Assembly: GCA_018655015.1 (NCBI GenBank)
Contig: JABIKK010000011.1
Span: 111,736-175,735 of the forward strand
DNA: 64,000 nucleotides
Origin: Candidatus Woesearchaeota archaeon
Lineage (GTDB): Archaea > Nanobdellota > Nanobdellia > SCGC-AAA011-G17 > UBA489
Reading direction: 5' to 3'
Shown: positions 1 through 64,000 of the stretch, one piece after another
How positions within the stretch are numbered: the stretch's first letter is position 1
How the letters are laid out: each line of letters begins with the position of its first letter
The notes under the pieces: model-generated
Told to the model about the DNA's origin: nothing
Seen by the model: the letters and a program-made list of their open reading frames with translations, nothing else
The model's database searches: none
Made by a program: the position numbers and the translations under genes

Positions 1-1379
1 CCCATATAGGACATGCGTATCAGAAGATTGTAGCTGACGTTTTATCTAGATGGCACAAGCTTTTGGGAGAAGATGTATTTTATTTAACTGGAACCGATGA
101 ACATGGAAAGAAGGTTGCTGATTCTGCTGAAAAGGCTGGGAAAAAACCAAAGGAATTTGTTGATGAGATTTCTTTGAAGTTTAAAGAGGCTTGGAATAAT
201 TTGAATATTCAGCCGGATAGGTTTATTCGAACAACTGATGAAGATCATTTGAAAGTTGTTAAAGATTTTATTACTAAAGTTAATGATAATGGAGATATTT
301 ACAAGGGAGAGTATAGTGGTTTGTATTGTACTGGATGTGAAGCATATTACACTGAGAAAGATGCTCCGAATTTAGTTTGCCCCGTTCATGAGAAACCATT
401 AGAAACTTTGAAAGAAGAGTCCTATTTCTTTAAGTTGTCTAAGTATCAAGATTTTTTATTAGATTTATATGAAAAGAACCCTGAATTTGTTTCACCGAAA
501 GAGAGAAAGAATGAAGTTATTAATAGGGTAAAAGAAGGATTACAAGATTTTAGCATTAGTAGAACTTCTTTTGATTGGGGAGTACCTTTTCCATTGGACG
601 AGAAACATGTTACTTATGTTTGGTTTGATGCCTTGATTAACTATTACACTGCAGTTGTAGATAAGAAATACTGGCCCGCAAATTTACATTTGTTGGGGAA
701 GGATAACTCTTGGTTCCACTGTGTGTATTGGCCTGCTATGTTAAAGTCTGCAGGTATTGATTTGCCTTTGAAGGGTTTTAATCATGGATTTTTAACATTT
801 AATGGACAGAAAATATCTAAATCATTGGGAAACGTGATATCTTCAAATACCCTTGTTGAGAAATATGGTGCAGATGCAATTAGGTATTTTTGTTTGAGAC
901 ACTTTCCATTTGGTGATGATGGGGATTTTTCAGAAGATGCTTTAATTGAGAGACATAATAGTGAGTTGGCAGATAAGCTAGGGAATTTGGTTAGCAGAGT
1001 TTCTGCTTTAGTTGAAAAATATGATTTAAGTGAGACTGATGCGTTGGATGTTAGTGGAACTGTTAAGAAAGTAGAAGATCATTTGGAAAAATTAGAATTT
1101 GACAAAGCATTGAATGTAATTTTTGCTTTCATTGATTTTTGTAACGAATATATTCAAGGTAAGAAGCCTTGGGAGACCAAGGACAATAAGGTTCTTTACC
1201 AATTAAGTAATGCCATAAAGGACATTACCATATTATTGAGTCCTTTTATTCCTGAGACCTGCGGTAAAATTTCAAAGGTATTTAATTTTAAGATTGAATA
1301 TAATGGTCTTAAGGATAAATTGAAAATTAGTAAAATTAAAAAGGCAGAAGTAATGTTCAATAAGATAGAAAATGACTGA
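1..1379 (+). CDS. metG: Methionyl-tRNA synthetase, catalytic core plus anticodon-binding domain; N-terminus lies upstream of the window
   Basis: Frame 3 is open from nt 3 and reads HIGHAYQKIVADVLSRWHKLLGEDVFYLTGTDEHG. This is the class I HIGH motif sitting right at the window edge. Downstream are the MetRS-typical WFDAL, GKDNxWFH and KISKSLGN (KMSKS-like) motifs. Confidence 0.85.
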   Translation, partial: HIGHAYQKIVADVLSRWHKLLGEDVFYLTGTDEHGKKVADSAEKAGKKPKEFVDEISLKFKEAWNNLNIQPDRFIRTTDEDHLKVVKDFITKVNDNGDIYKGEYSGLYCTGCEAYYTEKDAPNLVCPVHEKPLETLKEESYFFKLSKYQDFLLDLYEKNPEFVSPKERKNEVINRVKEGLQDFSISRTSFDWGVPFPLDEKHVTYVWFDALINYYTAVVDKKYWPANLHLLGKDNSWFHCVYWPAMLKSAGIDLPLKGFNHGFLTFNGQKISKSLGNVISSNTLVEKYGADAIRYFCLRHFPFGDDGDFSEDALIERHNSELADKLGNLVSRVSALVEKYDLSETDALDVSGTVKKVEDHLEKLEFDKALNVIFAFIDFCNEYIQGKKPWETKDNKVLYQLSNAIKDITILLSPFIPETCGKISKVFNFKIEYNGLKDKLKISKIKKAEVMFNKIEND

Positions 1380-1701
1380 AGTTAGCTTTGATGATTGGGG
1401 AAAGTTGGATTTAAGAGTTGGGAAAATACTTGAAGTAGAGAATCATCCAAATGCCGATAAGTTATTTGTGCTAAAAGTTGATATTGGTGAAGAAAAACCT
1501 AGAACTGTTGTTTCTGGTTTAATAGGACATTATTCTGCTGAAGATTTAACTGGTAAGGAGGTAGTTGTCTTTACAAATTTAGCACCTATTGATCTTAGAG
1601 GAGTTAAGAGCGAAGGAATGGTTCTTGCAGCATGCAAGGGTGACAAGGTTGTTCTTCTTTCTCCTGAGAATTCAATTGATGCAGGAACTAGAATTAGTTA
1701 G
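1372..1701 (+). CDS. Stand-alone tRNA-binding OB-fold domain (Trbp111 / EMAP-II / Arc1p-C-like), normally the C-terminal appendage of MetRS
   Basis: The 109-aa product reads GKLDLRVGKILEVENHPNADKLFVLKVDIGEE...SEGMVLA, a typical Myf/Trbp111 domain. Its ATG overlaps the metG TGA stop by 8 nt (ATGACTGA). Confidence 0.7.
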   Translation: MTEVSFDDWGKLDLRVGKILEVENHPNADKLFVLKVDIGEEKPRTVVSGLIGHYSAEDLTGKEVVVFTNLAPIDLRGVKSEGMVLAACKGDKVVLLSPENSIDAGTRIS

Positions 1702-2317
1702 ATCCTTGATCGTTTAAGTTTAATGAAAATCCTAATGCAGTGTTTTTTCTTATTGTGAATTCTAAACCTTTTGAATGATACAATAATGATTTAATTACTA
1801 ATGTTGAATCTTGTTTTAGTGGCATTCTAACAACTTCTTCAGGTACACCAAAGATTGCGTAAATTTCAGTTTTTTCTAAGCCTGCTTTAGTACTTCCTAC
1901 TAAAAATTCATTGAATGTGGGTTTCATTGTTATTCTCTTTACAACACCATTATCTAAAAGAACAATCAATCCTGGTTCTTCTAAACCTATTGATTCTGAA
2001 TATTCTAGTGTTGAAGTTCCGCCACGATAATCTGTTTGTAAATCAGGAGATCCCAAAGTTTCTAAAAGAATTTGTGTTCTATCTCCAACCTTAAGTCCCA
2101 TTACAGAAACATCATTTGCATTGAATTCTTCTAATGAAAAAATATCTGTTTTAGTTATTTCATATTTTGCATCGCTTTCGTAATTATTATTTGGAGTAGA
2201 AATTACAAATGCAAAAACAGCAATGATTATTAAAACTAATATTATCGGAAGTAATGTGGTTTTGTTCTTTACCATCTTTTTTGTACTCATTTTTACTTTT
2301 TTAAAGGTTTTCTTCAT
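1694..2317 (-). CDS. Hypothetical membrane-anchored protein (N-terminal basic segment plus a single TM)
   Basis: 207-aa ORF with an N-terminal KKTFKKVK stretch followed by a hydrophobic helix. I see no recognisable catalytic motif. Confidence 0.4.
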   Translation of the reverse strand: MKKTFKKVKMSTKKMVKNKTTLLPIILVLIIIAVFAFVISTPNNNYESDAKYEITKTDIFSLEEFNANDVSVMGLKVGDRTQILLETLGSPDLQTDYRGGTSTLEYSESIGLEEPGLIVLLDNGVVKRITMKPTFNEFLVGSTKAGLEKTEIYAIFGVPEEVVRMPLKQDSTLVIKSLLYHSKGLEFTIRKNTALGFSLNLNDQGSN

Positions 2318-2334
2318 TTTATCATACTCTTGAA

Positions 2335-2408
2335 TGAGCCCGATCGGATTTGAACCGACGACCTCTCGATTATCAGTCGAGTGCTCTACCAGACTAAGCC
2401 ACGGGCTC
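2335..2408 (-). tRNA. tRNA-Ile (anticodon GAU)
   Basis: The reverse complement GAGCCCGTGGCTTAGTCTGGTAGAGCACTCGACTGATAATCGAGAGGTCGTCGGTTCAAATCCGATCGGGCTCA folds as a cloverleaf. Anticodon arm is CTCGA/CTGATAA/TCGAG, and there is a GTTCAAATC T-loop. Confidence 0.85.
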
Positions 2409-2463
2409 TTACTTTTAATTTCTTTTTATACCAATTTATAAGATTTTCTGGCGAGAAAAAAAG

Positions 2464-2536
2464 CGTCCCGGGAAGGATTTGAACCTTCGACCTCACGGTT
2501 AACAGCCGTGTGCTCTAACCACTGAGCTACCGAGAC
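2464..2536 (-). tRNA. tRNA-Asn (anticodon GUU)
   Basis: The reverse complement GTCTCGGTAGCTCAGTGGTTAGAGCACACGGCTGTTAACCGTGAGGTCGAAGGTTCAAATCCTTCCCGGGACG folds as a cloverleaf. Anticodon arm is CACGG/CTGTTAA/CCGTG. Confidence 0.85.
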
Positions 2537-2579
2537 TTGATAATAAACCTGATTTGGTTTGTTTAAAAGATTTTCCACG

Positions 2580-3479
2580 CTATCTTGTGAGAATAAATGC
2601 TAGGAGGATAATGAATCCTACGATTATGAGGGACATTGTGACAATTAAACCTGCAGCTTCGCCTTTTAGGAAAGAATCTATGAAGCTTTCTTTGTCTACT
2701 GTTAATTGCTGAGGAACTTGGATAGGAACACTTTCTTCAGTGGTTTTTGGTTCACAGCAGCAAGACTTTTCTGAAGTACAGTACTGGAATCCTTTGTTTA
2801 CTTCTCCATCCTGGCAGATGTTAACATTTGGGTTTGTTGGAACATCTCTGCAAAATGCTTCTCCAAAACCTTCTTCATTACAAATTTCGAAACAGGATTT
2901 CTTATTACAATCTGGAAAACATAGGAATGTTTCTCCTGGATCACAAACTCCATCTCCGCAAATGAATTCACTTTCTTCTTTTGCTTTTTCTAAATCTAGA
3001 TTAGCCGGTTCTAAAGACATTCCTGAAACTAGGATGAAAGAGTGTTCGTCAAGTAATGGGTAGTCGGGATAATTTTTTAGAATTAGTCCTGCCCTTCTTC
3101 GATCATCAGGTGTTGTTCCGGTCACAATTAAGTTGTTGCCATCTACTTTTATTATTGCTTGACCTTCTTCGTATGGCCAAAGATCACAGTCATACCCAAG
3201 GACTTCTTTCATGTAATCACTTCCACATGGCGGACCGACCAATATTTGAGGGAGGCTAACACTTATTTCCCCTTCAAGAACTGTTTTAACATCTAACAAA
3301 TTATGTTTGAGGAGTCCTAGTACAATCTCAGTTGCTGAAGATATATCTCCACCTAGGGAATTATCACCTAAAACCAAATAATAGTATTCGTCTGTATTTT
3401 CCATAATGTCCATTACGGTAGCTGCACTTGCTGTAGGGACTAGTATTAGAAGGATTAAAAATAAGTACGCTCTTTTCAT
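2580..3479 (-). CDS. Secreted Cys-rich protein with Sec signal peptide and C-terminal TM anchor (surface protein)
   Basis: The N-terminus MKRAYLFLILLILVPTASA looks like a signal peptide. A dense Cys cluster follows (CGDGVCDPGETFLCFPDCNKKSCFEICN...CCCEP). The C-terminus is a hydrophobic helix ending in a basic residue. Confidence 0.45.
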   Translation of the reverse strand: MKRAYLFLILLILVPTASAATVMDIMENTDEYYYLVLGDNSLGGDISSATEIVLGLLKHNLLDVKTVLEGEISVSLPQILVGPPCGSDYMKEVLGYDCDLWPYEEGQAIIKVDGNNLIVTGTTPDDRRRAGLILKNYPDYPLLDEHSFILVSGMSLEPANLDLEKAKEESEFICGDGVCDPGETFLCFPDCNKKSCFEICNEEGFGEAFCRDVPTNPNVNICQDGEVNKGFQYCTSEKSCCCEPKTTEESVPIQVPQQLTVDKESFIDSFLKGEAAGLIVTMSLIIVGFIILLAFILTR

Positions 3480-4381
3480 ATTTTTTTAAATATCATGAAA
3501 CCTTTTAATGTTTTCTCTAGATATTCCTTTGATTTTTTTGTTTGTTCGCCAGTTGTTAGGAATAATGTGGGCATTTTTTTGTTTTGGCCTTTTTGATGTG
3601 CTAACATTATGTCTTGATCTGAGACCTTTTTCTTGTTCTTTGCACATACGAACATTTCTAGGGGCCCTATTTGTGAGGCTATTTTTATTACGAAGTTAGA
3701 TTCTGAATTCTTTCTTACAATTTCTTTTTCTAGGATTTTGATATTACTCTTTGAGAAGAATGTTTCAATGTCTTTAGAGAAAGTGTCTTCTTTTTTTGTT
3801 TTTGGTGAAGGTTTTGTTTCTGGAACTATCTTTGTTTGATTTTCTTCAGGTCGCTTTATTGTTTTAACTTGTACGGGGATTTGTTTAACTTTTGTAATTG
3901 GTTGTTTAATTTGTGTTGGAAGTTCTTTGGATAAGTACCATTGCCATGCTGGCTCCCCATTAACATTTATTGGTTTTGAAAAATCAGGTATACTACTTAA
4001 TGCAACACGCATAACCGGCGTTGTTTCTTTTGCTTTAATTACTTCTTTTTCTTTTAGTAAATCATATGCTTTCTTTTCTGCATCTGGAAGATAATCGTAG
4101 AGTATCTCTAGCTTTTCTTCTTGGCCAGGAACGTAATAAACTCTTGAGCCTCCAACTTTTGCATTGCTTAATTTGATTGTTTTTGATTCTGTTAATTCGG
4201 AGAGTACTGCCCCCACAAAGAATGATTCTCTCCCAACACCTTGTGAAATTTTAACGGGGTATGATGGACCTTCTTTTTGTAAAAATTCTAGAACTTGTGC
4301 CTTAAGATTTTTAGTAGGATTTCTCTCTTCCCCATTTGGTTTGTTTGTAGCCCTCTCTGCTAAGGAATGTGCATCTAACAT
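3476..4381 (-). CDS. Winged-helix domain protein, function unknown (possibly a TFE/Rpc34-like wH)
   Basis: The N-terminal ~90 aa (VLEFLQKEGPSYPVKISQGVGRES...GGSRVYYV) look like a wH fold. The rest is Lys/Pro/Thr-rich low complexity. It overlaps the upstream gene by 4 nt. Confidence 0.35.
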   Translation of the reverse strand: MLDAHSLAERATNKPNGEERNPTKNLKAQVLEFLQKEGPSYPVKISQGVGRESFFVGAVLSELTESKTIKLSNAKVGGSRVYYVPGQEEKLEILYDYLPDAEKKAYDLLKEKEVIKAKETTPVMRVALSSIPDFSKPINVNGEPAWQWYLSKELPTQIKQPITKVKQIPVQVKTIKRPEENQTKIVPETKPSPKTKKEDTFSKDIETFFSKSNIKILEKEIVRKNSESNFVIKIASQIGPLEMFVCAKNKKKVSDQDIMLAHQKGQNKKMPTLFLTTGEQTKKSKEYLEKTLKGFMIFKKI

Positions 4382-4412
4382 AGGCTATTTTTAGTGTCTG
4401 AATATATAAGAA

Positions 4413-4943
4413 TTATGGCTTTTTCCAAGCGATTTCGTAGTAAGTAACATCATCTTCTTCATCTACAACCCCAATTAAAAGGTTCTTTCTTGTTGAATGA
4501 GATACTCTATTTTTAGCTGAAAAATCATGCCACGTTAATGTATTTGATTCGTGTACTGGAAAAACAATCCATTTTGCGTGATCTTCACCAGGTTTGATTC
4601 CTTTGTCATATACTCTAAAGTCTGCTCCAAATTTTAGGGCAGTTTTTACAATGTAACCCTTTGCTCTTAAGTTGGAAAAGACTACGTATTTAACCCAGAA
4701 GTTTTTGTCTATCTTTCTTGCTTTTTTTAGGAAGTCTTCTTTTGAAAGTGATTTATTTTTATCTAAGAGTTCTATTTTCTTATTTTCTAATAGGAATAGT
4801 GCTTCGGATAATGAATACTTGAATTTGCCTGAAACTAGTTCTCCAAAACGACTTTTGTCATAGAGTTCTCTAGGTTGGGGTCCGTCTTCTGCTGTTGCCC
4901 CCTCACCCACAAAATTTGCTTGAAAGGTTTTCTTAGCTGCCAT
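4413..4943 (-). CDS. endA: tRNA-splicing endonuclease (short homotetramer-type EndA)
   Basis: 176 aa. The C-terminal catalytic domain reads LRAKGYIVKTALKFGADFRVYDKG...HAKWIV, matching the archaeal EndA Tyr/His/Lys catalytic-triad region. Confidence 0.75.
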   Translation of the reverse strand: MAAKKTFQANFVGEGATAEDGPQPRELYDKSRFGELVSGKFKYSLSEALFLLENKKIELLDKNKSLSKEDFLKKARKIDKNFWVKYVVFSNLRAKGYIVKTALKFGADFRVYDKGIKPGEDHAKWIVFPVHESNTLTWHDFSAKNRVSHSTRKNLLIGVVDEEDDVTYYEIAWKKP

Positions 4944-4994
4944 ATTTGCCTTAAAAAAGAACCATTTATAAAAGTCTTTGGGTAGAGTTTTTTT

Positions 4995-5897
4995 ATGGAA
5001 GTTACATTTTTGGGAACCTCTTCAATGGTGCCTACAAAGGAACGTGGACAAAGTGGTATATTGATAGACTGTGGTAGAGAGAAAGTTCTAGTTGATTGTG
5101 GAGAAAACATGCAAAGACAATTAAGGATTGCAGGGATTGCTCCTCCAAAAATTACAAGAATATTTATTTCACATTGGCATGGAGACCATATTTTTGGTTT
5201 GCCAGGATTGTTAGAGAACTTAGCTAAAAATTCTTTTGAGAAAAAGATTGAAATTTATGGAACTATTGATGTTAAGAAGAAGTTGATGCAGTTAGTTAGA
5301 ACGTTTGATATTGGGCACAAGATAAAGATTAATTTTACTGTGATTGAGAAAGGTGGAGTTTTTTTAGATACTGACGATTATCAATTTGGTGCTTATTTCT
5401 TGAAGCACACTATCCCTTGTTTAGGTTATTATACTAAGGAAAAGGATAAAGTTTGTGTTGATAAGGTAAAAATGAAGAAATTAAAATTACCTTCTGGACC
5501 AATTATTGCTAAGTTGAAAAATAAAAAAGATGTAGAATTCAATGGAAGGAAGATTAAATGGAAGGATGTTACATATGTTAAGGAAGGTAAGAAGGTTAGT
5601 GTTGTTTTAGATACGGCTATCTGTAGTGCTGCTGTTAGCGTTTGTAAGGATTCTGATCTGTTGATTTGTGAGGCTACATTTTTGAAGGAAATGAAAGTTA
5701 AGGCAAAAAAGTATAATCATTTAACATCTGAAGATGCAGGTGAATTAGCTAAGAAAGGCAAATGTAAGAAACTAGTAATTACTCACTTTAGTCAAAGATA
5801 TGAAAAGAGTGAAATTGAGACTATGGTTAAAGAAGCAAAAAAAGTCTTTAAGAAAGAAGTTATTGATGCTAAAGATTTTATGAAAATTAAAGTTTAA
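4995..5897 (+). CDS. rnz: Ribonuclease Z (tRNA 3' processing, metallo-beta-lactamase fold)
   Basis: Starts MEVTFLGTSSMVPT...GILIDCG and carries the HWHGDH (HxHxDH) zinc motif. At 300 aa it is the size of short-form RNase Z. Confidence 0.8.
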   Translation: MEVTFLGTSSMVPTKERGQSGILIDCGREKVLVDCGENMQRQLRIAGIAPPKITRIFISHWHGDHIFGLPGLLENLAKNSFEKKIEIYGTIDVKKKLMQLVRTFDIGHKIKINFTVIEKGGVFLDTDDYQFGAYFLKHTIPCLGYYTKEKDKVCVDKVKMKKLKLPSGPIIAKLKNKKDVEFNGRKIKWKDVTYVKEGKKVSVVLDTAICSAAVSVCKDSDLLICEATFLKEMKVKAKKYNHLTSEDAGELAKKGKCKKLVITHFSQRYEKSEIETMVKEAKKVFKKEVIDAKDFMKIKV

Positions 5898-6731
5898 TTA
5901 TTTCTTTCTTCTTTTAGTTGTTTTTTTCTTTGCTCTTTTAATTTTTCTAGGAGTTTTTTTAGTTATCCTCTGGTAAACATTAAATGTGAATAGGTTGCCC
6001 CATGCGGAGATTAATAGAACTATCAACAAAAATACTGTTGAAATTATAATGCCCATAGCTCCAGTGGATTCTGGGAAAAGGCCCTCTAATATTGCGGCTG
6101 CAAAGTTTACAATTAATACAATGACTAACAATCCAAATACTAACATTCTATTTTTACTGAATGTTTTGAATGAATTTTTTATTGCATCTGCTGCGTTTAA
6201 GTTCTTTTGGAATAATGCTGCTTCTTTTAGTAATAATGCTAAGACAATATAAATCAGTAATAGAACTGCAAGCACCATTGCTAGAACCTCAAATAAGTTT
6301 CTTAACAATAAATAAATAATTATGGCTGCGACAAATCCAATTAATAGAATTACTAGAGACAAAATCTTTAATCCAATTACTCTCCAATAAAATTTATGGG
6401 AGTCCTGGAATGCTTTCCACATATTGAATTCTTTGCCCTTCATTGCTTCAATGATCATTTTCAGCTTGAATGCTTTTAACCCTGCACCTATGAAAAATGC
6501 AACTAGAACGAATACGAATAATGAACCTACTAAACTACCAAAGTTTGCGGCAACATAGGATTCAAGTCCTGTTTCTAATGCCTCTGGAGCAATGTTTGCA
6601 AGTCCTGTTATTCTTGTAAACATTCCTAATAAAAGTAAACTAACTATGAAGAATAAGATATCTGGAAATATGAGTTTCAGTCTAAGTTGATTCAAACTCT
6701 TTTTTATTTCGTCTTTGTAAATGTTGATCAC
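5898..6731 (-). CDS. Polytopic membrane protein with a Lys/Arg-rich C-terminal tail
   Basis: About 7 predicted hydrophobic helices. The C-terminus reads KKTPRKIKRAKKKTTKRRKK. Confidence 0.4.
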   Translation of the reverse strand: MINIYKDEIKKSLNQLRLKLIFPDILFFIVSLLLLGMFTRITGLANIAPEALETGLESYVAANFGSLVGSLFVFVLVAFFIGAGLKAFKLKMIIEAMKGKEFNMWKAFQDSHKFYWRVIGLKILSLVILLIGFVAAIIIYLLLRNLFEVLAMVLAVLLLIYIVLALLLKEAALFQKNLNAADAIKNSFKTFSKNRMLVFGLLVIVLIVNFAAAILEGLFPESTGAMGIIISTVFLLIVLLISAWGNLFTFNVYQRITKKTPRKIKRAKKKTTKRRKK

Positions 6732-7664
6732 CTATTCCTCTTCTTGTTTTGGTTTGTTTAGCTCTTTTTTAAATTTATCTTTTAGGTTTAATTTGTTAAA
6801 AAGCTCTTTGTACCTGTTCCTGATAGTAACTTCCGTTACTCCGGCTACATCTGCTACTTCTCTTTGGGTCCTTTTTTCATCTTTTGTTAAAGCTGCAACG
6901 TATAATGATGCTGCCGCAATTCCAGTTGGACCTCTTCCTGAAGTTAGATCTGCTGCTTCTGCCATTTCTAGTATTTCTACAGATTTTGATTGTGTTTCTG
7001 CTGAAAGTTTTAATGCTGAAGCAAATCTTGGAATGTAGTCTACAGGATTTGATGGAAGGATTCTAATTCCTAACTCTCTTGTTATGAATCTATATGTTCT
7101 TCCAACTTCTTTCTTTTCTATTCCTGAAGCTTCGCTTAATTCGTCTAAGGTTCTTGGGATTTCATGACGTCTGCAAGCTGCGTATAATGCACCTGCAACA
7201 ACTGATTCCATAGAACGTCCTCTTACTAAGCCTCTTTGTACTGCTAAAGTGTAAATTTTAGCTGCTTCTTCTTCAACTGCTTTTGGTAATTTTAGGTAAG
7301 AAGCTACACGTTTTAATTCTGCTAATGCAAGTTTAAGATTTCTTTCAATTGCTGTTGAAATTCTGTATTGCCATTTTCTAAGTCTTAAGAATTTGTTCAT
7401 ACCTTTTCCATCTAATTGGAAGATATCTCCTCTTTGACCAATATCAGTTCCTAGACCTCTGTCGTATCTTGTGTACGTCATAGGTGCTCCGGTTCTTCTT
7501 CTTTTTTCTTGGTCGTTTTCGAATTCTCTCCATTCTTGGCCGAAATCAACCATTCTTTCTTCTAGAACTAGACCACAGTCTTTACATACTAATTCACCAC
7601 GATCTTTATCTGCAATTAAATTTGTAGAACTGCATTCTGGGCACTTCTTTGTTTTCTGGGGCAT
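6732..7664 (-). CDS. tfb: Transcription initiation factor TFB (TFIIB homologue)
   Basis: N-terminal zinc ribbon CPECSSTNLIADKDRGELVCKDCGLV, then the B-linker/reader region and two cyclin-fold repeats. 310 aa. Confidence 0.9.
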   Translation of the reverse strand: MPQKTKKCPECSSTNLIADKDRGELVCKDCGLVLEERMVDFGQEWREFENDQEKRRRTGAPMTYTRYDRGLGTDIGQRGDIFQLDGKGMNKFLRLRKWQYRISTAIERNLKLALAELKRVASYLKLPKAVEEEAAKIYTLAVQRGLVRGRSMESVVAGALYAACRRHEIPRTLDELSEASGIEKKEVGRTYRFITRELGIRILPSNPVDYIPRFASALKLSAETQSKSVEILEMAEAADLTSGRGPTGIAAASLYVAALTKDEKRTQREVADVAGVTEVTIRNRYKELFNKLNLKDKFKKELNKPKQEEE

Positions 7665-7718
7665 TTTATGCGCCTCCTATGATTCCATAAGAATTTATGG
7701 TTTTGTAAGATAGTAATA

Positions 7719-7726
7719 TTTATAAA
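7719..7726 (-). promoter_or_regulatory. Candidate TATA box (TTTATAAA) upstream of tfb
   Basis: Palindromic AT-rich octamer about 55-62 nt upstream of the tfb start, in an AT-rich intergenic region. No TSS data. Confidence 0.3.
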
Positions 7727-7796
7727 GAAAGTGAAGAGGTTGTATTTAAGTGTTTCTATTTATAAAACTGTGGATGTAAATTAGTGTTTTGACTGT

Positions 7797-8384
7797 TTAT
7801 TCATTTTTTACAAATGGCCTTCTCAATAGGCAAATAAAGAAGATGAGCAAATTTGCCAAGGTTATTGTAATGATATAAGTTAGAGTTAGTACATTATATT
7901 CCCGTAGGGCTAGTATTGCAAAAACATTGGATAATGCAAATAGCGCCCAAGAAGGTAAAGTTTTGCTCCAGGGTTGTTTGTATGTCTTTCTAAAGCTAGG
8001 TATGTATCCTAAAAAATCTATGGATGAAACCATTATTACAGATATTAGGGGCTTGCCCAATTGCCACCAAACTAAAATTGCACAAATTGCAAGTGCTAAA
8101 ACGATTGTATCGCTTTTGGTTATATCTTTAGTACCATATTTTAAAGAAAATAAGAAAACTGCAAAAACAAAAAATAAACCTACTGCTAAGTTCATAGCAC
8201 CAATGCCTCCACCAGCGTATAACATTGCAAACACTGCCGTTCCTTGTGTTAATGCCCAAATCAACCATGTATATGCATGAGGCTTTGTTTTCCTATTTAA
8301 TGTGTCTTTGAGATAAGGGAAAAATGCAACAATGCCAATAAAGGTGGCAATAATTGCAAGAATAATCTTTATATCCCAAATCAT
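7797..8384 (-). CDS. Hypothetical integral membrane protein (about 6 TM)
   Basis: Hydrophobic throughout, with no soluble domain. Confidence 0.4.
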   Translation of the reverse strand: MIWDIKIILAIIATFIGIVAFFPYLKDTLNRKTKPHAYTWLIWALTQGTAVFAMLYAGGGIGAMNLAVGLFFVFAVFLFSLKYGTKDITKSDTIVLALAICAILVWWQLGKPLISVIMVSSIDFLGYIPSFRKTYKQPWSKTLPSWALFALSNVFAILALREYNVLTLTYIITITLANLLIFFICLLRRPFVKNE

Positions 8385-8390
8385 TTCTTC

Positions 8391-9122
8391 TTAAACCAAC
8401 TCATAAACAACGTTAACGACTGCGTTTAGATTTATGTCTCGAACATCTAATGTTGTTGGGATTGCTTGTGCTTCATCCATAGATAATTCAGCTCTTGCAT
8501 ATGCAATTGGAGGCTGATAACCATAATCATTTGTTGTAACAGAAACTAACTTACCGACTTTCATGTTTAGGCCAGAAGCAATAGCCTCAGCCTTACTCTT
8601 TGCATCTGTAGCAGCACTAGCTAATACATCAGATTTAAGTTCATTATTCTTTTCAAAAGATAATTCGGAAGTAATTCTGTTAACTAATCCACCATTATCA
8701 ACAATTGCATCGACAACGTCTCCCATTAAGTCTTGATCTTTAATTGTAATTTTTATTGTATGTGAAGCAACAAATTCTGAATCTTCGTCTTTTTGTTCTT
8801 CAAACCAATTAAACTGTTCATACACATTATAGTTTTCTGTTTTGATATTATCTTCGGGGATATTTAATAGTTTAAGATCTTGTATTATTTTATTTGATAT
8901 AATTGAGTTTGAATCCTTAGCTTCTTTTGCTGTATCTTTTATTGATTGTATTTGTGCATAAACACCAATTTCATCTGGTGCAACTGTTAATTGGGAATTT
9001 CCAGTAACTTGAACTGTTTGTCCTTGCTTTTGTGGTGCAAAGAAAGATAATCCAATTAAGAATGCAATTGCAATAATAACAACTGTGATAATGATTGTCT
9101 TGGAATTAGACTCTTTTTTCAT
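8391..9122 (-). CDS. SIMPL/DUF541-family exported protein (YggE-like)
   Basis: N-terminal TM or signal sequence. The pattern VQVTGNSQLTVAPDEIGVYAQIQS...AKEAKDSN...NIKTENYNVY and the C-terminal AKSKAEAIASGLNMKVGKLVSV parallel E. coli YggE (IVTSGTASVDAVPDIATL...). Confidence 0.5.
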   Translation of the reverse strand: MKKESNSKTIIITVVIIAIAFLIGLSFFAPQKQGQTVQVTGNSQLTVAPDEIGVYAQIQSIKDTAKEAKDSNSIISNKIIQDLKLLNIPEDNIKTENYNVYEQFNWFEEQKDEDSEFVASHTIKITIKDQDLMGDVVDAIVDNGGLVNRITSELSFEKNNELKSDVLASAATDAKSKAEAIASGLNMKVGKLVSVTTNDYGYQPPIAYARAELSMDEAQAIPTTLDVRDINLNAVVNVVYELV

Positions 9123-9156
9123 AAAAATATTAGAGTTAAGGATTATTTAAGCATAT

Positions 9157-9777
9157 CTAAGAGATATAACCTAATCCAGTTTTAGCAATAATCTCTTCTA
9201 CAAGAGGTTTTGCGCCTACTGAAAATTGTTTGTACATTTCTCCATCAATTCTCTCCCACTTGAGATGGGGCTTACGTCTAATACTGAAAATTGTTTCTTC
9301 GGGTTTGGGAAAAGTTTTTCCTGGAACTAATAGAATAGGTGTTTGTTTTTTGATTTGCCAATCCATACTAATCATACCTCTGTGGTTTATGATACCCATA
9401 AGGCTAAGTGAATGGGGTTCGCCTTCATATGTCCAAGTTGGAGCAGCTCTTAGTATTTCCTTTGTTTCATTCGTTATTGCTCTCGCTCTTCTGGAATAGT
9501 CTAAGCAAACTTCTGGATTGGGAGAATTATTTCCTTGTCTAAATCTTGGAAACCATGAATCTTTACCTACAAGTAAATTATCTAATTGTGCACCTATTAC
9601 CAATGTTCTATCTTCAGCTTCGTCAAGTGGTTGATCGGTATTATATAGAATTGTTAAAAATCCGTCTGTTTCAGAAGGAAGTTCTGTTAAATAAGTCCTA
9701 ATATCTTCTTGCGAGAATCCTTCTAGCTGTGCCATTGAGGCACTTTCCATAATTGCCATAACATCGTCTTCTAACAT
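9157..9777 (-). CDS. Hypothetical cytoplasmic protein (206 aa)
   Basis: Clean ORF with no motif I can assign. Confidence 0.35.
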   Translation of the reverse strand: MLEDDVMAIMESASMAQLEGFSQEDIRTYLTELPSETDGFLTILYNTDQPLDEAEDRTLVIGAQLDNLLVGKDSWFPRFRQGNNSPNPEVCLDYSRRARAITNETKEILRAAPTWTYEGEPHSLSLMGIINHRGMISMDWQIKKQTPILLVPGKTFPKPEETIFSIRRKPHLKWERIDGEMYKQFSVGAKPLVEEIIAKTGLGYIS

Positions 9778-9803
9778 TTTATAAATTTAAAAAATCGAAA
9801 AGA

Positions 9804-10184
9804 TTACTTCACAAAGATTGCATTAACTACGCCCTCTTGTCCAGGACGAGAAAGAATCTTTGCATTTCCTTTAGAGGTTTTAATGATTGTTCCCCTTGTA
9901 AGGATGTTTCTTCTAACGAAATGTCTATTAGCAGGGTTTTCTATAACTTGCTCAATTTTTACTTTAGAATATTTCTTTGTTTTTGGATCGAAAATATTTG
10001 CAGTAGTATCTGTGACTGAGATTGTCTTTGTTTTTCCGCCCCTTTTTCTCAGAGTCTTGATTAGTCTCTCTCCAACCCTTGTTAGTGTTGGGAGCCTTGC
10101 TAACTCTCTTAATCTCTTGGTTCTCATAGGAACATATCTGCCACCTGTGGGCTTCCTTTTTGAACGTGATTGTGCTGTTGCCAT
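9804..10184 (-). CDS. rps8e: 30S ribosomal protein S8e
   Basis: MATAQSRSKRKPTGGRYVPMRTKRLRELAR...TRGTIIKTSKGNAKILSRPGQEGVVNAIFVK has the S8e signature. Confidence 0.85.
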   Translation of the reverse strand: MATAQSRSKRKPTGGRYVPMRTKRLRELARLPTLTRVGERLIKTLRKRGGKTKTISVTDTTANIFDPKTKKYSKVKIEQVIENPANRHFVRRNILTRGTIIKTSKGNAKILSRPGQEGVVNAIFVK

Positions 10185-10291
10185 TGAATTCTATTTCTTC
10201 ATTTTCTATTTTTAAGACTTTCTTTTTAAGTTCCATAAGCTTTAAATAGTCTCCTTAGAGGTTTTGTATATTCATACTGGGGGTTAACACT

Positions 10292-10516
10292 ATGGAACAA
10301 AGCAGACCATTAGATTCATTAAATCAAAGCCGAGGTAAAAGAGTACTTATAGAGCTTAAGAACGGAAAGCAATTTGTAGGTATTTTACAAGCGTTTGATA
10401 TTCATATTAACATCGTTCTTGATGAAGTTGAAGAGTTCGAAAATGGAGAACTTAAGAGAAAATTAGGAACTACGTTTATTAGAGGAGACACAATAACAAT
10501 AATCTCCCCACAATAA
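10292..10516 (+). CDS. Sm-like archaeal protein (SmAP/LSm)
   Basis: Sm1/Sm2 motifs in PLDSLNQSRGKRVLIELKNGKQFVGILQAFDIHINIVLDEVEE...FIRGDTITII. It is followed 2 nt later by L37e, a conserved archaeal gene pair. Confidence 0.85.
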   Translation: MEQSRPLDSLNQSRGKRVLIELKNGKQFVGILQAFDIHINIVLDEVEEFENGELKRKLGTTFIRGDTITIISPQ

Positions 10517-10517
10517 T

Positions 10518-10766
10518 ATGTCAAAAGGAACCGCAGCAAAAGGATTAAAGAGAAATAAAGGAAGACTTCACATTAGATGTAGACGATGTGGTAGTGCTTC
10601 TTATCATAAGATTAAAAGTGTGTGTAGCAGCTGTGGTTATGGAAATAGTGCTAAGTTAAGAAGATATAACTGGCATAAGAAAACTGTTAGCAAACTTAGA
10701 ATTGTTTCTAAGATAAAGCAACATATGAATAAAAGAAAGAAGAGTGGCTTCAAGTTAGGTAAATAA
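10518..10766 (+). CDS. rpl37e: 50S ribosomal protein L37e
   Basis: C4 zinc ribbon RCRRCGSASYHKIKSVCSSCGY. The whole protein is very basic. Confidence 0.9.
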   Translation: MSKGTAAKGLKRNKGRLHIRCRRCGSASYHKIKSVCSSCGYGNSAKLRRYNWHKKTVSKLRIVSKIKQHMNKRKKSGFKLGK

Positions 10767-10822
10767 TCGCACTTACTTGGTTCTTAGTGAAAGCTATTGA
10801 ATAAGTCTTCATTTAATTTTTT

Positions 10823-11629
10823 ATGTTTGAATTAGATTGTGATATGGCTTATTTGATTGGAGCTTTAGTTGGAGACGGATATATTAGTGATCGTTGTAAG
10901 TCTAAGAAAGATCTTTCGAAAGATTACCGAATAAGTGTTGAGATTTCGGATCTAGACTATATGGAGAAAGTTTTATTCCCACTTTTTAAAAATATTATTT
11001 CGACTAGAAGCATTCCTAAACGAAGAAAGAGACAAGGTAAAAAAGAAAGTTCTTATTTCATACTTAGGAACAAGAATCTCTATCTTTTTCTTACTAAAGA
11101 AATTGGACTCATTGCAGGGAAGAAAGAAGGTCTTGTTGTACCAAAAAAGATTACTAATTCTAGTCGGCAAATCAAGAGGAGTTTTGTTGCAGGTTTGTTT
11201 GATACGGATGGAGGATTTAGGGGGAGGAGTTTGGGATTTACAATGAAATCCAAAGCCCTTAGAAATGAGATTATTCTTTTATTAAATGAGAGAGGAATAA
11301 GCTCTAAGGGGGATGAATGGGTTGCAAAGTATAATGGTTTGAGTTATTATGGTCTTAGAATTGCTAAAAGAGATATAGTTAATTTTTTAAAGCAATTTCC
11401 TTTGAGAAATCCTGAGAAACTCGAGAATATTAATCAAAGGTTTTTCAACTCATGTGGGAGTGCCGGAGTGGTCAAACGGGCTGGAGAGGACTCTAAGGAG
11501 AAATCGGCCAAGCTTAGGACTACTCAAAGTAAGAAACCCAGTGGCTTAGTGCCTACTAAGGTTCGAACCCTTACTCCCACACTTATTTTTATTTCTCTAG
11601 AAATTGTGGAGGTAAAAATATCTCTTTGA
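10823..11629 (+). CDS. Free-standing double-motif LAGLIDADG homing endonuclease (3' end of ORF uncertain)
   Basis: Two LAGLIDADG motifs: LIGALVGDGYIS and VAGLFDTDGGF. The last ~55 codons read through a tRNA-like sequence and look non-protein-like, so the true C-terminus is probably earlier. Confidence 0.7.
   Translation: MFELDCDMAYLIGALVGDGYISDRCKSKKDLSKDYRISVEISDLDYMEKVLFPLFKNIISTRSIPKRRKRQGKKESSYFILRNKNLYLFLTKEIGLIAGKKEGLVVPKKITNSSRQIKRSFVAGLFDTDGGFRGRSLGFTMKSKALRNEIILLLNERGISSKGDEWVAKYNGLSYYGLRIAKRDIVNFLKQFPLRNPEKLENINQRFFNSCGSAGVVKRAGEDSKEKSAKLRTTQSKKPSGLVPTKVRTLTPTLIFISLEIVEVKISL
11454..11580 (+). ncRNA. tRNA-like element: good acceptor stem, D-arm and T-arm but no canonical anticodon arm. 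Possibly an intron-containing class II tRNA or a tRNA pseudogene/remnant.
   Basis: GTGGGAG at the 5' end pairs perfectly with CTCCCAC at the 3' end. D-arm is CCG-GAGTGGTCAAA-CGG, T-arm is TAAGG-TTCGAAC-CCTTA, and a possible variable hairpin is GGC-TTAGT-GCC. The central ~55 nt contain duplicated AGGACT/CTTAG motifs and I could not fold a 5-bp anticodon stem. Confidence 0.4.
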
Positions 11630-12581
11630 CTTCTTGCATGTTTAATTGAAATTCGTAATCTGTAAGATTTTCACCAAAATAAGTCCTCATATTTGTGAAC
11701 ATCTCTCTGAAGTGCTCTCTACTTTTAGCGTATAGGGAAATTACAAGGTTATACTCTCCTGCGATCCTAGTGCAGTAGCCCACATAAGGATTATCTTGTG
11801 CAAAAAACCTTATTTTAGAAATCATTTCTTTATTCATTTTATCAATCTTTAGATTAATATAATATGATTCCAATCCAAATTTGTTTAAATCTAAAACAGC
11901 AGTATATCCAAAAATAACTTGAAATTTTTCTAATCTTTTTATTCTAAGACGAACAACATCCTCGCTAACAGATAATGTTTTGGCAATCTCTTTATTTTTT
12001 ATTCGGCAGTTTTCAGCTAGAGTGGAAATAATTTTTATATCTATATCGTCTAGTTTTATTTTTAATTTCTTTTTTTCACCAAAACTAATGTTTGGTCTGA
12101 TGCATGCTTGTTTTACGTTATGAATGATAATATCTTTACGATCAAACTTATATTCTGTAACATAAAGAGATAATTTATGGTCTTTTAGATTGTTACCCAT
12201 GTATTCAACTATTTCTGAAATCTTTTCTGCTAAATCTTTTGTGTTTTTGTATAGTAGTGTAATAACTATGTCTGCTGAACCGCATAATTCTGCAATCCAA
12301 TTTATGGAATTGTGATTTTTTAGGAATTCAATAATTTCTTTGAATTTTTTCTCATCTGAACGAGTTAGTTTGAAGAGTACTGTTCCTACACCTTCGCAAA
12401 AGAAGGACATATTTATTTTTGCAATTGTTCCTTTGATTATTCCTGCATCTTGTAATTTGTTGATCCTATATCTGACAGTTTCTCTAGTTAGATTACTTTT
12501 CTTTGCTAATGAACTGATAGAAGCTCTTGCGTTTTCATGTAATGCGTACAAGATCTTTCTATCAATGTTGTCAATCTCCAT
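11589..12581 (-). CDS. Tandem-duplicated Lrp/AsnC-family transcriptional regulator (two HTH plus RAM-like units in one chain)
   Basis: First unit: IDRKILYALHENARASISSLAKKSNLTRETVRYRINKLQDAGIIKG. Second unit: DDIDIKIISTLAENCRIKNKEIAKTLSVSEDVVRLRIKRLEKFQVIFG. Confidence 0.75.
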   Translation of the reverse strand: MEIDNIDRKILYALHENARASISSLAKKSNLTRETVRYRINKLQDAGIIKGTIAKINMSFFCEGVGTVLFKLTRSDEKKFKEIIEFLKNHNSINWIAELCGSADIVITLLYKNTKDLAEKISEIVEYMGNNLKDHKLSLYVTEYKFDRKDIIIHNVKQACIRPNISFGEKKKLKIKLDDIDIKIISTLAENCRIKNKEIAKTLSVSEDVVRLRIKRLEKFQVIFGYTAVLDLNKFGLESYYINLKIDKMNKEMISKIRFFAQDNPYVGYCTRIAGEYNLVISLYAKSREHFREMFTNMRTYFGENLTDYEFQLNMQEVKEIFLPPQFLEK

Positions 12582-12687
12582 TTTAGTTAATTATCTAGTA
12601 TTATATTTAAATTAATCGTTTTTTAGTTGATTATTAAGAGTAAATTATATAAGTCTTGAATAAAAGGACTACTCTAAGGTAATAAAA

Positions 12688-13038
12688 ATGGAAATTAGAA
12701 AAACAATGAATCCACTGGAGTTGAGTACACTGAAGTTTGCTTGGCCAGGTGGAAGGGAAGAAGAAATTGGGGTTGGTGATAATATTGTACCAGGTATTCT
12801 CAAGCAAGCTAACTCCAAAGGTTACTTTTCTTGGACTGATCCAGAAGATTATGATGAATATGAAGGAACTATTATTTCTATGGGATACTTCAGAGATTTT
12901 AGTGGGAAAGATTGGAATGAATGGGAAGATAAATTTGATGGGGGCGGGGCAGCCATTACATATCAGCAATTTCTAGATCTTGGGAGTCCTTTTTTCTTGG
13001 AAGAGGTTAGAACTTACACTTCACTGGGAAAGGATTAG
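12688..13038 (+). CDS. Hypothetical acidic protein (116 aa)
   Basis: ORF with an AT-rich, TATA-containing divergent intergenic region upstream. No motif recognised. Confidence 0.3.
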   Translation: MEIRKTMNPLELSTLKFAWPGGREEEIGVGDNIVPGILKQANSKGYFSWTDPEDYDEYEGTIISMGYFRDFSGKDWNEWEDKFDGGGAAITYQQFLDLGSPFFLEEVRTYTSLGKD

Positions 13039-13054
13039 CCCAAGTTTGTTTAAT

Positions 13055-13858
13055 TTAACACTCTTTATCAACTAATTTCTGTAGGAGAATTTTGTAGAAC
13101 TTTGAAACTGTCAATGCTATTAGAGTTATGACTATTAATTGTATTGATGAGAAATAAACTAACATCTGAGTGTATTCTTGTGTTAATGTAATTGCCAATA
13201 GCCAAAAGATTATTGTAGTTATTATGAATAATGGAATATACAATGGTATGAATTTGTAGAACTTTTTTATTGCTAAGTTATATGTCTGTACTAATGCTCG
13301 TTTTAGTGTTTGGTTGCCTAGTACTAAGTAATACATTGTTAGCAAGTAGAGTCCTATGAACGCAGAAATTATTATTCTAAATATGCTGTCATCAAAGGTG
13401 TTAAAAAAATCAGTTATTTGTTTTGGGAATGCTATTTGTGAAAATAAGATTAAAATGAATATCGATGGTATTGAAAGTCTTACTAAGTAATTCTTTATTG
13501 AACTTATTTTTTGTTCCTTAATTGTTCCCCAGAATAATCCTTGGAATGCTATCCAGATTACTAATAATACTAATGGAACTATTACATACGCGAATAATGT
13601 TGCTTCGTTTGTAACTGCATTAAGTGCTTCAATTACTGTTAGTGAGCTGTCTATTGTTGCTGGATTATTGACATCTACGGTGTTTAGGACCTGTTGTAGT
13701 TGTGGTTGAAACTCTTGAACTTTCCTTAAGTAATCTGCTAGTTTTAGTTTAACGAAGATTAAGAAGAATAATGAAGAGAAGAATAACATTAATTGTGCGA
13801 ATGCTAGTGTGAAGAAGTTTTTCTTGTAAACTTTGAATGTTTGGTTTAATAATTTCAT
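13055..13858 (-). CDS. Polytopic membrane protein (about 7 TM), last gene of the giant-protein operon
   Basis: Hydrophobic helices throughout. Its start lies 3 nt after the stop of the 1966-aa gene. Only one Cys, so it does not look like an archaeosortase. Confidence 0.4.
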   Translation of the reverse strand: MKLLNQTFKVYKKNFFTLAFAQLMLFFSSLFFLIFVKLKLADYLRKVQEFQPQLQQVLNTVDVNNPATIDSSLTVIEALNAVTNEATLFAYVIVPLVLLVIWIAFQGLFWGTIKEQKISSIKNYLVRLSIPSIFILILFSQIAFPKQITDFFNTFDDSIFRIIISAFIGLYLLTMYYLVLGNQTLKRALVQTYNLAIKKFYKFIPLYIPLFIITTIIFWLLAITLTQEYTQMLVYFSSIQLIVITLIALTVSKFYKILLQKLVDKEC

Positions 13859-13860
13859 TG

Positions 13861-16800
13861 TTAAAGGTTGATTGTTAATTTTTCACCTAGTAGTTTACTT
13901 GTGTCGATTTGATCTGTAACTACACTTTCTTTTGCACCCGCATCATCTAAGCCATAAACAAGAATCATTAAACCATAATCTCCGCTAGTCATTCCTTCAT
14001 TTTTCATTTCTGAGGGGGTTATTTCCATGGTAGTGCTTCCCGTATCTGCAGACCTCATAACAATGGCTTGACCATTTTTTTCAATTACTGCTTTTAATTC
14101 TAGGTTGCTAGGGTCAAAGAAAATAAATTTGTAGTCTACTTCTTTATCTCTCAGACGAAGCTCTCTGAAAATCGATTCAATCATTAGATTCTCACTCTGA
14201 GGGTAAGATCTTATTGCAATGACGTTATTTTGAGGATCATATCTTAGATTAAAAGTTATCCTCCCTGGAAAGGAATCATAAATGGAACATTCATTTTCTG
14301 CTCTCAAAAGCTTACAAGTTCCCCTTGCATAAACTATGCATTGAGGGTCTTCACAAAATCCTAAATTTTGATCAACATATTCTGCACATAAAGGATTATC
14401 TGAACAAAATGAAGCCTTGCTTTCTCCCGGATCTTCATTCATGGAAGAATGAGATAATGAAGGTGGTTGTGAAGGGTTGGTCTGTTGATTATTATTTGTG
14501 TCGCTACTAATTTGCTTATTTTCAGTAGATACTGCTAAAGTTCTGTATAAATCTGCAAGTCCAAGTCTGAGCTCTATCTGAACTTTGGGGTCCGCTAATC
14601 CATTGTTATCGATTACATCTATGTAAATGTTAATTGCTTTTTCATATTCATCAGTTGAGATTGCAGATTTAATTCTCTCTTTTGCATCTTTGATATCTTC
14701 TGTTGTTAAGTAAACGGATTTTAATCCAAGTTTTTTTACGTAATCATTAATTCTATCTACGGCCCCTTGCGTTGCATTAGGTAATGTTTTTGTAAAGTTG
14801 TTCCAATCTATATCTTTGTTTACTGAATATTCTGTAACTATGTTTTTTGCTGAAGGTAGGTGTAACCAACAGAATCCTAAATTTCTTCCTTCATTGGGCT
14901 TTGGCCCTTCCCAGCATTCTCCAACTTCTTTCCAATCTGCGTCATCTCCAGGAACGAATGTTGAACATACTCTTGTTATTCCTGTGTCCAATAGCCCTGA
15001 TGAAAATCCACCTGCAACAACAGCTCCAGTTTTTGTAGCAGCATTAGTGTAAGGTCCACTTAAACTTGAGCCTGAAGGATTACATTGTTCTGCAGTTTGT
15101 ATTTCAGCTTGACCTGCTTCTTTTTCCGCCATTTTTTGTGCAACCCAATTTGCTGCAAAGCCAGAAGTTGTCTTACCAAATCCACATTCTTCCCTTACAC
15201 CATATGTTGGACTGCTGTAAGCCATACATACTTGGTTGTAGCCTTCGGGGGCATTGAAGTCAATGTTTTCTGAACTAAATGCATCAGGAGTTAGTCTCTT
15301 ATTTCTTACTAACCAGGCTATTGGAAGTCCACTTTGACCATCGATTGACTGGTGCTTTAGATAAACTGAAAATGAGAGTGGTTCATTTGCTCCAGCATAC
15401 ATTCTGTAGTATACCTTGTATGTTGATTGTGGAGGGAATGGAATATCTGAGTAAGGTACTACATCCATTATTGCTGTGAATTGTGGAGGACTTTCTGGTT
15501 GCATTAATCTATCTGTGAATGATCCGACCCCTGGAACCTTGCCATATACTGCGGACTTACAAACTTCTGCGCCTATCTCGGGTAGAGCTCCACCAGAGAA
15601 TTGTGCGAAAGTGTTTTTTGCATAATCTTGAGTGAAGAATTTTAATCCGTTGATGGATTGGTCCATGCTTGCATCAAAGTCGGTATATTCTGATCCTTCA
15701 TTATCATGAATTTTATTTAATATTGTTCCAACTAATCCACTTTTAATATTGAATATTGCGATTGCTTCTTTCCAAAGGACATCACATATGTAATAACTTC
15801 TTAACATGTCACATATTCCAACAGACTCGTCATCAACTAAAGATCTTTTTAGACAATCAGAATATTCCATTAACACAGTTCTAATGTTTTGTAGACCTGC
15901 ATAAATTCCAGTGATACAAACGGGCATTACAACTTGTCCGCCATCAAATCCTATATCTGTTCCCGGTATACCCCAGTTATGTAATCCTAAAATTGTGCTT
16001 CCAATAATTCCTGTTTCTGCCACATTATCAACTTTCCAGGTTCCACCTAAATCAAATCTACTTGGTGGACAAAGAACTGGATCACATGCGTTGAATAATA
16101 ATTTACATTCTGTTGGACTGTAGAATTCTACACAGGAAGGCCCTTTTGTAATTGGATCGTTTCTAATTGCATAATCAATTCCATTACAAATTACTTGATC
16201 TCTGTTTGAAGCTTTTGCTCTGTTAATTGTGCCAACACATGATTCAACTTTCTTAAGATCTGCAGTATTTTTCCCTTCTTTGTTCCACTTTTCTGTTGTA
16301 GCGCTTAGACTATTTCCTCCAAATTCTGTGTCATCTGCTCTTATTTCCTCATTAGGGTTTATACGACCAAATATTCTTGGTTCAAGCATTCTCCCTCCAG
16401 AAGTGTAGTCTACCTCGGCGTAGTGTGTTGCATCAATAGTCATCCTATGGATTTTGCCTGCATTTGGCCCGTCAGTATAGTAAGTTACCTTGGGGATATG
16501 TTTTACTCTTTGTTCAACTGAAGTTGAGGAGAGGGTGTATGTTTCTCCATCTGGAGAAAGTAATGATGTTGCATCTGGTTCGTTGCTTCCAAAGAGAATT
16601 AGTCCTCCCTTAGGAGAAGGATAGGCATAATTTGTTCTAGAACGTGCTAATAAAACTGCTACATTTGCCTCTTCTTCTATTTTTTGTGGAGCCCAATCTG
16701 GATGTTTTATCTTTAATTCTCCGGTTTTTCTTTCAATCCACATTTCTTCTACGTTTTGTGAAAGTTGTGAATCCCCAGGATCTAATTTGAATTTTGCCAA

Positions 16801-19761
16801 GTTACCCACAAATACTTTGTTATCATTTGGTAAGTAGGCTGACGATTGAGAATTATCTAATGTTGAAAGGTAATCACTATGGTCGGAATAACTTGGATCA
16901 GAGCGAAGTTCCCTAAACATCTCGGCATTTCTCTCTTCTACTGCAATTTGTAAGTTGGCTCTTTCTTCATCGGATAGTACATCACCTGAAGGATTCAATC
17001 TTTTTAATTCTTCATCATAGTTTTTATCTTCTTTTATAGCTACATAGGCATTAAGGTAATCCTTTGTGTTTTGGGAGCTTGAGTTTTGAATCATTCTCTT
17101 TTGAAGATACGCAAGATTTTCTAGTTGTACACTATTTTCTGGAGTTTTTTTAATACCACTCAGATCATCTGCATAACTATCTTTGGAAGCATATTCGTAT
17201 GCATCTTCAGTTTCTTTTAGAATTTGATTATATGCATCTTCGTTTTCAAAAACACATTCGTCCATGGCTAAACCTTGCCTTTTACATAACTCTCCTTGTT
17301 GTTCCCAGAATATCTCTGATGCTCTATCTTTTGCTCTACCTGAACCTGAACCAACCGTTGCCTTAAGGAAATTCCATGCAGCAATTGCAGTAAATACTCC
17401 GAAACAGAATTTCTTCCATGCCTCATGGATCTTTCCAACTTTTTCCAAAGTATCGTCTAACTTTAATAGCAATTTTTCTGTTTTGTCAATTTCTGATTCT
17501 ATTGAAGCTGAGAATAATGGTAGGTCGAATGCTCTTTTTTCAATTGGAATATGTAAATTAAATCTTGCCGCACTAAATGCTTTTTCGATATTTGGACTTA
17601 CAATTATATGTGCTTCATTGTGAAGTTCGACACCTTCAAGGATTACTAGTTGGGTTTTAGATGTGTCTTTGTTTTTTATTGGAATACTTAAACCATTTCT
17701 ATCGTCTCTTAAAATTGTCATATCACTCTTAAAAGTTTTATCTGTGGGAGAGAGAACTAAAGAGTTAGAATTTATCTTTTTAACAATCCAAGGTGAATAT
17801 CCTTCCATGAAAGGCATTGCTTCTCCCTCATGTAATGTATGTTTTTCTTTGGCTATGGATCCATCTGGCTTGTAAACCTTAACTGTTGCAGTTGATTTGC
17901 TCCCTTCTAGTTGATAATCTGTAACGCTTGAACCATCTAAGACTACAGTCACTAGTTCATCATTCTTTTCCTTCAGATCTATTTCGGCCTTAAGACTTTG
18001 TCCAGAAGGGTTTTTTATATATGCAGTTAGTAGGTCTACCCTACTTTGGATTTTAACAGGGGAAATTATTGATTCTGCTTCTGTTTTTTTGTCACCATTA
18101 TATGCTATAATCATTTCAAGTAATCTATTGTATTCTATTATTGCTTGATTATGATTTTTTAATTTCGCATGATAAATAACTGCTTTGTTATATTGTGCGT
18201 AGAACTCGGGGATTAAATTTTTGTCTCCACTTGCTGCACCCTCGTAACTAACTTCCGTGTCTCCATCTACTAAGGAAACTACGCTTGCATATTCGTCGGC
18301 AGATAGTTGGTAAAGTTCATTTGCTTTTTTATCATCGGGGATTGTTCCAAGAGAAAACTCTGCGGTTTGGTAAGTTTTCCAGTAAGTCCCTAGGAATTCA
18401 TTTAATCTTGCCCTTGCTAAATTGTGAATGATTTCAAAACTGCCATCTTTAGTTAACATCGCGGCAGTATCAGATTCTATTTGTGTAAGTAATGATTGCA
18501 TTGCTTTTGCATGTTCTTTTGAAACTGATGTAGGGTTCTCTTGAAATATATCTACACAGGGATTTAATGTTTTTAGTGCTGCATTGTAGTTGTCGGGTGT
18601 TGTTGCTGTACGAAGTTTTTCTTCTACATCTTTAACAGCAAAAGATAATTCACTTCCTTTTGCAATTGGTCCGCATCTCAGGACGAAGGTTCCAGTAATT
18701 CCCATGTTTTCATTTTTGGCAATAGGCAAGTCATCAAATTCAATCTCTCCCGCTGCAGACCTTACAGATATCGGAAATCCTGCAGTTTGTAGTCTGCCAC
18801 TAGGTGTCCTGAAATCTGCATGTAAATTATTGTCCCTTAGTTCTATTCTCTCTAAAGTTATTCCTGATCCAGGGTAGATTGATTCTCCTTCAGCTACAGT
18901 ATGTGTTTCTGGCACTCCGTCTCTAAGAACCATAATGTCTAAAGTTCTCCCACCAGATTTAATATCTTTAAGATAAACATTAAACTTGTCAAAAACCTGA
19001 CCTGGAGAATAAAACCTACTTCTCCTTAACGTTCTTGATTTTTTTCCTTTTTCTATTCTTAGATCATCTTCTATGAGATTACCATTGTTATCATAAATAT
19101 CAAATATTGCATAGTTAGAAGATATTTCTTCAGCTTCAATGTAGATGTTTAAATATTTTTGATTTTCCCTGTTGCTTCTTTCTATAGATTTTTCTCTAAT
19201 AACCATTTTTGTTGGGCTTTTTCCAATTCCTGAAGAAACATCAAACAAAACTCTTGAATCAACTTCGATTATGATTTCATCTGGAACATTAGATTCTTTT
19301 GGAATTCTTGCAATAGGGATTTGTAAGTAACCCATGTTATCATAGGTTAATGGTTGTGTTCTGTCTCTGAAGTATCTCGGTCTTCCAACTCTTACAGGCA
19401 GATCTTCTGGCACAGTTACAACATTGTATGAAAGAATATCTATGTCATGAATTTTTGGGACTGTGATAGCCGGATTACTTGGCGTTCCTGAAAGTATTGC
19501 ATATACTAATGCTCCCTGATCTTCTAAAATGCCTGTTCGGAGTATTGATGGTTGATACTCTTTTACGTTGATTATTATGTCTTCCCCTATTATGTCTGAA
19601 ACTGTTGGAGATTCTGTAAGACGTCTATCTAATTCATCCCCTATACTTCTTGCTTGGTCCCCTATATTTGTTTTAACTATTTGACCTGATGCTATTGGTA
19701 ACGTTAGCACTAGGAAAATCATAAACATTGAAATTAGTTTTTTAAGTTTCATTTTATTCAA
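13861..19761 (-). CDS. Giant secreted/surface protein (1966 aa) with N-terminal signal peptide
   Basis: Uninterrupted 5.9 kb ORF. N-terminus MNKMKLKKLISMFMIFLVLTLPIASGQ. A Cys-rich module lies around CVGTINRAKASNRDQVICNGIDY...CKLLFNACDPVLCPP, and CSDNPLCAEY...CEDPQC near the C-terminus. No TM outside the signal peptide. Confidence 0.6.
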   Translation of the reverse strand: MNKMKLKKLISMFMIFLVLTLPIASGQIVKTNIGDQARSIGDELDRRLTESPTVSDIIGEDIIINVKEYQPSILRTGILEDQGALVYAILSGTPSNPAITVPKIHDIDILSYNVVTVPEDLPVRVGRPRYFRDRTQPLTYDNMGYLQIPIARIPKESNVPDEIIIEVDSRVLFDVSSGIGKSPTKMVIREKSIERSNRENQKYLNIYIEAEEISSNYAIFDIYDNNGNLIEDDLRIEKGKKSRTLRRSRFYSPGQVFDKFNVYLKDIKSGGRTLDIMVLRDGVPETHTVAEGESIYPGSGITLERIELRDNNLHADFRTPSGRLQTAGFPISVRSAAGEIEFDDLPIAKNENMGITGTFVLRCGPIAKGSELSFAVKDVEEKLRTATTPDNYNAALKTLNPCVDIFQENPTSVSKEHAKAMQSLLTQIESDTAAMLTKDGSFEIIHNLARARLNEFLGTYWKTYQTAEFSLGTIPDDKKANELYQLSADEYASVVSLVDGDTEVSYEGAASGDKNLIPEFYAQYNKAVIYHAKLKNHNQAIIEYNRLLEMIIAYNGDKKTEAESIISPVKIQSRVDLLTAYIKNPSGQSLKAEIDLKEKNDELVTVVLDGSSVTDYQLEGSKSTATVKVYKPDGSIAKEKHTLHEGEAMPFMEGYSPWIVKKINSNSLVLSPTDKTFKSDMTILRDDRNGLSIPIKNKDTSKTQLVILEGVELHNEAHIIVSPNIEKAFSAARFNLHIPIEKRAFDLPLFSASIESEIDKTEKLLLKLDDTLEKVGKIHEAWKKFCFGVFTAIAAWNFLKATVGSGSGRAKDRASEIFWEQQGELCKRQGLAMDECVFENEDAYNQILKETEDAYEYASKDSYADDLSGIKKTPENSVQLENLAYLQKRMIQNSSSQNTKDYLNAYVAIKEDKNYDEELKRLNPSGDVLSDEERANLQIAVEERNAEMFRELRSDPSYSDHSDYLSTLDNSQSSAYLPNDNKVFVGNLAKFKLDPGDSQLSQNVEEMWIERKTGELKIKHPDWAPQKIEEEANVAVLLARSRTNYAYPSPKGGLILFGSNEPDATSLLSPDGETYTLSSTSVEQRVKHIPKVTYYTDGPNAGKIHRMTIDATHYAEVDYTSGGRMLEPRIFGRINPNEEIRADDTEFGGNSLSATTEKWNKEGKNTADLKKVESCVGTINRAKASNRDQVICNGIDYAIRNDPITKGPSCVEFYSPTECKLLFNACDPVLCPPSRFDLGGTWKVDNVAETGIIGSTILGLHNWGIPGTDIGFDGGQVVMPVCITGIYAGLQNIRTVLMEYSDCLKRSLVDDESVGICDMLRSYYICDVLWKEAIAIFNIKSGLVGTILNKIHDNEGSEYTDFDASMDQSINGLKFFTQDYAKNTFAQFSGGALPEIGAEVCKSAVYGKVPGVGSFTDRLMQPESPPQFTAIMDVVPYSDIPFPPQSTYKVYYRMYAGANEPLSFSVYLKHQSIDGQSGLPIAWLVRNKRLTPDAFSSENIDFNAPEGYNQVCMAYSSPTYGVREECGFGKTTSGFAANWVAQKMAEKEAGQAEIQTAEQCNPSGSSLSGPYTNAATKTGAVVAGGFSSGLLDTGITRVCSTFVPGDDADWKEVGECWEGPKPNEGRNLGFCWLHLPSAKNIVTEYSVNKDIDWNNFTKTLPNATQGAVDRINDYVKKLGLKSVYLTTEDIKDAKERIKSAISTDEYEKAINIYIDVIDNNGLADPKVQIELRLGLADLYRTLAVSTENKQISSDTNNNQQTNPSQPPSLSHSSMNEDPGESKASFCSDNPLCAEYVDQNLGFCEDPQCIVYARGTCKLLRAENECSIYDSFPGRITFNLRYDPQNNVIAIRSYPQSENLMIESIFRELRLRDKEVDYKFIFFDPSNLELKAVIEKNGQAIVMRSADTGSTTMEITPSEMKNEGMTSGDYGLMILVYGLDDAGAKESVVTDQIDTSKLLGEKLTINL

Positions 19762-21736
19762 ATGTTGGATTCCTCATTTTTTTACTAAATTGTCCTTGAC
19801 TCGTATAAACATTATTTAATTCTTCAAATGATGTCGGTGTTTTCCCCCTATAAGAGTATAGTGCAATTTTATTTGAAGTAGCCAATACTCTTCGATCTAC
19901 ATTCCATGATGTTGATCCCCCTCCAGCTACAACTGAGTCTAATTCAATTGGATCAATTTTTTGTTGCGTACATTTAGTTTCTGTTAATCCAACAATGCCA
20001 CCAATGCCCCTCTTTGGAACTTCTGAACAAATTTCTATTTCTCTTTCTGGGAAATTAAAACCGCCAGATGTTTCAACCATCAATGTTGATGATACTTTGT
20101 AATTACCTGCGACCAATTTTAACTTTTCATTTGAAGGATAGTAGTAAGTAGTAAAATATTCTTTGTCTTCATTCTCAAATTGGAATAGTATGCTTTCTGT
20201 GTCATAAGGAGATCTTAGTATCCCTTCATCATCAATTATTATTTCAACAGGTAATGCGTAATAAGGCTCCAATGGGACGTTAACCATTCCTTCTTGGTTA
20301 GTATCTACTTCAAAACTAGATGTGTGATATCCTTGTTTAGATGCAATCATTTTTCCACCAATACATTGTGGGAATTGGGTTGTTAGTGAGTATGTGCTTC
20401 CTTCTTGCCTGGTTCTACCGGATTCACATTCGGTGAAAACGCACTGTAATGAAATGTCTGCACCATCTAATGGGACAGATGACCCATCTGCAGCTATACC
20501 TAATGCTGTAACTTTTAGAGTTGTGTCCTTTCTTTCACATATTCCAGGATCGTCTTCAAATTGTGGAACTAAGAATTGATTTTTCTTAGCTTGATTATTA
20601 TCAATCACTGCAACGAAAGGAAATTGGAAAGTGTAATCTTCCTCAGTTAAGGTTGCAAGCACTGGGAATTTTAGGTCATACACAAAATGATAATCATTTA
20701 AACAAAATAGAGGGAGTAAAAATCTTGCTGCTTCGTTTTCTGATGTGAAAGGTTTACCCCTTAGTAGTTCTGAATCTGTTCCAATGACGTCCATCATAAA
20801 TGGCCAGGAAGGGGATGAGATTAATGAAACCGTTAGGTCTTTTTCTTTTTTCTTAAATGTGTCATGTATTAATTGTTCATCTTTTCTATCCGTTATCCTA
20901 AAGTCTGTTCCTTCTATCTTTAATGTAGGAATATTTAATGCTAAGATGGATTTTAGGTCTTGAGCTACTTGTGTTTTCAACCAGGTTCTTGGAGTACATT
21001 CAAAGTCTACGCCTGAGAAAGGAATTTCATCGTAAACAACCATTGTTTCTAATGTGAAGTTTTCAACGAAACCAGTTCTAGTTTCATACTCGAAGAGTTC
21101 TAAGGCACGAGAGTATAATCTGCCTAACGGTACATTTGAAATTGTTCTGAACTTTGTGAAGGTTTGTGCAGTTTCCTTATATTTAACTTCTAGAAGCATT
21201 GAAACATCCGCTATTACTGCCTCATTCCCAATTTCAATTTCAATCTCTGGAGAATTGTGTTCTATAATGTAGCCTTCACTTTTGAATATAGTGTAATCAT
21301 TTAAACAAGAATCTAATTCTGACTCCATGAATTGTTCTAACTCAGTTTCCATTTCTTGTTTTGAAGGTACTTGTGTTTTTTCTAGATTATTTTGTGTTAA
21401 GAATGACCAGTAGGGAACAGTTAATCCATCATTACCAAAGATGCTTAATCTATTTGTTAATGGGTTATATGCTGTTGGAGGAAAGTCTCCTTCAGGCGTT
21501 ATTATATGTCCACCCTTTAATCCAAGTTCTGCAGTTCCATCATCTAAGGATTGTTGTAAGCAATCATTTGTAAAAGAATGTACTTTTTCTATTTGACTTA
21601 TTGTTGGTTGCTCTGATAAAGTTTCTTTTTTTAGTGAATCGAAAATTTGTTCTCTAAAGTATACTCCGGTTATTACTGCTGCAAGTATTACTATTCCTGC
21701 AATTATGAAAGCTGTAGCTTGGGCCTTTTTATTCAT
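19754..21736 (-). CDS. Membrane-anchored extracellular protein (660 aa) with an N-terminal signal-anchor
   Basis: N-terminus MNKKAQATAFIIAGIVILAAVITGVYF, then a soluble Cys-containing region. Its stop overlaps the start of the giant gene by 8 nt. Confidence 0.5.
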   Translation of the reverse strand: MNKKAQATAFIIAGIVILAAVITGVYFREQIFDSLKKETLSEQPTISQIEKVHSFTNDCLQQSLDDGTAELGLKGGHIITPEGDFPPTAYNPLTNRLSIFGNDGLTVPYWSFLTQNNLEKTQVPSKQEMETELEQFMESELDSCLNDYTIFKSEGYIIEHNSPEIEIEIGNEAVIADVSMLLEVKYKETAQTFTKFRTISNVPLGRLYSRALELFEYETRTGFVENFTLETMVVYDEIPFSGVDFECTPRTWLKTQVAQDLKSILALNIPTLKIEGTDFRITDRKDEQLIHDTFKKKEKDLTVSLISSPSWPFMMDVIGTDSELLRGKPFTSENEAARFLLPLFCLNDYHFVYDLKFPVLATLTEEDYTFQFPFVAVIDNNQAKKNQFLVPQFEDDPGICERKDTTLKVTALGIAADGSSVPLDGADISLQCVFTECESGRTRQEGSTYSLTTQFPQCIGGKMIASKQGYHTSSFEVDTNQEGMVNVPLEPYYALPVEIIIDDEGILRSPYDTESILFQFENEDKEYFTTYYYPSNEKLKLVAGNYKVSSTLMVETSGGFNFPEREIEICSEVPKRGIGGIVGLTETKCTQQKIDPIELDSVVAGGGSTSWNVDRRVLATSNKIALYSYRGKTPTSFEELNNVYTSQGQFSKKMRNPTFE

Positions 21737-21918
21737 TTTAATAGAACTAACTTAGACCCTCCCAATTTTTTTACCCGAAGAACTTTCTTTGTTTCTAAAG
21801 AAGCGATTAAATCAGAAACTGTAGTGTTTTGTATTTTGAAATGCTTAGCAATCATACTGAAGTTAACTAGGCCTTTTTTCTTAATGAAGGATATTAATTC
21901 TTTTTCCGTTGGAAACAC
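21733..21918 (-). CDS. Small winged-helix DNA-binding protein (61 aa), first gene of the operon
   Basis: LISFIKKKGLVNFSMIAKHFKIQNTTVSDLIASLETKKVLRVKK looks like a wHTH (FeoC/MarR-like). It overlaps the downstream start by 4 nt. Confidence 0.4.
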   Translation of the reverse strand: MFPTEKELISFIKKKGLVNFSMIAKHFKIQNTTVSDLIASLETKKVLRVKKLGGSKLVLLK

Positions 21919-22058
21919 TCTTTAAAACCTCTTTTTAGTCTAAAAAGCTTGAAAACGTCTTTGTTTAATTTTAAAAGCCTTTAAACAAGTATTTTATCTT
22001 AGCGATTCATATATAAATGTTTTGGGGTTTGTCCTACAGATAAAATAGGGAACAAAAA

Positions 22059-23222
22059 ATGTCTTTACCAGATTATAATGGTGGAAATCTCATAAACTTA
22101 ATGAGTTCTTTGGAAAAAGGCATGGGGGGAAGTTCGAAATATCCTCATTTGACTCTGCTTAAACCTTCGGAGATTAGTGGTTACAAGAATGTTATTCTCT
22201 TGATCATAGATGGTCTTGGGTATAATTATATTTTGAAAAAAGGAGGTAGTGGATTTCTTAAGAACAATCTGAGAGGGAAACTAACTACTGTTTTTCCAGC
22301 AGTTACTAGTTCTGCAATCCCTTCCATTCTTAGTGGAAGGTCACCTCAGGAAAATGGCATGGCTGGTTGGCACATTTATCTGGATGAACTTGATGAAATA
22401 ATCATTTCGCTACGTTATATTTATACAAAGAATAAGAAAGCAATTTTGGGCAAAAAAAATAGCATAGACAAGATTTTTAAGTTTGATCCCATGGGAGACA
22501 GGATAAAAAGAGATTCATTTATTGTCCAAAGTAATAAAATTATTAATTCTGATTTTAGTGTTTCTTCAGGAGGAAATTCAAAAAGGATAGGGTTCAAAGA
22601 TATTAAAGGATGTTTTAAGAATCTTGAAAAAGTTATTAAGTCAAGTAGTAAAAAGAAATATATTTATGGGTATTGGATGGATTTTGATTCAATGTGTCAT
22701 GACCATGGCGTCATTAGTAAAGAAGTTCATAATCACTATAGAGATTTGGATGAAAAGATATCTTTGTTTGTCGATTCAATTAAAGGAACCGATAGTCTTG
22801 TGGTAATTACTTCTGACCATGGAATGATAGATGTTCCAAAGAAGAAAGTTATAACTGTTGGAGACCACCCTGAACTTCAAGAGATGTTAGCACTCCCATT
22901 GTGCGGAGATTTTAGATTTGCTTTTTGTTATGTTAAACCTGGAATGCAAAAAAAGTTTAAGAAATATGTTAAAGATAATTTAAAACATTGTTGTGAAATT
23001 TATGAAAGTAAAACTCTTCAGAAAAAGGGAGTTTTTGGTAGTTTTAAACCCCATAAGAAATTCTTAAACAGAATAGGTGACTATACCATTATTATGAATG
23101 AGAATTATGCAATTTACAACTATTCTTTGGAAAAAGGTGAGAGTCATAATCTTGGAGACCATGGGGGCCTTTCAGAAGATGAAATGCATATTCCCCTAAT
23201 AGTTATTGATCCGGATAAATGA
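22059..23222 (+). CDS. Alkaline-phosphatase-superfamily metalloenzyme (apgM/phosphopentomutase/PglZ-like); exact family uncertain
   Basis: A metal-binding DGLG motif (ILLIIDGLGYNY) and the TSDHGM motif. 387 aa. Confidence 0.5.
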   Translation: MSLPDYNGGNLINLMSSLEKGMGGSSKYPHLTLLKPSEISGYKNVILLIIDGLGYNYILKKGGSGFLKNNLRGKLTTVFPAVTSSAIPSILSGRSPQENGMAGWHIYLDELDEIIISLRYIYTKNKKAILGKKNSIDKIFKFDPMGDRIKRDSFIVQSNKIINSDFSVSSGGNSKRIGFKDIKGCFKNLEKVIKSSSKKKYIYGYWMDFDSMCHDHGVISKEVHNHYRDLDEKISLFVDSIKGTDSLVVITSDHGMIDVPKKKVITVGDHPELQEMLALPLCGDFRFAFCYVKPGMQKKFKKYVKDNLKHCCEIYESKTLQKKGVFGSFKPHKKFLNRIGDYTIIMNENYAIYNYSLEKGESHNLGDHGGLSEDEMHIPLIVIDPDK

Positions 23223-23231
23223 GCTAGATGA

Positions 23232-23702
23232 TTATTTGACTATCTTTGATTTTATGTTTATCACAACTGACCAAATAACTGCAATAATTATTGCCCAGTT
23301 AGAAAAACTAGAAACTTCTTGATAGCCTTCTATCCCTCTAAGATATACTTTTGTGATTATTGCGGCAACCAAAATCACAAAAAGAATTTTGTAGGTCTTA
23401 GGGTATCTTTGATTTTTAACATAGGATTTCTGTTTTTTTGCAATCTTCCATTCATTGAATGTTTTCTTTCCACTGATTATGTAGACTACTATAAGCCAAA
23501 TGACTCCGATTAATCCAATTATTAAGCCAAAATTATTTAATAAATAGTCCTTGTCAGACAAATAAGAAAGTTGTGAAGTTTTTGTTAAAATCCCACCACC
23601 AATAAAAATAAATATTAAGGGTAGTATTCCAATTTTTATTAAATGGAGTCTCTTTTTGATAACACTCCAAATGTCAATAGTTATTGGTTTCTTCTTCCCC
23701 AT
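23232..23702 (-). CDS. Hypothetical membrane protein (156 aa, about 4 TM)
   Basis: Hydrophobic ORF with no motif. Confidence 0.35.
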   Translation of the reverse strand: MGKKKPITIDIWSVIKKRLHLIKIGILPLIFIFIGGGILTKTSQLSYLSDKDYLLNNFGLIIGLIGVIWLIVVYIISGKKTFNEWKIAKKQKSYVKNQRYPKTYKILFVILVAAIITKVYLRGIEGYQEVSSFSNWAIIIAVIWSVVINIKSKIVK

Positions 23703-23760
23703 AACCTTAGTAAATAGTTATTCTTTAAAAATTTAACTAGAATTCTAAATGATCTATCGA

Positions 23761-23832
23761 TGAGCCCGGCAGGGATCGAACCTGCGACCTCTTCCAAGTC
23801 AGGGAAACGTCATACCACTAGACCACGGGCTC
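23761..23832 (-). tRNA. tRNA-Val (anticodon GAC)
   Basis: The reverse complement GAGCCCGTGGTCTAGTGGTATGACGTTTCCCTGACTTGGAAGAGGTCGCAGGTTCGATCCCTGCCGGGCTC(A) folds as a cloverleaf. Anticodon arm is TTTCC/CTGACTT/GGAAG, with an unusual U at position 37. Confidence 0.75.
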
Positions 23833-24444
23833 TTTTCTTAAGAATTTTAATATTTCTTCTACTGATTCTTCAACTTCTTTTCCCGTATCAAACTTTGTAA
23901 CTTTATTTCCAAAGAAATCTAAAACCGGTTCGGTTTGTTTTTTGTAAACTTTTAATCTGTCACGAATAACTTCTTCTTTATCGTCTTCTCTTTGAATTAA
24001 ATCTCCTTCGCAACCATCACATTTGTTTTCAACTTTTGGCCTTTGACCTTTTAGATTGTAAATATGTTTACAGTCTTGACACATTAATCTATTTCCTAAA
24101 CGATCAACTAAAGTATTTTCATGACAATCAAAGAATAAAACGTGTTCTGGAATATCCATACCTTTGGCTTGTTCCATTGTTCTTGGAAAGCCATCTAAAA
24201 TAAAACCAATTTTACAATCGTCTTCTTCTAATCTCTTCTTTAGTAATTTAATTGTAAGAGAATCTGGAACTAAGTTTCCAAAATCTATGAAACTTTTAAT
24301 TTCATCTGCATGCTCCGTTTTATTTTCTAGATGATGTCTAAAAATATCGCCCGTACTAATGTGGGGTAAATCTAAGTGCTTAGCCATATGCTTAGCTCTA
24401 GTTCCTTTTCCAGATCCTGGTCCGCCAATTAATACTATTTTCAT
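23818..24444 (-). CDS. adk: Adenylate kinase (archaeal long form with zinc-finger lid)
   Basis: P-loop MKIVLIGGPGSGKGT and a Cys4 lid CQDCKH...CDGCEG. The start was moved to the internal ATG because the track's N-terminal extension runs into the tRNA-Thr gene. Confidence 0.85.
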   Translation of the reverse strand: MKIVLIGGPGSGKGTRAKHMAKHLDLPHISTGDIFRHHLENKTEHADEIKSFIDFGNLVPDSLTIKLLKKRLEEDDCKIGFILDGFPRTMEQAKGMDIPEHVLFFDCHENTLVDRLGNRLMCQDCKHIYNLKGQRPKVENKCDGCEGDLIQREDDKEEVIRDRLKVYKKQTEPVLDFFGNKVTKFDTGKEVEESVEEILKFLRKEPVV

Positions 24445-24449
24445 TATGA

Positions 24450-24522
24450 AAGCCACCGAAGGGACTTGAACCCTCAACCTGTGCTTTACAAGAGCACTGC
24501 TCTACCATTGAGCCACGGTGGC
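24450..24522 (-). tRNA. tRNA-Thr (anticodon UGU)
   Basis: The reverse complement GCCACCGTGGCTCAATGGTAGAGCAGTGCTCTTGTAAAGCACAGGTTGAGGGTTCAAGTCCCTTCGGTGGCT folds as a cloverleaf. Anticodon arm is GTGCT/CTTGTAA/AGCAC. Confidence 0.85.
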
Positions 24523-24569
24523 GATAGCTAGTTGCTGATAAAATCTTTTAAAAACATTTCTAAGTAGAA

Positions 24570-24674
24570 CTATTTGTTAGCTTTACGCTTTCTCTTCTCT
24601 TTATTCATCTTTTTACGTTGCCACTTCCAACGCATTTGGTGTCTTTTTTTCCATCTCGAAGAGCTTCTTTTCAT
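24570..24674 (-). CDS. rpl41e: Ribosomal protein eL41 (L41e) mini-ORF, 34 aa. It is absent from the ORF track because it is under 60 aa.
   Basis: Minus-strand translation MKRSSSRWKKRHQMRWKWQRKKMNKEKRKRKANK. The RWKKK...MRWKW core resembles eukaryotic and archaeal eL41 (MRAKWRKKRMRRLKRKRRK). Confidence 0.55.
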   Translation of the reverse strand: MKRSSSRWKKRHQMRWKWQRKKMNKEKRKRKANK

Positions 24675-24753
24675 GTGTATCGTATAGCTGAATTTCGGCT
24701 TTTAAAGGTTTTGGTGGGGTTTAGAATAGGTTTTTATATTTTGGAGGTATAAT

Positions 24754-25125
24754 GTGTCTATGGACGTTTTAACGTTAGTTTTGATGGGAATAGTTTTGAT
24801 ATTATTATTGCTCCTTTGGTTAAAAAGGAAGGAGCTCATTGTGTTGAGAGGATTGCATGAAGAGTTGAGATTTTCTCATAAATCTAATGTTGTGAAACAT
24901 GGAAAGTCATTTGAACAGTTATTTCCTTTTATGAGTTCATTTCCATACGATGTGAACAATTTTAGATTTATTGGATCTCCAATCGATGGAATCAGTTTTG
25001 AAGATGATGCAATTGTATTTGTCGAGTTTAAAACTGGAAGTTCAAGCCTATCTAAAAAACAGAGAAAGATAAGAGATTTAGTTAATTCTAAGAAAATTAA
25101 ATGGAAAGAAATAAGGGATGAATAA
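24754..25125 (+). CDS. Membrane-anchored Hjc-like PD-(D/E)XK nuclease-fold protein
   Basis: N-terminal TM helix (VLTLVLMGIVLILLLLLWL). Then GSPIDGISFEDDAIVFVEFKTGSSSLSKKQRKIRDL, giving the D ... ExK spacing and the 'S..LS..Q' region typical of archaeal Holliday-junction resolvase Hjc. Confidence 0.45.
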   Translation: MSMDVLTLVLMGIVLILLLLLWLKRKELIVLRGLHEELRFSHKSNVVKHGKSFEQLFPFMSSFPYDVNNFRFIGSPIDGISFEDDAIVFVEFKTGSSSLSKKQRKIRDLVNSKKIKWKEIRDE

Positions 25126-25145
25126 AAAAGGAAAAAGATGAAGAA

Positions 25146-25544
25146 TTATTTCTTCATCATTAAACCCCAAAGACCTAGAATAACTAGTAGAACACCTACT
25201 ACTTTCTGCATCATTGGAGTTGGTCTGGCAAATAGGAGTATAACACCTGCAACACCCACAATTAATATTGATAAGTGCATTGCAGCTAATTCCTGATCCT
25301 TAGAACTTTTCCTAACGGGTGCAGACACTGCTGTTGCCCTTCTAGTTGAAGTTCTTCTAGGAGCCTTTCTCCTTGTTGAAGTTCTCTTTGTAGTAGACCT
25401 CTTTCTAGTTGTGGATCTTCTAGCTGTAGAACGTCTTGTTGTGGATCTTCTAGCCGTAGACCTCTTTCTAGTTGTGGATCTTCTAGCTGTAGAACGTCTT
25501 CTTGTTGCTTTTCTTGTTGCTTTTCTTGCAGCCATGTAATTCAC
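25146..25544 (-). CDS. Arg/Ser/Thr-rich tandem-repeat protein with C-terminal double TM anchor
   Basis: The N-terminal ~90 aa are (RRSTARRSTTRKRSTARRSTT)n. The C-terminus has two hydrophobic helices (LSILIVGVAGVILLF and VGVLLVILGLWGLMM). Confidence 0.45.
   Translation of the reverse strand: MNYMAARKATRKATRRRSTARRSTTRKRSTARRSTTRRSTARRSTTRKRSTTKRTSTRRKAPRRTSTRRATAVSAPVRKSSKDQELAAMHLSILIVGVAGVILLFARPTPMMQKVVGVLLVILGLWGLMMKK
25380..25525. repeat. 63-nt (21-codon) tandem repeat, about 2.3 copies, inside the Arg/Ser/Thr-rich gene
   Basis: agacctctttctagttgtggatcttctagctgtagaacgtctt recurs with a period of 63 nt (25394 and 25457). Confidence 0.6.
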
Positions 25545-25632
25545 CTCTTATAATGAGTATAATAGGTAAGTCTGACCTGTAGGACTATATAAATGTTTTT
25601 TATTTTTTGTAGTGGTTAATATTAGGAAAAAG

Positions 25633-25707
25633 CGCCCCGACTGGGATTCGAACCCAGGTCCCCGGCTCGAAAAGCCGGAATGATTGACCGAACTACACTA
25701 TCGGGGC
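25633..25707 (-). tRNA. tRNA-Glu (anticodon UUC)
   Basis: The reverse complement GCCCCGATAGTGTAGTTCGGTCAATCATTCCGGCTTTTCGAGCCGGGGACCTGGGTTCGAATCCCAGTCGGGGCG has the same architecture as canonical archaeal tRNA-Glu. Confidence 0.85.
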
Positions 25708-25762
25708 AATGAACTGAAATCTCATAAATTTCTTTAAAAAACTTTGGATTTTAAAAAATCAG

Positions 25763-25878
25763 TGAGCCCAGCCGGATTTGAACCGGCGACCTCCAGCTTT
25801 CTTAGAGCTTGTTTCCTTTTCTAAAACGAAAAGGCGTCATATAAGACTGGCGCTCTAACCAGACTAAGCTACGGGCTC
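25763..25878 (-). tRNA. Intron-containing tRNA. Predicted mature anticodon is UAU (tRNA-Ile), with a ~41-nt intron at the canonical 37/38 position.
   Basis: 5' exon is GAGCCCGTAGCTTAGTCTGGTTAGAGCGCCAGTCTTATA. The intron is TGACGCC...CTAAGAA. 3' exon is AGCTGGAGGTCGCCGGTTCAAATCCGGCTGGGCTCA. Anticodon stem CCAGT/GCTGG closes only after removing the 41 nt. Confidence 0.7.
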
Positions 25879-25957
25879 ATAGTGTCTTTGTGTCATTGAG
25901 AGACTTTTAAAACTTTTGATAAGAAGCTTTATTAGGCTTTTATTCTGGAAAAGGAGT

Positions 25958-27151
25958 ATGATAATCGGTGTTGTGGGAAAACCCAATGTGGGGAAAAGTA
26001 CATTTTTCAAGTCTGCGACTTTGGCAGACGTAGAGATAGCTAATTATCCATTTGCAACAATTAAAGCAAATTCTGGAGTTGGGCATGTTAAAGTTGATTG
26101 TGTTGATGTTGAATTCAAAACTCAATGTAATCCTAGAACTGGCTATTGTGTTAATCATAAAAGATTTATTCCTGTCGAATTAATTGATGTTGCCGGATTA
26201 GTTCCTGGTGCACATGAGGGCAAGGGATTAGGTAATGCTTTTTTAGAAGATTTGAGACCTGCCGATGCATTGATACATGTTATTGATGCGAGTGGTGGAA
26301 CAAATGAAAAAGGTGAAACTGTAAATGAAGGAAGTTACGATCCTGTTGAAGATGTACTATTTTTAGAAAACGAATTAGATATGTGGTATCTAGGAATAAT
26401 GAAACGTGGTTGGGAAAAGTTTGCAAGGACAATGCAACAAGAACACTCAAATGTTGTTAAAACTATTGCAAAAAGATTGTCCGGTTTGAGAGTTACTGAA
26501 GAACATGTTGAAAGATGTTTGAAGGAAAATAATTTAGGTGAAAAAACTCCTGAGACTTGGAATGAAGGCGAGATGCTTGGATTTGCAAGTTGGTTGAGGA
26601 AAGAAACAAAACCAATGGTAATTATTGCAAATAAATGTGATAGGAAAGTTGGAAGAGATAATGTTGTTAAGTTAAAAGAGAAGTTTAAAGATTATTTAAT
26701 TATTCCATGTTCAGCCGATAGTGAGTTGGCTTTGAGGGAAGCTGCGAAACATGAAGTCATTGAATACATTCCTGGGGACAAGGATTTTTTGATGAATGAT
26801 TCTAAGTTGAATGATAAACAAAAGGAAGCTTTAGAATTTATTAGGAGGGATGTTCTAAATGAGTTTGAATGTACTGGTGTGCAGAAGGCACTTAATGAGG
26901 CTGTGTTTGAATTGTTGGATTATGTCCATATTTATCCTGGTGGAATGAATAAATTAGAAGATAAAGATGGAAATGTATTGCCTGACTGCTTCTTGATGAA
27001 GAATGGGACTACTGCGTTAGAATTTGCTTTTAGAATTCATACAGATATTGGTAAGGGTTTCATTAAAGCTATGGATGTAAAGAAAAGAATTCCTATTGGT
27101 AAGGAGCATGTCCTTTTAGAAGGGGATGTTGTAGAGATTATGACTAAATAG
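25958..27151 (+). CDS. ychF: YchF/OLA1-family ribosome-binding ATPase (Obg-like, C-terminal TGS domain)
   Basis: MIIGVVGKPNVGKSTFFKSATLADVEIANYPFATIKANSGV matches the YchF G1 region. A C-terminal TGS-like domain follows. Start moved to the internal ATG at 25958. Confidence 0.8.
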   Translation: MIIGVVGKPNVGKSTFFKSATLADVEIANYPFATIKANSGVGHVKVDCVDVEFKTQCNPRTGYCVNHKRFIPVELIDVAGLVPGAHEGKGLGNAFLEDLRPADALIHVIDASGGTNEKGETVNEGSYDPVEDVLFLENELDMWYLGIMKRGWEKFARTMQQEHSNVVKTIAKRLSGLRVTEEHVERCLKENNLGEKTPETWNEGEMLGFASWLRKETKPMVIIANKCDRKVGRDNVVKLKEKFKDYLIIPCSADSELALREAAKHEVIEYIPGDKDFLMNDSKLNDKQKEALEFIRRDVLNEFECTGVQKALNEAVFELLDYVHIYPGGMNKLEDKDGNVLPDCFLMKNGTTALEFAFRIHTDIGKGFIKAMDVKKRIPIGKEHVLLEGDVVEIMTK

Positions 27152-27175
27152 GTAAAAATTTAAATTAGAATTTCT

Positions 27176-27577
27176 ATGAGTTTTTCTATGAGACAAGTAA
27201 TTCTGGAGATAAATGGTCTAGAAATGGTTAATTTTAGTCCCAATAATTATAATGGGGAAATGAATCTTAGCTATACTGTTGACGGTGAGAAGAAGGTACA
27301 GGTTGTAAGATTTGATTTGACCCGTAAAATAGAAATTCTTGTTGGAAGTATTTTGAAGTTTGTTAAGTCGCAAGGAGATCAAGATGTTGATGAAGATGAT
27401 CTGGTAGGGAGTTTGTTTGTAAAAAGGTTAAAGGATGAGGATAAAATTGAAGAGAGATTACTTAATTTTTTTGCTAAACTTTGTGAAAAAGTAAGGTTTA
27501 TGAAGATGGACAAAAATCATGTCAACTATATGAAAATATTTCATGAGGTAAGGGGGAGTAAGGTCGTCCTTAATTAA
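27176..27577 (+). CDS. Hypothetical protein (133 aa) immediately upstream of kae1 (stop/start 1 nt apart)
   Basis: No motif recognised. Position suggests co-transcription with kae1. Confidence 0.3.
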   Translation: MSFSMRQVILEINGLEMVNFSPNNYNGEMNLSYTVDGEKKVQVVRFDLTRKIEILVGSILKFVKSQGDQDVDEDDLVGSLFVKRLKDEDKIEERLLNFFAKLCEKVRFMKMDKNHVNYMKIFHEVRGSKVVLN

Positions 27578-27578
27578 A

Positions 27579-28559
27579 ATGATTGCACTAGGTATTGAAA
27601 GCACGGCACATACATTTGGTGTTGGAATTGTAAGTAAAAAGAATGTTCTTGTTAATTTAAGAGACTCCTACACAACTGAAAAGGGAGGAATAATTCCTAC
27701 GGAAGCTGCTGAGCACCATAAGAAAATAGCAATGGATTTAGTAAGGGAAGCAATTGAAATATTTGAAAAAGAAAGTAAGGGTAAGAAAATAGATTTAGTT
27801 GTTTACTCTCGTGGTCCGGGAATAGGTCCTTGTTTGCATGTAGGGAAGAATACTGCTAGAGAAGTTGGGAAAAACCTTGGCGTCCCTGTTATTGGAATTA
27901 ACCATTGTGTAGCCCATTTATCTGTGGGAAGTTTAGTTACTCCCGTTAAAGACCCTGTTTTATTGTACGCATCCGGGGCAAACACACAGATTATAGCCTA
28001 TGAAGGTAAAAAATACAGAGTTTTTGGTGAAACATTGGATCAAGGTATTGGTAATTTTATAGACTCATTTGCGAGACATATGGGGCTTGGTTTTCCTGGA
28101 GGTCCGAAAATAGAAGTTTTGGCAAAAAAAGGTAGGAAATACATTGAGTTGCCTTATTCAGTTAAGGGAATGGATATATCTCTTTCTGGCATGTTAACTA
28201 ATTTAAAAAATAAATTTGATTCAAAAGAGTTTAGTGAAAAAGATCTAGCTTACTCCTTGCAAGAAACTGCATTTGCAATGTTAGTTGAAGTCGCTGAGAG
28301 AGCAATGGCCCATTGTGGTAAAAAAGAACTTTTGATTGGCGGCGGTGTTGGTTGCAATTCAAGGTTGCAAGAAATGTGCGCAATTATGTGCAAGGAAAGA
28401 GGTGCAAAGTTTTATGCCCCTCCAAAAGGATTATTAGTAGATAATGGTGCGATGATTGCATACCAAGGAATATTAGAACATTGTGCTGGAAGAAAAGAAA
28501 GTAAGGTTGAAGTCAGGCCTTATGAAAGAACTGATGACATTTTGGTTGATTGGAAATAG
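27579..28559 (+). CDS. kae1: tRNA N6-adenosine threonylcarbamoyltransferase Kae1 (KEOPS catalytic subunit)
   Basis: MIALGIESTAHTFGVGIV...GINHCVAHL metal-binding motifs. 326 aa ASKHA fold. Confidence 0.85.
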   Translation: MIALGIESTAHTFGVGIVSKKNVLVNLRDSYTTEKGGIIPTEAAEHHKKIAMDLVREAIEIFEKESKGKKIDLVVYSRGPGIGPCLHVGKNTAREVGKNLGVPVIGINHCVAHLSVGSLVTPVKDPVLLYASGANTQIIAYEGKKYRVFGETLDQGIGNFIDSFARHMGLGFPGGPKIEVLAKKGRKYIELPYSVKGMDISLSGMLTNLKNKFDSKEFSEKDLAYSLQETAFAMLVEVAERAMAHCGKKELLIGGGVGCNSRLQEMCAIMCKERGAKFYAPPKGLLVDNGAMIAYQGILEHCAGRKESKVEVRPYERTDDILVDWK

Positions 28560-29558
28560 TTAAATTGTTTTTTCTAAAATATATTTTGAAGGTAAGCCTT
28601 CCGTTCCAACAGTTATGTGAATTCTGAAACTTTCAAATTCAATATCTAATGTAGTTGTTTCTTCTTTTATTTTCTGTGAAGACTTTTCTGCAAGATAGTT
28701 AACAAAATCGCTGAGTTGCTTCGCATTAATATATTCTAAATTAGAGATTAGTTCCGTGTTGTCCCTTTGAACTTTTATTTTTAAGTTTGGGCCATCACAA
28801 GTTATTTTTGTAACTTTGGGATCATGTAAAATTGGATCAATCAAGCCAAAATTTACTAAATGTTTTATTAAAAAATACCTTAATTTCGAAGGACTAAGCT
28901 CATTAGAAGCTATTTTATTCTTTTTTGCTAATTTATTCATGATTTTTGTGAATTTTTCTTTATCTTGGAATAAGTTCTGCTTTTTTTCCACAAGAGGCTT
29001 TAATGAATTAAGCATAGTGATTTCGCTTTTTTCTAACTTTGATTCATTTACAATGTAAAACATTCCCTTCACTGTTGCAGAAGCCATTTCTTCACCAGTC
29101 ACCTGAGATGTTATTAATGGAACATGTTCTTCAGTTATTTCAAGAGGTTTTGGCTTCTCAATAGGTTTTATTATTTCTTTTTTTGGCTCTTCAATTATTT
29201 TTTGAATTTGAAAATCTCTTGGTTGGACACTTAAACTTTCTTCACTTAAGTTCCTTGTAGGTTCTATTGGAAATGTTGGAATTTCAAATGCTTCTGTTTC
29301 TTGATCGGGAAAGTCAAATTCTGGAGGTAAAAACTCCTCTTCATTAGTTGTTAAAATAAATGCTTCTTGAGATTGGTGCTTTTTTATAGTTCTGCCAGAC
29401 TTTTTAATGTGTGCTTTAATTAATTCTTTTGTGAACTTATTTAGGATATATATTCTTTCTCCAGCCAAAGGTTCTTTCAAACTGTAGAGAACATTCTCAA
29501 TTTCACTATTTAATTCATTTAATTTTTCATCTAGAACGAAATTAATCTCATCTTTCAT
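28560..29558 (-). CDS. Protein whose C-terminal ~110 aa look like the N-terminal domain of FlaI/VirB11/GspE secretion ATPases. The ATPase domain is absent.
   Basis: KVTKITCDGPNLKIKVQRDNTELISNLEYINAKQLSDFVNYLAEKSSQKIKEETTTLDIEFESFRIHITVGTEGLPSKYILEKTI, then a stop. This resembles the '...MVNGp..v.ver.g....s.vda.lpdGsRvn.v.pP' N-domain. The N-terminal 220 aa are acidic low complexity. Confidence 0.4.
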   Translation of the reverse strand: MKDEINFVLDEKLNELNSEIENVLYSLKEPLAGERIYILNKFTKELIKAHIKKSGRTIKKHQSQEAFILTTNEEEFLPPEFDFPDQETEAFEIPTFPIEPTRNLSEESLSVQPRDFQIQKIIEEPKKEIIKPIEKPKPLEITEEHVPLITSQVTGEEMASATVKGMFYIVNESKLEKSEITMLNSLKPLVEKKQNLFQDKEKFTKIMNKLAKKNKIASNELSPSKLRYFLIKHLVNFGLIDPILHDPKVTKITCDGPNLKIKVQRDNTELISNLEYINAKQLSDFVNYLAEKSSQKIKEETTTLDIEFESFRIHITVGTEGLPSKYILEKTI

Positions 29559-29905
29559 TATTCTAACTCTGTTTTTGGAAGGGGTTTTGATTGTAGGTTA
29601 GTTGGATTGAATCCAATAGTCGTTTTATCCCTTACAAAACGTTCAATTAAAATAAGGCCTCTAGCAATAGTTTTATTTTGTTCAACTAGATCAGATATTT
29701 GTTTAGCGAGTGGCTTTTCATCGAGTTTTTCTGCCCTTTCTATGTTTTTTGCCGCTTCTTCAAATAATGAAAGCATCCTATCCATTCTACGAGTCATCTT
29801 ATTCATTGATTCAAGAAGTTCTAATGATACTTTCTCTAAAGCTACATTATGCTTTATTAGTTCATCAATTAATGGCTCCGATGGAGAAATTTTTTTAGCT
29901 GGCAT
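29558..29905 (-). CDS. Hypothetical alpha-helical protein (115 aa)
   Basis: Shares a start/stop junction with the upstream gene. Coiled-coil-like. Confidence 0.3.
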   Translation of the reverse strand: MPAKKISPSEPLIDELIKHNVALEKVSLELLESMNKMTRRMDRMLSLFEEAAKNIERAEKLDEKPLAKQISDLVEQNKTIARGLILIERFVRDKTTIGFNPTNLQSKPLPKTELE

Positions 29906-29964
29906 TTTTCCTCTTTTTTCTTGATTTAGATTGAGCCTATAAACTTTATAAAATTATTGGTAAG

Positions 29965-30486
29965 TTATCTTAGTTTCAAAAGCTGTTCTGAGGTTTTTTT
30001 TGATATTCTTTTTAACATTTCTTCGTCTTCAAATCTTTTCCTTAAGCTTGATTGTTGGTCTGATTTAGTTAGGTACCTCATTAATACATCACTGTTTTTG
30101 TTTCCTATTTTTTCAAACTTCATTTTTTTGAAGAATTTCTCTAGTTGAAGTGGGACTTTTAATTCTATTTCTTTAGATCCCTTCCTTGCCAAGTAATCCA
30201 TGCAATTATTTATTAATTCAAATAAATCTCTCTCCGTTGTTTTTGGAGAAACGATTATATTGTTAATTCTAGACTTTTTATCTTTGTAAAGTATTGTGTG
30301 GGCAAAAGTGTTAATTGATCTATTCCTTTTTTTTATGAAATTTTCTTCTGAAATTATATCTGTAGAATGCCCTTCTTCTAGAAATTTAGAAATATCTTTT
30401 AGCTTATCGCCTTTTCTTTTAAGACCGTTTTTTTTAATAAATCTAGATGATTTACCCATATCCTCTTTTTTCATGCGAAGAACCAT
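29965..30486 (-). CDS. Hypothetical basic protein (possible GNAT-like C-terminal half)
   Basis: Start trimmed to an internal Met to avoid a 41-nt overlap with the thermosome stop. ELKVPLQLEKFFKKMKFEKIG is weakly GNAT-like. Confidence 0.3.
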   Translation of the reverse strand: MVLRMKKEDMGKSSRFIKKNGLKRKGDKLKDISKFLEEGHSTDIISEENFIKKRNRSINTFAHTILYKDKKSRINNIIVSPKTTERDLFELINNCMDYLARKGSKEIELKVPLQLEKFFKKMKFEKIGNKNSDVLMRYLTKSDQQSSLRKRFEDEEMLKRISKKTSEQLLKLR

Positions 30487-30517
30487 GTTTTTTAGTAGTA
30501 TTAGAAATATAAAAAAC

Positions 30518-32134
30518 TTACATTCCCATTCCAGGCATCTGGCCAGGAGATGGGCCACCTTGAGAAGGTGAACAAGATATTACATCATCAATTCTAAGTA
30601 TTAGTTCTGCAACTTCTGAGGCTGATTTAACTGCCTGTGTTTTTATCTTTAAAGGCTCGATTATTCCTTCTTTCCATGAATTAATTACGTTTCCTGTAAA
30701 AACGTCAATACCTGCGAATTTTTCGTCCCTATCATGGCTTGCCTTTAGATTAGTAATAATATCGATTGGATCTAAACCTGCATTTTCTGCTAGAGTTCTT
30801 GGAATAACTTCCATTGCCTCTGCAAATGCTTGGACTGCTAGTTGTTCTCTTCCGGATAAAGTGTTTGCGAAATCTCTTAGGTCCTTTGCTAATTCTATTT
30901 CAGGTGAACCTGCTCCACCAACTGCCTTACCTTCTTTAACAGAAGCGATGACATCACCTATTGCATCTTCAACTGCCCTTTCAACTTCTGCTACAACATG
31001 TTCGGTACCGCCCCTAATTAAGATTGTAACTGCCTTTGGACTTTTGCATTCCCTTACATAAGTCATTTCTTCATCTCCAACCTTAACTTCTTCAATTAAA
31101 CCTGCATGGCCTAATGATTCAGAGGTAATTGTTTCTACATTTGTAATTATAGTTGCACCTGTTGCCCTTGATAACATTTCTATGTCTGATTTTTTTACTC
31201 TTCTTGTAGCATAAATTCCATGCTTTGCTAAATAGTATTGTGCAAGGTCGTCAATTCCTTTTTGGCAGAAAATTACTGTTGCTCCAGATTCCTTAATTTT
31301 ATCAGTCATGTCCTTGATCATTGTTTCTTCTTTCTTTAGGAAAGCGTCCATCTGGTCTGGAGAAGTGATTTGAATTTTTGCATCTGTTTCCGTGTTCTTT
31401 ATTTCAATAGGTGTATCAAGAAGTAATACTTTTGCATCCCTTACTTGTTCGGGCATTGCAGAGTTGACTCTTTCTTTTTCTATTACTAATCCGCTAATTA
31501 ATTCTGATCCTTCGATCCCTGAACCAACTTTCTTTTCAAGCTTGATATCTTTTGATGAAACCTCATTTGAATCATTTGCTACTTGCATAATTGCTTTAAC
31601 AGTTAAATTTGATAAAAGTTCTTTTGAAGATTCAGCACCTTTTCCAGTCATTGCAGTCATTGCTATTTTTTTAAGAACTTCTTCGTCATCTGCACTAATA
31701 TTTTCCGCAATTTTAACAAGAATTTCTTGTGATTTTTTTGCTGCTAAGTTGTATCCTTTTGAAATTATTGTAGGATGTACATTTTTTTCAATTAATGCTT
31801 CTGCATTCTTTAGTAGTTCTCCTGCTAGGACTACTGCTGTTGTGGTTCCATCCCCAACTTCTTCTTCTTGAGTTTTTGCAACTTCAACAATCATTTTAGC
31901 TGCAGGATGCTCAATTTGCATCTCTCTTAGAATTGTGACACCATCATTTGTAACTACAACATCCCCCATTGAGTCAACTAACATTTTATCCATTCCTTTT
32001 GGACCTAAGGTTGTACGAACAGTTTCAGCTACGATTTTAGCTGCTAGAATATTATTTCTTTGAGCGTCTTTTCCCAGAGTTCTTTGATATCCTTCTGGTA
32101 GTATGAATATTGGTTGATTGTTGTCTTGTGTCAT
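30518..32134 (-). CDS. ths: Thermosome subunit (group II chaperonin)
   Basis: [12 protein letters not shown]-binding GDGTTT and VLLAGELL motifs. C-terminal GGM-type tail [13 protein letters not shown]. Confidence 0.9.
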
Positions 32135-32211
32135 TTGATTCCCCCATGAATCACTAATACGTCAGAATATTCTGATGTTAGGTGTGTATCATCTTGTATT
32201 TTGGAGGATTT

Positions 32212-32913
32212 TTAAGGGTTTTGATTAATGGAATGTATGACTCCTAGAAGTTCATTAAAGGCATTTATTTCATAATCTGACTTGCCTTTGTAGCTGTTAT
32301 CTGATAGGACGTTGCCATATTTGGCATGAATTGATATTAGGCCTACTTCATTTGCACCTTTTATGTCTCTTTCTGGCCAATCCCCAACATAAGCTGCCTC
32401 TTCGGGCTTCAAACCCATTTGGTTCAATGCTTTTAGGAATGGTTCTGGAGATGGCTTTCTTGGAAGATTGTCATCAAATTCATTAGGCCCCAGGACTTCT
32501 TCAAAAAAATCAGAAAGACCTAAGGCATTTACTCTTTTTAGAGCTTTTTTCAAGGGTGCATCGGTGACTATTGCAAGTCTAAGTCCTAGAGATTTTAGTT
32601 TAGTTAATGTTTCCTTTACTCCAGGGTATGACTCTGTGTTTTCAACCCACACCTTCCTGTAACCATTTATTCCAGCTTCTAGAATTATTGGATCAAATTG
32701 ATTATTGTTTTTTAGAAAATCTGAAATCACGTTTGAACCATGAAAAACTTTTTTGTACTCCTTCCACAGTAATTTTCCGGCATCTTCTTTTTCCATTTTA
32801 AGACCTGCATCAACCATTGCTTGGGCTGCTAGTTCTACAGACTTTTTTTTATGTGATTCTGCATCAAACAAAGTCATTTCTAGATCAAATAATACTGCTT
32901 TTAGTTTAGGCAT
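32212..32913 (-). CDS. HAD-superfamily phosphatase
   Basis: Motif I is FDLEMTLFD (DxD). Motif IV is near the C-terminus (VGDWPERDIKGA). Confidence 0.7.
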   Translation of the reverse strand: MPKLKAVLFDLEMTLFDAESHKKKSVELAAQAMVDAGLKMEKEDAGKLLWKEYKKVFHGSNVISDFLKNNNQFDPIILEAGINGYRKVWVENTESYPGVKETLTKLKSLGLRLAIVTDAPLKKALKRVNALGLSDFFEEVLGPNEFDDNLPRKPSPEPFLKALNQMGLKPEEAAYVGDWPERDIKGANEVGLISIHAKYGNVLSDNSYKGKSDYEINAFNELLGVIHSINQNP

Positions 32914-32944
32914 AAAATTAAGTTTAGAAAGATGTTTTTAAGAT

Positions 32945-34054
32945 TTAGGGCAACCAAGTTTTGTCATTCTTTAGTTTTTGTGGGAGATACTTATCTATAA
33001 CATAGTTTAATCCCCATTTAGCTAATGCTTGTTGCTCTGCACGTTGTCCAGATTTTACTTGTTGTTTGATTGCATTTTGCCATTCTTTGTGTTGTTTTAC
33101 GAATGGATCGTTCTTTAATGCGTCTTTTGCACGTTTAATATCTACATCTTTTAGTGGATGTGTTGGAAGTTTGTAATCTACTATGTCTTGAGGAGTTATT
33201 CCAATGAATCTTGCTTGAGGTACACAGAAAAACTCGTTTAGATGAGCAGCATTACCGGATCCAACTTTTAGAGTTCTATAAATATTGAAAAATGCATACA
33301 TATCTCCATCGCAGAATGCGTAAACTGGAATCTTCTTTTCATCTGCTAATCTTCTAATGAATCTTCTACAGGCTCTTGTTGGGACCCCCCCCATAGATAT
33401 TAAAATACAGTTAGCCTTTTTCCAATAACCATGTTTGTTTAATCTTTCAAACATACCTGCTGTTTCAATTGCTAAAATAAACTTAGCTTTTGTTTCAAAT
33501 TTTAGATGTTCAACGGAGGTTGGAACAGAATAAGCTCCAGAACCGAACTTAGTACAATCAATCTTAAGTTGAGCACCAGTATTTGGATCTTTATCCACCA
33601 CTACTAGTTCCCCAGCAACAGCTCCACCTTTTTCTTCTGGAATGAAACCTAGTTGTTCACGATTGATACCGAACATTGCCTCTACATCATCCATAACAGT
33701 GTCTGACTCGGGTTGCTCTTTGAATCTCGCATCTCCCCAGTTTTTTGAAACATAGTATGCTTCTCTTTTAGTTGCAATGTCATTAGTTTTCAAAAGGTTT
33801 TTTGAAAGTCCCATCATTTTCAAGGTTTGTGCAAATGCTTTGATTGTTGTTACATTAAGTGCTCTTGTTTTTACTCTTCCTAAAAGTTCAAAGAATCCTC
33901 TTTTAGGGTCGTATTTAACATTGCTAAGCGCCCTTATTGGAAAGTTCATTTCAGGACTTTTTTTCTTTAGGATTTTTTTGTAAACATCTTTTGCAGAATC
34001 ATCTATTGTTTTGATTGTTTCTGTGTTAGTTCTCTTTTGTTTTTTTTGAGTCAT
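32945..34054 (-). CDS. top6A: DNA topoisomerase VI subunit A (Spo11-like)
   Basis: Winged-helix CAP domain with a catalytic Tyr region, then a Toprim domain. It overlaps top6B by 4 nt in the conserved B-A operon order. Confidence 0.9.
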   Translation of the reverse strand: MTQKKQKRTNTETIKTIDDSAKDVYKKILKKKSPEMNFPIRALSNVKYDPKRGFFELLGRVKTRALNVTTIKAFAQTLKMMGLSKNLLKTNDIATKREAYYVSKNWGDARFKEQPESDTVMDDVEAMFGINREQLGFIPEEKGGAVAGELVVVDKDPNTGAQLKIDCTKFGSGAYSVPTSVEHLKFETKAKFILAIETAGMFERLNKHGYWKKANCILISMGGVPTRACRRFIRRLADEKKIPVYAFCDGDMYAFFNIYRTLKVGSGNAAHLNEFFCVPQARFIGITPQDIVDYKLPTHPLKDVDIKRAKDALKNDPFVKQHKEWQNAIKQQVKSGQRAEQQALAKWGLNYVIDKYLPQKLKNDKTWLP

Positions 34055-35631
34055 TTGTTTTCTTTTGGAGATTCTAGTTTTTGTTTGAGCAATTTCTGTA
34101 TTTCAAGTGAATCTTTTTCAGACAATTCTAGTATTTCTTTTAATGCTTCCCCCATGTGAGGAATGTATTTTACAATGTATGATTTCTTTCTTTCTACCTC
34201 TGCTGCTTTCTTTTTTCTTCTTAGATAAACTCCCAATTTTCTTCCACATTCTTGGAGTGCTAACTTAATTTCTTTTACGATTTCTGGGTAGTGTGCTATT
34301 GCTTCCTTTGATTCTGAAGTGAATGGTACCCATACCGAAGCTATGTGTATCATTGCAACCATCGGTGCTGTTGGAAGAGCCCCTCTTGATTGTGATAGCC
34401 CATAGTTTTTCCATGCTGTTTGTTGTGCGGATTTGAATATTGCGCATGCAGATTGCATGTATTGAAGAGGTACACGGTTAGCAAACCTCATTAGTTTGAT
34501 TAATTCGTCTCCTTTTAGATCTCCCCCGTATGCAAATGCACATTCTATTTGGAAAGGCATTCCTCTGTAAACTGTCGGTGGTCTTGTAGTTGCACTGTAG
34601 AATTCAGCATTGATTTCTTTTTTTAATCCTCTAATTAAAACATCTTCTCCAATTGGAGACAAACAATTTGTTGGCGGTGCCATTATTTTTGTTTTACTTA
34701 TTGAATGAAATAATGCATCTGCCTGTTGATGATCTATTTTCTTTGGCTTTGTGTTTAAGGGTATACTTGCTTTGTCGCAAATTTCTTTTGCTGTTTTTGC
34801 AGATACTCTTGAAAATGAAGTGGTGAAAAAGTTTAGAAGCGTTTTTGAAGGAGTAATCTTTAACATCCTAATCAATACCCCCAATTCAATACCGTATGGG
34901 TGTGGTTTGATTTCTTTTGGTTCTTTAGGAAGTTCGGATGTTCCTTTTTTGTATTTTACCACCTTGTTATCTGGTGGAATGTAAGTTATTGTTGCATGAG
35001 GATTTGAGATAGCTGTTTGTTTTATGTATTCATCAACACTTAATCTTCCTTTTTGATATTTTCCTTCAAGATCAATTTCAACTTTTATTCCATGATCTTT
35101 ATTGGTCCATTCTATTTCTTTTTCCTGTACAATTTCTGGTTCATTATGGTTAACGTCAATGTGAAGCTCATAGAAATGTGCAGGTTTTTTTGGATCAATT
35201 TTAGAAGTTATTTTAGACGATTTTCCAGTTGTTAGCTGACCATAGAGTACGGAAGCTGAAACGCCAATTCCTTGCTGCCCCCTGGACTGCCTCATTTTTG
35301 AGAATTTAGAACCGTATAATAGTTTTGCAAAAACCTTTGGAATCTGTTCTTTTACTATTCCAGGGCCATTGTCTTCTACAATAACTGTAAATCTTTTATC
35401 GCCCTTTTGTTTAATTTGAATAATTAATTCTGGCAGAATGTTAATTTCTTGACAGGCGTCTAGTGAGTTGTCAACTAATTCTTTTATTGTTGTGGATAGT
35501 GCCTTTATGGGATTGTCAAAACCAAGTAAGTGTCTGTTACGTTCAAAGAATTGTGATACTGAGATTGCTTTTTGTTCTTGAGCTAATCTTTCTGCATGGT
35601 TTTTGTGTTTGGAAGATTTTTTTGTTGCCAT
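34051..35631 (-). CDS. top6B: DNA topoisomerase VI subunit B (GHKL ATPase)
   Basis: Bergerat fold ELVDNSLDA...EDNGPGI and an H2TH/transducer region. Confidence 0.9.
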   Translation of the reverse strand: MATKKSSKHKNHAERLAQEQKAISVSQFFERNRHLLGFDNPIKALSTTIKELVDNSLDACQEINILPELIIQIKQKGDKRFTVIVEDNGPGIVKEQIPKVFAKLLYGSKFSKMRQSRGQQGIGVSASVLYGQLTTGKSSKITSKIDPKKPAHFYELHIDVNHNEPEIVQEKEIEWTNKDHGIKVEIDLEGKYQKGRLSVDEYIKQTAISNPHATITYIPPDNKVVKYKKGTSELPKEPKEIKPHPYGIELGVLIRMLKITPSKTLLNFFTTSFSRVSAKTAKEICDKASIPLNTKPKKIDHQQADALFHSISKTKIMAPPTNCLSPIGEDVLIRGLKKEINAEFYSATTRPPTVYRGMPFQIECAFAYGGDLKGDELIKLMRFANRVPLQYMQSACAIFKSAQQTAWKNYGLSQSRGALPTAPMVAMIHIASVWVPFTSESKEAIAHYPEIVKEIKLALQECGRKLGVYLRRKKKAAEVERKKSYIVKYIPHMGEALKEILELSEKDSLEIQKLLKQKLESPKENK

Positions 35632-35674
35632 CCGAATCTCTTTTTTTAAAACTATTTATAAAGATTGTTGTGAT

Positions 35675-36214
35675 TTACATTAATTCGCCCTTTTTCTGAA
35701 GCTCTATGTACTTGTAAACATTTCCGTGAGGTGCGCCCTTTAGTAATTTCTCTACTGCGCGTTGTGCTAATGAGATGTCTTCTATTTTACCAATAAGTGC
35801 AACTGTGTTCCCATAAACTGAAACTAGAACGTTTGTTAATTTTTCTAACATAATTCTTGCCTTACCATTAGTTCCAATTATACGTGATCTGAGTCTTATA
35901 ATATCTTTTTCATTTCTAGAAAAATCTTTTATCTTAACTAATTCAAATGTAAATTTCTCATCTAGAAGCATTAAGGCTACTTCGGGGTTGAATCCTCTAC
36001 CTACAGCAGTTATTATTGGGACTGCATTAAAACAATTTATATTTTCTTCTGAAGAAATAAGAACATTTCCTTCTTTAGACACTTGAATTTTTGTTTTGGT
36101 TTTCCTAGCAAGTAGTCTTTTAGTTTCGCCCTTTTTACCAATTAAAACAGCTACCCGTTTTTGAGGTATCTTCAATTCTTGAGAAAACATCTTAGAACTC
36201 TTCGAATTCCTCAA
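35675..36214 (-). CDS. KH-domain RNA-binding protein (aDim2/Pno1-like)
   Basis: Two KH-like units (VLIGKKGETKRLL and IIGTNGKARIML). It overlaps the aIF-1A gene end. Confidence 0.7.
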   Translation of the reverse strand: MRNSKSSKMFSQELKIPQKRVAVLIGKKGETKRLLARKTKTKIQVSKEGNVLISSEENINCFNAVPIITAVGRGFNPEVALMLLDEKFTFELVKIKDFSRNEKDIIRLRSRIIGTNGKARIMLEKLTNVLVSVYGNTVALIGKIEDISLAQRAVEKLLKGAPHGNVYKYIELQKKGELM

Positions 36215-36566
36215 TTTGCTTGAGAATTCCTCTCTTTTTCAACCATTGTACTTGGTTAGGTCGATATTTGTAAACTAAATCTCCTCTTTCATCTCCACCT
36301 AGCTCCCAAGGCTCAACAATTACAACATCTCCTTCTCGAACCCAAAGTCTCCTTTTCATCCTTCCTGGGACTCTACATAGCCTAGTTTTTCCATCTAGAC
36401 ATTTAACTCTCATTTTAGACCCACCTAATCTTTGATCAATAGTCCCCATTACTTCTCTGCCCCTTGGAGTTCTAACTCTAAGTACTTCTTCAGGAGGCGG
36501 ACCTGTTTTGTTTTTACTTGATTTGTTTTTGAACTGTTTTTTGAACGTCCTTTTTTTTGGAGGCAT
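36192..36566 (-). CDS. eif1a: Translation initiation factor aIF-1A
   Basis: VLRVRTPRGREVMGTIDQRLGGSKMRVKCLDGKTRLCRVPGRMKRRLWVREGDVVIVEPW matches the S1-like eIF1A OB fold. Confidence 0.85.
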   Translation of the reverse strand: MPPKKRTFKKQFKNKSSKNKTGPPPEEVLRVRTPRGREVMGTIDQRLGGSKMRVKCLDGKTRLCRVPGRMKRRLWVREGDVVIVEPWELGGDERGDLVYKYRPNQVQWLKKRGILKQIEEFEEF

Positions 36567-36604
36567 ATAGGCATACCCCTCATTGCTGTTTATAAAGTTT
36601 GGGA

Positions 36605-38977
36605 CTAAAGGGGCGGTTTCTTTACTCTAATGAGAGAATGAACCTTGAAAACTACAAATATGAGTAATAGGATTAAGAGAATATTAACGGCAGCTATTGA
36701 AGGTTTAGTGTCCATACCGCACTTGCTTTCTTCGCATTTATTTGATAGGCATTCTGTAGATAAGCTACAAGTTTCTCCGTTTTTCTTTTGAGATACTAAG
36801 TTGCTAGGTGAACTGCAATATTTCTTTTCTATTATTTCTCCCACCTTCAAACAAATAGTTTTTTCTTCACTGTCTGTGAAAAGGCATCCGAATGGACATT
36901 GTGAAGATTCTACAGGCGTAGTAGTTGTAGTTTCTTTTGTTTCATTTTGTTCTTGTTCGCATGAGTTACATGAACCGCCACAGTCTAATCCAGTTTCATC
37001 ACCATCTTGCACGCCGTTGTTACATGTTAATGCTTCACATGAATCACATGAACCTCCGCAATCTAATCCAGTTTCATCACCGTTTTGTAATCCATCTGAG
37101 CAAGTAGTTGTTATTTCTTCTTTTGATGAAGATTTTGAAGAAGTTTGGAGTAATTCAATATTAATATCTGCAAATCTTTGTTCCAAAGGATAGTTAATTA
37201 CTAAATTTCCTTCGTTACTACTACTGACAACATCGCTTAAGACATATTCTGCTCCGTAATCAGACATACCAGAATAAGTATCATCAACGCCACTCATAGC
37301 TATGTTTGAAAATCCTGCCGTTGGAATTCCTGCAGTTGTTCCTCCAGTTAGTTGGAATGTAACGGTTTCATCTGAAGTTGCTTCCTCAAATGAAGATGCT
37401 TTCGTGGTTACTTGTATACTATAAGTTGTTCCGGGAGTGTTTGATGTTCCGGGATCAATTATTCCTCCACCATTAATTATTATATCTACTGAGTCGGCCT
37501 CAATAGTTCCATCTTTATCTAAATCTACTGATAAATTATTTCCGGTGGAATCTTCAATGTAGAAATTGAATTGGTTTCCGCCTACATCAATTGTTCCTTC
37601 TCCAAGAGTTCCCTCGGTTGTTGATGCAGTATAGGTGGATGTTAATTGGACGATTCCACTTTCTAACATTTCATTGAGAGTGATCTTATTATTGTTTGTA
37701 TCTATGGAGTTATATTGTAAGACGAATGTTTTATCATTTTTTGATGATCCTGTTGAAAGAAAAAAGTAATCATCTGTAGAAATACTGAATGTTGATGAGC
37801 TAGCGCTTTCCTTGATATGTGTATCGTCCGTTCCGTCTCCTAAACTTCCGGACTCATAATAAAACGGAACACTATAGGTTTTTTTGTTTTGGTTTTCAAA
37901 AACTAAGTTGTAAGTTTCCTTGTTTGTAGTTGCAAATTCAACTGTTGTTTCTGTTACAGTTTTAAACCCATGATAGAGGATGTCCCAATTGCCTAAGAGG
38001 GCTTCAGCATTACTCATTTCGAGAGATAATTTTGATCCTTGTGGGATGTAGATTTTTGAAGGGTTTGTTCCCCGATACTTAATGTTTGTAAGTTTAAAGA
38101 CGTCTGAAAGGTATGTCCCTTTAATCAAAACAAAACCTTCTTGAATATTTGATCCATCAATTGATAATCCTTGTTCAAATGTATCATCATTGTAAGAATC
38201 TTCTAGTTCTATGGTTTTTGCACCTATGTAAATATTTGCTAAATCTTTTGCTATACCATCGGAGGTTACAATGTCTCTTACTCCGATAACTGTGTTGTCA
38301 GCTAGTTGGAGATATTCATCTTCTTCTAATTTGCCTATATCTTCCCCATTAACAGTCATTATTATTGTTTGTGGGGATGATGAAATTGATGAAACCATAA
38401 CTTCGTATTTGTTTGAACCAAGAGTATAGATTTTTGAGTCCCCTTCGAATACCGTGTCCGATATTGAACTTGTTGCGAGTAAAAGTGTTACTTTTGAAAG
38501 CCCTGTGTCTATGTTTGAGTCTATTATTACATACTCATCTGCAAAGAGTTTAATCTTTACATCTTCTATATCTTCTAAATTGTTTGAAGTAGACTTTGTA
38601 CTTTCTAATCCCTTATCGAAAACAGCCTCGTATTCGAAGAACGCTTCTGTTGTAGAAGTTCCTCCTAAAATTTCAATGAAAGATCCTAAATCCCCATTAT
38701 CAGATTTTAGATATCTTACTTTAGGGGCTTGGATTGTATCCACCGAATTGCCAAAATGAATATACTGGTGTTGGGTTGCTGATCCAGAGTCGGTTGTTAT
38801 TGTAAAAGATTCTAGTAGGGGCATTTCTGCTGAAGTTATTATTGGAAGGATATCTCCAAAGCTTTCTTCAATCTCTACTTTGTCTCCTGAGCCCCCATAG
38901 TCGAATTTTTCTGCTAAAACTAAGATTGAGCTAATTAGGACTAATACTATTAAAATTATACATCTAGATATGCGCAT
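36605..38977 (-). CDS. Large surface-anchored protein (790 aa): signal peptide, Thr/Ser-rich extracellular region, duplicated Cys module, C-terminal TM anchor
   Basis: N-terminus MRISRCIILIVLVLISSILVLA. Two copies of a CxxGxQxGDETGLDCGGSCxSC module. C-terminus ...SIAAVNILLILLLIFVVFKVHSLIRVKKPPL. Confidence 0.5.
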   Translation of the reverse strand: MRISRCIILIVLVLISSILVLAEKFDYGGSGDKVEIEESFGDILPIITSAEMPLLESFTITTDSGSATQHQYIHFGNSVDTIQAPKVRYLKSDNGDLGSFIEILGGTSTTEAFFEYEAVFDKGLESTKSTSNNLEDIEDVKIKLFADEYVIIDSNIDTGLSKVTLLLATSSISDTVFEGDSKIYTLGSNKYEVMVSSISSSPQTIIMTVNGEDIGKLEEDEYLQLADNTVIGVRDIVTSDGIAKDLANIYIGAKTIELEDSYNDDTFEQGLSIDGSNIQEGFVLIKGTYLSDVFKLTNIKYRGTNPSKIYIPQGSKLSLEMSNAEALLGNWDILYHGFKTVTETTVEFATTNKETYNLVFENQNKKTYSVPFYYESGSLGDGTDDTHIKESASSSTFSISTDDYFFLSTGSSKNDKTFVLQYNSIDTNNNKITLNEMLESGIVQLTSTYTASTTEGTLGEGTIDVGGNQFNFYIEDSTGNNLSVDLDKDGTIEADSVDIIINGGGIIDPGTSNTPGTTYSIQVTTKASSFEEATSDETVTFQLTGGTTAGIPTAGFSNIAMSGVDDTYSGMSDYGAEYVLSDVVSSSNEGNLVINYPLEQRFADINIELLQTSSKSSSKEEITTTCSDGLQNGDETGLDCGGSCDSCEALTCNNGVQDGDETGLDCGGSCNSCEQEQNETKETTTTTPVESSQCPFGCLFTDSEEKTICLKVGEIIEKKYCSSPSNLVSQKKNGETCSLSTECLSNKCEESKCGMDTKPSIAAVNILLILLLIFVVFKVHSLIRVKKPPL
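36960..37093. repeat. Two diverged 78-nt direct repeats encoding the duplicated Cys module
   Basis: catgagttacatgaaccgccacagtctaatccagtttcatcacc versus catgaatcacatgaacctccgcaatctaatccagtttcatcacc. Confidence 0.55.
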
Positions 38978-38989
38978 TGTTTCCCTCTT

Positions 38990-39346
38990 TTAATTAAGTC
39001 TAAATAAGACTGTAACCCTATAAATATTTTTGCTTGCCTGTCTGTTCCTTGAAAATAGTGTTTTTGTGACTACTAATTTCCCTCCTTTGAATTTCATTTT
39101 TAATTTTTTACCTAATGAAGTGGCAAATCTTCTTGATGAAACGTAAATATCTACGCCAGTTTTTATTTGGGCAGTCTTAGAGATTCTCACCCTACCACTA
39201 TTGTCTATTTGGTCAATTACGAATCTAATTAATGATTCATCAAAAGGCCTTAATTGTATTTTGGCTTCGTAATACTGTTCGTGTTTATCTCCAGGAGGTT
39301 TGTACTTGTAGGACAAAACTTTACTCGAGCGAGTAGAACTGCGCAT
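38990..39346 (-). CDS. Hypothetical basic protein (118 aa), possibly RNA-binding
   Basis: ORF sits between translation-factor genes. No confident motif. Confidence 0.3.
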   Translation of the reverse strand: MRSSTRSSKVLSYKYKPPGDKHEQYYEAKIQLRPFDESLIRFVIDQIDNSGRVRISKTAQIKTGVDIYVSSRRFATSLGKKLKMKFKGGKLVVTKTLFSRNRQASKNIYRVTVLFRLN

Positions 39347-39617
39347 GTTTTACGCCTCCAATGGTTATTACTATCCCTTCTTGGATTAAACCACTTTTTA
39401 TGCCGCAAGCAACTGCCTCATCACCCGTGAAGTTAGCGTTGGAAGCATCTTTTAGTAACTCTAGTACTTGTTCTTCTTTCAATAAATCCCCTTTGTAGAA
39501 GTCTTCAGAGATGTTTATTTCTTTATCTCCTTCAGAGATTGTTTTTCCAATAAGTCCCTCATCACAAATCGCAATTACCTTTTGGTGTTCTGATTTGTGG
39601 ATTTTGACATACATCAT
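39321..39617 (-). CDS. Small conserved archaeal protein (DUF424-like)
   Basis: Start trimmed to MMYVKIHK, which gives an ATGA overlap with the aIF-2beta stop. Confidence 0.35.
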   Translation of the reverse strand: MMYVKIHKSEHQKVIAICDEGLIGKTISEGDKEINISEDFYKGDLLKEEQVLELLKDASNANFTGDEAVACGIKSGLIQEGIVITIGGVKHAQFYSLE

Positions 39618-40021
39618 ATTTTTGATTTGATTGGGTGTTTTGCTCCACATGCTGTGCATTTTAGAGACATAACCCTATCTTCTTTGATTATTTTTGTGTC
39701 TGGTTTACCGCACTCTTTGCAGATCACAAAGTCCTTGCAATAAAGATCTATTTTTTTGTTAATTAAACCAGAAGGAATTTTTCTACCTAGGACTAATCTT
39801 TGATCCTCTAAAATTGCAGGCGTTGCTAATTCTCTTTGTAAGAATTTTAGTAATTGTTCTTTTGGCCTTCCCAATTTATCTACTATTTGTTGGAAATTTG
39901 TGATTATAGTTTTATTTCCTTGAACATGACCCCTTACTACGGGAATCTCGAACCTGCTACCTGTATCCTGTACATCTGGTAGCTTTTCTTTTGCTTCTTT
40001 GAGTAGTTTTGAATAATCCAT
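39614..40021 (-). CDS. eif2b: Translation initiation factor aIF-2 beta subunit
   Basis: C-terminal zinc ribbon CKECGKPDTKIIKEDRVMSLKCTACGA and a central helical domain. Confidence 0.85.
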   Translation of the reverse strand: MDYSKLLKEAKEKLPDVQDTGSRFEIPVVRGHVQGNKTIITNFQQIVDKLGRPKEQLLKFLQRELATPAILEDQRLVLGRKIPSGLINKKIDLYCKDFVICKECGKPDTKIIKEDRVMSLKCTACGAKHPIKSKI

Positions 40022-40058
40022 AGAATGGACTTAGAAATACGCTTTTTAATGGTTTTGG

Positions 40059-40775
40059 CTAGATTGCTTTGTAATGACCTGGCTTATTTTCATATATTTC
40101 GCCTTCAGTTAAGAGTTCTTTTACCACTGTTTCTGTTGTTGTATCGTCCTTGTTTATTATTCCAGATAGTGCCGATAACTCTACGCCCGATTCATCATTG
40201 GCCATTAAGTGGGTGATTATTTTTTGTCTAAGTTCTTCGTGTGAAGAGTCTTGAGCAATTGGAGCCTCTTTTGTAGATCCATTATTTTGGTTTTGAGCTT
40301 GAACAAATTGGGTTCTTGATGATTGTTCTTCAGCTTCTGGTTTCCCTAAAATGTTTAGAAGTTCTGCTTTTCTTATTAATTCCATGTTAGGATCAGTTAT
40401 TTTTTTTGTTATTTCTGGGGAGATGTATAGTTCTTCTTGATACTCCCTTACCCTTCCCACTACAAGAACTCTGTCTCCTTTGTTGAAATTAAGAAGACTA
40501 TTTGTATCTTCATTAAATGCTTTTATCCTAATTGTTCCGCTACCATCGTCTAAAGTGAATGAAAAATAGTTGCCATCTTCACTTTTGAAAACGTCTACAA
40601 TTGTTGCGAGTATATTTACTCTTGAGATCTTTTTGTTATTTAGTTCTACGCAACTGGGAATAAAACTATCTCCGGTTTTGGAACCTTTTACGAAATTGCC
40701 ATTATTTAAATTAGATATCCATGTTTTGAATGCTACTTGTCTTTGCATTGGTTTATTCTGTTGAAAGCTTTCCAT
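40059..40775 (-). CDS. RPA32-like ssDNA-binding protein (OB fold plus C-terminal winged helix)
   Basis: OB-fold-like core ISRVNILATIVDVFKSEDGNYFSFTLDDGSGTIRIKAF...GDRVLVVGRVREY. The C-terminal ~60 aa are wH-like. It sits directly upstream of mcm. Confidence 0.4.
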   Translation of the reverse strand: MESFQQNKPMQRQVAFKTWISNLNNGNFVKGSKTGDSFIPSCVELNNKKISRVNILATIVDVFKSEDGNYFSFTLDDGSGTIRIKAFNEDTNSLLNFNKGDRVLVVGRVREYQEELYISPEITKKITDPNMELIRKAELLNILGKPEAEEQSSRTQFVQAQNQNNGSTKEAPIAQDSSHEELRQKIITHLMANDESGVELSALSGIINKDDTTTETVVKELLTEGEIYENKPGHYKAI

Positions 40776-40776
40776 T

Positions 40777-42798
40777 TTAGATCTTACTTATGAAACCTCT
40801 TCTTGGCTCATATACTTCTCCTTCCCTTTTAAGTTTTTCAATAATTTCTTCTACTTGTGATTCTGAAATCTTTTTATCCGTTGCTTCAGCCATAATATCT
40901 TCCATTGGAATGGATTTCTTACCTTTTGATTCAAAGAAGCTTAATATTTCTCTGACTATGTGGATTTTGTTTCTTGTTGAAGCTGTAACTCCTGAAGAGA
41001 TTCTATCAATGTCTATTTGTCCTGTTTCTGGATCAAGACCTACCTGCATTAAGCAGTATCTCATTATAGAAATTGATTTTCTTGCGTCACTTCTTGTAAC
41101 TTTTTTTGATAATCTTATTCTAGCCGAACCTTCTGCAAGTCTTACTAATGATTCTAATTGTCTTGCTGAGATTGGAATTGGTTTAACTGCATCTACATCT
41201 CCTACTGTTGTTGAATTTCTTAAATTAACATAAAAATTCTTTATTTCTTCAATTGCTCCAGGAGTTAGGACTGGACGGATTGATTGTTTTGCATGTGCAA
41301 TGTACTTCCTCATTAAACTTAGTTCAATTGGAGGTTCTTTTGATTGAGGGCTATGTTGAAGCTCTAAAACATGTGTTGCGATTAGATTATCTTTTTCTCT
41401 ATTAGGTAAATCTCTTACTGGAAATATTAAATCAAACCTGTTGATTAATGCGGGAGGTAAATCTATTTGTGCTGCAATTGGTTGGTATGGATCAAAACGA
41501 CCAAACTTGGGATTTGCTGCTGCAAGAACTGATGTTTGTGCAGTAAGTGTTGCTTGAATATTTGCTTTACTAATTGTAACTGTTTGTTGTGCCATTGCTT
41601 CGTGCATCGCAGATGTGTCTTCTTCAGACATTTTATCCATCTCATCCAGTAACAAGAAACCGCCACTTGCAAGAACAATTGCTCCTGCCTCTAATGCCCA
41701 ACCACGAATGAATTCATCACGCACTACACTTGCAGTAATTCCTGCGGAAGTTGCTGCACGTCCAACAACATATCTTGCCCTTGGTGCTGCATTTTCTATG
41801 AATTTAATTAATGAGGATTTAGCTGCTCCTGGATCTCCAACAAGTAAGATGTGTATGTCTCCCCTTATCTTTTGTCCATCCCCGGTTTGCTTTTTTACTC
41901 CCCCCATTAGTTGAAGGATTAGTGCCCCTTTGATGTCTTCATGCCCTAAAATTGAAGGTGCAATTGATGAAAGGAACTTTTCATAAATTTTTGGATCCTT
42001 TGAAAGTTGAGCTATGTCTTCCATATCTTCTTCATTAAGAATTATTTCTTCATAAGACTCATCTGAAGGATCTACGTAATTTGTTTCTAAACATAAGTCA
42101 AACCTTGTAGACTGTCCACCTGTTTTAGACTGTATTGGGACTTCTCGAATTAGACCATAAACTGTAACTCTTGAACCTGGAGTTGTTTTTTTCTCCATTT
42201 TAGGTTCTACTAAATCTTCCCTTAAATAAACTGGAAGTCTTTTTGCTTGTTCCCCGCCGTCTAAATTATCAGAAGGTTCTTCCAATACTAATCTTTGAGA
42301 GTCAACTAATGTTTTGTCAATTAATTTGAATTTTCCGACTCTGCCGCATGAACATCTACTCGGTTCTTTGAATTTTTCTTCAATTTGGGGCATTGTAATT
42401 GTATTTCCACATGCAGGACATTCGAATCTTGCTGAAACTACCTGTGGCCTTACATCTGAAGATTGTCTTACAATTCCTTCGAAGCAAATGAATTTGTCTA
42501 TGTGTTCACTTCTGATATTTTTTATTAGTAATTTTTGTGATTCTGGAATGTTGAAGAATCTTACTTTGATGTATTTGTTTGGAATGTCAAATTGTGAAAG
42601 TGCAACTTCTGCTGCCTTGAAAGATTCTTCTGGTTCATTGAGAACTTCTTCAGCAAGAATTGGATCAAACATAGATAGGTTATTGAAATCTACTAAAAGT
42701 GCTCTTGCGCCTTGTTTAACTAAAGAATGTATTTCTTTCTGATAATTTAATTCCAAAAATTCCTGAAACTTTTCAATTTGTTCTTGTGCATTAACCAC
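40777..42798 (-). CDS. mcm: MCM replicative helicase
   Basis: C4 zinc finger (CPACGN...CSCG), Walker A GDPGAAKS, Walker B LLDEMDKM and an arginine finger SRFDL. 673 aa with no intein. Confidence 0.9.
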   Translation of the reverse strand: MVNAQEQIEKFQEFLELNYQKEIHSLVKQGARALLVDFNNLSMFDPILAEEVLNEPEESFKAAEVALSQFDIPNKYIKVRFFNIPESQKLLIKNIRSEHIDKFICFEGIVRQSSDVRPQVVSARFECPACGNTITMPQIEEKFKEPSRCSCGRVGKFKLIDKTLVDSQRLVLEEPSDNLDGGEQAKRLPVYLREDLVEPKMEKKTTPGSRVTVYGLIREVPIQSKTGGQSTRFDLCLETNYVDPSDESYEEIILNEEDMEDIAQLSKDPKIYEKFLSSIAPSILGHEDIKGALILQLMGGVKKQTGDGQKIRGDIHILLVGDPGAAKSSLIKFIENAAPRARYVVGRAATSAGITASVVRDEFIRGWALEAGAIVLASGGFLLLDEMDKMSEEDTSAMHEAMAQQTVTISKANIQATLTAQTSVLAAANPKFGRFDPYQPIAAQIDLPPALINRFDLIFPVRDLPNREKDNLIATHVLELQHSPQSKEPPIELSLMRKYIAHAKQSIRPVLTPGAIEEIKNFYVNLRNSTTVGDVDAVKPIPISARQLESLVRLAEGSARIRLSKKVTRSDARKSISIMRYCLMQVGLDPETGQIDIDRISSGVTASTRNKIHIVREILSFFESKGKKSIPMEDIMAEATDKKISESQVEEIIEKLKREGEVYEPRRGFISKI

Positions 42799-42903
42799 AG
42801 ACTTGCGCCCCCAAAAGTAAGTCTTAATGAGATATGGAGGATATTTAAGGAGTTATAGGTTGCAGTCTATATGTGCGGTAAATAATATATTTTGAAAAAG
42901 TAG

Positions 42904-42922
42904 AATGGGGATTTACCCCATT
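42904..42922 (-). terminator. Hairpin (AATGGGG-ATTTA-CCCCATT) followed by a T5 tract, immediately after the tbp stop
   Basis: Perfect 7-bp inverted repeat. On the minus strand it is followed by CTACTTTTTC. Archaeal terminators are oligo-T dependent. Confidence 0.4.
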
Positions 42923-43505
42923 ATTTCTTTTTCTTTAAAACTTCGATTAGTTCTGTAACAGCTTCTTTTAATTTCTTTTCAGAACGAGTACCTGTACAAA
43001 CTATTTTACCATTGCTGAAAAGCAAGAATGTTGCTCTTGTTCCCGCTAGTTTATAAACTAAACCTGGGAATTGCTCCGGTTCGTATTCTGTATTTTCTAG
43101 TTCCATTGCTAAAGAATTTAGATTTAAATCCATTCCAATGCTTCCAGAACCTACCATGTTCTGAACTTCAATTTTTGGTTGAATTTTGATCTTAACGTTA
43201 ACCTTAGCTAGGTTTTCGATTATTTTGTCAATTGACTCTCTTACTTTAGAGAGAGATCTTGCACCAGTATTAACGATCTTTCCTGAAGAAAAGATAAGTG
43301 CGGAAGTTTTTGGTTCTTTGATTCTCATGATTAACCCAGGGAATTGCTCTGGATTATATTCTGTGTTTGGCAATGTCTCTGCCAACCTGATCAAAGGTAT
43401 GTCCTGCCCAAGGGATGAGGAGCATACTATGTTTACGATTCTGATATCTAGCTTCTTTTTCTTAGAACTTGTTTTTTTTGTTGTTTTTTTTGTTGTTTTT
43501 GGCAT
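42921..43505 (-). CDS. tbp: TATA-box binding protein
   Basis: Two TBP direct repeats (IVNIVCSSSLGQDI... and IGMDLNLNSLAMEL...). N-terminal Lys/Thr-rich extension. Confidence 0.9.
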   Translation of the reverse strand: MPKTTKKTTKKTSSKKKKLDIRIVNIVCSSSLGQDIPLIRLAETLPNTEYNPEQFPGLIMRIKEPKTSALIFSSGKIVNTGARSLSKVRESIDKIIENLAKVNVKIKIQPKIEVQNMVGSGSIGMDLNLNSLAMELENTEYEPEQFPGLVYKLAGTRATFLLFSNGKIVCTGTRSEKKLKEAVTELIEVLKKKK

Positions 43506-43603
43506 TTTATCCCCCGTATTCCAATGCCCTCTTTTTGATTTATATATGGGAGAAGTTGAGTATATAAAGGTATTTAAATGGATATTGTCTCTTTTTAGAG
43601 ACG

Positions 43604-46450
43604 CTAGAGCTTGTTAAATGCTATTTTGAATGTGTAGTCTTTGATTTTCTCTTCTTTTTGGACATTATACTGGCCATCTAGTGCTCCAAATGCTAGATTT
43701 ACTGCTCCAACTCTTTCCATTAGTTGTTCTTTGAAGGCCATTAAGTCGTAGTCTGAATCAATAACTAATGAGATTCTATCTCTTGGCACTAGGTTTGCTT
43801 TTTTTCTTAAAGCTTGAACTTTTCTTGAAACTTCTCGGAAGTATCCTTCTAGTTCTAGCTCTTTTGTTATTTTAGTATCTAATTTTGCTGATACTTCATT
43901 ACCTTCTACCTTGGTGATATCTAATTTTTTTAGATTTACTTCATCAAGTATTAATTCTATGAATTCTTTGTTTAACTTGTCTGGTGAGATGATACTTGCA
44001 CTAGACAATGGTTGTCTAACTGAGATTTTTGCTTTTTCTCTTTCTTCTAGTATCCTACTTACTATTTCTCTTGTTATTGTCATTTGTTCATTTAGTTTTT
44101 TATTAATTGATTTCTCATTAACTCTTGGCCATGATTCTAAGTGAACTGATTCTTCAATTTTATTATTCTTTTTGAACATTAGTTGTATTTCTTCAGAAAT
44201 GAATGGTGTTATCGGAGCCATTACTTTTGATAGGGAATGTAATGCGAATGCTAAAGTTTGAATCGCGTTTGCTTTATCTTCCTTATCTTCTGATTTGAAT
44301 CTATCTCTACTTCTTCTTACATACCATTTTGAAAGAGTTTCGATGTATGATGCTATTTCTCTACAAGTTTGAGGAGTATCGTATCCCTCTAGTGATTCAG
44401 TTACGTTTTTGATTAATGAATTAGTTTGACTTATGCACCATTTGTCGAGTATGTTTTTGGAGTTGGGTTCTTTTAATGAAACTTTTTCATTTCCAGACAA
44501 TTCATAGAAACTTTTTATGTTTGATAGAAGCATTACTACTTTTCTGTAAACTTCTTTTACTTCGTCTTCGTGGAAGTTTAGATCTTGTGCCTTCATTAAT
44601 TGTGTAGACATTAAGTAGAACCTTAACGAGTCTGCACCGTACTTTTCAAAGATTTCATTTGGATCTGGATAGTTCTTCTTTGATTTTGACATTTTAGATC
44701 CGTCTGAAGCTAGAATGTTTCCAGATACAACTACGTTTTTGAAGGGAGCTTTATCGAATAGTAATACAGAGATTACATGCATATAATAGAACCAAGCCCT
44801 TACTTGGCCCACATATTCTGATACGAAATCGCAAGGGAAATTCTTTTCAAACAATTCCTTGTTTTCGAAAGGATAATGCTTTGCAGCGAAGGGCATTGCG
44901 CCTGATTCAAACCAACAGTCTAGTACTTCTGGAATTCTTTCCATCTCTTTCCCACATTTGCAATTTAGTTTAATATCGTCTACTATGTGTTTGTGGAGGT
45001 CTACATTGTCATTAAGCTTCTTTGTAGAATTTTCTTGTAATTCTTTTATTGAGCCAATTACCTTGACTTCCTCACAATCATTGCATTTCCAAACTGGTAT
45101 TGATGTCGCCCAGAATCTATTTCTTGATATGCTCCAATCTGGGGCGGTTTCTACTATGTGTTTGAATTGACCTTCTTTAATGTTTTTAGGATACCAATTA
45201 ATTTGTTTGTTTTTCTTTAGTAATTGTGCTTTTATTTTTTGTATATCGACGAACCAAGAGTTAACTGCATTGTAAAATAATGGAGTTTCACATCTGTAAC
45301 AGAAAGGATATTCATGTGAATAATCTAATTTATCATAGAGTAAATTTCTTTCTTCCAAATCATTTAGTACTTTTTCATCTGCTTTTTTGAACCAAGTGTC
45401 GATCCATTCTTTTGGACCAAGATGTAATTTACCATGATGCCCTAGATGTTGGATAACTGGAAGGTCATATTTTTTAACCATTTCATAATCAAACTCCCCA
45501 TAGAGTGCCATGTGAACAATTCCAGTTCCATCTTCAGAAGTTACTTCATCCCCTCCATTAATTACATAATGTCCTTTTTTGTCTGAAGGAATGTGGTATA
45601 GTGGTTCGTACTCTTTGTGAATTAGTTTTTCGCCTTTTAGTGTATCTACAACCTTATAATCTCCATTTAGAGTTTCTAATCTGTCTTTGACTAAGATTAA
45701 GAGTTCTCCGTTGTGCTCAACTTTTACGTAATCTAGTTTTGCGTTGATTGCTAATGCAACATTACCAATTAGTGTCCAAGGAGTTGTTGTCCATGCTAAA
45801 AAATAAGTGTTTTCTTCACCTTTTAGTTTGAATTTTGCTGTTGCTGTTTTTTCTGTTATTGTTTTGTAACTCTTATCCATTGCAATTTCTGTGTTTGATA
45901 AAGGTGTTTGGCATCTTGGGCAAAATAACAATACTTTTTTTCCTTCGTAGATGTATCCTTTATCATAAAGTTTTTTGAAAATATTCCATACTGATTCCAT
46001 GTAGGAATTATCCATTGTTTTGTAAGAATTATCAAAATCTATCCATTTCCCCATACGTCTAACTGTTTTTTTCCATTCTCCTGCAAAGTCTAGAACCTTT
46101 GAGCGACAGAATTCATTAAACTTCTTTATGCCCATCTCTTCTATTTCTTTTTTTTGTTTGATTTTTAGATCTTTTTCTGCAATGTTCTCAATTGGAAGTC
46201 CGTGGCAATCCCATCCCCATCTACGTTCTACTCTATGTCCTTTCATAGTCCAGAATCTAGGGAATAAATCTTTGGAAGTAAGGCCTAAGATATGTCCGTA
46301 ATGTGGGGTTCCTGTTGCAAATGGAGGTCCATCATAGAATAGGTATTGCTTATCTTTGGGTTTGGAGTCTACTGACTTTTCAAATATTTTGTTTTTTTCC
46401 CAAAACTCAACTAATTTGTTCTCCTTCTCAGTTATGTTGGAACCAGCCAT
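43604..46450 (-). CDS. ileS: Isoleucyl-tRNA synthetase
   Basis: HIGH region PFATGTPHYGH, KMSKS motif and a CP1 editing-domain region. 948 aa, which is compact. Confidence 0.9.
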   Translation of the reverse strand: MAGSNITEKENKLVEFWEKNKIFEKSVDSKPKDKQYLFYDGPPFATGTPHYGHILGLTSKDLFPRFWTMKGHRVERRWGWDCHGLPIENIAEKDLKIKQKKEIEEMGIKKFNEFCRSKVLDFAGEWKKTVRRMGKWIDFDNSYKTMDNSYMESVWNIFKKLYDKGYIYEGKKVLLFCPRCQTPLSNTEIAMDKSYKTITEKTATAKFKLKGEENTYFLAWTTTPWTLIGNVALAINAKLDYVKVEHNGELLILVKDRLETLNGDYKVVDTLKGEKLIHKEYEPLYHIPSDKKGHYVINGGDEVTSEDGTGIVHMALYGEFDYEMVKKYDLPVIQHLGHHGKLHLGPKEWIDTWFKKADEKVLNDLEERNLLYDKLDYSHEYPFCYRCETPLFYNAVNSWFVDIQKIKAQLLKKNKQINWYPKNIKEGQFKHIVETAPDWSISRNRFWATSIPVWKCNDCEEVKVIGSIKELQENSTKKLNDNVDLHKHIVDDIKLNCKCGKEMERIPEVLDCWFESGAMPFAAKHYPFENKELFEKNFPCDFVSEYVGQVRAWFYYMHVISVLLFDKAPFKNVVVSGNILASDGSKMSKSKKNYPDPNEIFEKYGADSLRFYLMSTQLMKAQDLNFHEDEVKEVYRKVVMLLSNIKSFYELSGNEKVSLKEPNSKNILDKWCISQTNSLIKNVTESLEGYDTPQTCREIASYIETLSKWYVRRSRDRFKSEDKEDKANAIQTLAFALHSLSKVMAPITPFISEEIQLMFKKNNKIEESVHLESWPRVNEKSINKKLNEQMTITREIVSRILEEREKAKISVRQPLSSASIISPDKLNKEFIELILDEVNLKKLDITKVEGNEVSAKLDTKITKELELEGYFREVSRKVQALRKKANLVPRDRISLVIDSDYDLMAFKEQLMERVGAVNLAFGALDGQYNVQKEEKIKDYTFKIAFNKL

Positions 46451-46578
46451 AGATTTTTCTATCTTGGAGGGGATTTAAATAGGTTATGCTATCAATTTTG
46501 GAGTATTTACTCTCTAACCCAACAAAACTTATAAATTGGATTTGATATTTTTGTGTGATGAGCACAAATTCTTTACAA

Positions 46579-47517
46579 ATGTGGACTGAGAAGTATAGAC
46601 CTTCTAAGTTTTCAGAAGTTTATGGCCAGAAAGATGTGGTTGAAAAGGTTAAGGCATTTGTTAGTAAAGGAAATATGCCTCATTTATTATTTGCTGGTCC
46701 TGCAGGAATAGGCAAAACTACTTTGTCTTTGGTTATTGCTAAAGAATTATTTGGTGATAATTGGAGAGGAAATTTTTTAGAAACTAATGCTTCTGATGAG
46801 AGGGGTATCGATGTTGTTAGGAATAAAGTTAAAGATTTTGCTAGAACTAAAGCAATTGGAACTGAGTTTCCAAAGATTGTTTATTTGGATGAATGTGATA
46901 GTTTGACCAAAGAAGCACAGCAGGCATTGAGAAGAACAATGGAAAGTTATTCTGGAACTGCTAGATTCATTTTAAGTTGTAATTATCCTACTAAAATAAT
47001 TGATCCCATACAGAGTAGATGTGCAGTGTTCAAGTTTAAACCTTTGAATAAGGAAGATATCTCTGAGTTGATGGGTAAAATTGCTGCTGATGAAGGGATT
47101 AGTTTAGATGATGCTGCAAAAGGAGCATTGTTTGATGTTAGTGGTGGAGATGTTAGAAGGGCGATCAACACATTACATAGTTCTTCTGCAGTAAATAAAA
47201 CTGTTAGCGCAGATACAATTTATGAAATTGCTAATTTTGCTAAGCCTAAAGAGATTGATACTGTTTTGATGATGGCTTTGGATGGTGCTTTTGAAAAAGC
47301 TAAAAATAAATTATTAGACATTATGTTAAATAATGGTCTTAGTGGGATGGATATGATTAAACAAATACAGGCTGAAGCTGGAAAATTAGACATTGATGGC
47401 TCAATTAAGATGAAGATGATTGAGAAATGTGGAGAAATCGAATTTAGAATGGTTGAAGGTAGTGATGAGTTTATTCAGTTGGAGGCACTTCTTGCTAGTT
47501 TTGGAATCTTAAAATGA
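46579..47517 (+). CDS. rfcS: Replication factor C small subunit
   Basis: MWTEKYRP...LLFAGPAGIGKTT Walker A, DEAD-like YLDECD and SRC motif (QSRCAVF). Start trimmed to the internal Met. Confidence 0.85.
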   Translation: MWTEKYRPSKFSEVYGQKDVVEKVKAFVSKGNMPHLLFAGPAGIGKTTLSLVIAKELFGDNWRGNFLETNASDERGIDVVRNKVKDFARTKAIGTEFPKIVYLDECDSLTKEAQQALRRTMESYSGTARFILSCNYPTKIIDPIQSRCAVFKFKPLNKEDISELMGKIAADEGISLDDAAKGALFDVSGGDVRRAINTLHSSSAVNKTVSADTIYEIANFAKPKEIDTVLMMALDGAFEKAKNKLLDIMLNNGLSGMDMIKQIQAEAGKLDIDGSIKMKMIEKCGEIEFRMVEGSDEFIQLEALLASFGILK

Positions 47518-48683
47518 AGCCATGGTGCGAAAAATATAAACCGAAAGATGTTAATGAGCTTGCCGTTGGTAGCTCTTCTATTTCTAAGTTAAAAGATATT
47601 ATTGAGAGAAAAGGAATCGCAATGATTTCTGGTCCAACTGGTTGTGGAAAGACAACTGCTGTTGAAACAATTGCTAAAGAAGGCGATTATGAGTTAGTTG
47701 AAATGAATGCTTCGGATTTTAGAAATACTGAGGGGGTTAATTCCGTTGTTGGTGGAAGTTTGCAGCAGCAAAGCTTGTTTGCAAAAGAGAAAATAGTTTT
47801 AGTTGATGAGATAAATGGTATTGCTGGGCGTGAGGATCGTGGAGGAGTGCAGGCATTATCTAAATTAATGAAAGATAATAAACATGCCCTAGTTTTATGT
47901 GCTGAAGACCCTTGGCATAAAAAAATTAATTCTATCCGTAAAAAATCTGAAGTTGTTAAATTTGATGCTATGAACTATCTTAGTATTGTTAAAGTTCTTG
48001 AAAGAATTTGTAATGCTGAAAATGTTGAATATGACAAAGAAGATTTGAAAGTTATTGGTAGAAGAGTTGGAGGAGACTTGAGAGCTGCAATAAATGATTT
48101 ACAAATACATTCTTGTTTTGGTAAGGTTGAATTAGGTGAAGATAATGAGGACAATGAACGTGGGAAAGAAAGCAATATTACTGATGCATTGAGAATTGTG
48201 TTGAAAAGCACTAAATGGGATAATGTTAATGGAGTGTATGATAGAGTTCCAGAGAATCACAAGGATATTATGCTATGGTTGGAACAAAATATTCCTTACG
48301 AGTATAAAGGTGAAGAGTTATCTAAGGCCTTTGATTCGTTGAGTAGGGCAGATATTTTTAATAGGAGAATAATGAGGTGGCAACATTGGAGGTATTTAGT
48401 TTACATCTATCAGTTGTTGAGTAATGGTGTTGCCTTTTCTAAAGAAGAAAGTAAGAAAGGTTTTGTTATGTATAAGCGTGGTAGTAGGCCCTTGAAGATT
48501 TGGATGAATAATCAAAAGAACTTTAAGAGGAAAACTATTTCTGAAAAGTTATCTGGGAAATTCCATACTTCTAAGAAAGGTTTTATCCAAGAAGATTTAC
48601 CACATTTGAAAATATTAGCTAAACATGGGAAGTTGCCTGAATTAGGATTAGATGAAGAAGAAATTGAATGGTTGAAGAAGTGA
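47514..48683 (+). CDS. rfcL: Replication factor C large subunit (short form)
   Basis: WCEKYKPKDVNELAVG...ISGPTGCGKTT. ATGA overlap with rfcS. Confidence 0.8.
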   Translation: MKPWCEKYKPKDVNELAVGSSSISKLKDIIERKGIAMISGPTGCGKTTAVETIAKEGDYELVEMNASDFRNTEGVNSVVGGSLQQQSLFAKEKIVLVDEINGIAGREDRGGVQALSKLMKDNKHALVLCAEDPWHKKINSIRKKSEVVKFDAMNYLSIVKVLERICNAENVEYDKEDLKVIGRRVGGDLRAAINDLQIHSCFGKVELGEDNEDNERGKESNITDALRIVLKSTKWDNVNGVYDRVPENHKDIMLWLEQNIPYEYKGEELSKAFDSLSRADIFNRRIMRWQHWRYLVYIYQLLSNGVAFSKEESKKGFVMYKRGSRPLKIWMNNQKNFKRKTISEKLSGKFHTSKKGFIQEDLPHLKILAKHGKLPELGLDEEEIEWLKK

Positions 48684-48755
48684 TTTAAAAGCAAATATTT
48701 GTTTTTATAAATCAAAACAAGAAGACTTAAATTCTGAATAATTTTTTTGTGATTA

Positions 48756-49172
48756 ATGGCTAAAGACAAGGCAAAGATAACTAGTAAGAATATTCTAGAT
48801 ACAAGAAGAGATGTTTTACCTGCGAAGAAAAGATTAGATGGATTAGTTTTACAATTAGTTAATCAGAGATCACTTGCCAGGGAAATAGCCCACGCTGAAG
48901 TTCTTATTGCATTGGCTGAAAAAAGATTTGAAGATGCTTTGCCCATGATAGTGTTGTATAATATGAGTATCCCTCCTGGGGATCTTAAAAAAGTAGCAGA
49001 TGCATATTGTAGGGATGGATTCAATAATGATAGTGAATACTTAACATTTGTAAGAAACGCATATAGGTCATTAGGTATGGAAAATGAGGCTAGAGAACTT
49101 CATGGATCAATTGTTGACGCAGTGGAACAAGAGAATTATGAGAAGGAAGCAAGTGTTGAACCTGCTCAATAA
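48756..49172 (+). CDS. Hypothetical protein (138 aa)
   Basis: ORF with no motif. Confidence 0.3.
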   Translation: MAKDKAKITSKNILDTRRDVLPAKKRLDGLVLQLVNQRSLAREIAHAEVLIALAEKRFEDALPMIVLYNMSIPPGDLKKVADAYCRDGFNNDSEYLTFVRNAYRSLGMENEARELHGSIVDAVEQENYEKEASVEPAQ

Positions 49173-50332
49173 TTACTAGGATCTACTTCTTCATAAGATC
49201 CGCCAATTCTAATTTCATCATAGTAAATTGTGTTTTCTGAAAGAACATTTGGACCTCTGTAAAGTCCTAATTTCAGATTCTTTGGTGTTGATGTATACAT
49301 GTTCTTTGCAGTATGTTTTCCATCAGTAAACGAACCTCCATTTAACCATGCTTGAATGTAGCCATCATTTTCCATTGACCATTTTACTTCAAATATTATG
49401 TCGTTCCATTCCCCTAATTGTATTGCTCTTTCTCCAATAAGTGTTGATTGTGAGTTGACATTTGGTCTTGTAAGGACTCCTAGTCCTGTAGTGCCATCTG
49501 CTAATTCTTCATATCTTATTGAGACTGAAGGGCTTCCTTTCTTTCCGCCGTGATTATTTTCCCATTCTTCCCATGATTGATTTGCCTCGGGTCGGTGGAA
49601 CCATTGTCCAACTATATTGAATCCATCATGTTCTACACTATGATTATAGTAAAAATCTTCTGGGAAATAAACACTCCACCCATAGAAGACTGGACGGCCA
49701 TCCATAGGATATTCATCTGCGTAAGGTAGTTTCAAACTTAGTTCTACTCTGCTTTTACCATATATTAAATCATGTTGAACTGCTACGTCTCCATGCCTTA
49801 CGTTCATCTTGAGTGCGTAGTTTCCATTTCTCGTAATGTCTGAAACTATGATTCCTGAATCGGCCCTTGCAAATTGTGCATTCCAATGTTCCGAAAGAGA
49901 TCCACTTTCGAAATCTGTGGTTATTGAGAAAATGTCTTCTCCGAAGTTTCCTGATTCGTTGTTTCCTGATTCGTTATTATTACTTTCATTGTTTCCTGAT
50001 TCGTTGTTTCCGGATTCGTTGTTGGATCCTTCGTCTTCGCCTTCTTCATCCTCCTCTTCCTCGTTTTGGTCATCCCCATTATCTGGAGGTGGGTCATCTA
50101 CGTCTCCTGAATCTGAAGCTCCAGAATTGTCAGGGGTTTTTTCTAGAACGGGATTGTTTTCATCTGTGAGTCCATCTGGACTTGTTGATTGTGTAACAAA
50201 TGTGCTTTTGATCGTTTTAATTGTACTTTTTGCTAAAGGATTTTTCATTAAGAATGGAATGTACATTATTAATACAAATACTAAAATTACACTAGATACC
50301 TTTAGAAAGTTCTTAAAATCTCCATCACCCAT
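49166..50332 (-). CDS. Membrane-anchored extracellular protein: acidic SGNNE-repeat linker plus C-terminal ConA-like/polysaccharide-lyase-like beta-sandwich domain
   Basis: N-terminal TM. Linker (ESGNN)n. C-terminal domain ...HWNAQFARADSGIIV...GQWFHRPE...LGLYRG, which reads as beta-rich and lectin/glucanase-fold-like. Confidence 0.4.
   Translation of the reverse strand: MGDGDFKNFLKVSSVILVFVLIMYIPFLMKNPLAKSTIKTIKSTFVTQSTSPDGLTDENNPVLEKTPDNSGASDSGDVDDPPPDNGDDQNEEEEDEEGEDEGSNNESGNNESGNNESNNNESGNNESGNFGEDIFSITTDFESGSLSEHWNAQFARADSGIIVSDITRNGNYALKMNVRHGDVAVQHDLIYGKSRVELSLKLPYADEYPMDGRPVFYGWSVYFPEDFYYNHSVEHDGFNIVGQWFHRPEANQSWEEWENNHGGKKGSPSVSIRYEELADGTTGLGVLTRPNVNSQSTLIGERAIQLGEWNDIIFEVKWSMENDGYIQAWLNGGSFTDGKHTAKNMYTSTPKNLKLGLYRGPNVLSENTIYYDEIRIGGSYEEVDPSNY
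49946..50035. repeat. 15-nt tandem repeat (gtttcctgattcgtt) x about 6, encoding the NESGN repeats
   Basis: Perfect copies at 49946, 49961, 49991 and 50006 (the last with 1 mismatch), with degenerate copies between. Confidence 0.6.
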
Positions 50333-50380
50333 GGTATATTGTTTATAAGGATCATTTAAAAATTGTTCGTTAGAGGTTGA

Positions 50381-51412
50381 TCATTCCGAACTATTGGTAT
50401 CAACTGTAGTCGTGTTAACTGTTTTATTGATTAAACTGTTAACTCCGAATTTCCTTAATGCTCCCGGTGCCCTGAACTGTCCATTGTCTCCACCAAAACT
50501 TCCAAACATATTTAGCAGAGTTCCATTTGTAGAATAAACTTTAATTCTATTGTTTAATGTATCTGCAATGTAAATTACACCATTAATTTGCCACATCTTA
50601 CTGTTAAACATAAACTGCTCGTCTCCTCTGCCGTATTCTCCGAATGAGTTCTTTTCAGTTCCATTGGTAAAATACATCTTAATTCTTCCATTGATTGAAT
50701 CTGAAATGTAGATTGTTTGATTATACAACTCTATCCCCATTGGGAACCTTAGGCCAGATTCATTTAAGGAATAACTTCCCCATTCAAATTTGAAAGTTTC
50801 ATTATGATAAAATACTTTTATTTTGTTGTTATCGGTATCTAATACGTAAATGAAATTGTCGTCTAATACTACATCTGAGATATATCTAAACTGTCCTTGA
50901 CCCATTCCCCTTTTACCGAATGAAGATTTATTTGTTCCATTCAAGTAGAATGATGTAATTTTAGATTTGTAAGTGTTAGCTACGTAGATTGTTCCATTGT
51001 ATTCTTCAAATCCAAGTGGCCAAAGAAGGAACGTTTTTCCAAATGAAAACAAAAATGTTAAATTTTTATCAAAAACTTGAATTCGGTTATTTCCTTTGTC
51101 CAATACATATATTTTTTCGTCAATTTCTATTACATCAGAAGGCATTTTGAAAGAATAGTTGCCACTACCAAAATTACCGAAAGAAGTGATGTTGTTTCCC
51201 TGTAAATCAAATACTTGAACTCTGCTGTTGTAAGAATCAGGAATATATATTCTATTTTGGATAAGTTCTGGTTTAGATTCATTGACTAAGGTTAAAGGTT
51301 CTACAGATAGGGTAGGTGTCTCTTCTATTGTTGTTTCTTGAGAGGGCAGTATTAGAATAATAATTAACGCAAGAAGGATTGGAACTAATTTTGAAAGAGA
51401 TATTTTATTCAT
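50381..51412 (-). CDS. Secreted NHL-repeat beta-propeller protein
   Basis: Signal peptide, then at least 5 NHL-like repeats (YIPDSYNSRVQVFD, YVLDKGNNRIQVFD, YVLDTDNNKIKVF, YISDSINGRIKMY, YIADTLNNRIKVY). Confidence 0.65.
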   Translation of the reverse strand: MNKISLSKLVPILLALIIILILPSQETTIEETPTLSVEPLTLVNESKPELIQNRIYIPDSYNSRVQVFDLQGNNITSFGNFGSGNYSFKMPSDVIEIDEKIYVLDKGNNRIQVFDKNLTFLFSFGKTFLLWPLGFEEYNGTIYVANTYKSKITSFYLNGTNKSSFGKRGMGQGQFRYISDVVLDDNFIYVLDTDNNKIKVFYHNETFKFEWGSYSLNESGLRFPMGIELYNQTIYISDSINGRIKMYFTNGTEKNSFGEYGRGDEQFMFNSKMWQINGVIYIADTLNNRIKVYSTNGTLLNMFGSFGGDNGQFRAPGALRKFGVNSLINKTVNTTTVDTNSSE

Positions 51413-51413
51413 C

Positions 51414-51947
51414 TTAAAATTCCGTTAATTTTCTGATTTCTTTTATCAACTCCTTCTCCAATAGTTTCCTTCTTGTTTTTTGAACAGTTGAAACAATCTG
51501 GAGATGCTCTATTTCAAGCTTTTTTTGTGCTTCAGTAGTTAACTCTGAAAAACTTTGTCGAAATATTGCAAGAGCCCTATCCAAGTTTACTACAATCTCA
51601 TGCTGTTTAACAAACTCTTCATTCCACCCCTCTTTAGATAAATCCTTGGAAAAATCTTTGGGGTAGGTATCAACAGTTTTTCTAACCTTGACCATTAATC
51701 TTTCATAAAAATCTGTATCATATGTTTCGAGAGTTTCTGCAATAATTATCATTTGGTTTTCTAAATTTATTGTTGATTTTTTGTATGCTTCCGTTTCCTT
51801 ATTTCCATATGGAAGTATAGACTCTATTAATGGAATATTTCTAAGGGTCACCCCAAATGGCTGGAAAATCTCCACAGTAGAGACTCCAATGAGAAGACCA
51901 AGGACTACCATCTTTTTTTTAGTAAACTTAAATAGATTTTTAAACAT
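51414..51947 (-). CDS. Hypothetical membrane-anchored protein (177 aa)
   Basis: N-terminal TM. Its start is 2 nt after the NHL gene stop. Confidence 0.3.
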   Translation of the reverse strand: MFKNLFKFTKKKMVVLGLLIGVSTVEIFQPFGVTLRNIPLIESILPYGNKETEAYKKSTINLENQMIIIAETLETYDTDFYERLMVKVRKTVDTYPKDFSKDLSKEGWNEEFVKQHEIVVNLDRALAIFRQSFSELTTEAQKKLEIEHLQIVSTVQKTRRKLLEKELIKEIRKLTEF

Positions 51948-52096
51948 AATTCCATTGTGTGAGCATTCCTATAAAAACATTACTACATGATCAAATTCAT
52001 TAAAGGATTGCATGTAATGGAAAATTTCAAATAATTGTTGGTAAGAAAGGTTTTTATAAATAGCTTGCAAGGAATCTATGAAGGTGAGCATTCTGT

Positions 52097-53407
52097 ATGG
52101 CCCATAAGATAATTGTAGGAAGAAATGAAGGTGATTTTGCTAGATTTGGTGATCTAGGTACTGTTTATCTTGGGAAATCCTATGTTAGGATGGGACATAC
52201 TACTTCTTTGAGTAATGAAGTCTATTTGGATGTTGCTAGAACTCACGTTGTTATGATATGTGGTAAAAGGGGTAGTGGTAAATCTTATTCTGCATCGGTT
52301 TTGGCTGAAGAGATTTCAAGAATGGAAGATGCAATTAAGAAAAATATTGCAGTATTATTTTTTGATACAATGGGTGTTTTTTGGACTATGAAGTTTCCAA
52401 ATAAAAGACAGGAAAAATTATTAGAAGCGTGGCAGTTGAGACCTGAAGGATTGAATATTAATGTTTTTACACCAGAAGGGTATTATGACGAGTATAAGAA
52501 AAAAGGAATTCCAACAGATCACAAGTTTACAATAAGGACTAGCGAACTTAGTGCAGGTGATTGGGGAGACGTTTTTGGAATTAAACTGAATGATCCGATT
52601 GGAATATTAATTGAAAGGACTCTTGGTAAATTAGATGGAGATTATTCTATTAGAGATATTGTTGCAGAATTAAAAAAAGATAAAAAAACCACTGTGAGTA
52701 TTAAGGATGCAGCAGAAAATAGATTTTTAGCTGCAGATGAATGGGGATTGTTTGCTAAATATGGAACGACTGTTGAAGAATTAATGCAACCCGGTAGTGT
52801 TAATGTTTTAGACATAAGTTGTTATACACATACTTCGGGAGACTGGAGCATTAAGGGGTTAGTTATTGGATTAGTTAGTAAGAAGTTGTTGGCTGAAAGA
52901 ATGAATGCTCGTAAAGAAGAAGAGTTGCAAGATATTCAAAGACAGCATAGTTATTTTTACGAAGAACAAAAACAAGATAAGCCAATGGTTTGGATAATGA
53001 TTGATGAGGCACATGAGTTCTTGCCTAAAGAAGGTAAAACCCCTGCTACAGATGCTTTGGTGCAGTTATTACGTGAGGGACGGCAACCAGGAATTAGCTT
53101 AGTTTTAGTTACACAGCAACCGGGGGAGATTCATAGAGATGTCTTAACCCAAAGTGATATTGTTTTGAGCCATAAGTTAACGAGTAGTATGGATATTAAT
53201 GCGTTGAATAGCATGATGCAGTCTTATTTGACTAGTGATTTAGCAAACCATTTGAATAATTTACCTAGACTAAGAGGGAGTGCTATAATTTTAGATGATA
53301 ATAGTGAACGAATTTATCCGATGAGGGTTCATCCTAAAAGAAGTTGGCATGGTGGTGAAGCACCGAGTGCAATTAAGTTGAAAAGAGAAGTTGAGTTTGA
53401 TTTTTAA
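52097..53407 (+). CDS. HerA/FtsK-superfamily ATPase (DUF87-like), stand-alone
   Basis: Walker A VVMICGKRGSGKSY, Walker B WIMIDEAHEFL and an arginine-finger region LLREGRQPGISLVLVTQQP. Confidence 0.6.
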   Translation: MAHKIIVGRNEGDFARFGDLGTVYLGKSYVRMGHTTSLSNEVYLDVARTHVVMICGKRGSGKSYSASVLAEEISRMEDAIKKNIAVLFFDTMGVFWTMKFPNKRQEKLLEAWQLRPEGLNINVFTPEGYYDEYKKKGIPTDHKFTIRTSELSAGDWGDVFGIKLNDPIGILIERTLGKLDGDYSIRDIVAELKKDKKTTVSIKDAAENRFLAADEWGLFAKYGTTVEELMQPGSVNVLDISCYTHTSGDWSIKGLVIGLVSKKLLAERMNARKEEELQDIQRQHSYFYEEQKQDKPMVWIMIDEAHEFLPKEGKTPATDALVQLLREGRQPGISLVLVTQQPGEIHRDVLTQSDIVLSHKLTSSMDINALNSMMQSYLTSDLANHLNNLPRLRGSAIILDDNSERIYPMRVHPKRSWHGGEAPSAIKLKREVEFDF

Positions 53408-54213
53408 TTCTTTAAATCTAAACAAATTCTAAAAACGCCCGGAGAGTAATGTCCTGCTTTTGTAATTTTAACATGTTTGAATTGTTTTTTGTATTCTTTC
53501 TTAATATCTTTGAAATCATCTTCATTTGCAAAGGAGTATAAGTGAATTGTGCCCTTAGGTTTTAACTTCTTTTTTGCAAGTTCTAAAAACTCTTCTGCAT
53601 TCTTGGGTAGGGGCATTACTACTCTATCAAACTTCTTTTTTATTGTAGGCAATACTTTCTTAACATCTCCTTGAAATAAGACTACATTGTCTAGTTTGTT
53701 TAGTTGAATGTTTTCTTCTGCATATTTGTGTGCAGTTTTGCTTAGTTCTATTGCGTAAATTTCTTTTGGCTTTGATCTTTTTGCAATGACACATGGGAAT
53801 GGTGCAACACCAGAGAATAGAACTAATACTGATTCATTTTTCTTTACTTTTTTTGCTATCCTTAATCTTTCTGAACCCGATCTTGAGGAAAAATAACAAG
53901 TTTCTATGTTTAGGTTTAATCTACAACCTGACTCGATATGCATCGTTTCCTTTCTTTTATCTCCTGCTAGAATGGTTATTTTTGGGGTTCTAAGACGCCC
54001 AGAGTACTTTTTTGATTTCTTAGCAACTACATAAATATTATTGTGAGTTTCTATAATCTTACCTGCAATTTTTTTCTCTTTTTTTACTAACTCTTTTGGA
54101 AAGTCATTGAAGATTGCTATATCTCCCACTACATCAAATGAGTTTGGAACTAATTGAGATTCTTTTTTAGTGATTATCTTAGAATTTAATAAAATTGAAC
54201 TCAGTTTTGCCAT
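53404..54213 (-). CDS. Trm5/Taw2-family tRNA methyltransferase (class I SAM MTase, Met-10+ like)
   Basis: SFDVVGDIAIFNDFP N-terminal signature. Rossmann SAM site VLVLFSGVAPFP...AIELS. Confidence 0.65.
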   Translation of the reverse strand: MAKLSSILLNSKIITKKESQLVPNSFDVVGDIAIFNDFPKELVKKEKKIAGKIIETHNNIYVVAKKSKKYSGRLRTPKITILAGDKRKETMHIESGCRLNLNIETCYFSSRSGSERLRIAKKVKKNESVLVLFSGVAPFPCVIAKRSKPKEIYAIELSKTAHKYAEENIQLNKLDNVVLFQGDVKKVLPTIKKKFDRVVMPLPKNAEEFLELAKKKLKPKGTIHLYSFANEDDFKDIKKEYKKQFKHVKITKAGHYSPGVFRICLDLKN

Positions 54214-54214
54214 T

Positions 54215-55114
54215 TTAAAGTATCATGATTATTGTTCCAAGAACCATGACTAGAGATGAGAGGGTTCTTTGCTTTAAATGTTTGTCGTGGAATATTCCTC
54301 CTCCAAAGAAAGTTGTAAGAACTGTAGATCCCCTTTTCATTGCTATTACCATTGCTATTTTTGCTGCTGGTAGAGTTATTACATAAACTTGCATGGACCT
54401 ACTTGCCAGCATAGCCAAAGCCATTATGAATATCCAACCTCCTGCTGATTTAAAACCATGTTTTACTCCCTTAATTCCGTCATGGAATATGGTAATCATA
54501 ATTAAGAAATTAATTGCTGCAAAGAAATGAACAATTAGTAAATAGGTAAATGGTGTGATTGTGCCTGTTGGTGCCGAGTGTAAAATATATCTATCGATTA
54601 ATGCTGTAAGTGCATAAAGAAATACTGCAAACAACATGAAATGAACATACTTTGATTTGACTATTACTTTGAAAGGAGTTAATAATTCTTTTTTGAAGGA
54701 CTTCTTTGGTTTCATTTCAAGGAAGTAGGATCCTAAGAAGATTATTCCAATCCCTACTATTTGATTTAGGACTAAACCTTCACTCAATAATAACCATGCT
54801 AGTATTGCAACAATAATTGGGTTGAAGGTAAATAATGGAGATGATAAAGATAACTCCATATGTCTTGTTGCTTTGGCTACAAATAGGAAGGCTGTTGCAG
54901 CAACAATTGAAGCTATGTAAAGAATTGGCCAGTAAAAAAATGGAAAGTTGAAATTGGCAAAAGGTATGAATATTACAGACAGAAGTGCTATTATGATTGA
55001 AAAGACTGTTGCAAACTCCATTGCATGTTCTTTGTAAAGAGTTTTCTTTTCTACAATTGAAGCTACTGTTGCAAAGACTACAGGAACTAACATTAGTATG
55101 TACCATTGAACCAT
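54215..55114 (-). CDS. EamA/DMT-superfamily transporter (10 TM)
   Basis: Two EamA-like 5-TM halves. Confidence 0.65.
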   Translation of the reverse strand: MVQWYILMLVPVVFATVASIVEKKTLYKEHAMEFATVFSIIIALLSVIFIPFANFNFPFFYWPILYIASIVAATAFLFVAKATRHMELSLSSPLFTFNPIIVAILAWLLLSEGLVLNQIVGIGIIFLGSYFLEMKPKKSFKKELLTPFKVIVKSKYVHFMLFAVFLYALTALIDRYILHSAPTGTITPFTYLLIVHFFAAINFLIMITIFHDGIKGVKHGFKSAGGWIFIMALAMLASRSMQVYVITLPAAKIAMVIAMKRGSTVLTTFFGGGIFHDKHLKQRTLSSLVMVLGTIIMIL

Positions 55115-55115
55115 T

Positions 55116-56135
55116 TTACATCCAAGAACCGAGGCCTTTTTGATCTACTGTGACCTTCACGTTCCCTCCTGTTAATTTGTTTAATGTTGACATAATTCTA
55201 TCTTCTGAGAATTCATGTTTCTTTACTAGTATTTCTATTAGTCTTTCTTTATTTGGAGTTTTCCATTCTAAGTTGTAATCCTTTTTTACTTCCATGTTTT
55301 TGAATAGTTCGAATACTTCCTTCCAATCTTGGTTTTCTAATGGATATTCTTTGAATATTTTTTCTGGAGTTTTTAGTTCTTTAACAATCTTAATTGCTTT
55401 TTTAGGACCAATGCCTTTTATTCCTGCGTGATAATCTGTTCCGACTAACATTCCTAGAGATATTAGTTGATCTTGATTTATTTCTAAATTCTTTAAAGCT
55501 TCATCTAATAGAATTAAGTCTGGATTTGTTTTAATGAATCCCGTAGCAGTTTTTCTTTTTTGTGAAACAGTTAAATTTGTAACCATTCTTGGTGAACCGT
55601 GAAGTAATGTATCAAAGTCCGTAGTTGCTGCTGCCCAAACATCACCTTGTTTACAGCAATACGCAATTTGTGCGTCTGCTTCTGAAGGGGCGTGGATGAT
55701 TGGAATCCCCAATGCTTCTATTAGTTCTTTTGATTCTTCAACCATTTCTTTTGTTAATCTTGTAAATTGTTTTGAGTACTTTAACATTAATTCTTCATCG
55801 CCTTCTTCTTTTGCTGCTTCGAATTTCTCTTGTGCAATATTTTTTGAGGCATATCTTTGTTCTTGGGTTTTTAGTTTTAGTTCTGGGGGTTTTCCATCCA
55901 TTACATAAACAAGCTTTATGCCCTGTGCAATTAAATTTGCAGATCTTGATAGAATTCCTTGTAAGTGTGAAGTGATGTTTCCCTTTGAATCCATTAGTGG
56001 AGTTCCATCTCTTTGCCTTATAGATGTTAGGAACTGATATGCTGCGTTTGAAAAGTCTACTGCTACTTTTTTATTCTTTAATTCGTCGAAAGAAATCTTT
56101 CTTTTTTCCACGATGTCCGTGATTTTTACACCCAT
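55116..56135 (-). CDS. fen1: Flap endonuclease 1
   Basis: MGVKITDIV...KVAVDFSNAAYQFL N domain, I domain with acidic cluster, H3TH GIGPKKA and a C-terminal PIP-like QKGLGSWM. Confidence 0.9.
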   Translation of the reverse strand: MGVKITDIVEKRKISFDELKNKKVAVDFSNAAYQFLTSIRQRDGTPLMDSKGNITSHLQGILSRSANLIAQGIKLVYVMDGKPPELKLKTQEQRYASKNIAQEKFEAAKEEGDEELMLKYSKQFTRLTKEMVEESKELIEALGIPIIHAPSEADAQIAYCCKQGDVWAAATTDFDTLLHGSPRMVTNLTVSQKRKTATGFIKTNPDLILLDEALKNLEINQDQLISLGMLVGTDYHAGIKGIGPKKAIKIVKELKTPEKIFKEYPLENQDWKEVFELFKNMEVKKDYNLEWKTPNKERLIEILVKKHEFSEDRIMSTLNKLTGGNVKVTVDQKGLGSWM

Positions 56136-56214
56136 ATTTAGAAATGGGAATTGTTAATTTATATACCTTATTATGTAAATTCTTTTAAAACTAGTTATGA
56201 TTTAGAGAGTAAAA

Positions 56215-56868
56215 GTGGTGGTTAAGTATACTAAATTGGAGCATCCTGGCGGAATTTATATTTACAGGGTTCATAATAAGAAGTTAGACAAGTTCTGTAG
56301 TGGTGAATTGGGTGGTTTGAAGAGTTTTTTGACTGATATGTTTGAATCTTGTCCAGATGATTATTTTGGTAGAGGGCCTAGGGGAAGTGCTTTGAAGTTT
56401 AGTTCTAATCACGAGATGGTTGAATTAAGTGGCCATAGAGTTTGTAGTTTAGCAGAGAATGGATTGAAGGTTAATGCTGATAGGTTCAAATGCAACCATA
56501 GTAAAGTTCAATTGTTTATGTTGGAAAATGATTATGAGACTGTTGCAATTGAAGTTCCTATTTGGTTAAATTCTGATGAGATACCTAGATATGAAGAAAT
56601 ATTTGGAAGTACTGAACCCTTGACTGGACATATTGATTTGTTAACTATTGAAGATGGTAAGATTTGGGTCTGGGATTATAAGCCTAATGCGCATAAAGAG
56701 AAATATGCCGATACGCAAGTTTATTTTTATTCTTTGATGTTAAGTAAGAGAACTGGAATTCCTTTGGAAAAGTTTAGATGTGGTTACTTTGATTGGGATA
56801 GGGCCTATATGTTTAAGCCTGGAGAAATTGAAAGTAAAGAACTTAATTCTAGTTTGAAGAATTACTAA
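56215..56868 (+). CDS. RecB-family PD-(D/E)XK nuclease (Cas4/NucS-C-like core without a C-terminal Cys cluster)
   Basis: Motif II GHIDLL, motif III WDYK (DxK) and the family-specific QVYFY (QhxxY) motif, all in order. Confidence 0.55.
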   Translation: MVVKYTKLEHPGGIYIYRVHNKKLDKFCSGELGGLKSFLTDMFESCPDDYFGRGPRGSALKFSSNHEMVELSGHRVCSLAENGLKVNADRFKCNHSKVQLFMLENDYETVAIEVPIWLNSDEIPRYEEIFGSTEPLTGHIDLLTIEDGKIWVWDYKPNAHKEKYADTQVYFYSLMLSKRTGIPLEKFRCGYFDWDRAYMFKPGEIESKELNSSLKNY

Positions 56869-57716
56869 TCTTTTTTGAGACCTTGTAAAGTTTTTCTAGT
56901 TAGAATATCTTGGGAATAGCCTTCAGTTCCGCCACCATTGTAGCGACTAAGAGTATCTTCCCATGAACGGCAATTGTGAGGTTGTGAAATTTTATGTGCA
57001 GATTGAACCCTAACTTTGTCTCCTAATCCTAATTTGTCAGGTGAGATTTCTGGGTTTAACTCTTTTATGAATTCTAAGTATGAATTGTTGTCTTGTGCTA
57101 TTGCACCTAATGAGTCTCCACTTTCTACAGTATGGTAAAATGGTTGGCCATCTGGAACTGTTTCTGTATGGTAATCTTCAAAGTGCTTGCCGAATAAGAA
57201 AATTAAACCGCCCTTAATACTTGCTTCGGATGTCATGGAATTATTACTTGAGTAATCTAATTTCCCATCTTTCCAATGGGTGTGATCGAATTCATTAAAC
57301 TGTTCAGACATATCTTCAAGCCCTAACTTCCAAAAGAATTTTGGATCTTGTAATTCATTTAAACCATAATCTCCATTATTGGCTATTTGAGCAGGGTCAT
57401 GTGTGAAAGCATTTCTATGATTCGGTGAACCTGTTTCTTGAATTATCCATGATTTTGCAACAATTGGGTCTAATCCCTCGCATCCACTTAAACTTTTGAA
57501 GTGTGCGTTAAGTTCTCCTACATAAGTCAATATTGCTTGATCATGTTGATGGTATGCTTCTGAATCATAATTTTCGAAGTTAGGGATTGTTTTGGGAACC
57601 TCTACTTTTTGTTCTAATGTTTGTTCGGGATTAATTGGAAGTGGTTCTTCTGGTTTGCTACAAGCAGTGCTAGCGAGTAATGCTGTTCCTACCAATAATT
57701 TGTTTAATAGTCCCAT
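56865..57716 (-). CDS. Secreted lipoprotein-like protein with lysozyme-like (SLT-like) region and C-terminal LysM domain
   Basis: N-terminal signal with Cys (LLASTAC). IIQETGSPNHRNAFTHDPAQIANNGDYGLNEL resembles the SLT catalytic Glu-Ser plus GxxGLMQ region. HTVESGDSLGAIAQDNNSYLEFIKELNPEISPDKLGLGDKVRV is a LysM. Confidence 0.5.
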   Translation of the reverse strand: MGLLNKLLVGTALLASTACSKPEEPLPINPEQTLEQKVEVPKTIPNFENYDSEAYHQHDQAILTYVGELNAHFKSLSGCEGLDPIVAKSWIIQETGSPNHRNAFTHDPAQIANNGDYGLNELQDPKFFWKLGLEDMSEQFNEFDHTHWKDGKLDYSSNNSMTSEASIKGGLIFLFGKHFEDYHTETVPDGQPFYHTVESGDSLGAIAQDNNSYLEFIKELNPEISPDKLGLGDKVRVQSAHKISQPHNCRSWEDTLSRYNGGGTEGYSQDILTRKTLQGLKKD

Positions 57717-57800
57717 TTTTCGTCCTCATTTGAGTACACCAACCTATAGTTTACAGTATATAAGTCTATTGATTTGTAGCCTTAGAGCTTTAAGGGAAGG

Positions 57801-57808
57801 TTTATAAG
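57801..57808 (+). promoter_or_regulatory. Candidate TATA box (TTTATAAG) 22-29 nt upstream of the polB ATG (leaderless-type spacing)
   Basis: AT-rich octamer. A second TATATAA lies at 57757. Confidence 0.3.
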
Positions 57809-57829
57809 ATTTCTGAGCTTTGGTAGTGG

Positions 57830-60301
57830 ATGGCAAAATTAGACTTTTATCCCTTAACTGTGGACTATATTGACGAGCCAAATGGGGCACACAGAGGGAT
57901 GGTTAGACTATTTGGTAGATGTCCTGATGGGAAAAGGATTTGTGTATTGGATAGTAATTTTTCTGCTTATTTTTGGGTTATTTTGGATAAGAAAGAACAT
58001 GCTGAGAAGATTAAAAATAAATTACTTGCTTTGAAGATTGAAGAAGTAAGGAGAAATGCATATGTCACTAATGTTGAGATTAAAAATAAAAAACATTTGT
58101 CTAAAGATGTCTGTGCTTTGAAAGTTGAAGTTAATAATCCTAAAGATGTTTCAATTATTCGTGAAGAAATAAAGAAATGGAAAGAGATTGATGATTTGTT
58201 AGAGTTGGATATTCCGTTTGTTAGAAGATATTTGATGGATTCTAAAATTGAACCTTTGAGTTTGTGTACTGTTGAAGGTGAAGAAGTTGAAAGTAGTTAT
58301 ACTGTTGATTCGGTGATTAATGCAAAGAAAGTTGTTTCTAAAGAAAATGGTTATTTGGACAAACCTAAAGTTCTTGGTTTTGATATTGAAGTTTATAGTA
58401 AACATAGATTCCCCAATGATCAAATAGATCCAATATTGATGGTTGCTCTTTATGGTAATGATGGCTATAAGAAAACAATTGTATGGAAGAAATTCAATAA
58501 TCCTACTGATGATGTTGAATTTGTTAAAGATGAGAAGGAACTGATTGTAAGATTTAATGATTTGGTTAATGAGTATGGTCCGGATTTCATAGTTGGCTAT
58601 TTTTCAGATGGTTTTGACTTCCCTTACCTTCAAGCTAGAGCAGATAAGCTAAAAGTTAAATTGAAATTGGGTTTGGATGGAAGTGCCTTGAAGCAAAACA
58701 GGCGAAATAACACTTCTACTACCAAAATAAAGGGTGTTGCGCATGTTGATGTGTTTAAGTTCATTAGACGTATTATGAGTGGTGAAATTAATTTACCTGC
58801 CTATGATTTGAATACTGTTGCAAGTAATTTTTTAGGTTCTGGTAAAGTTGGCGTTGATATTAACAAATTGTGGAAGGCATGGGACGAAGGAAGCGATGAA
58901 CTTGGTGAATATTGTAAATATAATTTAGTTGATTCAAAATTAGCATGTGAACTATTTGAAAAGATCTATCCTAATTTAAATGAGTTTGTGAAGTTATGTG
59001 GTTTGCCTGCAGATGATATTTCTAGAATGGGCTTCAGTCAATTAGTTGAAAGTTTTGTTATGAAGAATTTAGATGAGTTTAATGAAATTGCTCCGAATAG
59101 ACCTTATAGGAATGTTGTTGGCGCGAGAGAAGGAGTTAAAGTTGAAGGGGCTTTTGTGTTTAAGCCAGATCCTGGAATGTATAAGGATATAGTTGTTTTT
59201 GATTTTAAATCTCTGTATCCAACCATAATTAGTGCACACAATATTTGTTCTAGTACAATAACGGATAGTAAGAAAGAAGTTAATGTCTCTCCTAAGATCG
59301 ATGTTGATGGAAAAGAAGTGCAATACAATTTTAATTTTAAGTATGACGGGATCTTTCCTAAATTAATTAGAGAAATATTGGTTAGAAGGAATAGAGTTAA
59401 GGAATTATTGAAGAAAAATAAGAAAGATGCTACCTTGAATGCTAGGCAATATAGTCTAAAGACTCTTGCTAACAGTTCCTATGGCTATTTGGGCTTCTCT
59501 GGTGCAAGGTGGTATTGTAAGGAATGTGCTGCGTCTACAACTGCTTATGCAAGAGATTATATTCGAAAGGCAATGGATGAAGCTGAAAAAGAAGGTTTGA
59601 AAGTCATTTACGGAGATACTGATTCGGTTTTTATTGCATTGGGAGATAAAACAAAAAAAGATGCTGAGAATTTTTTGAAAAAAGTTAATGAAACCTTGCC
59701 TAGTTTGATGGAGTTAGAAATGGATGGCTATTACCCTCGTGGTATTTTTGTAATGAAGAAGGGTGAAGATGAAGGTGCTAAGAAAAAATATGCACTACTT
59801 GATGAAAAAGGCGAAATTAAAATTGCAGGATTTGAAACTGTTCGTGGAGATTGGAGTGCAATTGCAAAAGAAACACAGAAAGAAGTTCTTAAGATAATTT
59901 TAGTTGAAGATGATGTGGAGAAGGCAGTTAAATATGTTAAAAAAGTTTTAGATGATGTTAGGGATGGAAAGATCGACATTAGTAGGATGGTTTTGAAGAA
60001 AAGGTTGACTAAAGATATTGAAGACTATAGTGCAATTGGTCCACATGTTAATGTTGCTAAGAAAATGGTTAAACGAGGAGATGCTGTTGGAGCTGGAAGT
60101 GACATTAGATATGTTGTTCAAGAAGGAAAGGGAAACATAGGAGATAGATCTGTTCCAAGTGATGAAGCTGAAAGTTATGATCCTGAATATTATACTGACA
60201 ATCAAATAATTCCTGCGGTAGAAAGGATATTCTTGGCGGTAGGATATGATAAAGAAGATTTAACAAAGCTTCATAAACAGAAAAGTTTAGGTGATTTCTA
60301 A
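57830..60301 (+). CDS. polB: Family B DNA polymerase
   Basis: Exo I FDIEV, Exo II/III, Pol motif A DFKSLYPTII, motif C YGDTDS and KKKY. 823 aa, no intein. Confidence 0.9.
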   Translation: MAKLDFYPLTVDYIDEPNGAHRGMVRLFGRCPDGKRICVLDSNFSAYFWVILDKKEHAEKIKNKLLALKIEEVRRNAYVTNVEIKNKKHLSKDVCALKVEVNNPKDVSIIREEIKKWKEIDDLLELDIPFVRRYLMDSKIEPLSLCTVEGEEVESSYTVDSVINAKKVVSKENGYLDKPKVLGFDIEVYSKHRFPNDQIDPILMVALYGNDGYKKTIVWKKFNNPTDDVEFVKDEKELIVRFNDLVNEYGPDFIVGYFSDGFDFPYLQARADKLKVKLKLGLDGSALKQNRRNNTSTTKIKGVAHVDVFKFIRRIMSGEINLPAYDLNTVASNFLGSGKVGVDINKLWKAWDEGSDELGEYCKYNLVDSKLACELFEKIYPNLNEFVKLCGLPADDISRMGFSQLVESFVMKNLDEFNEIAPNRPYRNVVGAREGVKVEGAFVFKPDPGMYKDIVVFDFKSLYPTIISAHNICSSTITDSKKEVNVSPKIDVDGKEVQYNFNFKYDGIFPKLIREILVRRNRVKELLKKNKKDATLNARQYSLKTLANSSYGYLGFSGARWYCKECAASTTAYARDYIRKAMDEAEKEGLKVIYGDTDSVFIALGDKTKKDAENFLKKVNETLPSLMELEMDGYYPRGIFVMKKGEDEGAKKKYALLDEKGEIKIAGFETVRGDWSAIAKETQKEVLKIILVEDDVEKAVKYVKKVLDDVRDGKIDISRMVLKKRLTKDIEDYSAIGPHVNVAKKMVKRGDAVGAGSDIRYVVQEGKGNIGDRSVPSDEAESYDPEYYTDNQIIPAVERIFLAVGYDKEDLTKLHKQKSLGDF

Positions 60302-61167
60302 TGAGTGATTGGTTAAAAGCTGGAAAGCTTGCTGCAGAAGCAAGAGAATATGCTGTTGATATTTGTAAGGCTGGTAAGACCTATACTGAAGTAGTAGACA
60401 AAACTGAAGATTTTATTATTAAACGTGGAGGGTTTCCTGCGTTTCCAATGGATATTTCTGTGAATCATGTTGCTGCACATTATTGCCCTTATATTGAAGA
60501 TGACAATGTTTTAGAAAAAGGAGATGTTGTTAAGTTAGATATCGGTGTTCATATTAATGGTGCTGTTGCAGATAATGCCGTGACTGTTGAGTTGGGCACT
60601 AATAAATATAGAGATTTAATATTAGCTTCTAAAGATGCTTGCTTAGCTGCTTGTGAAATTGCAGTTCCTGGTTGTGAGATTGGAAAGATTGGAAAGATTG
60701 TAGAAGAGACAATTGGTTCTGCAGGTTTTAGTCCAATTACAAATCTGAGTGGACATGGTGTTGATATGTGGACCGTTCATACTGAGCCTACAATTCCTAA
60801 TTATGATAATGGTAATCCTAAAACACTATTTGAAGGCCAACATATTGCAATTGAACCTTTTGCAACAGATGGGGTTGGAAGTATTAAGGAAGGTAAACCT
60901 TGTGGAGTTTATGCTTTTTTAGAGAAGAAACCTGTTCGTTTGGATGGTGCTAGAAAGCTGATGGCTCAAATTGAGAGGGACTATAAGACGTTACCTTTTA
61001 CTGAAAGATGGTTGAAGGATGTTAAAAATATAAAATTCTTGTTATCCATTTTAGAAAAATCCGGAGTTGTTAAACAATATACAGTGTTACCTGAGAAAAA
61101 TAAAGGAATGGTTTCTCAACATGAAAATACTGTAGAAGTTGGTTATGGTATAACTACCAAGATTTAA
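60301..61167 (+). CDS. map: Methionine aminopeptidase (type 2, archaeal)
   Basis: Pita-bread fold motifs DIGVHINGAVADNA and HGVD. TAATG overlap with polB. Confidence 0.85.
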   Translation: MSDWLKAGKLAAEAREYAVDICKAGKTYTEVVDKTEDFIIKRGGFPAFPMDISVNHVAAHYCPYIEDDNVLEKGDVVKLDIGVHINGAVADNAVTVELGTNKYRDLILASKDACLAACEIAVPGCEIGKIGKIVEETIGSAGFSPITNLSGHGVDMWTVHTEPTIPNYDNGNPKTLFEGQHIAIEPFATDGVGSIKEGKPCGVYAFLEKKPVRLDGARKLMAQIERDYKTLPFTERWLKDVKNIKFLLSILEKSGVVKQYTVLPEKNKGMVSQHENTVEVGYGITTKI

Positions 61168-61168
61168 G

Positions 61169-61666
61169 ATGATTAATAGAGTAAGAATTATTGGGACTTC
61201 TGGAACTGGTAAAACTTATGTGGCAAAAAAACTTTCTAAAATTTTGAACATATCTCACTACGATTTAGATGAAATATTTTGGAAAAGAAAATATGACCAA
61301 AAAAGGACTGTTCCTGAAAGGGAGAAGCTTTGTTTAGAACTAACTAAAAAAAGAAAATGGGTTCTTGAAGGAGTTTATGGTTCCTGGTCGGAATCGTCTA
61401 TCCAAAAAGCAGACCTAGTTGTATTACTAGACGTAAACCTATTTCTTGCTATTTGGAGGATAATTAAACGGTATTTTAAGAGAAAGGGAACCTGTAGAGA
61501 GTCAATTGGTAATATGATTTATCTTGTGAATTATGTAAGAAAATATAAAAAACGAAGTGATACGGCTAGCCATAAAACTCATGTTGAGTTGATAAATAAA
61601 CATAAAGTTGAAGTCATTGTGTTGAAAAATAAAAAAGATGTTAAAGAATTCTTGAAAGATTTTTAA
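61169..61666 (+). CDS. P-loop NTPase / small kinase-like protein (adenylate-kinase/topology-modulation-like)
   Basis: Walker A IIGTSGTGKTYVAKKL. 165 aa. Confidence 0.55.
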   Translation: MINRVRIIGTSGTGKTYVAKKLSKILNISHYDLDEIFWKRKYDQKRTVPEREKLCLELTKKRKWVLEGVYGSWSESSIQKADLVVLLDVNLFLAIWRIIKRYFKRKGTCRESIGNMIYLVNYVRKYKKRSDTASHKTHVELINKHKVEVIVLKNKKDVKEFLKDF

Positions 61667-61740
61667 TTTTTCCGAATAATTTTGAACAGTTGTTATTAAG
61701 CTTTGATTTATTGTTTCATTGGAGGTAGCTTTAGAAATGC

Positions 61741-61748
61741 TTATATAT
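61741..61748 (+). promoter_or_regulatory. Candidate TATA box (TTATATAT) 22-29 nt upstream of the antitoxin ATG at 61770
   Basis: Spacing fits a leaderless archaeal transcript starting at the second in-frame ATG. Confidence 0.35.
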
Positions 61749-61769
61749 TGAATGGTATCTATTGGTAGG

Positions 61770-62012
61770 ATGAATACTCAAATAAATTTAAGATTGCCTG
61801 AGAAGATATTGATTTCTGCTAAAAAAAGGGCGGATAAAGAAGGTTTTGGGACCGTACAAGAATATATTAAGGAAGTTTTGAGAACTGAACTATTTGAAAA
61901 TGTATCTTCTAAAGAGATTAAACTTGTTAGAAACTTAATTTCCCTTAGTGAAAAAAATAAACTTTATGGCACTGAAAAAGATCTTTTTGATAAGCTAAAG
62001 AGTAATGTATGA
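61770..62012 (+). CDS. Ribbon-helix-helix (CopG/RHH-like) antitoxin candidate
   Basis: MNTQINLRLPEKILISAKKRADKEGFGTVQEYIKEVL has the RHH beta-strand plus helix pattern. It overlaps the downstream ORF by 8 nt. Confidence 0.55.
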   Translation: MNTQINLRLPEKILISAKKRADKEGFGTVQEYIKEVLRTELFENVSSKEIKLVRNLISLSEKNKLYGTEKDLFDKLKSNV

Positions 62013-62292
62013 ATTAATTCCCAGTAAGTTTTTTCTTGAGCAAGTAAACTCCTTAAGTGCTAAATCTAAAAATATTGTTTTTGATAAATTGATGTTGGTT
62101 AAGGTTAATCCGTTTAGATATAAAAGAATCTACGGATATAATTTGTTTTTGTTCAGGATAAGATTTAGTGATAAAGGGAAGGCATTGAGAATTGTTTATT
62201 TCATAGAGGGGAATTTTGTGAAGATTGTTTGCATTCTAGACAGGTCCAAAAATTATAAGGATTTAAAGAAATATTTAAAATTTGATAGTTAG
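62005..62292 (+). CDS. RelE/ParE-family toxin candidate
   Basis: 95 aa. ...YRIRFSDKGKALRIVYFIEGNFVKIVCILDRSKNY has a RelE/ParE-like beta-sheet core. Confidence 0.55.
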   Translation: MYELIPSKFFLEQVNSLSAKSKNIVFDKLMLVKVNPFRYKRIYGYNLFLFRIRFSDKGKALRIVYFIEGNFVKIVCILDRSKNYKDLKKYLKFDS

Positions 62293-62879
62293 TTAACTCT
62301 TAGAATAGGTAGTTCGCCGTAACCAAGTTCTAGTCTAATGTTGTCTAATTCTTTTAGAACCTTTTTTTTATTTTCATCGAAGCCATCGGGGTTAGGAACA
62401 ACTTCCACCTTTACGTCCCCATGACAGTATAGCAATCTCTTGGCTGGTGAAACCATCATTCCGATGAACCTTTTATTTTTTCTTAGTTGCAGTGTATAAG
62501 ACTCAATGTCTCCTGAAGTAAACCTTGGGAAAAGAGTATTTGCAGAAGTACAATGAGTATGTAATTCTACAGTTTGATAAATTAGATTTCTTCCGAGGAA
62601 TGTGCGTAATATTTCCTCGCTTTGTGGATCATTAGGATGGGATGTAAGTCCAGTTGCATTAGCAAATAATGCTTCGGCCATAAAATCTATACTTGTTCCA
62701 CCTAAATTAGATATTGGAGTGTACAAAAGACTGCCCCTAGTTTCAAAGGGGGCCGTTGGAAGATCCTTAAGTTGATCATCTAAGTATTCGGGTAAAAGAA
62801 TCCTTCTAGGCTTCGGGACAGGCGGCATCTTATCCCATATAGGTTTGTCTAGCCGGCTGATGTTGAGAAATTCTCGCAT
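62289..62879 (-). CDS. Hypothetical protein downstream of cdc48 (the true start is probably the internal Met at about 62831)
   Basis: The track ORF overlaps the cdc48 3' end by 50 nt. The internal ATG removes the overlap. No motif assigned. Confidence 0.3.
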   Translation of the reverse strand: MREFLNISRLDKPIWDKMPPVPKPRRILLPEYLDDQLKDLPTAPFETRGSLLYTPISNLGGTSIDFMAEALFANATGLTSHPNDPQSEEILRTFLGRNLIYQTVELHTHCTSANTLFPRFTSGDIESYTLQLRKNKRFIGMMVSPAKRLLYCHGDVKVEVVPNPDGFDENKKKVLKELDNIRLELGYGELPILRVN

Positions 62880-64000
62880 CCCTTAAGTACTTCTCTTCTA
62901 TTGTTCTGTACTTCTTTATTTCTTCTTGTTTAAGGGAAGGCATAATCTTCTTCAATGCTTCTTCAAAGTCTGATGAAGAAACTTCTTTTGAAGCTCTGTC
63001 CTTTCTTAATGCAACCATTGCGGCTTCCCTACAAAGCGCTTGAATGTCTGCACCATTGAATTCCTCTAATTTTTCGTTTATTGCTTCTAAGTTTACGTCT
63101 TTTGCTAAAGGCATATCTTTGGAATGTATTTTTAATATTTCAATTCTTGAATCTTTTTCAGGTAATTGTGTTGCGATTATTCTGTCAAATCTTCCAGGTC
63201 TTAATAATGCTGGATCAACTAAGTCCGGTCTGTTGGTTGCAGCTAAAACTACAACGTCAGCTAATTCTTCTAATCCGTCCATCTCTGCTAGTAATGCGTT
63301 GACAACACGTTCTGTAACTTGTGAACCACTATCTAATCCACGTCTAGTTGCTAGTGCATCTATTTCATCGAAGAAGATAATTGTTGGAGCTGTTTGTCTT
63401 GCTCTTTCGAATATTTTTCTAACTCCTTTTTCTGATTCACCAACCCATTTGGTTAGTAATTCTGGACCTTTAACTAATATGAAATTTGATTCTGATTCGT
63501 TTGCAACTGCTTTTGCTAAAAGTGTTTTTCCTGTTCCCGGAGGTCCGTACATTAAGATACCTCGTGCAGGTTTGATTCCTAATCTTTTGAATGATTGTGG
63601 ATCTTTTAGAGGCCATTCAATTGCTTCTTTTAGTTCGCCCTTTAATTGTTCTAAACCACCGATGTCTGACCACTTAACGTCTGGAGCTTCTACTAAAACT
63701 TCTCTTAAAGATGAAGGTCTTACTATTCTCCTTGCTGCATGGAAGTCTTCAGCAGTAACTACTAATTTTAATTTTGATAAATCTTTATCTTCCTTGCTTA
63801 AGTTTGGAAGTTCTCTTCTAATAACATTCATTGCAGCTTCCTTACATAATGATTCTAAGTCTGCGCCTACAAAACCGTGAGTTTTAGATGCTATTGCAAC
63901 TAAGTCAACATCTTTTGTTAATGGCATGTTTCTTGTGTGAATTTGCATAATCTTTAATCTGCCTTCTTTATTTGGAACGCCGATGTTAATTTCTCTGTCA
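62830..64000 (-). CDS. cdc48: Cdc48/VCP-like AAA+ ATPase; the C-terminal D2 region lies in the window and the gene continues beyond the window end
   Basis: Walker A GPPGTGKT, Walker B IIFFDEIDA and the second-region-of-homology arginines. The end of the preceding D1 module (...AIASKTHGFVGADLESLCKEAAM) is visible at the window edge. Confidence 0.85.
   Translation of the reverse strand, partial: DREINIGVPNKEGRLKIMQIHTRNMPLTKDVDLVAIASKTHGFVGADLESLCKEAAMNVIRRELPNLSKEDKDLSKLKLVVTAEDFHAARRIVRPSSLREVLVEAPDVKWSDIGGLEQLKGELKEAIEWPLKDPQSFKRLGIKPARGILMYGPPGTGKTLLAKAVANESESNFILVKGPELLTKWVGESEKGVRKIFERARQTAPTIIFFDEIDALATRRGLDSGSQVTERVVNALLAEMDGLEELADVVVLAATNRPDLVDPALLRPGRFDRIIATQLPEKDSRIEILKIHSKDMPLAKDVNLEAINEKLEEFNGADIQALCREAAMVALRKDRASKEVSSSDFEEALKKIMPSLKQEEIKKYRTIEEKYLRDARISQHQPARQTYMG

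Follow-up and report, generated by a model that had tools for sequence, protein, structure and literature searches.

In archaea, the codon AUA is canonically decoded by tRNA-Ile2(CAU), whose C34 is converted to agmatidine by TiaS. The locus at positions 25763-25878 of the DNA analysed here, a 64-kb stretch from a Candidatus Woesearchaeota archaeon that we refer to as the window, raises the question of whether this organism reads AUA by other means, namely with an isoleucine tRNA whose anticodon is encoded as UAU and is assembled by removal of an intron. A preliminary description of the locus had proposed such a tRNA, with a 41-nt intron and the anticodon loop CUUAUAA.

An interrupted tRNA gene and its splice sites

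When the whole 64-kb window was searched with Rfam, the minus strand of 25763-25878 was found to match the tRNA model RF00005 with 56.8 bits (E = 1.3e-9), compared with a gathering score of 29 bits, and model positions 1-71 were covered; a local search at the same positions gave E = 3.3e-12. The alignment holds a 42-nt insertion directly 3' of CUUAUA, made up of a 41-nt intron and nt 38 of the tRNA. ARAGORN with default settings reported no gene at 25763-25878 of the window, and the spliced 75-nt sequence, when run through the same program, was identified as tRNA-Ile(tat), a perfect cloverleaf with every stem free of mismatches. In the order exon 1, intron, exon 2, the precursor reads GAGCCCGUAGCUUAGUCUGGUUAGAGCGCCAGUCUUAUA, ugacgccuuuucguuuuagaaaaggaaacaagcucuaagaa, AGCUGGAGGUCGCCGGUUCAAAUCCGGCUGGGCUCA; its 116 nt yield a mature tRNA of 75 nt, and CCA is not encoded. 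The coordinates, intron length and loop sequence of the preliminary description all match the Rfam hit and the bulge-helix-bulge (BHB) analysis described below, with the gene lying on the minus strand. Its parts are:

25763..25878, minus strand: complete tRNA-Ile(UAU) gene (RF00005, 56.8 bits; ARAGORN tRNA-Ile(tat) after splicing)
25840..25878, minus strand: exon 1, tRNA positions 1-37, with the 3' end ...CCAGU CUUAUA
25841..25843, minus strand: anticodon U34-A35-U36, read in the sequence and fixed by the BHB splice sites
25799..25839, minus strand: 41-nt BHB intron at the canonical position 37/38, ugacgccuuuucguuuuagaaaaggaaacaagcucuaagaa (BHB enumeration; Rfam insertion at the same site)
25763..25798, minus strand: exon 2, tRNA positions 38-73, with discriminator A73

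The spliced anticodon loop reads C-U-U-A-U-A-A, and the anticodon is UAU. Position 34 is a T in the DNA ('a' at window position 25843 on the plus strand), which rules out that the gene belongs to the tRNA-Ile2(CAU)/agmatidine system. By exact protein matches, the species of the window was traced to NCBI assembly GCA_018697815.1 and to several ENA, JGI and Logan assemblies, and four of these (L001 to L004: the NCBI assembly, two from ENA and one from JGI) contain an identical gene.

All 41-nt deletions that leave a 7-nt loop close the cloverleaf, and the anticodon thus depends on where the splice sites lie. We enumerated all geometries in the precursor that consist of a helix, a 3-nt bulge, a 4-bp helix and a 3-nt bulge. 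Just one of them, with h = 5, H = 4 and h' = 2, leads to a tRNA of 75 nt whose anticodon loop has 7 nt. It lies at 37/38 and consists, in order, of the 5-bp anticodon stem, a 3-nt bulge, the 4-bp helix CUUA/UAAG, a second 3-nt bulge and an inner helix of 2 bp. The cuts fall after the second nucleotide of each bulge (UA before U, and AA before A). The elements of the motif, together with a hairpin inside the intron, are:

25842..25845, minus strand: 5' strand of helix H (C32 U33 U34 A35), pairing with intron nt 36-39, UAAG, at 25801-25804
25839..25841, minus strand: 5' bulge of U36, A37 and intron nt 1, with the 5' splice site between A37 and the intron (enumeration and folding)
25798..25800, minus strand: 3' bulge of intron nt 40, nt 41 and A38, with the 3' splice site before A38 (3-nt AAA bulge in the local MFE fold)
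25815..25834, minus strand: 7-bp intron hairpin CCUUUUC/GAAAAGG with the loop GUUUUA (base-pair probabilities >0.98)

When the anticodon arm and the intron were folded alone, the MFE structure reproduced the stem, the CUUA/UAAG helix and the AAA bulge, and the base pairs of H had probabilities of 0.71-0.77 in this isolated fold. The check suggested in the preliminary description, whether the exon junctions form a BHB, thus has a positive outcome at 37/38 both by enumeration and by local MFE folding. Both flanking helices of the strict hBHBh' form are present, h as the 5-bp anticodon stem and h' as a weak helix of only 2 bp (G-C and A-U), and because h' is so short and has a base-pair probability of ~0.06 in isolation, the BHB is only marginally strict. 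The MFE fold of the full-length precursor (-44.5 kcal/mol, compared with -36.4 kcal/mol for the cloverleaf with the BHB) is a competing structure in which GCUCUAA of the intron pairs with UUAGAGC of the D-arm. Since the whole precursor folds without the cloverleaf and the BHB, thermodynamics alone cannot validate the motif, and we relied on motif enumeration and on homologues.

Probable isoleucine identity and reading of AUA

Sequence identity between the spliced tRNA and the tRNA-Ile(GAU) of the window, which share the acceptor stem, is 81%, as compared with 59-67% for the four other tRNAs of the window. Together with A73 and A37, this likeness lends indirect support to a predicted isoleucine identity. 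The preliminary reading of the locus, an intron-containing tRNA with the anticodon UAU and isoleucine identity, is backed both by the splicing that the BHB fixes and by the likeness to tRNA-Ile(GAU). From its sequence, we conclude that 25763-25878 is very probably a functional gene for tRNA-Ile(UAU), also named tRNA-Ile3, in a Woesearchaeota-type DPANN archaeon. Other features of the window that bear on its expression, processing and charging are:

2335..2408, minus strand: tRNA-Ile(GAU), nearest paralogue within the window (81% identity, shared acceptor stem)
43604..46450, minus strand: isoleucyl-tRNA synthetase (IleRS), the expected charging enzyme (TIGR00392 ileS, 833 bits)
4413..4943, minus strand: tRNA splicing endonuclease EndA, a 176-aa single-unit catalytic subunit (PF01974, PF02778, TIGR00324)
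4995..5897, plus strand: RNase Z, for removal of the 3' trailer (TIGR02651, 300.4 bits, cutoff 292.95)
25905..25912, no strand assigned: palindromic TATA-like box TTTTAAAA, a putative promoter element 27-34 nt upstream of the 5' end of the tRNA
25753..25758, minus strand: oligo-T run (T6), a likely archaeal terminator 5 nt past the discriminator
27579-28559: Kae1

The TATA-like box sits in the spacer that separates the tRNA gene from a divergently oriented GTPase gene, and in 11 relatives an A/T box precedes the orthologous gene at equal distance. EndA matches the Pfam families tRNA_int_endo and tRNA_int_endo_N and scores 105 bits with TIGR00324 (cutoff 59.6), and its catalytic Tyr, His and Lys all fall within aligned conserved motifs. 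Its best solved relatives are the alpha subunit of N. equitans (3IEY_A, 130 bits) and then the homotetramer of M. jannaschii (1A79, 102 bits). The presence of EndA and RNase Z in the window, as pointed out earlier, is hence borne out, both being above their curated cutoffs. The window has a G+C content of 34% and carries the archaeal informational genes for TFB, MCM, RFC, Topo VI, PolB, FEN1 and thermosome. Among the matches listed in the genome scan described below, the nearest species-representative genome, L083, is a Ca. Woesearchaeota MAG that is 81% identical at the nucleotide level, and synteny with the locus of the window tRNA-Ile(UAU) is seen in further Woesearchaeota loci, in keeping with the suggestion in the preliminary description of a DPANN-like genome.

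Taken together, these features outline a plausible path from gene to tRNA. Transcription would begin at the A/T-box promoter and stop at the oligo-T run. In the precursor, the anticodon arm and the intron are predicted from sequence and folding to form the BHB, in which C32-A35 pairs with intron nt 36-39. If the established archaeal pathway applies, the EndA of 4413-4943 would cut both bulges, a ligase encoded outside the window would join the exon halves, and RNase P, RNase Z and the CCA-adding enzyme would finish the ends. The mature 75-nt tRNA, with its UAU anticodon and A37, would then be charged by the IleRS of the window and read AUA.

AUA makes up 35% of isoleucine codons and occurs 27.5 times per 1000 codons, more often than AUG, and such heavy use calls for a dedicated AUA decoder. 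Pfam or NCBIfam scans of the larger ORFs of the 64-kb window, all ORFs of at least 350 aa included, detected no TiaS, and neither ARAGORN nor Rfam detected a tRNA(CAU) in the 64-kb window; tRNA(CAU) was likewise absent from the archaeal loci around homologous tRNA-Ile(UAU) genes. A literature search on DPANN and TiaS returned nothing relevant. The window tRNA and tRNA-Ile2(CAU) share the task of reading AUA, but not AUG, as isoleucine. As the anticodon of the window tRNA is encoded as UAU, agmatinylation of C34 is not needed; and its body resembles tRNA-Ile(GAU), unlike the canonical tRNA-Ile2(CAU) system. Misreading of AUG is probably prevented by a modification of U34.

Genomically encoded tRNAs of this kind have been described before. 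Among the 167 archaeal genomes of a 2018 survey, K. cryptofilum and N. equitans alone had tRNA-UAU (PMC6000648), and tRNAscan-SE 2.0, which uses the name tRNA-Ile3(UAU), lists the same two species (PMC8450103). In both, as proposed for the window, a genome-encoded UAU tRNA stands in place of tRNA-Ile2(CAU) (PMC8450103; PMC6000648), and the K. cryptofilum gene further resembles ours in that it contains an intron and has the tRNA-Ile(GAU) of its own genome as best match (PMC6000648). These two are isolated cases in other phyla, however, whereas the window gene belongs to a large DPANN-wide family.

The closest parallel in host and structure is found in the ARMAN lineages, since Fujishima et al. 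(2011) reported tRNA-Ile(UAU) in ARMAN-2, -4 and -5, with tRNA-Ile(CAU) and TiaS absent (PMC3239211). The gene of ARMAN-2 (Ca. Micrarchaeum acidiphilum) likewise has a DPANN host, the anticodon UAU and a single hBHBh' intron at 37/38, in ARMAN-2 of the strict type and 25 nt long, and its precursor was cleaved in vitro; it was likewise proposed to replace TiaS and tRNA-Ile(CAU) (PMC3239211). The intron of the window gene, in contrast, is 41 nt long and unrelated in sequence. The endonucleases differ as well: DPANN archaea have enzymes of the alpha4, (alpha-beta)2 and epsilon2 types (PMC5829648), and while that of ARMAN is the three-unit epsilon2, the 176-aa single-unit protein of the window is alpha-type and nearest to the N. 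equitans alpha subunit. Cleavage and the absence of TiaS, predicted for the window gene, have been demonstrated for ARMAN. A bacterial counterpart is the tRNA-Ile2(UAU) of Mycoplasma mobile, also a UAU tRNA for AUA, in a reduced genome that has lost the C34-modifying enzyme (PMC3575796). Unlike the window gene, it is intronless; its U34 was shown to carry no modification, and adaptations are found in the ribosome and in IleRS, the latter a Trp-to-Arg change in a bacterial-type Zn-binding domain (PMC3575796). We judged this bacterial signature not to be comparable with archaeal IleRS.

A functional tRNA-Ile(UAU) could nevertheless be a redundant AUA decoder, in a genome that also contains TiaS and tRNA-Ile2(CAU) and has no TiaS-independent strategy. 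Such redundancy has a precedent in some bacteria, where tilS and a tRNA-Ile(TAT) gene co-occur (PMC3575796), but the archaeal lineages reported to have tRNA-Ile(UAU), namely N. equitans, K. cryptofilum and ARMAN-2/4/5, are all without tRNA-Ile(CAU) (PMC3239211, PMC8450103), with the absence of TiaS also reported for ARMAN (PMC3239211), and the lack of TiaS and tRNA(CAU) in the 64-kb window and of tRNA(CAU) in the homologous archaeal loci likewise speaks against it. We therefore regard redundancy as rather unlikely. By analogy with ARMAN, Nanoarchaeum and Korarchaeum, the tRNA-Ile(UAU) most likely replaces the TiaS/agmatidine tRNA-Ile2(CAU) system.

A family of homologous genes in DPANN archaea

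We scanned 185,579 species-representative genomes for a D-arm, any anticodon stem, CTTATA, a gap of 30-60 nt and a T-loop, and obtained at least 106 archaeal loci, mostly labelled as DPANN. Among the matches listed, 38 loci carry a Micrarchaeota-type label, 30 Woesearchaeota, 14 unclassified archaea, 8 Nanoarchaeota or Nanoarchaeia, 6 'uncultured Methanosarcinales', 5 Aenigmatarchaeota, 2 Pacearchaeota, 2 an Iainarchaeota-type label and 1 Methanobacteriota; 14 further listed loci labelled Bacteria proved on parsing to be mostly not intron-containing tRNAs. Intron-containing tRNA-Ile(UAU) is thus commonplace in DPANN archaea, and the window gene is a correct but ordinary example. The statement in the preliminary description that such tRNAs are known from only a few lineages (Nanoarchaeum, Korarchaeum) is outdated, given the ARMAN-2, -4 and -5 genes of 2011 (PMC3239211) and the at least 106 archaeal loci found here.

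Together with the window, the listed loci yielded 101 distinct genes in which the cloverleaf is intact, the discriminator is A73 and the intron at 37/38 measures 15-45 nt. Their introns are mutually unrelated in sequence, and splicing at 37/38 gives UAU in every one of them. The third-last intron position (n-2) is a G, opposite C32, in 97/101 genes, and helix H is paired in 4/4 positions in 71/101 and in 3/4 positions in 26/101, where 4/4 would be expected by chance in 1.7%. The first pair of h' covaries (GC in 57 genes, GU in 10, CG in 9, UA in 9 and AU in 4) and is paired in 89/101 genes, against a maximum of 70 in 2000 shuffles, while the second pair is formed in 71/101, against a shuffle maximum of 63. 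Between the window gene and its closest listed relative, L083, compensatory changes are seen in the T-stem, and the intron hairpin at 25815-25834 is kept via G-U changes. At the level of sequence, this family comparison gives strong support to the BHB and to the UAU anticodon.

The same data bear on whether the gene could be a decaying or non-expressed tRNA pseudogene. The naive full-length fold of the precursor, which is not a cloverleaf, would fit such a view, but the stems are intact and free of mismatches, four other assemblies carry the very same sequence, orthologues in >100 species are conserved and show compensatory changes, promoter-like and terminator-like signals flank the gene, and the heavy use of AUA needs a decoder. 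In light of this, we find a pseudogene highly improbable.

Even less can be said for an intron boundary 4 bases further 5', after U34, at which ARAGORN -i places an intron of the same length in the window gene, giving the loop CUUGAAA and a tRNA-Ser(UGA). As a class II tRNA, tRNA-Ser has a long variable arm, and its usual discriminator is G73. The program calls Ser(tga) for 26 family members too, but it labels 55 others Ile(tat), its offset turns one tRNA body into UGA, UGU and UGC among the orthologues where 37/38 gives UAU in all, enumeration of the precursor found no BHB at its boundaries, and the window tRNA has a variable loop of 5 nt with no long arm, A73 and a body 81% identical to the window tRNA-Ile(GAU). 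We rejected tRNA-Ser(UGA) on these grounds as scarcely tenable. It was the only alternative boundary proposed by a tool, so that the test named in the preliminary description, a different boundary yielding another anticodon, ends in failure of that alternative on BHB, class and discriminator, and the reading as tRNA-Ile(UAU) stands.

Dispensability and possible role of the intron

In eukaryotic tRNA-Ile(UAU), the intron is needed for pseudouridylation of the anticodon, as in yeast, where Psi34 and Psi36 are formed. The eukaryotic nuclear tRNA (PsiAPsi) resembles that of the window in its UAU anticodon and in having a 37/38 intron paired with the anticodon loop. In view of the eukaryotic requirement, we examined whether the intron is obligatory in DPANN archaea as well, using a metagenome scan that allowed introns of 0-30 nt, with DPANN affiliation judged from the sequences. 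Most matches were intronless tRNA(UAU) genes judged to be non-DPANN; the DPANN-type genes comprised five that have an intron and at least three that lack one (L130, L204 and L238). Intronless L204 is syntenic with a Micrarchaeales locus, L116, whose orthologue has a 16-nt intron. The three intronless genes led us to reject an obligatory intron: whereas yeast requires the intron for Psi34/Psi36, intronless orthologues exist in DPANN-type contigs, and the intron of DPANN tRNA-Ile(UAU), as judged from these sequences, is frequent but dispensable.

Lastly, we looked at complementarity between the introns and the D-arm within the Ile(UAU) family, the loci retrieved containing few other intron-containing tRNAs. 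The motif GCUCU(A/G), complementary to AGAGC of the D-stem, occurs in 19/101 introns compared with ~1.8 expected when kinship is ignored, at intron positions that differ by clade, and it covaries with the adjacent D-loop base. Over the 101 genes, again with kinship ignored, the mean energy of the intron/D-arm duplex is -10.2 kcal/mol, compared with -8.3 kcal/mol for reversed controls, and 17/101 introns reach z<-2 for the D-arm, as against 2/101 for the T-arm. The signal is a modest one. We think it quite doubtful, on this sequence pattern, that the introns of DPANN tRNA-Ile(UAU) have been selected to pair with their own D-arm and that the canonical intron of the tRNA-Leu(UAG) in the window acts alike. 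If there were such selection, the precursor would be held in a non-cloverleaf form up to its splicing, and the timing of splicing or modification could be set in this way; another possibility is that the intron, once excised, serves as a D-arm antisense.

The tRNA-Leu(UAG) gene is a separate observation within the window. ARAGORN with default settings misses it, ARAGORN -i flags 11454-11582 as an odd tRNA-Phe, and Rfam reported nothing at the locus even at E<1. Strict-BHB enumeration and a scan of single deletions with ARAGORN failed to resolve the gene, and a manual solution with two introns was used instead, according to which 11454-11581 is a class II tRNA-Leu(UAG) whose 84-nt product forms a perfect cloverleaf. 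Its introns are:

27 nt, at the non-canonical position 30/31: H = GGCU/GGCC, two 3-nt bulges, a 2-bp h' and a 1-bp outer helix
17 nt, at 37/38: H again CUUA/UAAG

The intron at 37/38 pairs with the gene's own D-loop over 8 bp. The gene, of which five other assemblies contain identical copies, is traversed by the reading frame of a 268-aa LAGLIDADG ORF (10823-11629).

In summary, the tRNA-Ile(UAU) of the window opens no new mechanism. Intron-containing tRNA-Ile(UAU) is routine in genomes labelled as Woesearchaeota, Micrarchaeota, Aenigmatarchaeota, Nanoarchaeota, Pacearchaeota and Iainarchaeota, a spread within DPANN that is missed by the surveys we found, which covered 167 and 217 archaeal genomes. 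Gene finders at default settings overlook or misname such a tRNA, and for this genome its recognition settles how the common AUA codon can be read.

A two-intron tRNA-Leu(UAG) gene and an adjoining LAGLIDADG ORF

A further intron-containing tRNA gene of the window lies at 11454-11581 (+), and a solution by hand identifies it as a class II tRNA-Leu(UAG) with two introns. It gave no Rfam match even at E<1 and default ARAGORN was blank there as well, while the Phe(aaa) called by ARAGORN in intron mode (-i) is a miscall in light of the manual solution, which divides the gene as follows:

11454-11484 (+), exon 1 (manual solution)
11485-11511 (+), intron 1, 27 nt, at the non-canonical position 30/31, with a relaxed bulge-helix-bulge (BHB) motif and central 4-bp helix GGCU/GGCC
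11512-11518 (+), exon 2 (manual solution)
11519-11535 (+), intron 2, 17 nt, at the canonical position 37/38, with central helix CUUA/UAAG
11536-11581 (+), exon 3 (manual solution)

The predicted spliced tRNA of 84 nt forms a perfect cloverleaf, and identical copies of the gene are found in five other assemblies. Directly 5' of it lies an ORF whose frame continues through the tRNA gene:

10823-11629 (+), ORF of 268 aa carrying two LAGLIDADG motifs, matched by Pfam LAGLIDADG_3 at 3.1e-15

The endonuclease core of this ORF stops near residue 200, and the C-terminal tail therefore looks like read-through. In one assembly (L246), gene callers have divided it into 128 and 112 aa. The ORF may encode a free-standing homing endonuclease directed at the tRNA locus.

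Elsewhere in the window, Pfam gave no match for two adjacent and very large ORFs of 1966 and 660 aa (13861-21736 (-)), and neither Pfam nor NCBIfam gave one for an ORF of 790 aa (36605-38977); all three may encode DPANN surface proteins.

Neighbours and kin of tRNA-Ile(UAU)

Three other tRNA genes of the window bear on tRNA-Ile(UAU), one by its position and two by their 5' acceptor strand and discriminator:

25632-25707 (-), tRNA-Glu(UUC), found by ARAGORN
2335-2408 (-), tRNA-Ile(GAU), 5' acceptor strand GAGCCCG, discriminator A73
23761-23832 (-), tRNA-Val(GAC), 5' acceptor strand GAGCCCG, discriminator A73

The latter two have this acceptor strand and discriminator in common with tRNA-Ile(UAU), which lies at 25763-25878 on the minus strand. 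tRNA-Glu(UUC) follows 55 nt downstream on the same strand, and this adjacency looks conserved, since ARAGORN reported 28 tRNA-Glu(UUC) genes in the set made up of the fetched GTDB loci plus the window, whose own copy is included in this number. In several Woesearchaeota and Nanoarchaeota loci, a gene for an Obg/YchF-like GTPase is divergent from tRNA-Ile(UAU).

DPANN-type intron-containing tRNA-Ile(UAU) genes also occur in MAGs titled 'uncultured Methanosarcinales archaeon' (loci L013, L017, L054, L078, L100 and L113 of the GTDB scan), and the gene of L113 has a Woesearchaeota-like GAGCCC acceptor stem; these taxonomic labels look unreliable. Metagenomes are rich in tRNA(UAU) genes that lack an intron: of 118 genes parsed in the 120 loci listed (L126-L245), 101 are of this kind. 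Many of these have CCA encoded in the gene or an acceptor stem of CCGCCC/GGGCGG.

Complementarity of the intron to the D-arm

tRNA-Ile(UAU) introns, in the window (25799-25839) and in the GTDB-scan loci (L006-L125), often contain a complement of their own D-arm. Among the matches listed plus the window, GCUCU is present in 19 of 101 introns, where ~1.8 would be expected; it lies on the 5' side or in the apical loop of Iainarchaeota- and Micrarchaeota-type introns and, within the clade of the window, at the 3' end. The complement covaries with the neighbouring D-loop base. For these 101 genes, the mean energy of the intron/D-arm duplex was -10.2 kcal/mol vs -8.3 kcal/mol for reversed controls, and z<-2 was reached by 17 genes for the D-arm vs 2 for the T-arm. 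Because the intron pairs with the D-arm, the MFE fold of the full-length precursor is not a cloverleaf. Overall, enrichment of D-arm complements across tRNA-Ile(UAU) introns is modest.

Follow-up and report, generated by a model that had tools for sequence, protein, structure and literature searches.

A protein of 283 aa encoded in the window (the whole stretch of DNA analysed, 64,000 nucleotides) is probably a surface-tethered, extracytoplasmic glycan-cleaving enzyme with a GH23 fold, and bacterial peptidoglycan is proposed as its most likely substrate because the archaeon itself makes no such polymer; the probability of this reading is put at about 0.6. The archaeon would be a marine member of the DPANN (Nanoarchaeota/Woese-Pacearchaeota group), and for the enzyme we infer catalysis, peptidoglycan as the substrate and an ecological role as follows. 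A Sec/lipoprotein-type signal would export the protein, Cys19 and a Pro/Glu linker would probably retain it at the surface, a single LysM on a β-ribbon stalk in a loop of the catalytic domain would dock it onto a GlcNAc-containing polymer and Glu94, as the general acid, would cut the β-1,4 glycosidic bond in a cleft lined by DP(A/M)Q, SIxGG and YNGGG. The archaeon could use it to break through or digest the wall of a bacterium, be it partner or prey, or to salvage fragments of walls.

The open reading frame, taken from the ORF list and re-translated from its coordinates, starts with ATG, consists of 283 codons plus a stop and fills exactly the interval given in Table 1, and its closest orthologues show 82% and 66% identity. 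When analysing the intergenic region on the PolB side, a TATA-like sequence (TTATATA, 57757–57763) with a putative promoter role and a Shine-Dalgarno-like sequence (GAGGA, 57723–57727), whose role is likewise putative, were identified on the strand of the gene. The window also contains genes for TBP, TFB, MCM, RFC, PolB, FEN1, topo VI and the thermosome, bearing out the archaeal context noted in the initial annotation, and the nearest named relatives of the neighbouring PolB are from Nanoarchaeota and Woesearchaeota. Of the ~50 ORFs of the window that were scanned, none was recognised as a gene for murein synthesis.

Table 1. Positions in the window of the gene for the 283-aa protein, its predicted parts and the adjoining intergenic region.
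Feature	Position	Strand	Basis
Complete CDS, predicted exported GH23-like glycan-cleaving enzyme with nested LysM	56865..57716	-	ORF list, orthologues
Predicted signal peptide, residues 1-19 (MGLLNKLLVGTALLASTAC), lipobox-like Ala18-Cys19	57660..57716	-	hydropathy and PROSITE-style lipobox regex
Linker rich in Pro and Glu (residues 20-45), predicted to act as a flexible tether	57582..57659	-	composition; model; family alignment
GH23/SLT-like catalytic domain, N-terminal part, residues 46-183	57168..57581	-	
Codon of Glu94, predicted general-acid catalytic residue	57435..57437	-	invariance, model, alignments
Insertion, residues 184-247, long two-stranded β-ribbon bearing LysM	56976..57167	-	
Pfam LysM match, residues 195-237	57006-57134	-	
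Catalytic domain, C-terminal part, residues 248-283	56868..56975	-	family conservation, hhalign, HMMER
Intergenic region, 113 bp, between the gene and the divergent PolB gene	57717..57829	.	read from sequence

The N-terminus consists of an n-region with a lysine (K6), hydrophobic residues 7–17 and a lipobox-like A18-C19 that fits a PROSITE-style pattern, and Cys19, which may be lipidated, is kept in both close orthologues. Among the 50 members of the family a hydrophobic N-terminal segment is present in 45, the lipobox pattern in nine and a twin-arginine motif in five. This signal pattern and the export signals across the family agree with the earlier description of the protein as secreted, either exported or anchored at the surface. 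In the first AF2 model the linker that follows shows no structure and its confidence is very low, and in the family alignment it is gap-rich and variable.

Searches for the catalytic domain in Pfam, NCBIfam and the PDB (phmmer with the 283-aa protein, hmmsearch with the full family profile) returned the LysM only, and Pfam SLT (PF01464) was not matched by the 283-aa protein even at E ≤ 1, while in the family Pfam Lysozyme_like was reached by 3/50 members (best E 1.2e-5) and SLT, weakly, by 2/50 (best E 0.021). Since the standard sequence models miss the domain, structure prediction and profile-profile comparison were required. A usable AF2 model was obtained only with an alignment of 29 sequences (pLDDT 90.8, pTM 0.86; pLDDT 35 with three sequences), and in this model the catalytic part has a lysozyme-like α-helical fold where Glu94 closes the C-terminal end of helix 84–95 and is followed by T95. 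The lysozyme-like (SLT-like) domain suggested by the initial annotation is in this way recovered in the predicted structure, together with its conserved catalytic Glu. When the family profile with the LysM excised was compared by hhalign with E. coli Slt70/MltE/MltC/MltD, a match was obtained (E 3.7e-5, probability 71%) in which E94 falls on the catalytic Glu, SIxGGxxxL on NIxxGxxYL and RYNGGG on AYNAG. The best match of the same profile in the PDB was cod g-type lysozyme, which is not significant (E 0.15) and is consistent with the fold result; in this HMMER match E94 pairs with E73 and RYNGGG with AYNTG. An hhalign comparison with one goose lysozyme sequence gave no significant match (probability 0.3%) and is left out of the argument. 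The domain is confidently predicted to fold as a GH23 lysozyme/lytic-transglycosylase domain, an assignment of fold only, at which level hydrolytic (lysozyme) and lytic-transglycosylase chemistry, the latter being the non-hydrolytic cut of MurNAc-β1,4-GlcNAc to give 1,6-anhydroMurNAc, are not separated by sequence and fold.

The region around the Glu reads W-I-I-Q-E94-T-G-S ... D107-P-A-Q110-I-A-N. In the 50-member alignment E94, P108 and Y259 are invariant and D107, Q110, N113, D116, S166, G170, W252, N260, G261, G263 and Y267 are conserved in at least 90% of the members, a conservation that is far above chance. The N-terminal part of the domain holds motif I (QE94TGS), motif II and the helix S166-I-K-G-G-L-I-F-L, and the C-terminal part holds W252, R-Y259-N-G-G-G (motif III, AYNxG-like) and Y267 (motif IV-like). 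Motif III and the downstream Tyr are conserved and align to AYNAG, whereas motif II is D-P-(M/A/L/T)-Q-I-A-N in the family as compared to G-L-M-Q in GH23/SLT, is not paired column for column by hhalign, and lies 16 residues from the Glu as compared to 18 in Slt70 and MltE. The Glu-Ser/GLMQ-like stretch pointed out earlier is thus present, with E94 invariant, but in a divergent form (E-T-G-S, DP(A/M)Q), and its placing upstream of the LysM holds for residues 46–183 but not for the last 36 residues (RYNGGG...Y267), which lie after the LysM. Goose-type lysozyme (GEWL) has the auxiliary acidic residues D86/D97 besides the catalytic Glu, and in the family the acidic D107 and D116 are conserved, the sequence matches to goose-type lysozyme being insignificant.

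The LysM proposed in the initial annotation is a true one (Pfam PF01476, E 2.5e-7), scoring 30.9 bits where the Pfam gathering threshold is 20.9 and having the βααβ fold, so that the profile search suggested there succeeded for LysM but not for SLT and Lysozyme_like, neither of which is matched by the 283-aa protein. LysM modules are specific for GlcNAc-β-1,4 polymers. In the protein the single LysM sits inside the catalytic domain on the β-ribbon, after the SIxGG helix and before the YNGGG motif, which would be an unusual means of fixing a binding module beside a GH23 cleft; LysM-less homologues occur naturally. In one homologue an NlpC/P60 domain was suspected by eye in a C-terminal extension (NCSGYV ... 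H) but was unsupported by Pfam and by PDB sequence search. Local HMMs detected no second family member or classical SLT domain elsewhere in the 64-kb window.

The family is mainly archaeal, with members in Woesearchaeota, Nanoarchaeota and two MAGs labelled Methanosarcinales, and includes one divergent Acidobacteria member on a genuinely bacterial contig. A search of GTDB species genomes was performed using a hand-made degenerate DNA pattern and an hmmsearch filter, and all ten true family matches carried archaeal labels, the pattern being built from a mostly archaeal alignment and therefore weighted against bacterial members that have diverged, P0168 for example. A comparison of GC and codon usage, which had been suggested as a check, shows that the gene resembles the window and is native in composition (GC 0.366 as compared to 0.341±0.026, GC3 0.247 as compared to 0.254, codon-usage z-score +0.59), and the order PolB / 283-aa gene / PD-(D/E)XK / FEN1 is kept in relatives where the orthologue is only 35% identical. 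From native composition, kept synteny and archaeal labels together it follows that any bacterial origin would probably be ancient; the horizontal acquisition from bacteria put forward in the initial annotation is, as a recent event, not supported by these sequence comparisons. The same data bear on the idea that the gene codes for an endolysin and came recently from a bacterium or phage, by horizontal transfer or as the remnant of a prophage, an idea which could appeal to GH23 and LysM being overwhelmingly bacterial or phage domains and to the Acidobacteria member. Against it stand, besides composition, codon usage, synteny and the ten archaeal matches, the neighbours, which are FEN1, PD-(D/E)XK and PolB and not phage genes, and the lack of any significant viral structural match beyond the LysM. 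On the grounds of composition, synteny and neighbours we rejected both a recent transfer and a prophage as the source, and the endolysin explanation is considered extremely improbable.

A catalytically dead adhesin, with a lysozyme-like cleft and a LysM that only bind glycan and anchor the archaeon to its partner, would fit both the departure of motif II from GLMQ and the failure of standard catalytic-domain models to see the domain. However, the catalytic Glu is invariant (50/50) and the following Ser/Thr, Q110, Y259-N-G and Y267 are conserved, and therefore selection appears to act on catalysis and not on binding alone, leaving the adhesin very doubtful. An enzyme acting on an archaeal glycan, the archaeon's own or that of a host (pseudomurein, methanochondroitin or the chitobiose cores of N-glycans), in remodelling or host attachment would be a slightly better candidate but is still improbable. 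Pseudomurein, the alternative target named in the initial annotation, is unlikely since its β-1,3 linkages withstand enzymes of the lysozyme type, and the Methanobacteriales and Methanopyrales, which produce it, are not pelagic organisms of the sea; to our knowledge the substrates of GH23 include no archaeal wall polymer, and the specificity of LysM also speaks against this target. On the other side, all cultured DPANN have archaeal hosts (PMC8204110), two family members are found in the MAGs labelled Methanosarcinales and the vertical conservation beside housekeeping genes is as expected for a core function. Somewhat more weight, though it is still unlikely, can be given to a chitinase or chito-oligosaccharide hydrolase of the GH23 type that scavenges GlcNAc from marine chitin, for which Ralstonia Ra-ChiC, likewise joining LysM to a goose-lysozyme-like domain, is a parallel.

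Bacterial peptidoglycan as the target would be reasonable and in agreement with the published DPANN literature, where murein-like lytic transglycosylases are known from Woese- and Pacearchaeota (PMC8204110, PMC9723730, PMC10936187) and killing of bacteria has been demonstrated for archaeal peptidoglycan hydrolases (PMC12352652). The genes of such weaponised hydrolases are patchy and plasmid-biased (Strock et al. 2025, PMC12352652) whereas the gene for the 283-aa protein is chromosomal, syntenic and stably, vertically conserved, which may point to a role in housekeeping or symbiosis and not in antagonism, and the place it keeps beside genes of core replication, even in relatives that diverged deeply, likewise speaks for a core function and less for a weapon gained sporadically. 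Genomes offer few clues that some DPANN interact with bacteria, and peptidoglycan-cutting enzymes in organisms lacking peptidoglycan belong to these; the 283-aa protein adds to the existing hints that DPANN attack or feed on them. More tentatively, the family could serve the Woese-, Pace- and Nanoarchaeota as a "can-opener" inherited vertically throughout the lineage, an unrecognised branch of GH23 in which the LysM sets the active site on bacterial peptidoglycan and the walls of bacterial hosts are opened for episymbiotic attachment or feeding. Should this be true, much of the marine DPANN diversity would rely on bacteria rather than archaea and archaeal anti-bacterial wall enzymes would be substantially undercounted by Pfam-based surveys. 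The family would in any case be absent from those published counts of archaeal wall hydrolases that rely on Pfam or CAZy, because standard catalytic-domain models are blind to it. The mature protein, about 260 aa, small, soluble and easily expressed, would allow a direct test of the bacterial-wall hypothesis.

When compared to the Family 1 lytic transglycosylases (SLT PF01464; GH23: E. coli Slt70, MltE and MltC, P. aeruginosa MltF and Slt), the family has diverged beyond detection by Pfam and NCBIfam and differs in having DP(A/M)Q as motif II, a LysM within the domain, a mainly archaeal distribution and a segment from AYNxG to the final Tyr that is about 25–45 residues shorter. In MltD (family 1D; E. 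coli, P. aeruginosa) the catalytic domain covers residues 76–266 and is followed by LysM1 (279–325) and further LysMs (PMC11327851), all C-terminal to it, whereas in the 283-aa protein the one LysM is nested (184–247) with RYNGGG after it, so that a similar arrangement of LysM and cleft is reached by a different topology; the N-terminal helical insertion of MltD (PMC11327851) was not identified in the 283-aa protein. Goose-type lysozymes, GH23 hydrolases that are eukaryotic or bacterial, have no LysM and match the family insignificantly in sequence, and in the GH23 chitinase Ra-ChiC of Ralstonia sp. A-471 (PDB 3w6b) the LysM modules are N-terminal, not nested, and the substrate is chitin. The modular archaeal peptidoglycan hydrolases of Strock et al. 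2025 resemble the 283-aa protein in combining a catalytic and a wall-binding module, in the signal peptide and in their enrichment in Nanoarchaeota; the protein fits their modular definition structurally but not by Pfam, and because only its LysM matches Pfam the family would have been missed by that survey, which required a Pfam catalytic domain (PMC12352652). The large murein-like lytic transglycosylases of Woese- and Pacearchaeota (fam00969, Castelle et al. 2021, PMC8204110; GH23, Vigneron et al. 2022, PMC9723730), of which no protein of the fam00969 kind was detected in the 64-kb window, share with the 283-aa protein the host lineage, the predicted activity and the proposed role against bacterial walls, but they reach ~3,000 aa and are seen by standard SLT/GH23 models, to which this lipoprotein-like protein is invisible. 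Peptidoglycan-degrading enzymes of DPANN have thus already been described, and the present family is a variant of these that would escape surveys based on Pfam.

Re-translation confirmed the open reading frame of the LysM/GH23 gene reported in the initial annotation and the LysM claimed there was recognised by Pfam (residues 195-237, E 2.5e-7, scoring 30.9 bits with the threshold at 20.9). It is the sole Pfam domain detected in the protein, and no catalytic domain was recognised by Pfam at E <= 1, NCBIfam or PDB sequence search. A word-indexed search returned only two relatives (82% and 66% identity); an exhaustive HMM search across 1.84 billion cluster representatives yielded about 50 homologues of full length (250-350 aa), together with many further LysM-only matches. 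In the 50-sequence alignment E94, P108 and Y259 are invariant, and conservation reaches at least 90% at D107, Q110, N113, D116, S166, G170, W252, N260, G261, G263 and Y267, the consensus being ...LDPxLVKAMIxxE-S-G-S...(F/Y)DPMQIANxGD...TPRxxGxWDYS...SIxGGIxWL...[LysM]...GWxxWxxAVxxYNGGGxxxY. The Pfam model Lysozyme_like is reached by 3/50 members (best E 1.2e-5) and SLT, weakly, by 2/50. Database names are 'LysM peptidoglycan-binding domain-containing protein' (NCBI, one member) and 'hypothetical protein' (JGI); the JGI label 'outer membrane murein-binding lipoprotein Lpp' on two members is probably a mis-annotation.

When the aligned SLT domains of E. coli K-12 slt, emtA, mltC and mltD were compared by hhalign with the family profile after excision of the LysM, a match was obtained (E 3.7e-5, probability 71%) in which E94 falls on the catalytic E-S-motif Glu, and the segments SIxGGxxxL and RYNGGG fall on NIxxGxxYL and AYNAG, respectively. 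Against PDB sequences the sole match of this profile, not significant, was cod g-type lysozyme (E 0.15), with E94 paired with E73 and YNGG with AYNTG. The AlphaFold2 model of residues 46-283, built with 29 family sequences (pLDDT 90.8, pTM 0.86; pLDDT 35 with three sequences only), places E94 at the C-terminal end of helix 84-95. In GH23 enzymes the catalytic acid is carried at the C-terminal end of a helix. Model and profiles indicate that the conserved domain is a divergent GH23 / lysozyme-like catalytic domain, and the lysozyme-like fold first proposed from the sequence is thus retained in the structure prediction. D107 and D116 are conserved, and sequence comparison did not establish them as equivalents of the auxiliary Asp residues of goose lysozyme.

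In six family members the stretch of about 63 residues seen in the others shrinks to 1-8, and because of this LysM-lacking form the LysM is read from the alignment as an insertion inside the larger conserved domain, to which the 36 residues after the LysM belong. The LysM is inserted in the loop that joins the SIxGG helix to the W252...YNGGG segment; DSSP of the model gives a long two-stranded ribbon (strands 179-196 and 234-249) with the LysM βααβ at its tip (helices 203-209 and 214-220).

The N-terminus, MGLLNKLLVGTALLASTAC, carries a Lys in its n-region; its hydrophobic core peaks at 1.85 on the Kyte-Doolittle scale, and the lipobox-like Ala18-Cys19 is followed by a Pro/Glu-rich linker at residues 20-45. 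Since an N-terminal hydrophobic segment occurs in 45 of the 50 members, a lipobox pattern in 9/50 and a twin-arginine motif in 5/50, the family is predicted to be extracytoplasmic. Two upstream elements, TTATATA and GAGGA, presumably function for the gene. Its tight pairing with a PD-(D/E)XK nuclease gene is also seen at two loci of relatives, L001 and L046.

The archaeal context assumed at the outset holds, the window being an archaeal chromosome with genes that include TBP, TFB, MCM bearing the archaeal winged helix, both RFC subunits (small and large), PolB and FEN1, alongside thermosome, topoisomerase VI A/B, aIF1A, aIF2β, S8e, tRNA-splicing endonuclease and Kae1. No murein-synthesis genes were found among the ~50 ORFs scanned within the 64-kb window. 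The closest named PolB relatives are from Nanoarchaeota (62%) and Woesearchaeota (about 49%), others at 62% being from TARA ocean samples. Three PolB relatives (P0176, P0179, P0190) of about 1,220 aa have intein/LAGLIDADG domains (PF14890 and PF14528) and are 55-88% identical to the intein-free window PolB in the best local alignment, covering about 73% of the query; intein presence is therefore variable within the lineage.

The composition of the LysM/GH23 gene looks native (GC 0.366, with 0.341±0.026 for the window; GC3 0.247, with 0.254±0.032; z = +0.59 for the log-likelihood of synonymous codons). The order PolB / LysM/GH23 gene / PD-(D/E)XK nuclease / FEN1 recurs on the contigs with the 82% and 66% orthologues and is kept even with the 35%-identical P0009, whose 13,093-bp contig encodes a PolB of 816 aa, agreeing both in protein length and in contig size with the 49%-identity PolB match P0216. 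In a second homologue group the gene lies between archaeal-type ThrRS and Tyr/Trp-tRNA synthetase, beside an MG2-like protein. At five loci of this DPANN group (L008, L009, L044, L045, L047) the synthetase flanking the family gene is class-I, and most also have an archaeal ThrRS close by, along with a protein of 650-730 aa that gives a faint signal for alpha-2-macroglobulin MG2. One homologue, P0157, lacks the LysM yet has this same gene neighbourhood, and the LysM was thus gained or lost within orthologues. L045, otherwise archaeal-looking (archaeal-type ThrRS editing domain), also holds a Sigma70 region 2/4 gene (12762-12891, +); either a DPANN genome here encodes a sigma factor of bacterial type or the contig is chimeric.

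Elsewhere in the window, Rfam gave a sixth tRNA absent from the ARAGORN output, whose 116-nt span suggests an intron-containing archaeal tRNA. Three consecutive ORFs, with no Pfam match at E <= 0.01 and no SLT-like signal with local HMMs, could be giant surface proteins of the kind that DPANN typically have. The polysaccharide lyase and its NHL-repeat neighbour are further candidates for glycan degradation outside the cell, in what is a small archaeal genome, and the LAGLIDADG ORF, with the most atypical codon usage among all window ORFs, could be a mobile element or the remnant of an intron.

Features of the window and their coordinates
Feature	Position	Strand	Details
tRNA-splicing endonuclease gene	4413-4943	-	
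Free-standing LAGLIDADG homing-endonuclease-like ORF	10823-11629	+	PF14528, E 3e-15
Three consecutive ORFs	13055-21736	-	267, 1966, 660 aa
Sixth tRNA	25763-25878	-	116 nt, 56.8 bits
Polysaccharide lyase protein (388 aa) beside NHL-repeat β-propeller protein (343 aa)	49166-51412	-	PF14099, E 5e-30
PD-(D/E)XK nuclease gene	56215-56868	+	
Convergent overlap of nuclease and LysM/GH23 genes	56865-56868		4 bp at stop codons
LysM/GH23 gene	56865-57716	-	ATG start, 283 aa
GAGGA	57723-57727	-	upstream of ATG
TTATATA	57757-57763	-	upstream of ATG
PolB gene	57830-60301	+	823 aa, without intein

When 185,579 species genomes were scanned with a degenerate pattern, biased by its design from an archaeal-rich alignment, and the matches were filtered by the family HMM, 10 true members were obtained, all archaeal-labelled: five Woesearchaeota, two Nanoarchaeota, one unclassified archaeon and two 'Methanosarcinales' MAGs, with eRF1-family (aRF1/Pelota-type) and ThrRS genes as neighbours on one Methanosarcinales contig. 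One homologue, from a Methanosarcinales-labelled MAG (L027, 3530-4972, +), has a C-terminal extension of >140 aa truncated by the contig end; a resemblance to NlpC/P60 cysteine peptidases noted there by eye (NCSGYV...YTHVALYIG) was rejected, Pfam and PDB sequence searches giving no support. Archaeal contexts were found in 8 of 9 metagenomic or MAG contexts inspected. The only clearly bacterial member, the divergent P0168 (E 3.4e-18), lies on a genuine Acidobacteria contig (L043, MAG JACQXX010000070.1, 6001-6912) beside an FtsW-transpeptidase gene and PDH E1; it keeps the nested LysM and YNGGG, has RPIQFGN instead of DPMQIAN as motif II, and could be the bacterial root of the family or an archaea-to-bacteria transfer. 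The family is an old one, passed on within DPANN mainly by vertical descent, and a bacterial origin of both domains is plausible, if so an ancient one. The acquisition from bacteria proposed in the initial annotation is, as a recent event, not supported, in view of native GC, GC3 and codon usage and of synteny kept to 35% identity, and recent HGT or a prophage is accordingly a most improbable explanation.

The analysis shows an export signal pattern, a LysM and a GH23 fold with conserved catalytic motifs, in an archaeal context of vertical inheritance; the protein is very probably an exported GH23-fold enzyme with a nested LysM. It would be exported and probably lipid-anchored via Cys19 on a flexible linker, the LysM would bind a GlcNAc-containing glycan, and Glu94 would protonate, within the cleft, the oxygen of the β-1,4 glycosidic bond. 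As the producer appears to be without such a GlcNAc-containing polymer, the likeliest substrate is bacterial peptidoglycan, and to the whole statement, an exported, tethered GH23-type enzyme with this substrate, we assign a probability of about 0.6. Hydrolysis of chitin or chito-oligosaccharides is an unlikely substitute, an archaeal glycan as target is doubtful to a greater degree, and an adhesin binding without catalysis has a slighter chance still. Pseudomurein is unlikely on chemical grounds, since its β-1,3 linkages are lysozyme-resistant. Of the original interpretation, domains, export and archaeal context stand, and acquisition from bacteria, taken as recent, is not supported; the target is what we infer.

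The concept of archaeal enzymes directed against bacterial walls is already known. Lytic transglycosylases of murein type have repeatedly been reported from Woese-/Pacearchaeota and read as tools against bacterial walls (PMC8204110; PMC9723730; PMC10936187), but these are very large and recognised by standard models, whereas the present family is small and Pfam-invisible. Strock et al. 2025 (PMC12352652) showed killing of bacteria by archaeal peptidoglycan hydrolases and their enrichment in Nanoarchaeota, using a definition that requires a Pfam catalytic domain, which this family lacks; it is thus a blind spot of existing surveys. The small, LysM-nested, syntenically conserved family appears undescribed so far, no description having been found in the literature searchable here, and offers a directly testable handle on DPANN-bacteria interactions, useful though conceptually unsurprising. 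A full-text literature search of incomplete coverage gave no equivalent of a LysM nested in a catalytic domain. MltD, the classic enzyme that combines GH23 with LysM, has its LysM modules after the catalytic domain in sequence, and the first LysM packs against that domain in the crystal structure from P. aeruginosa (PMC11327851); in the modelled family a comparable proximity would instead be reached by true sequence nesting.
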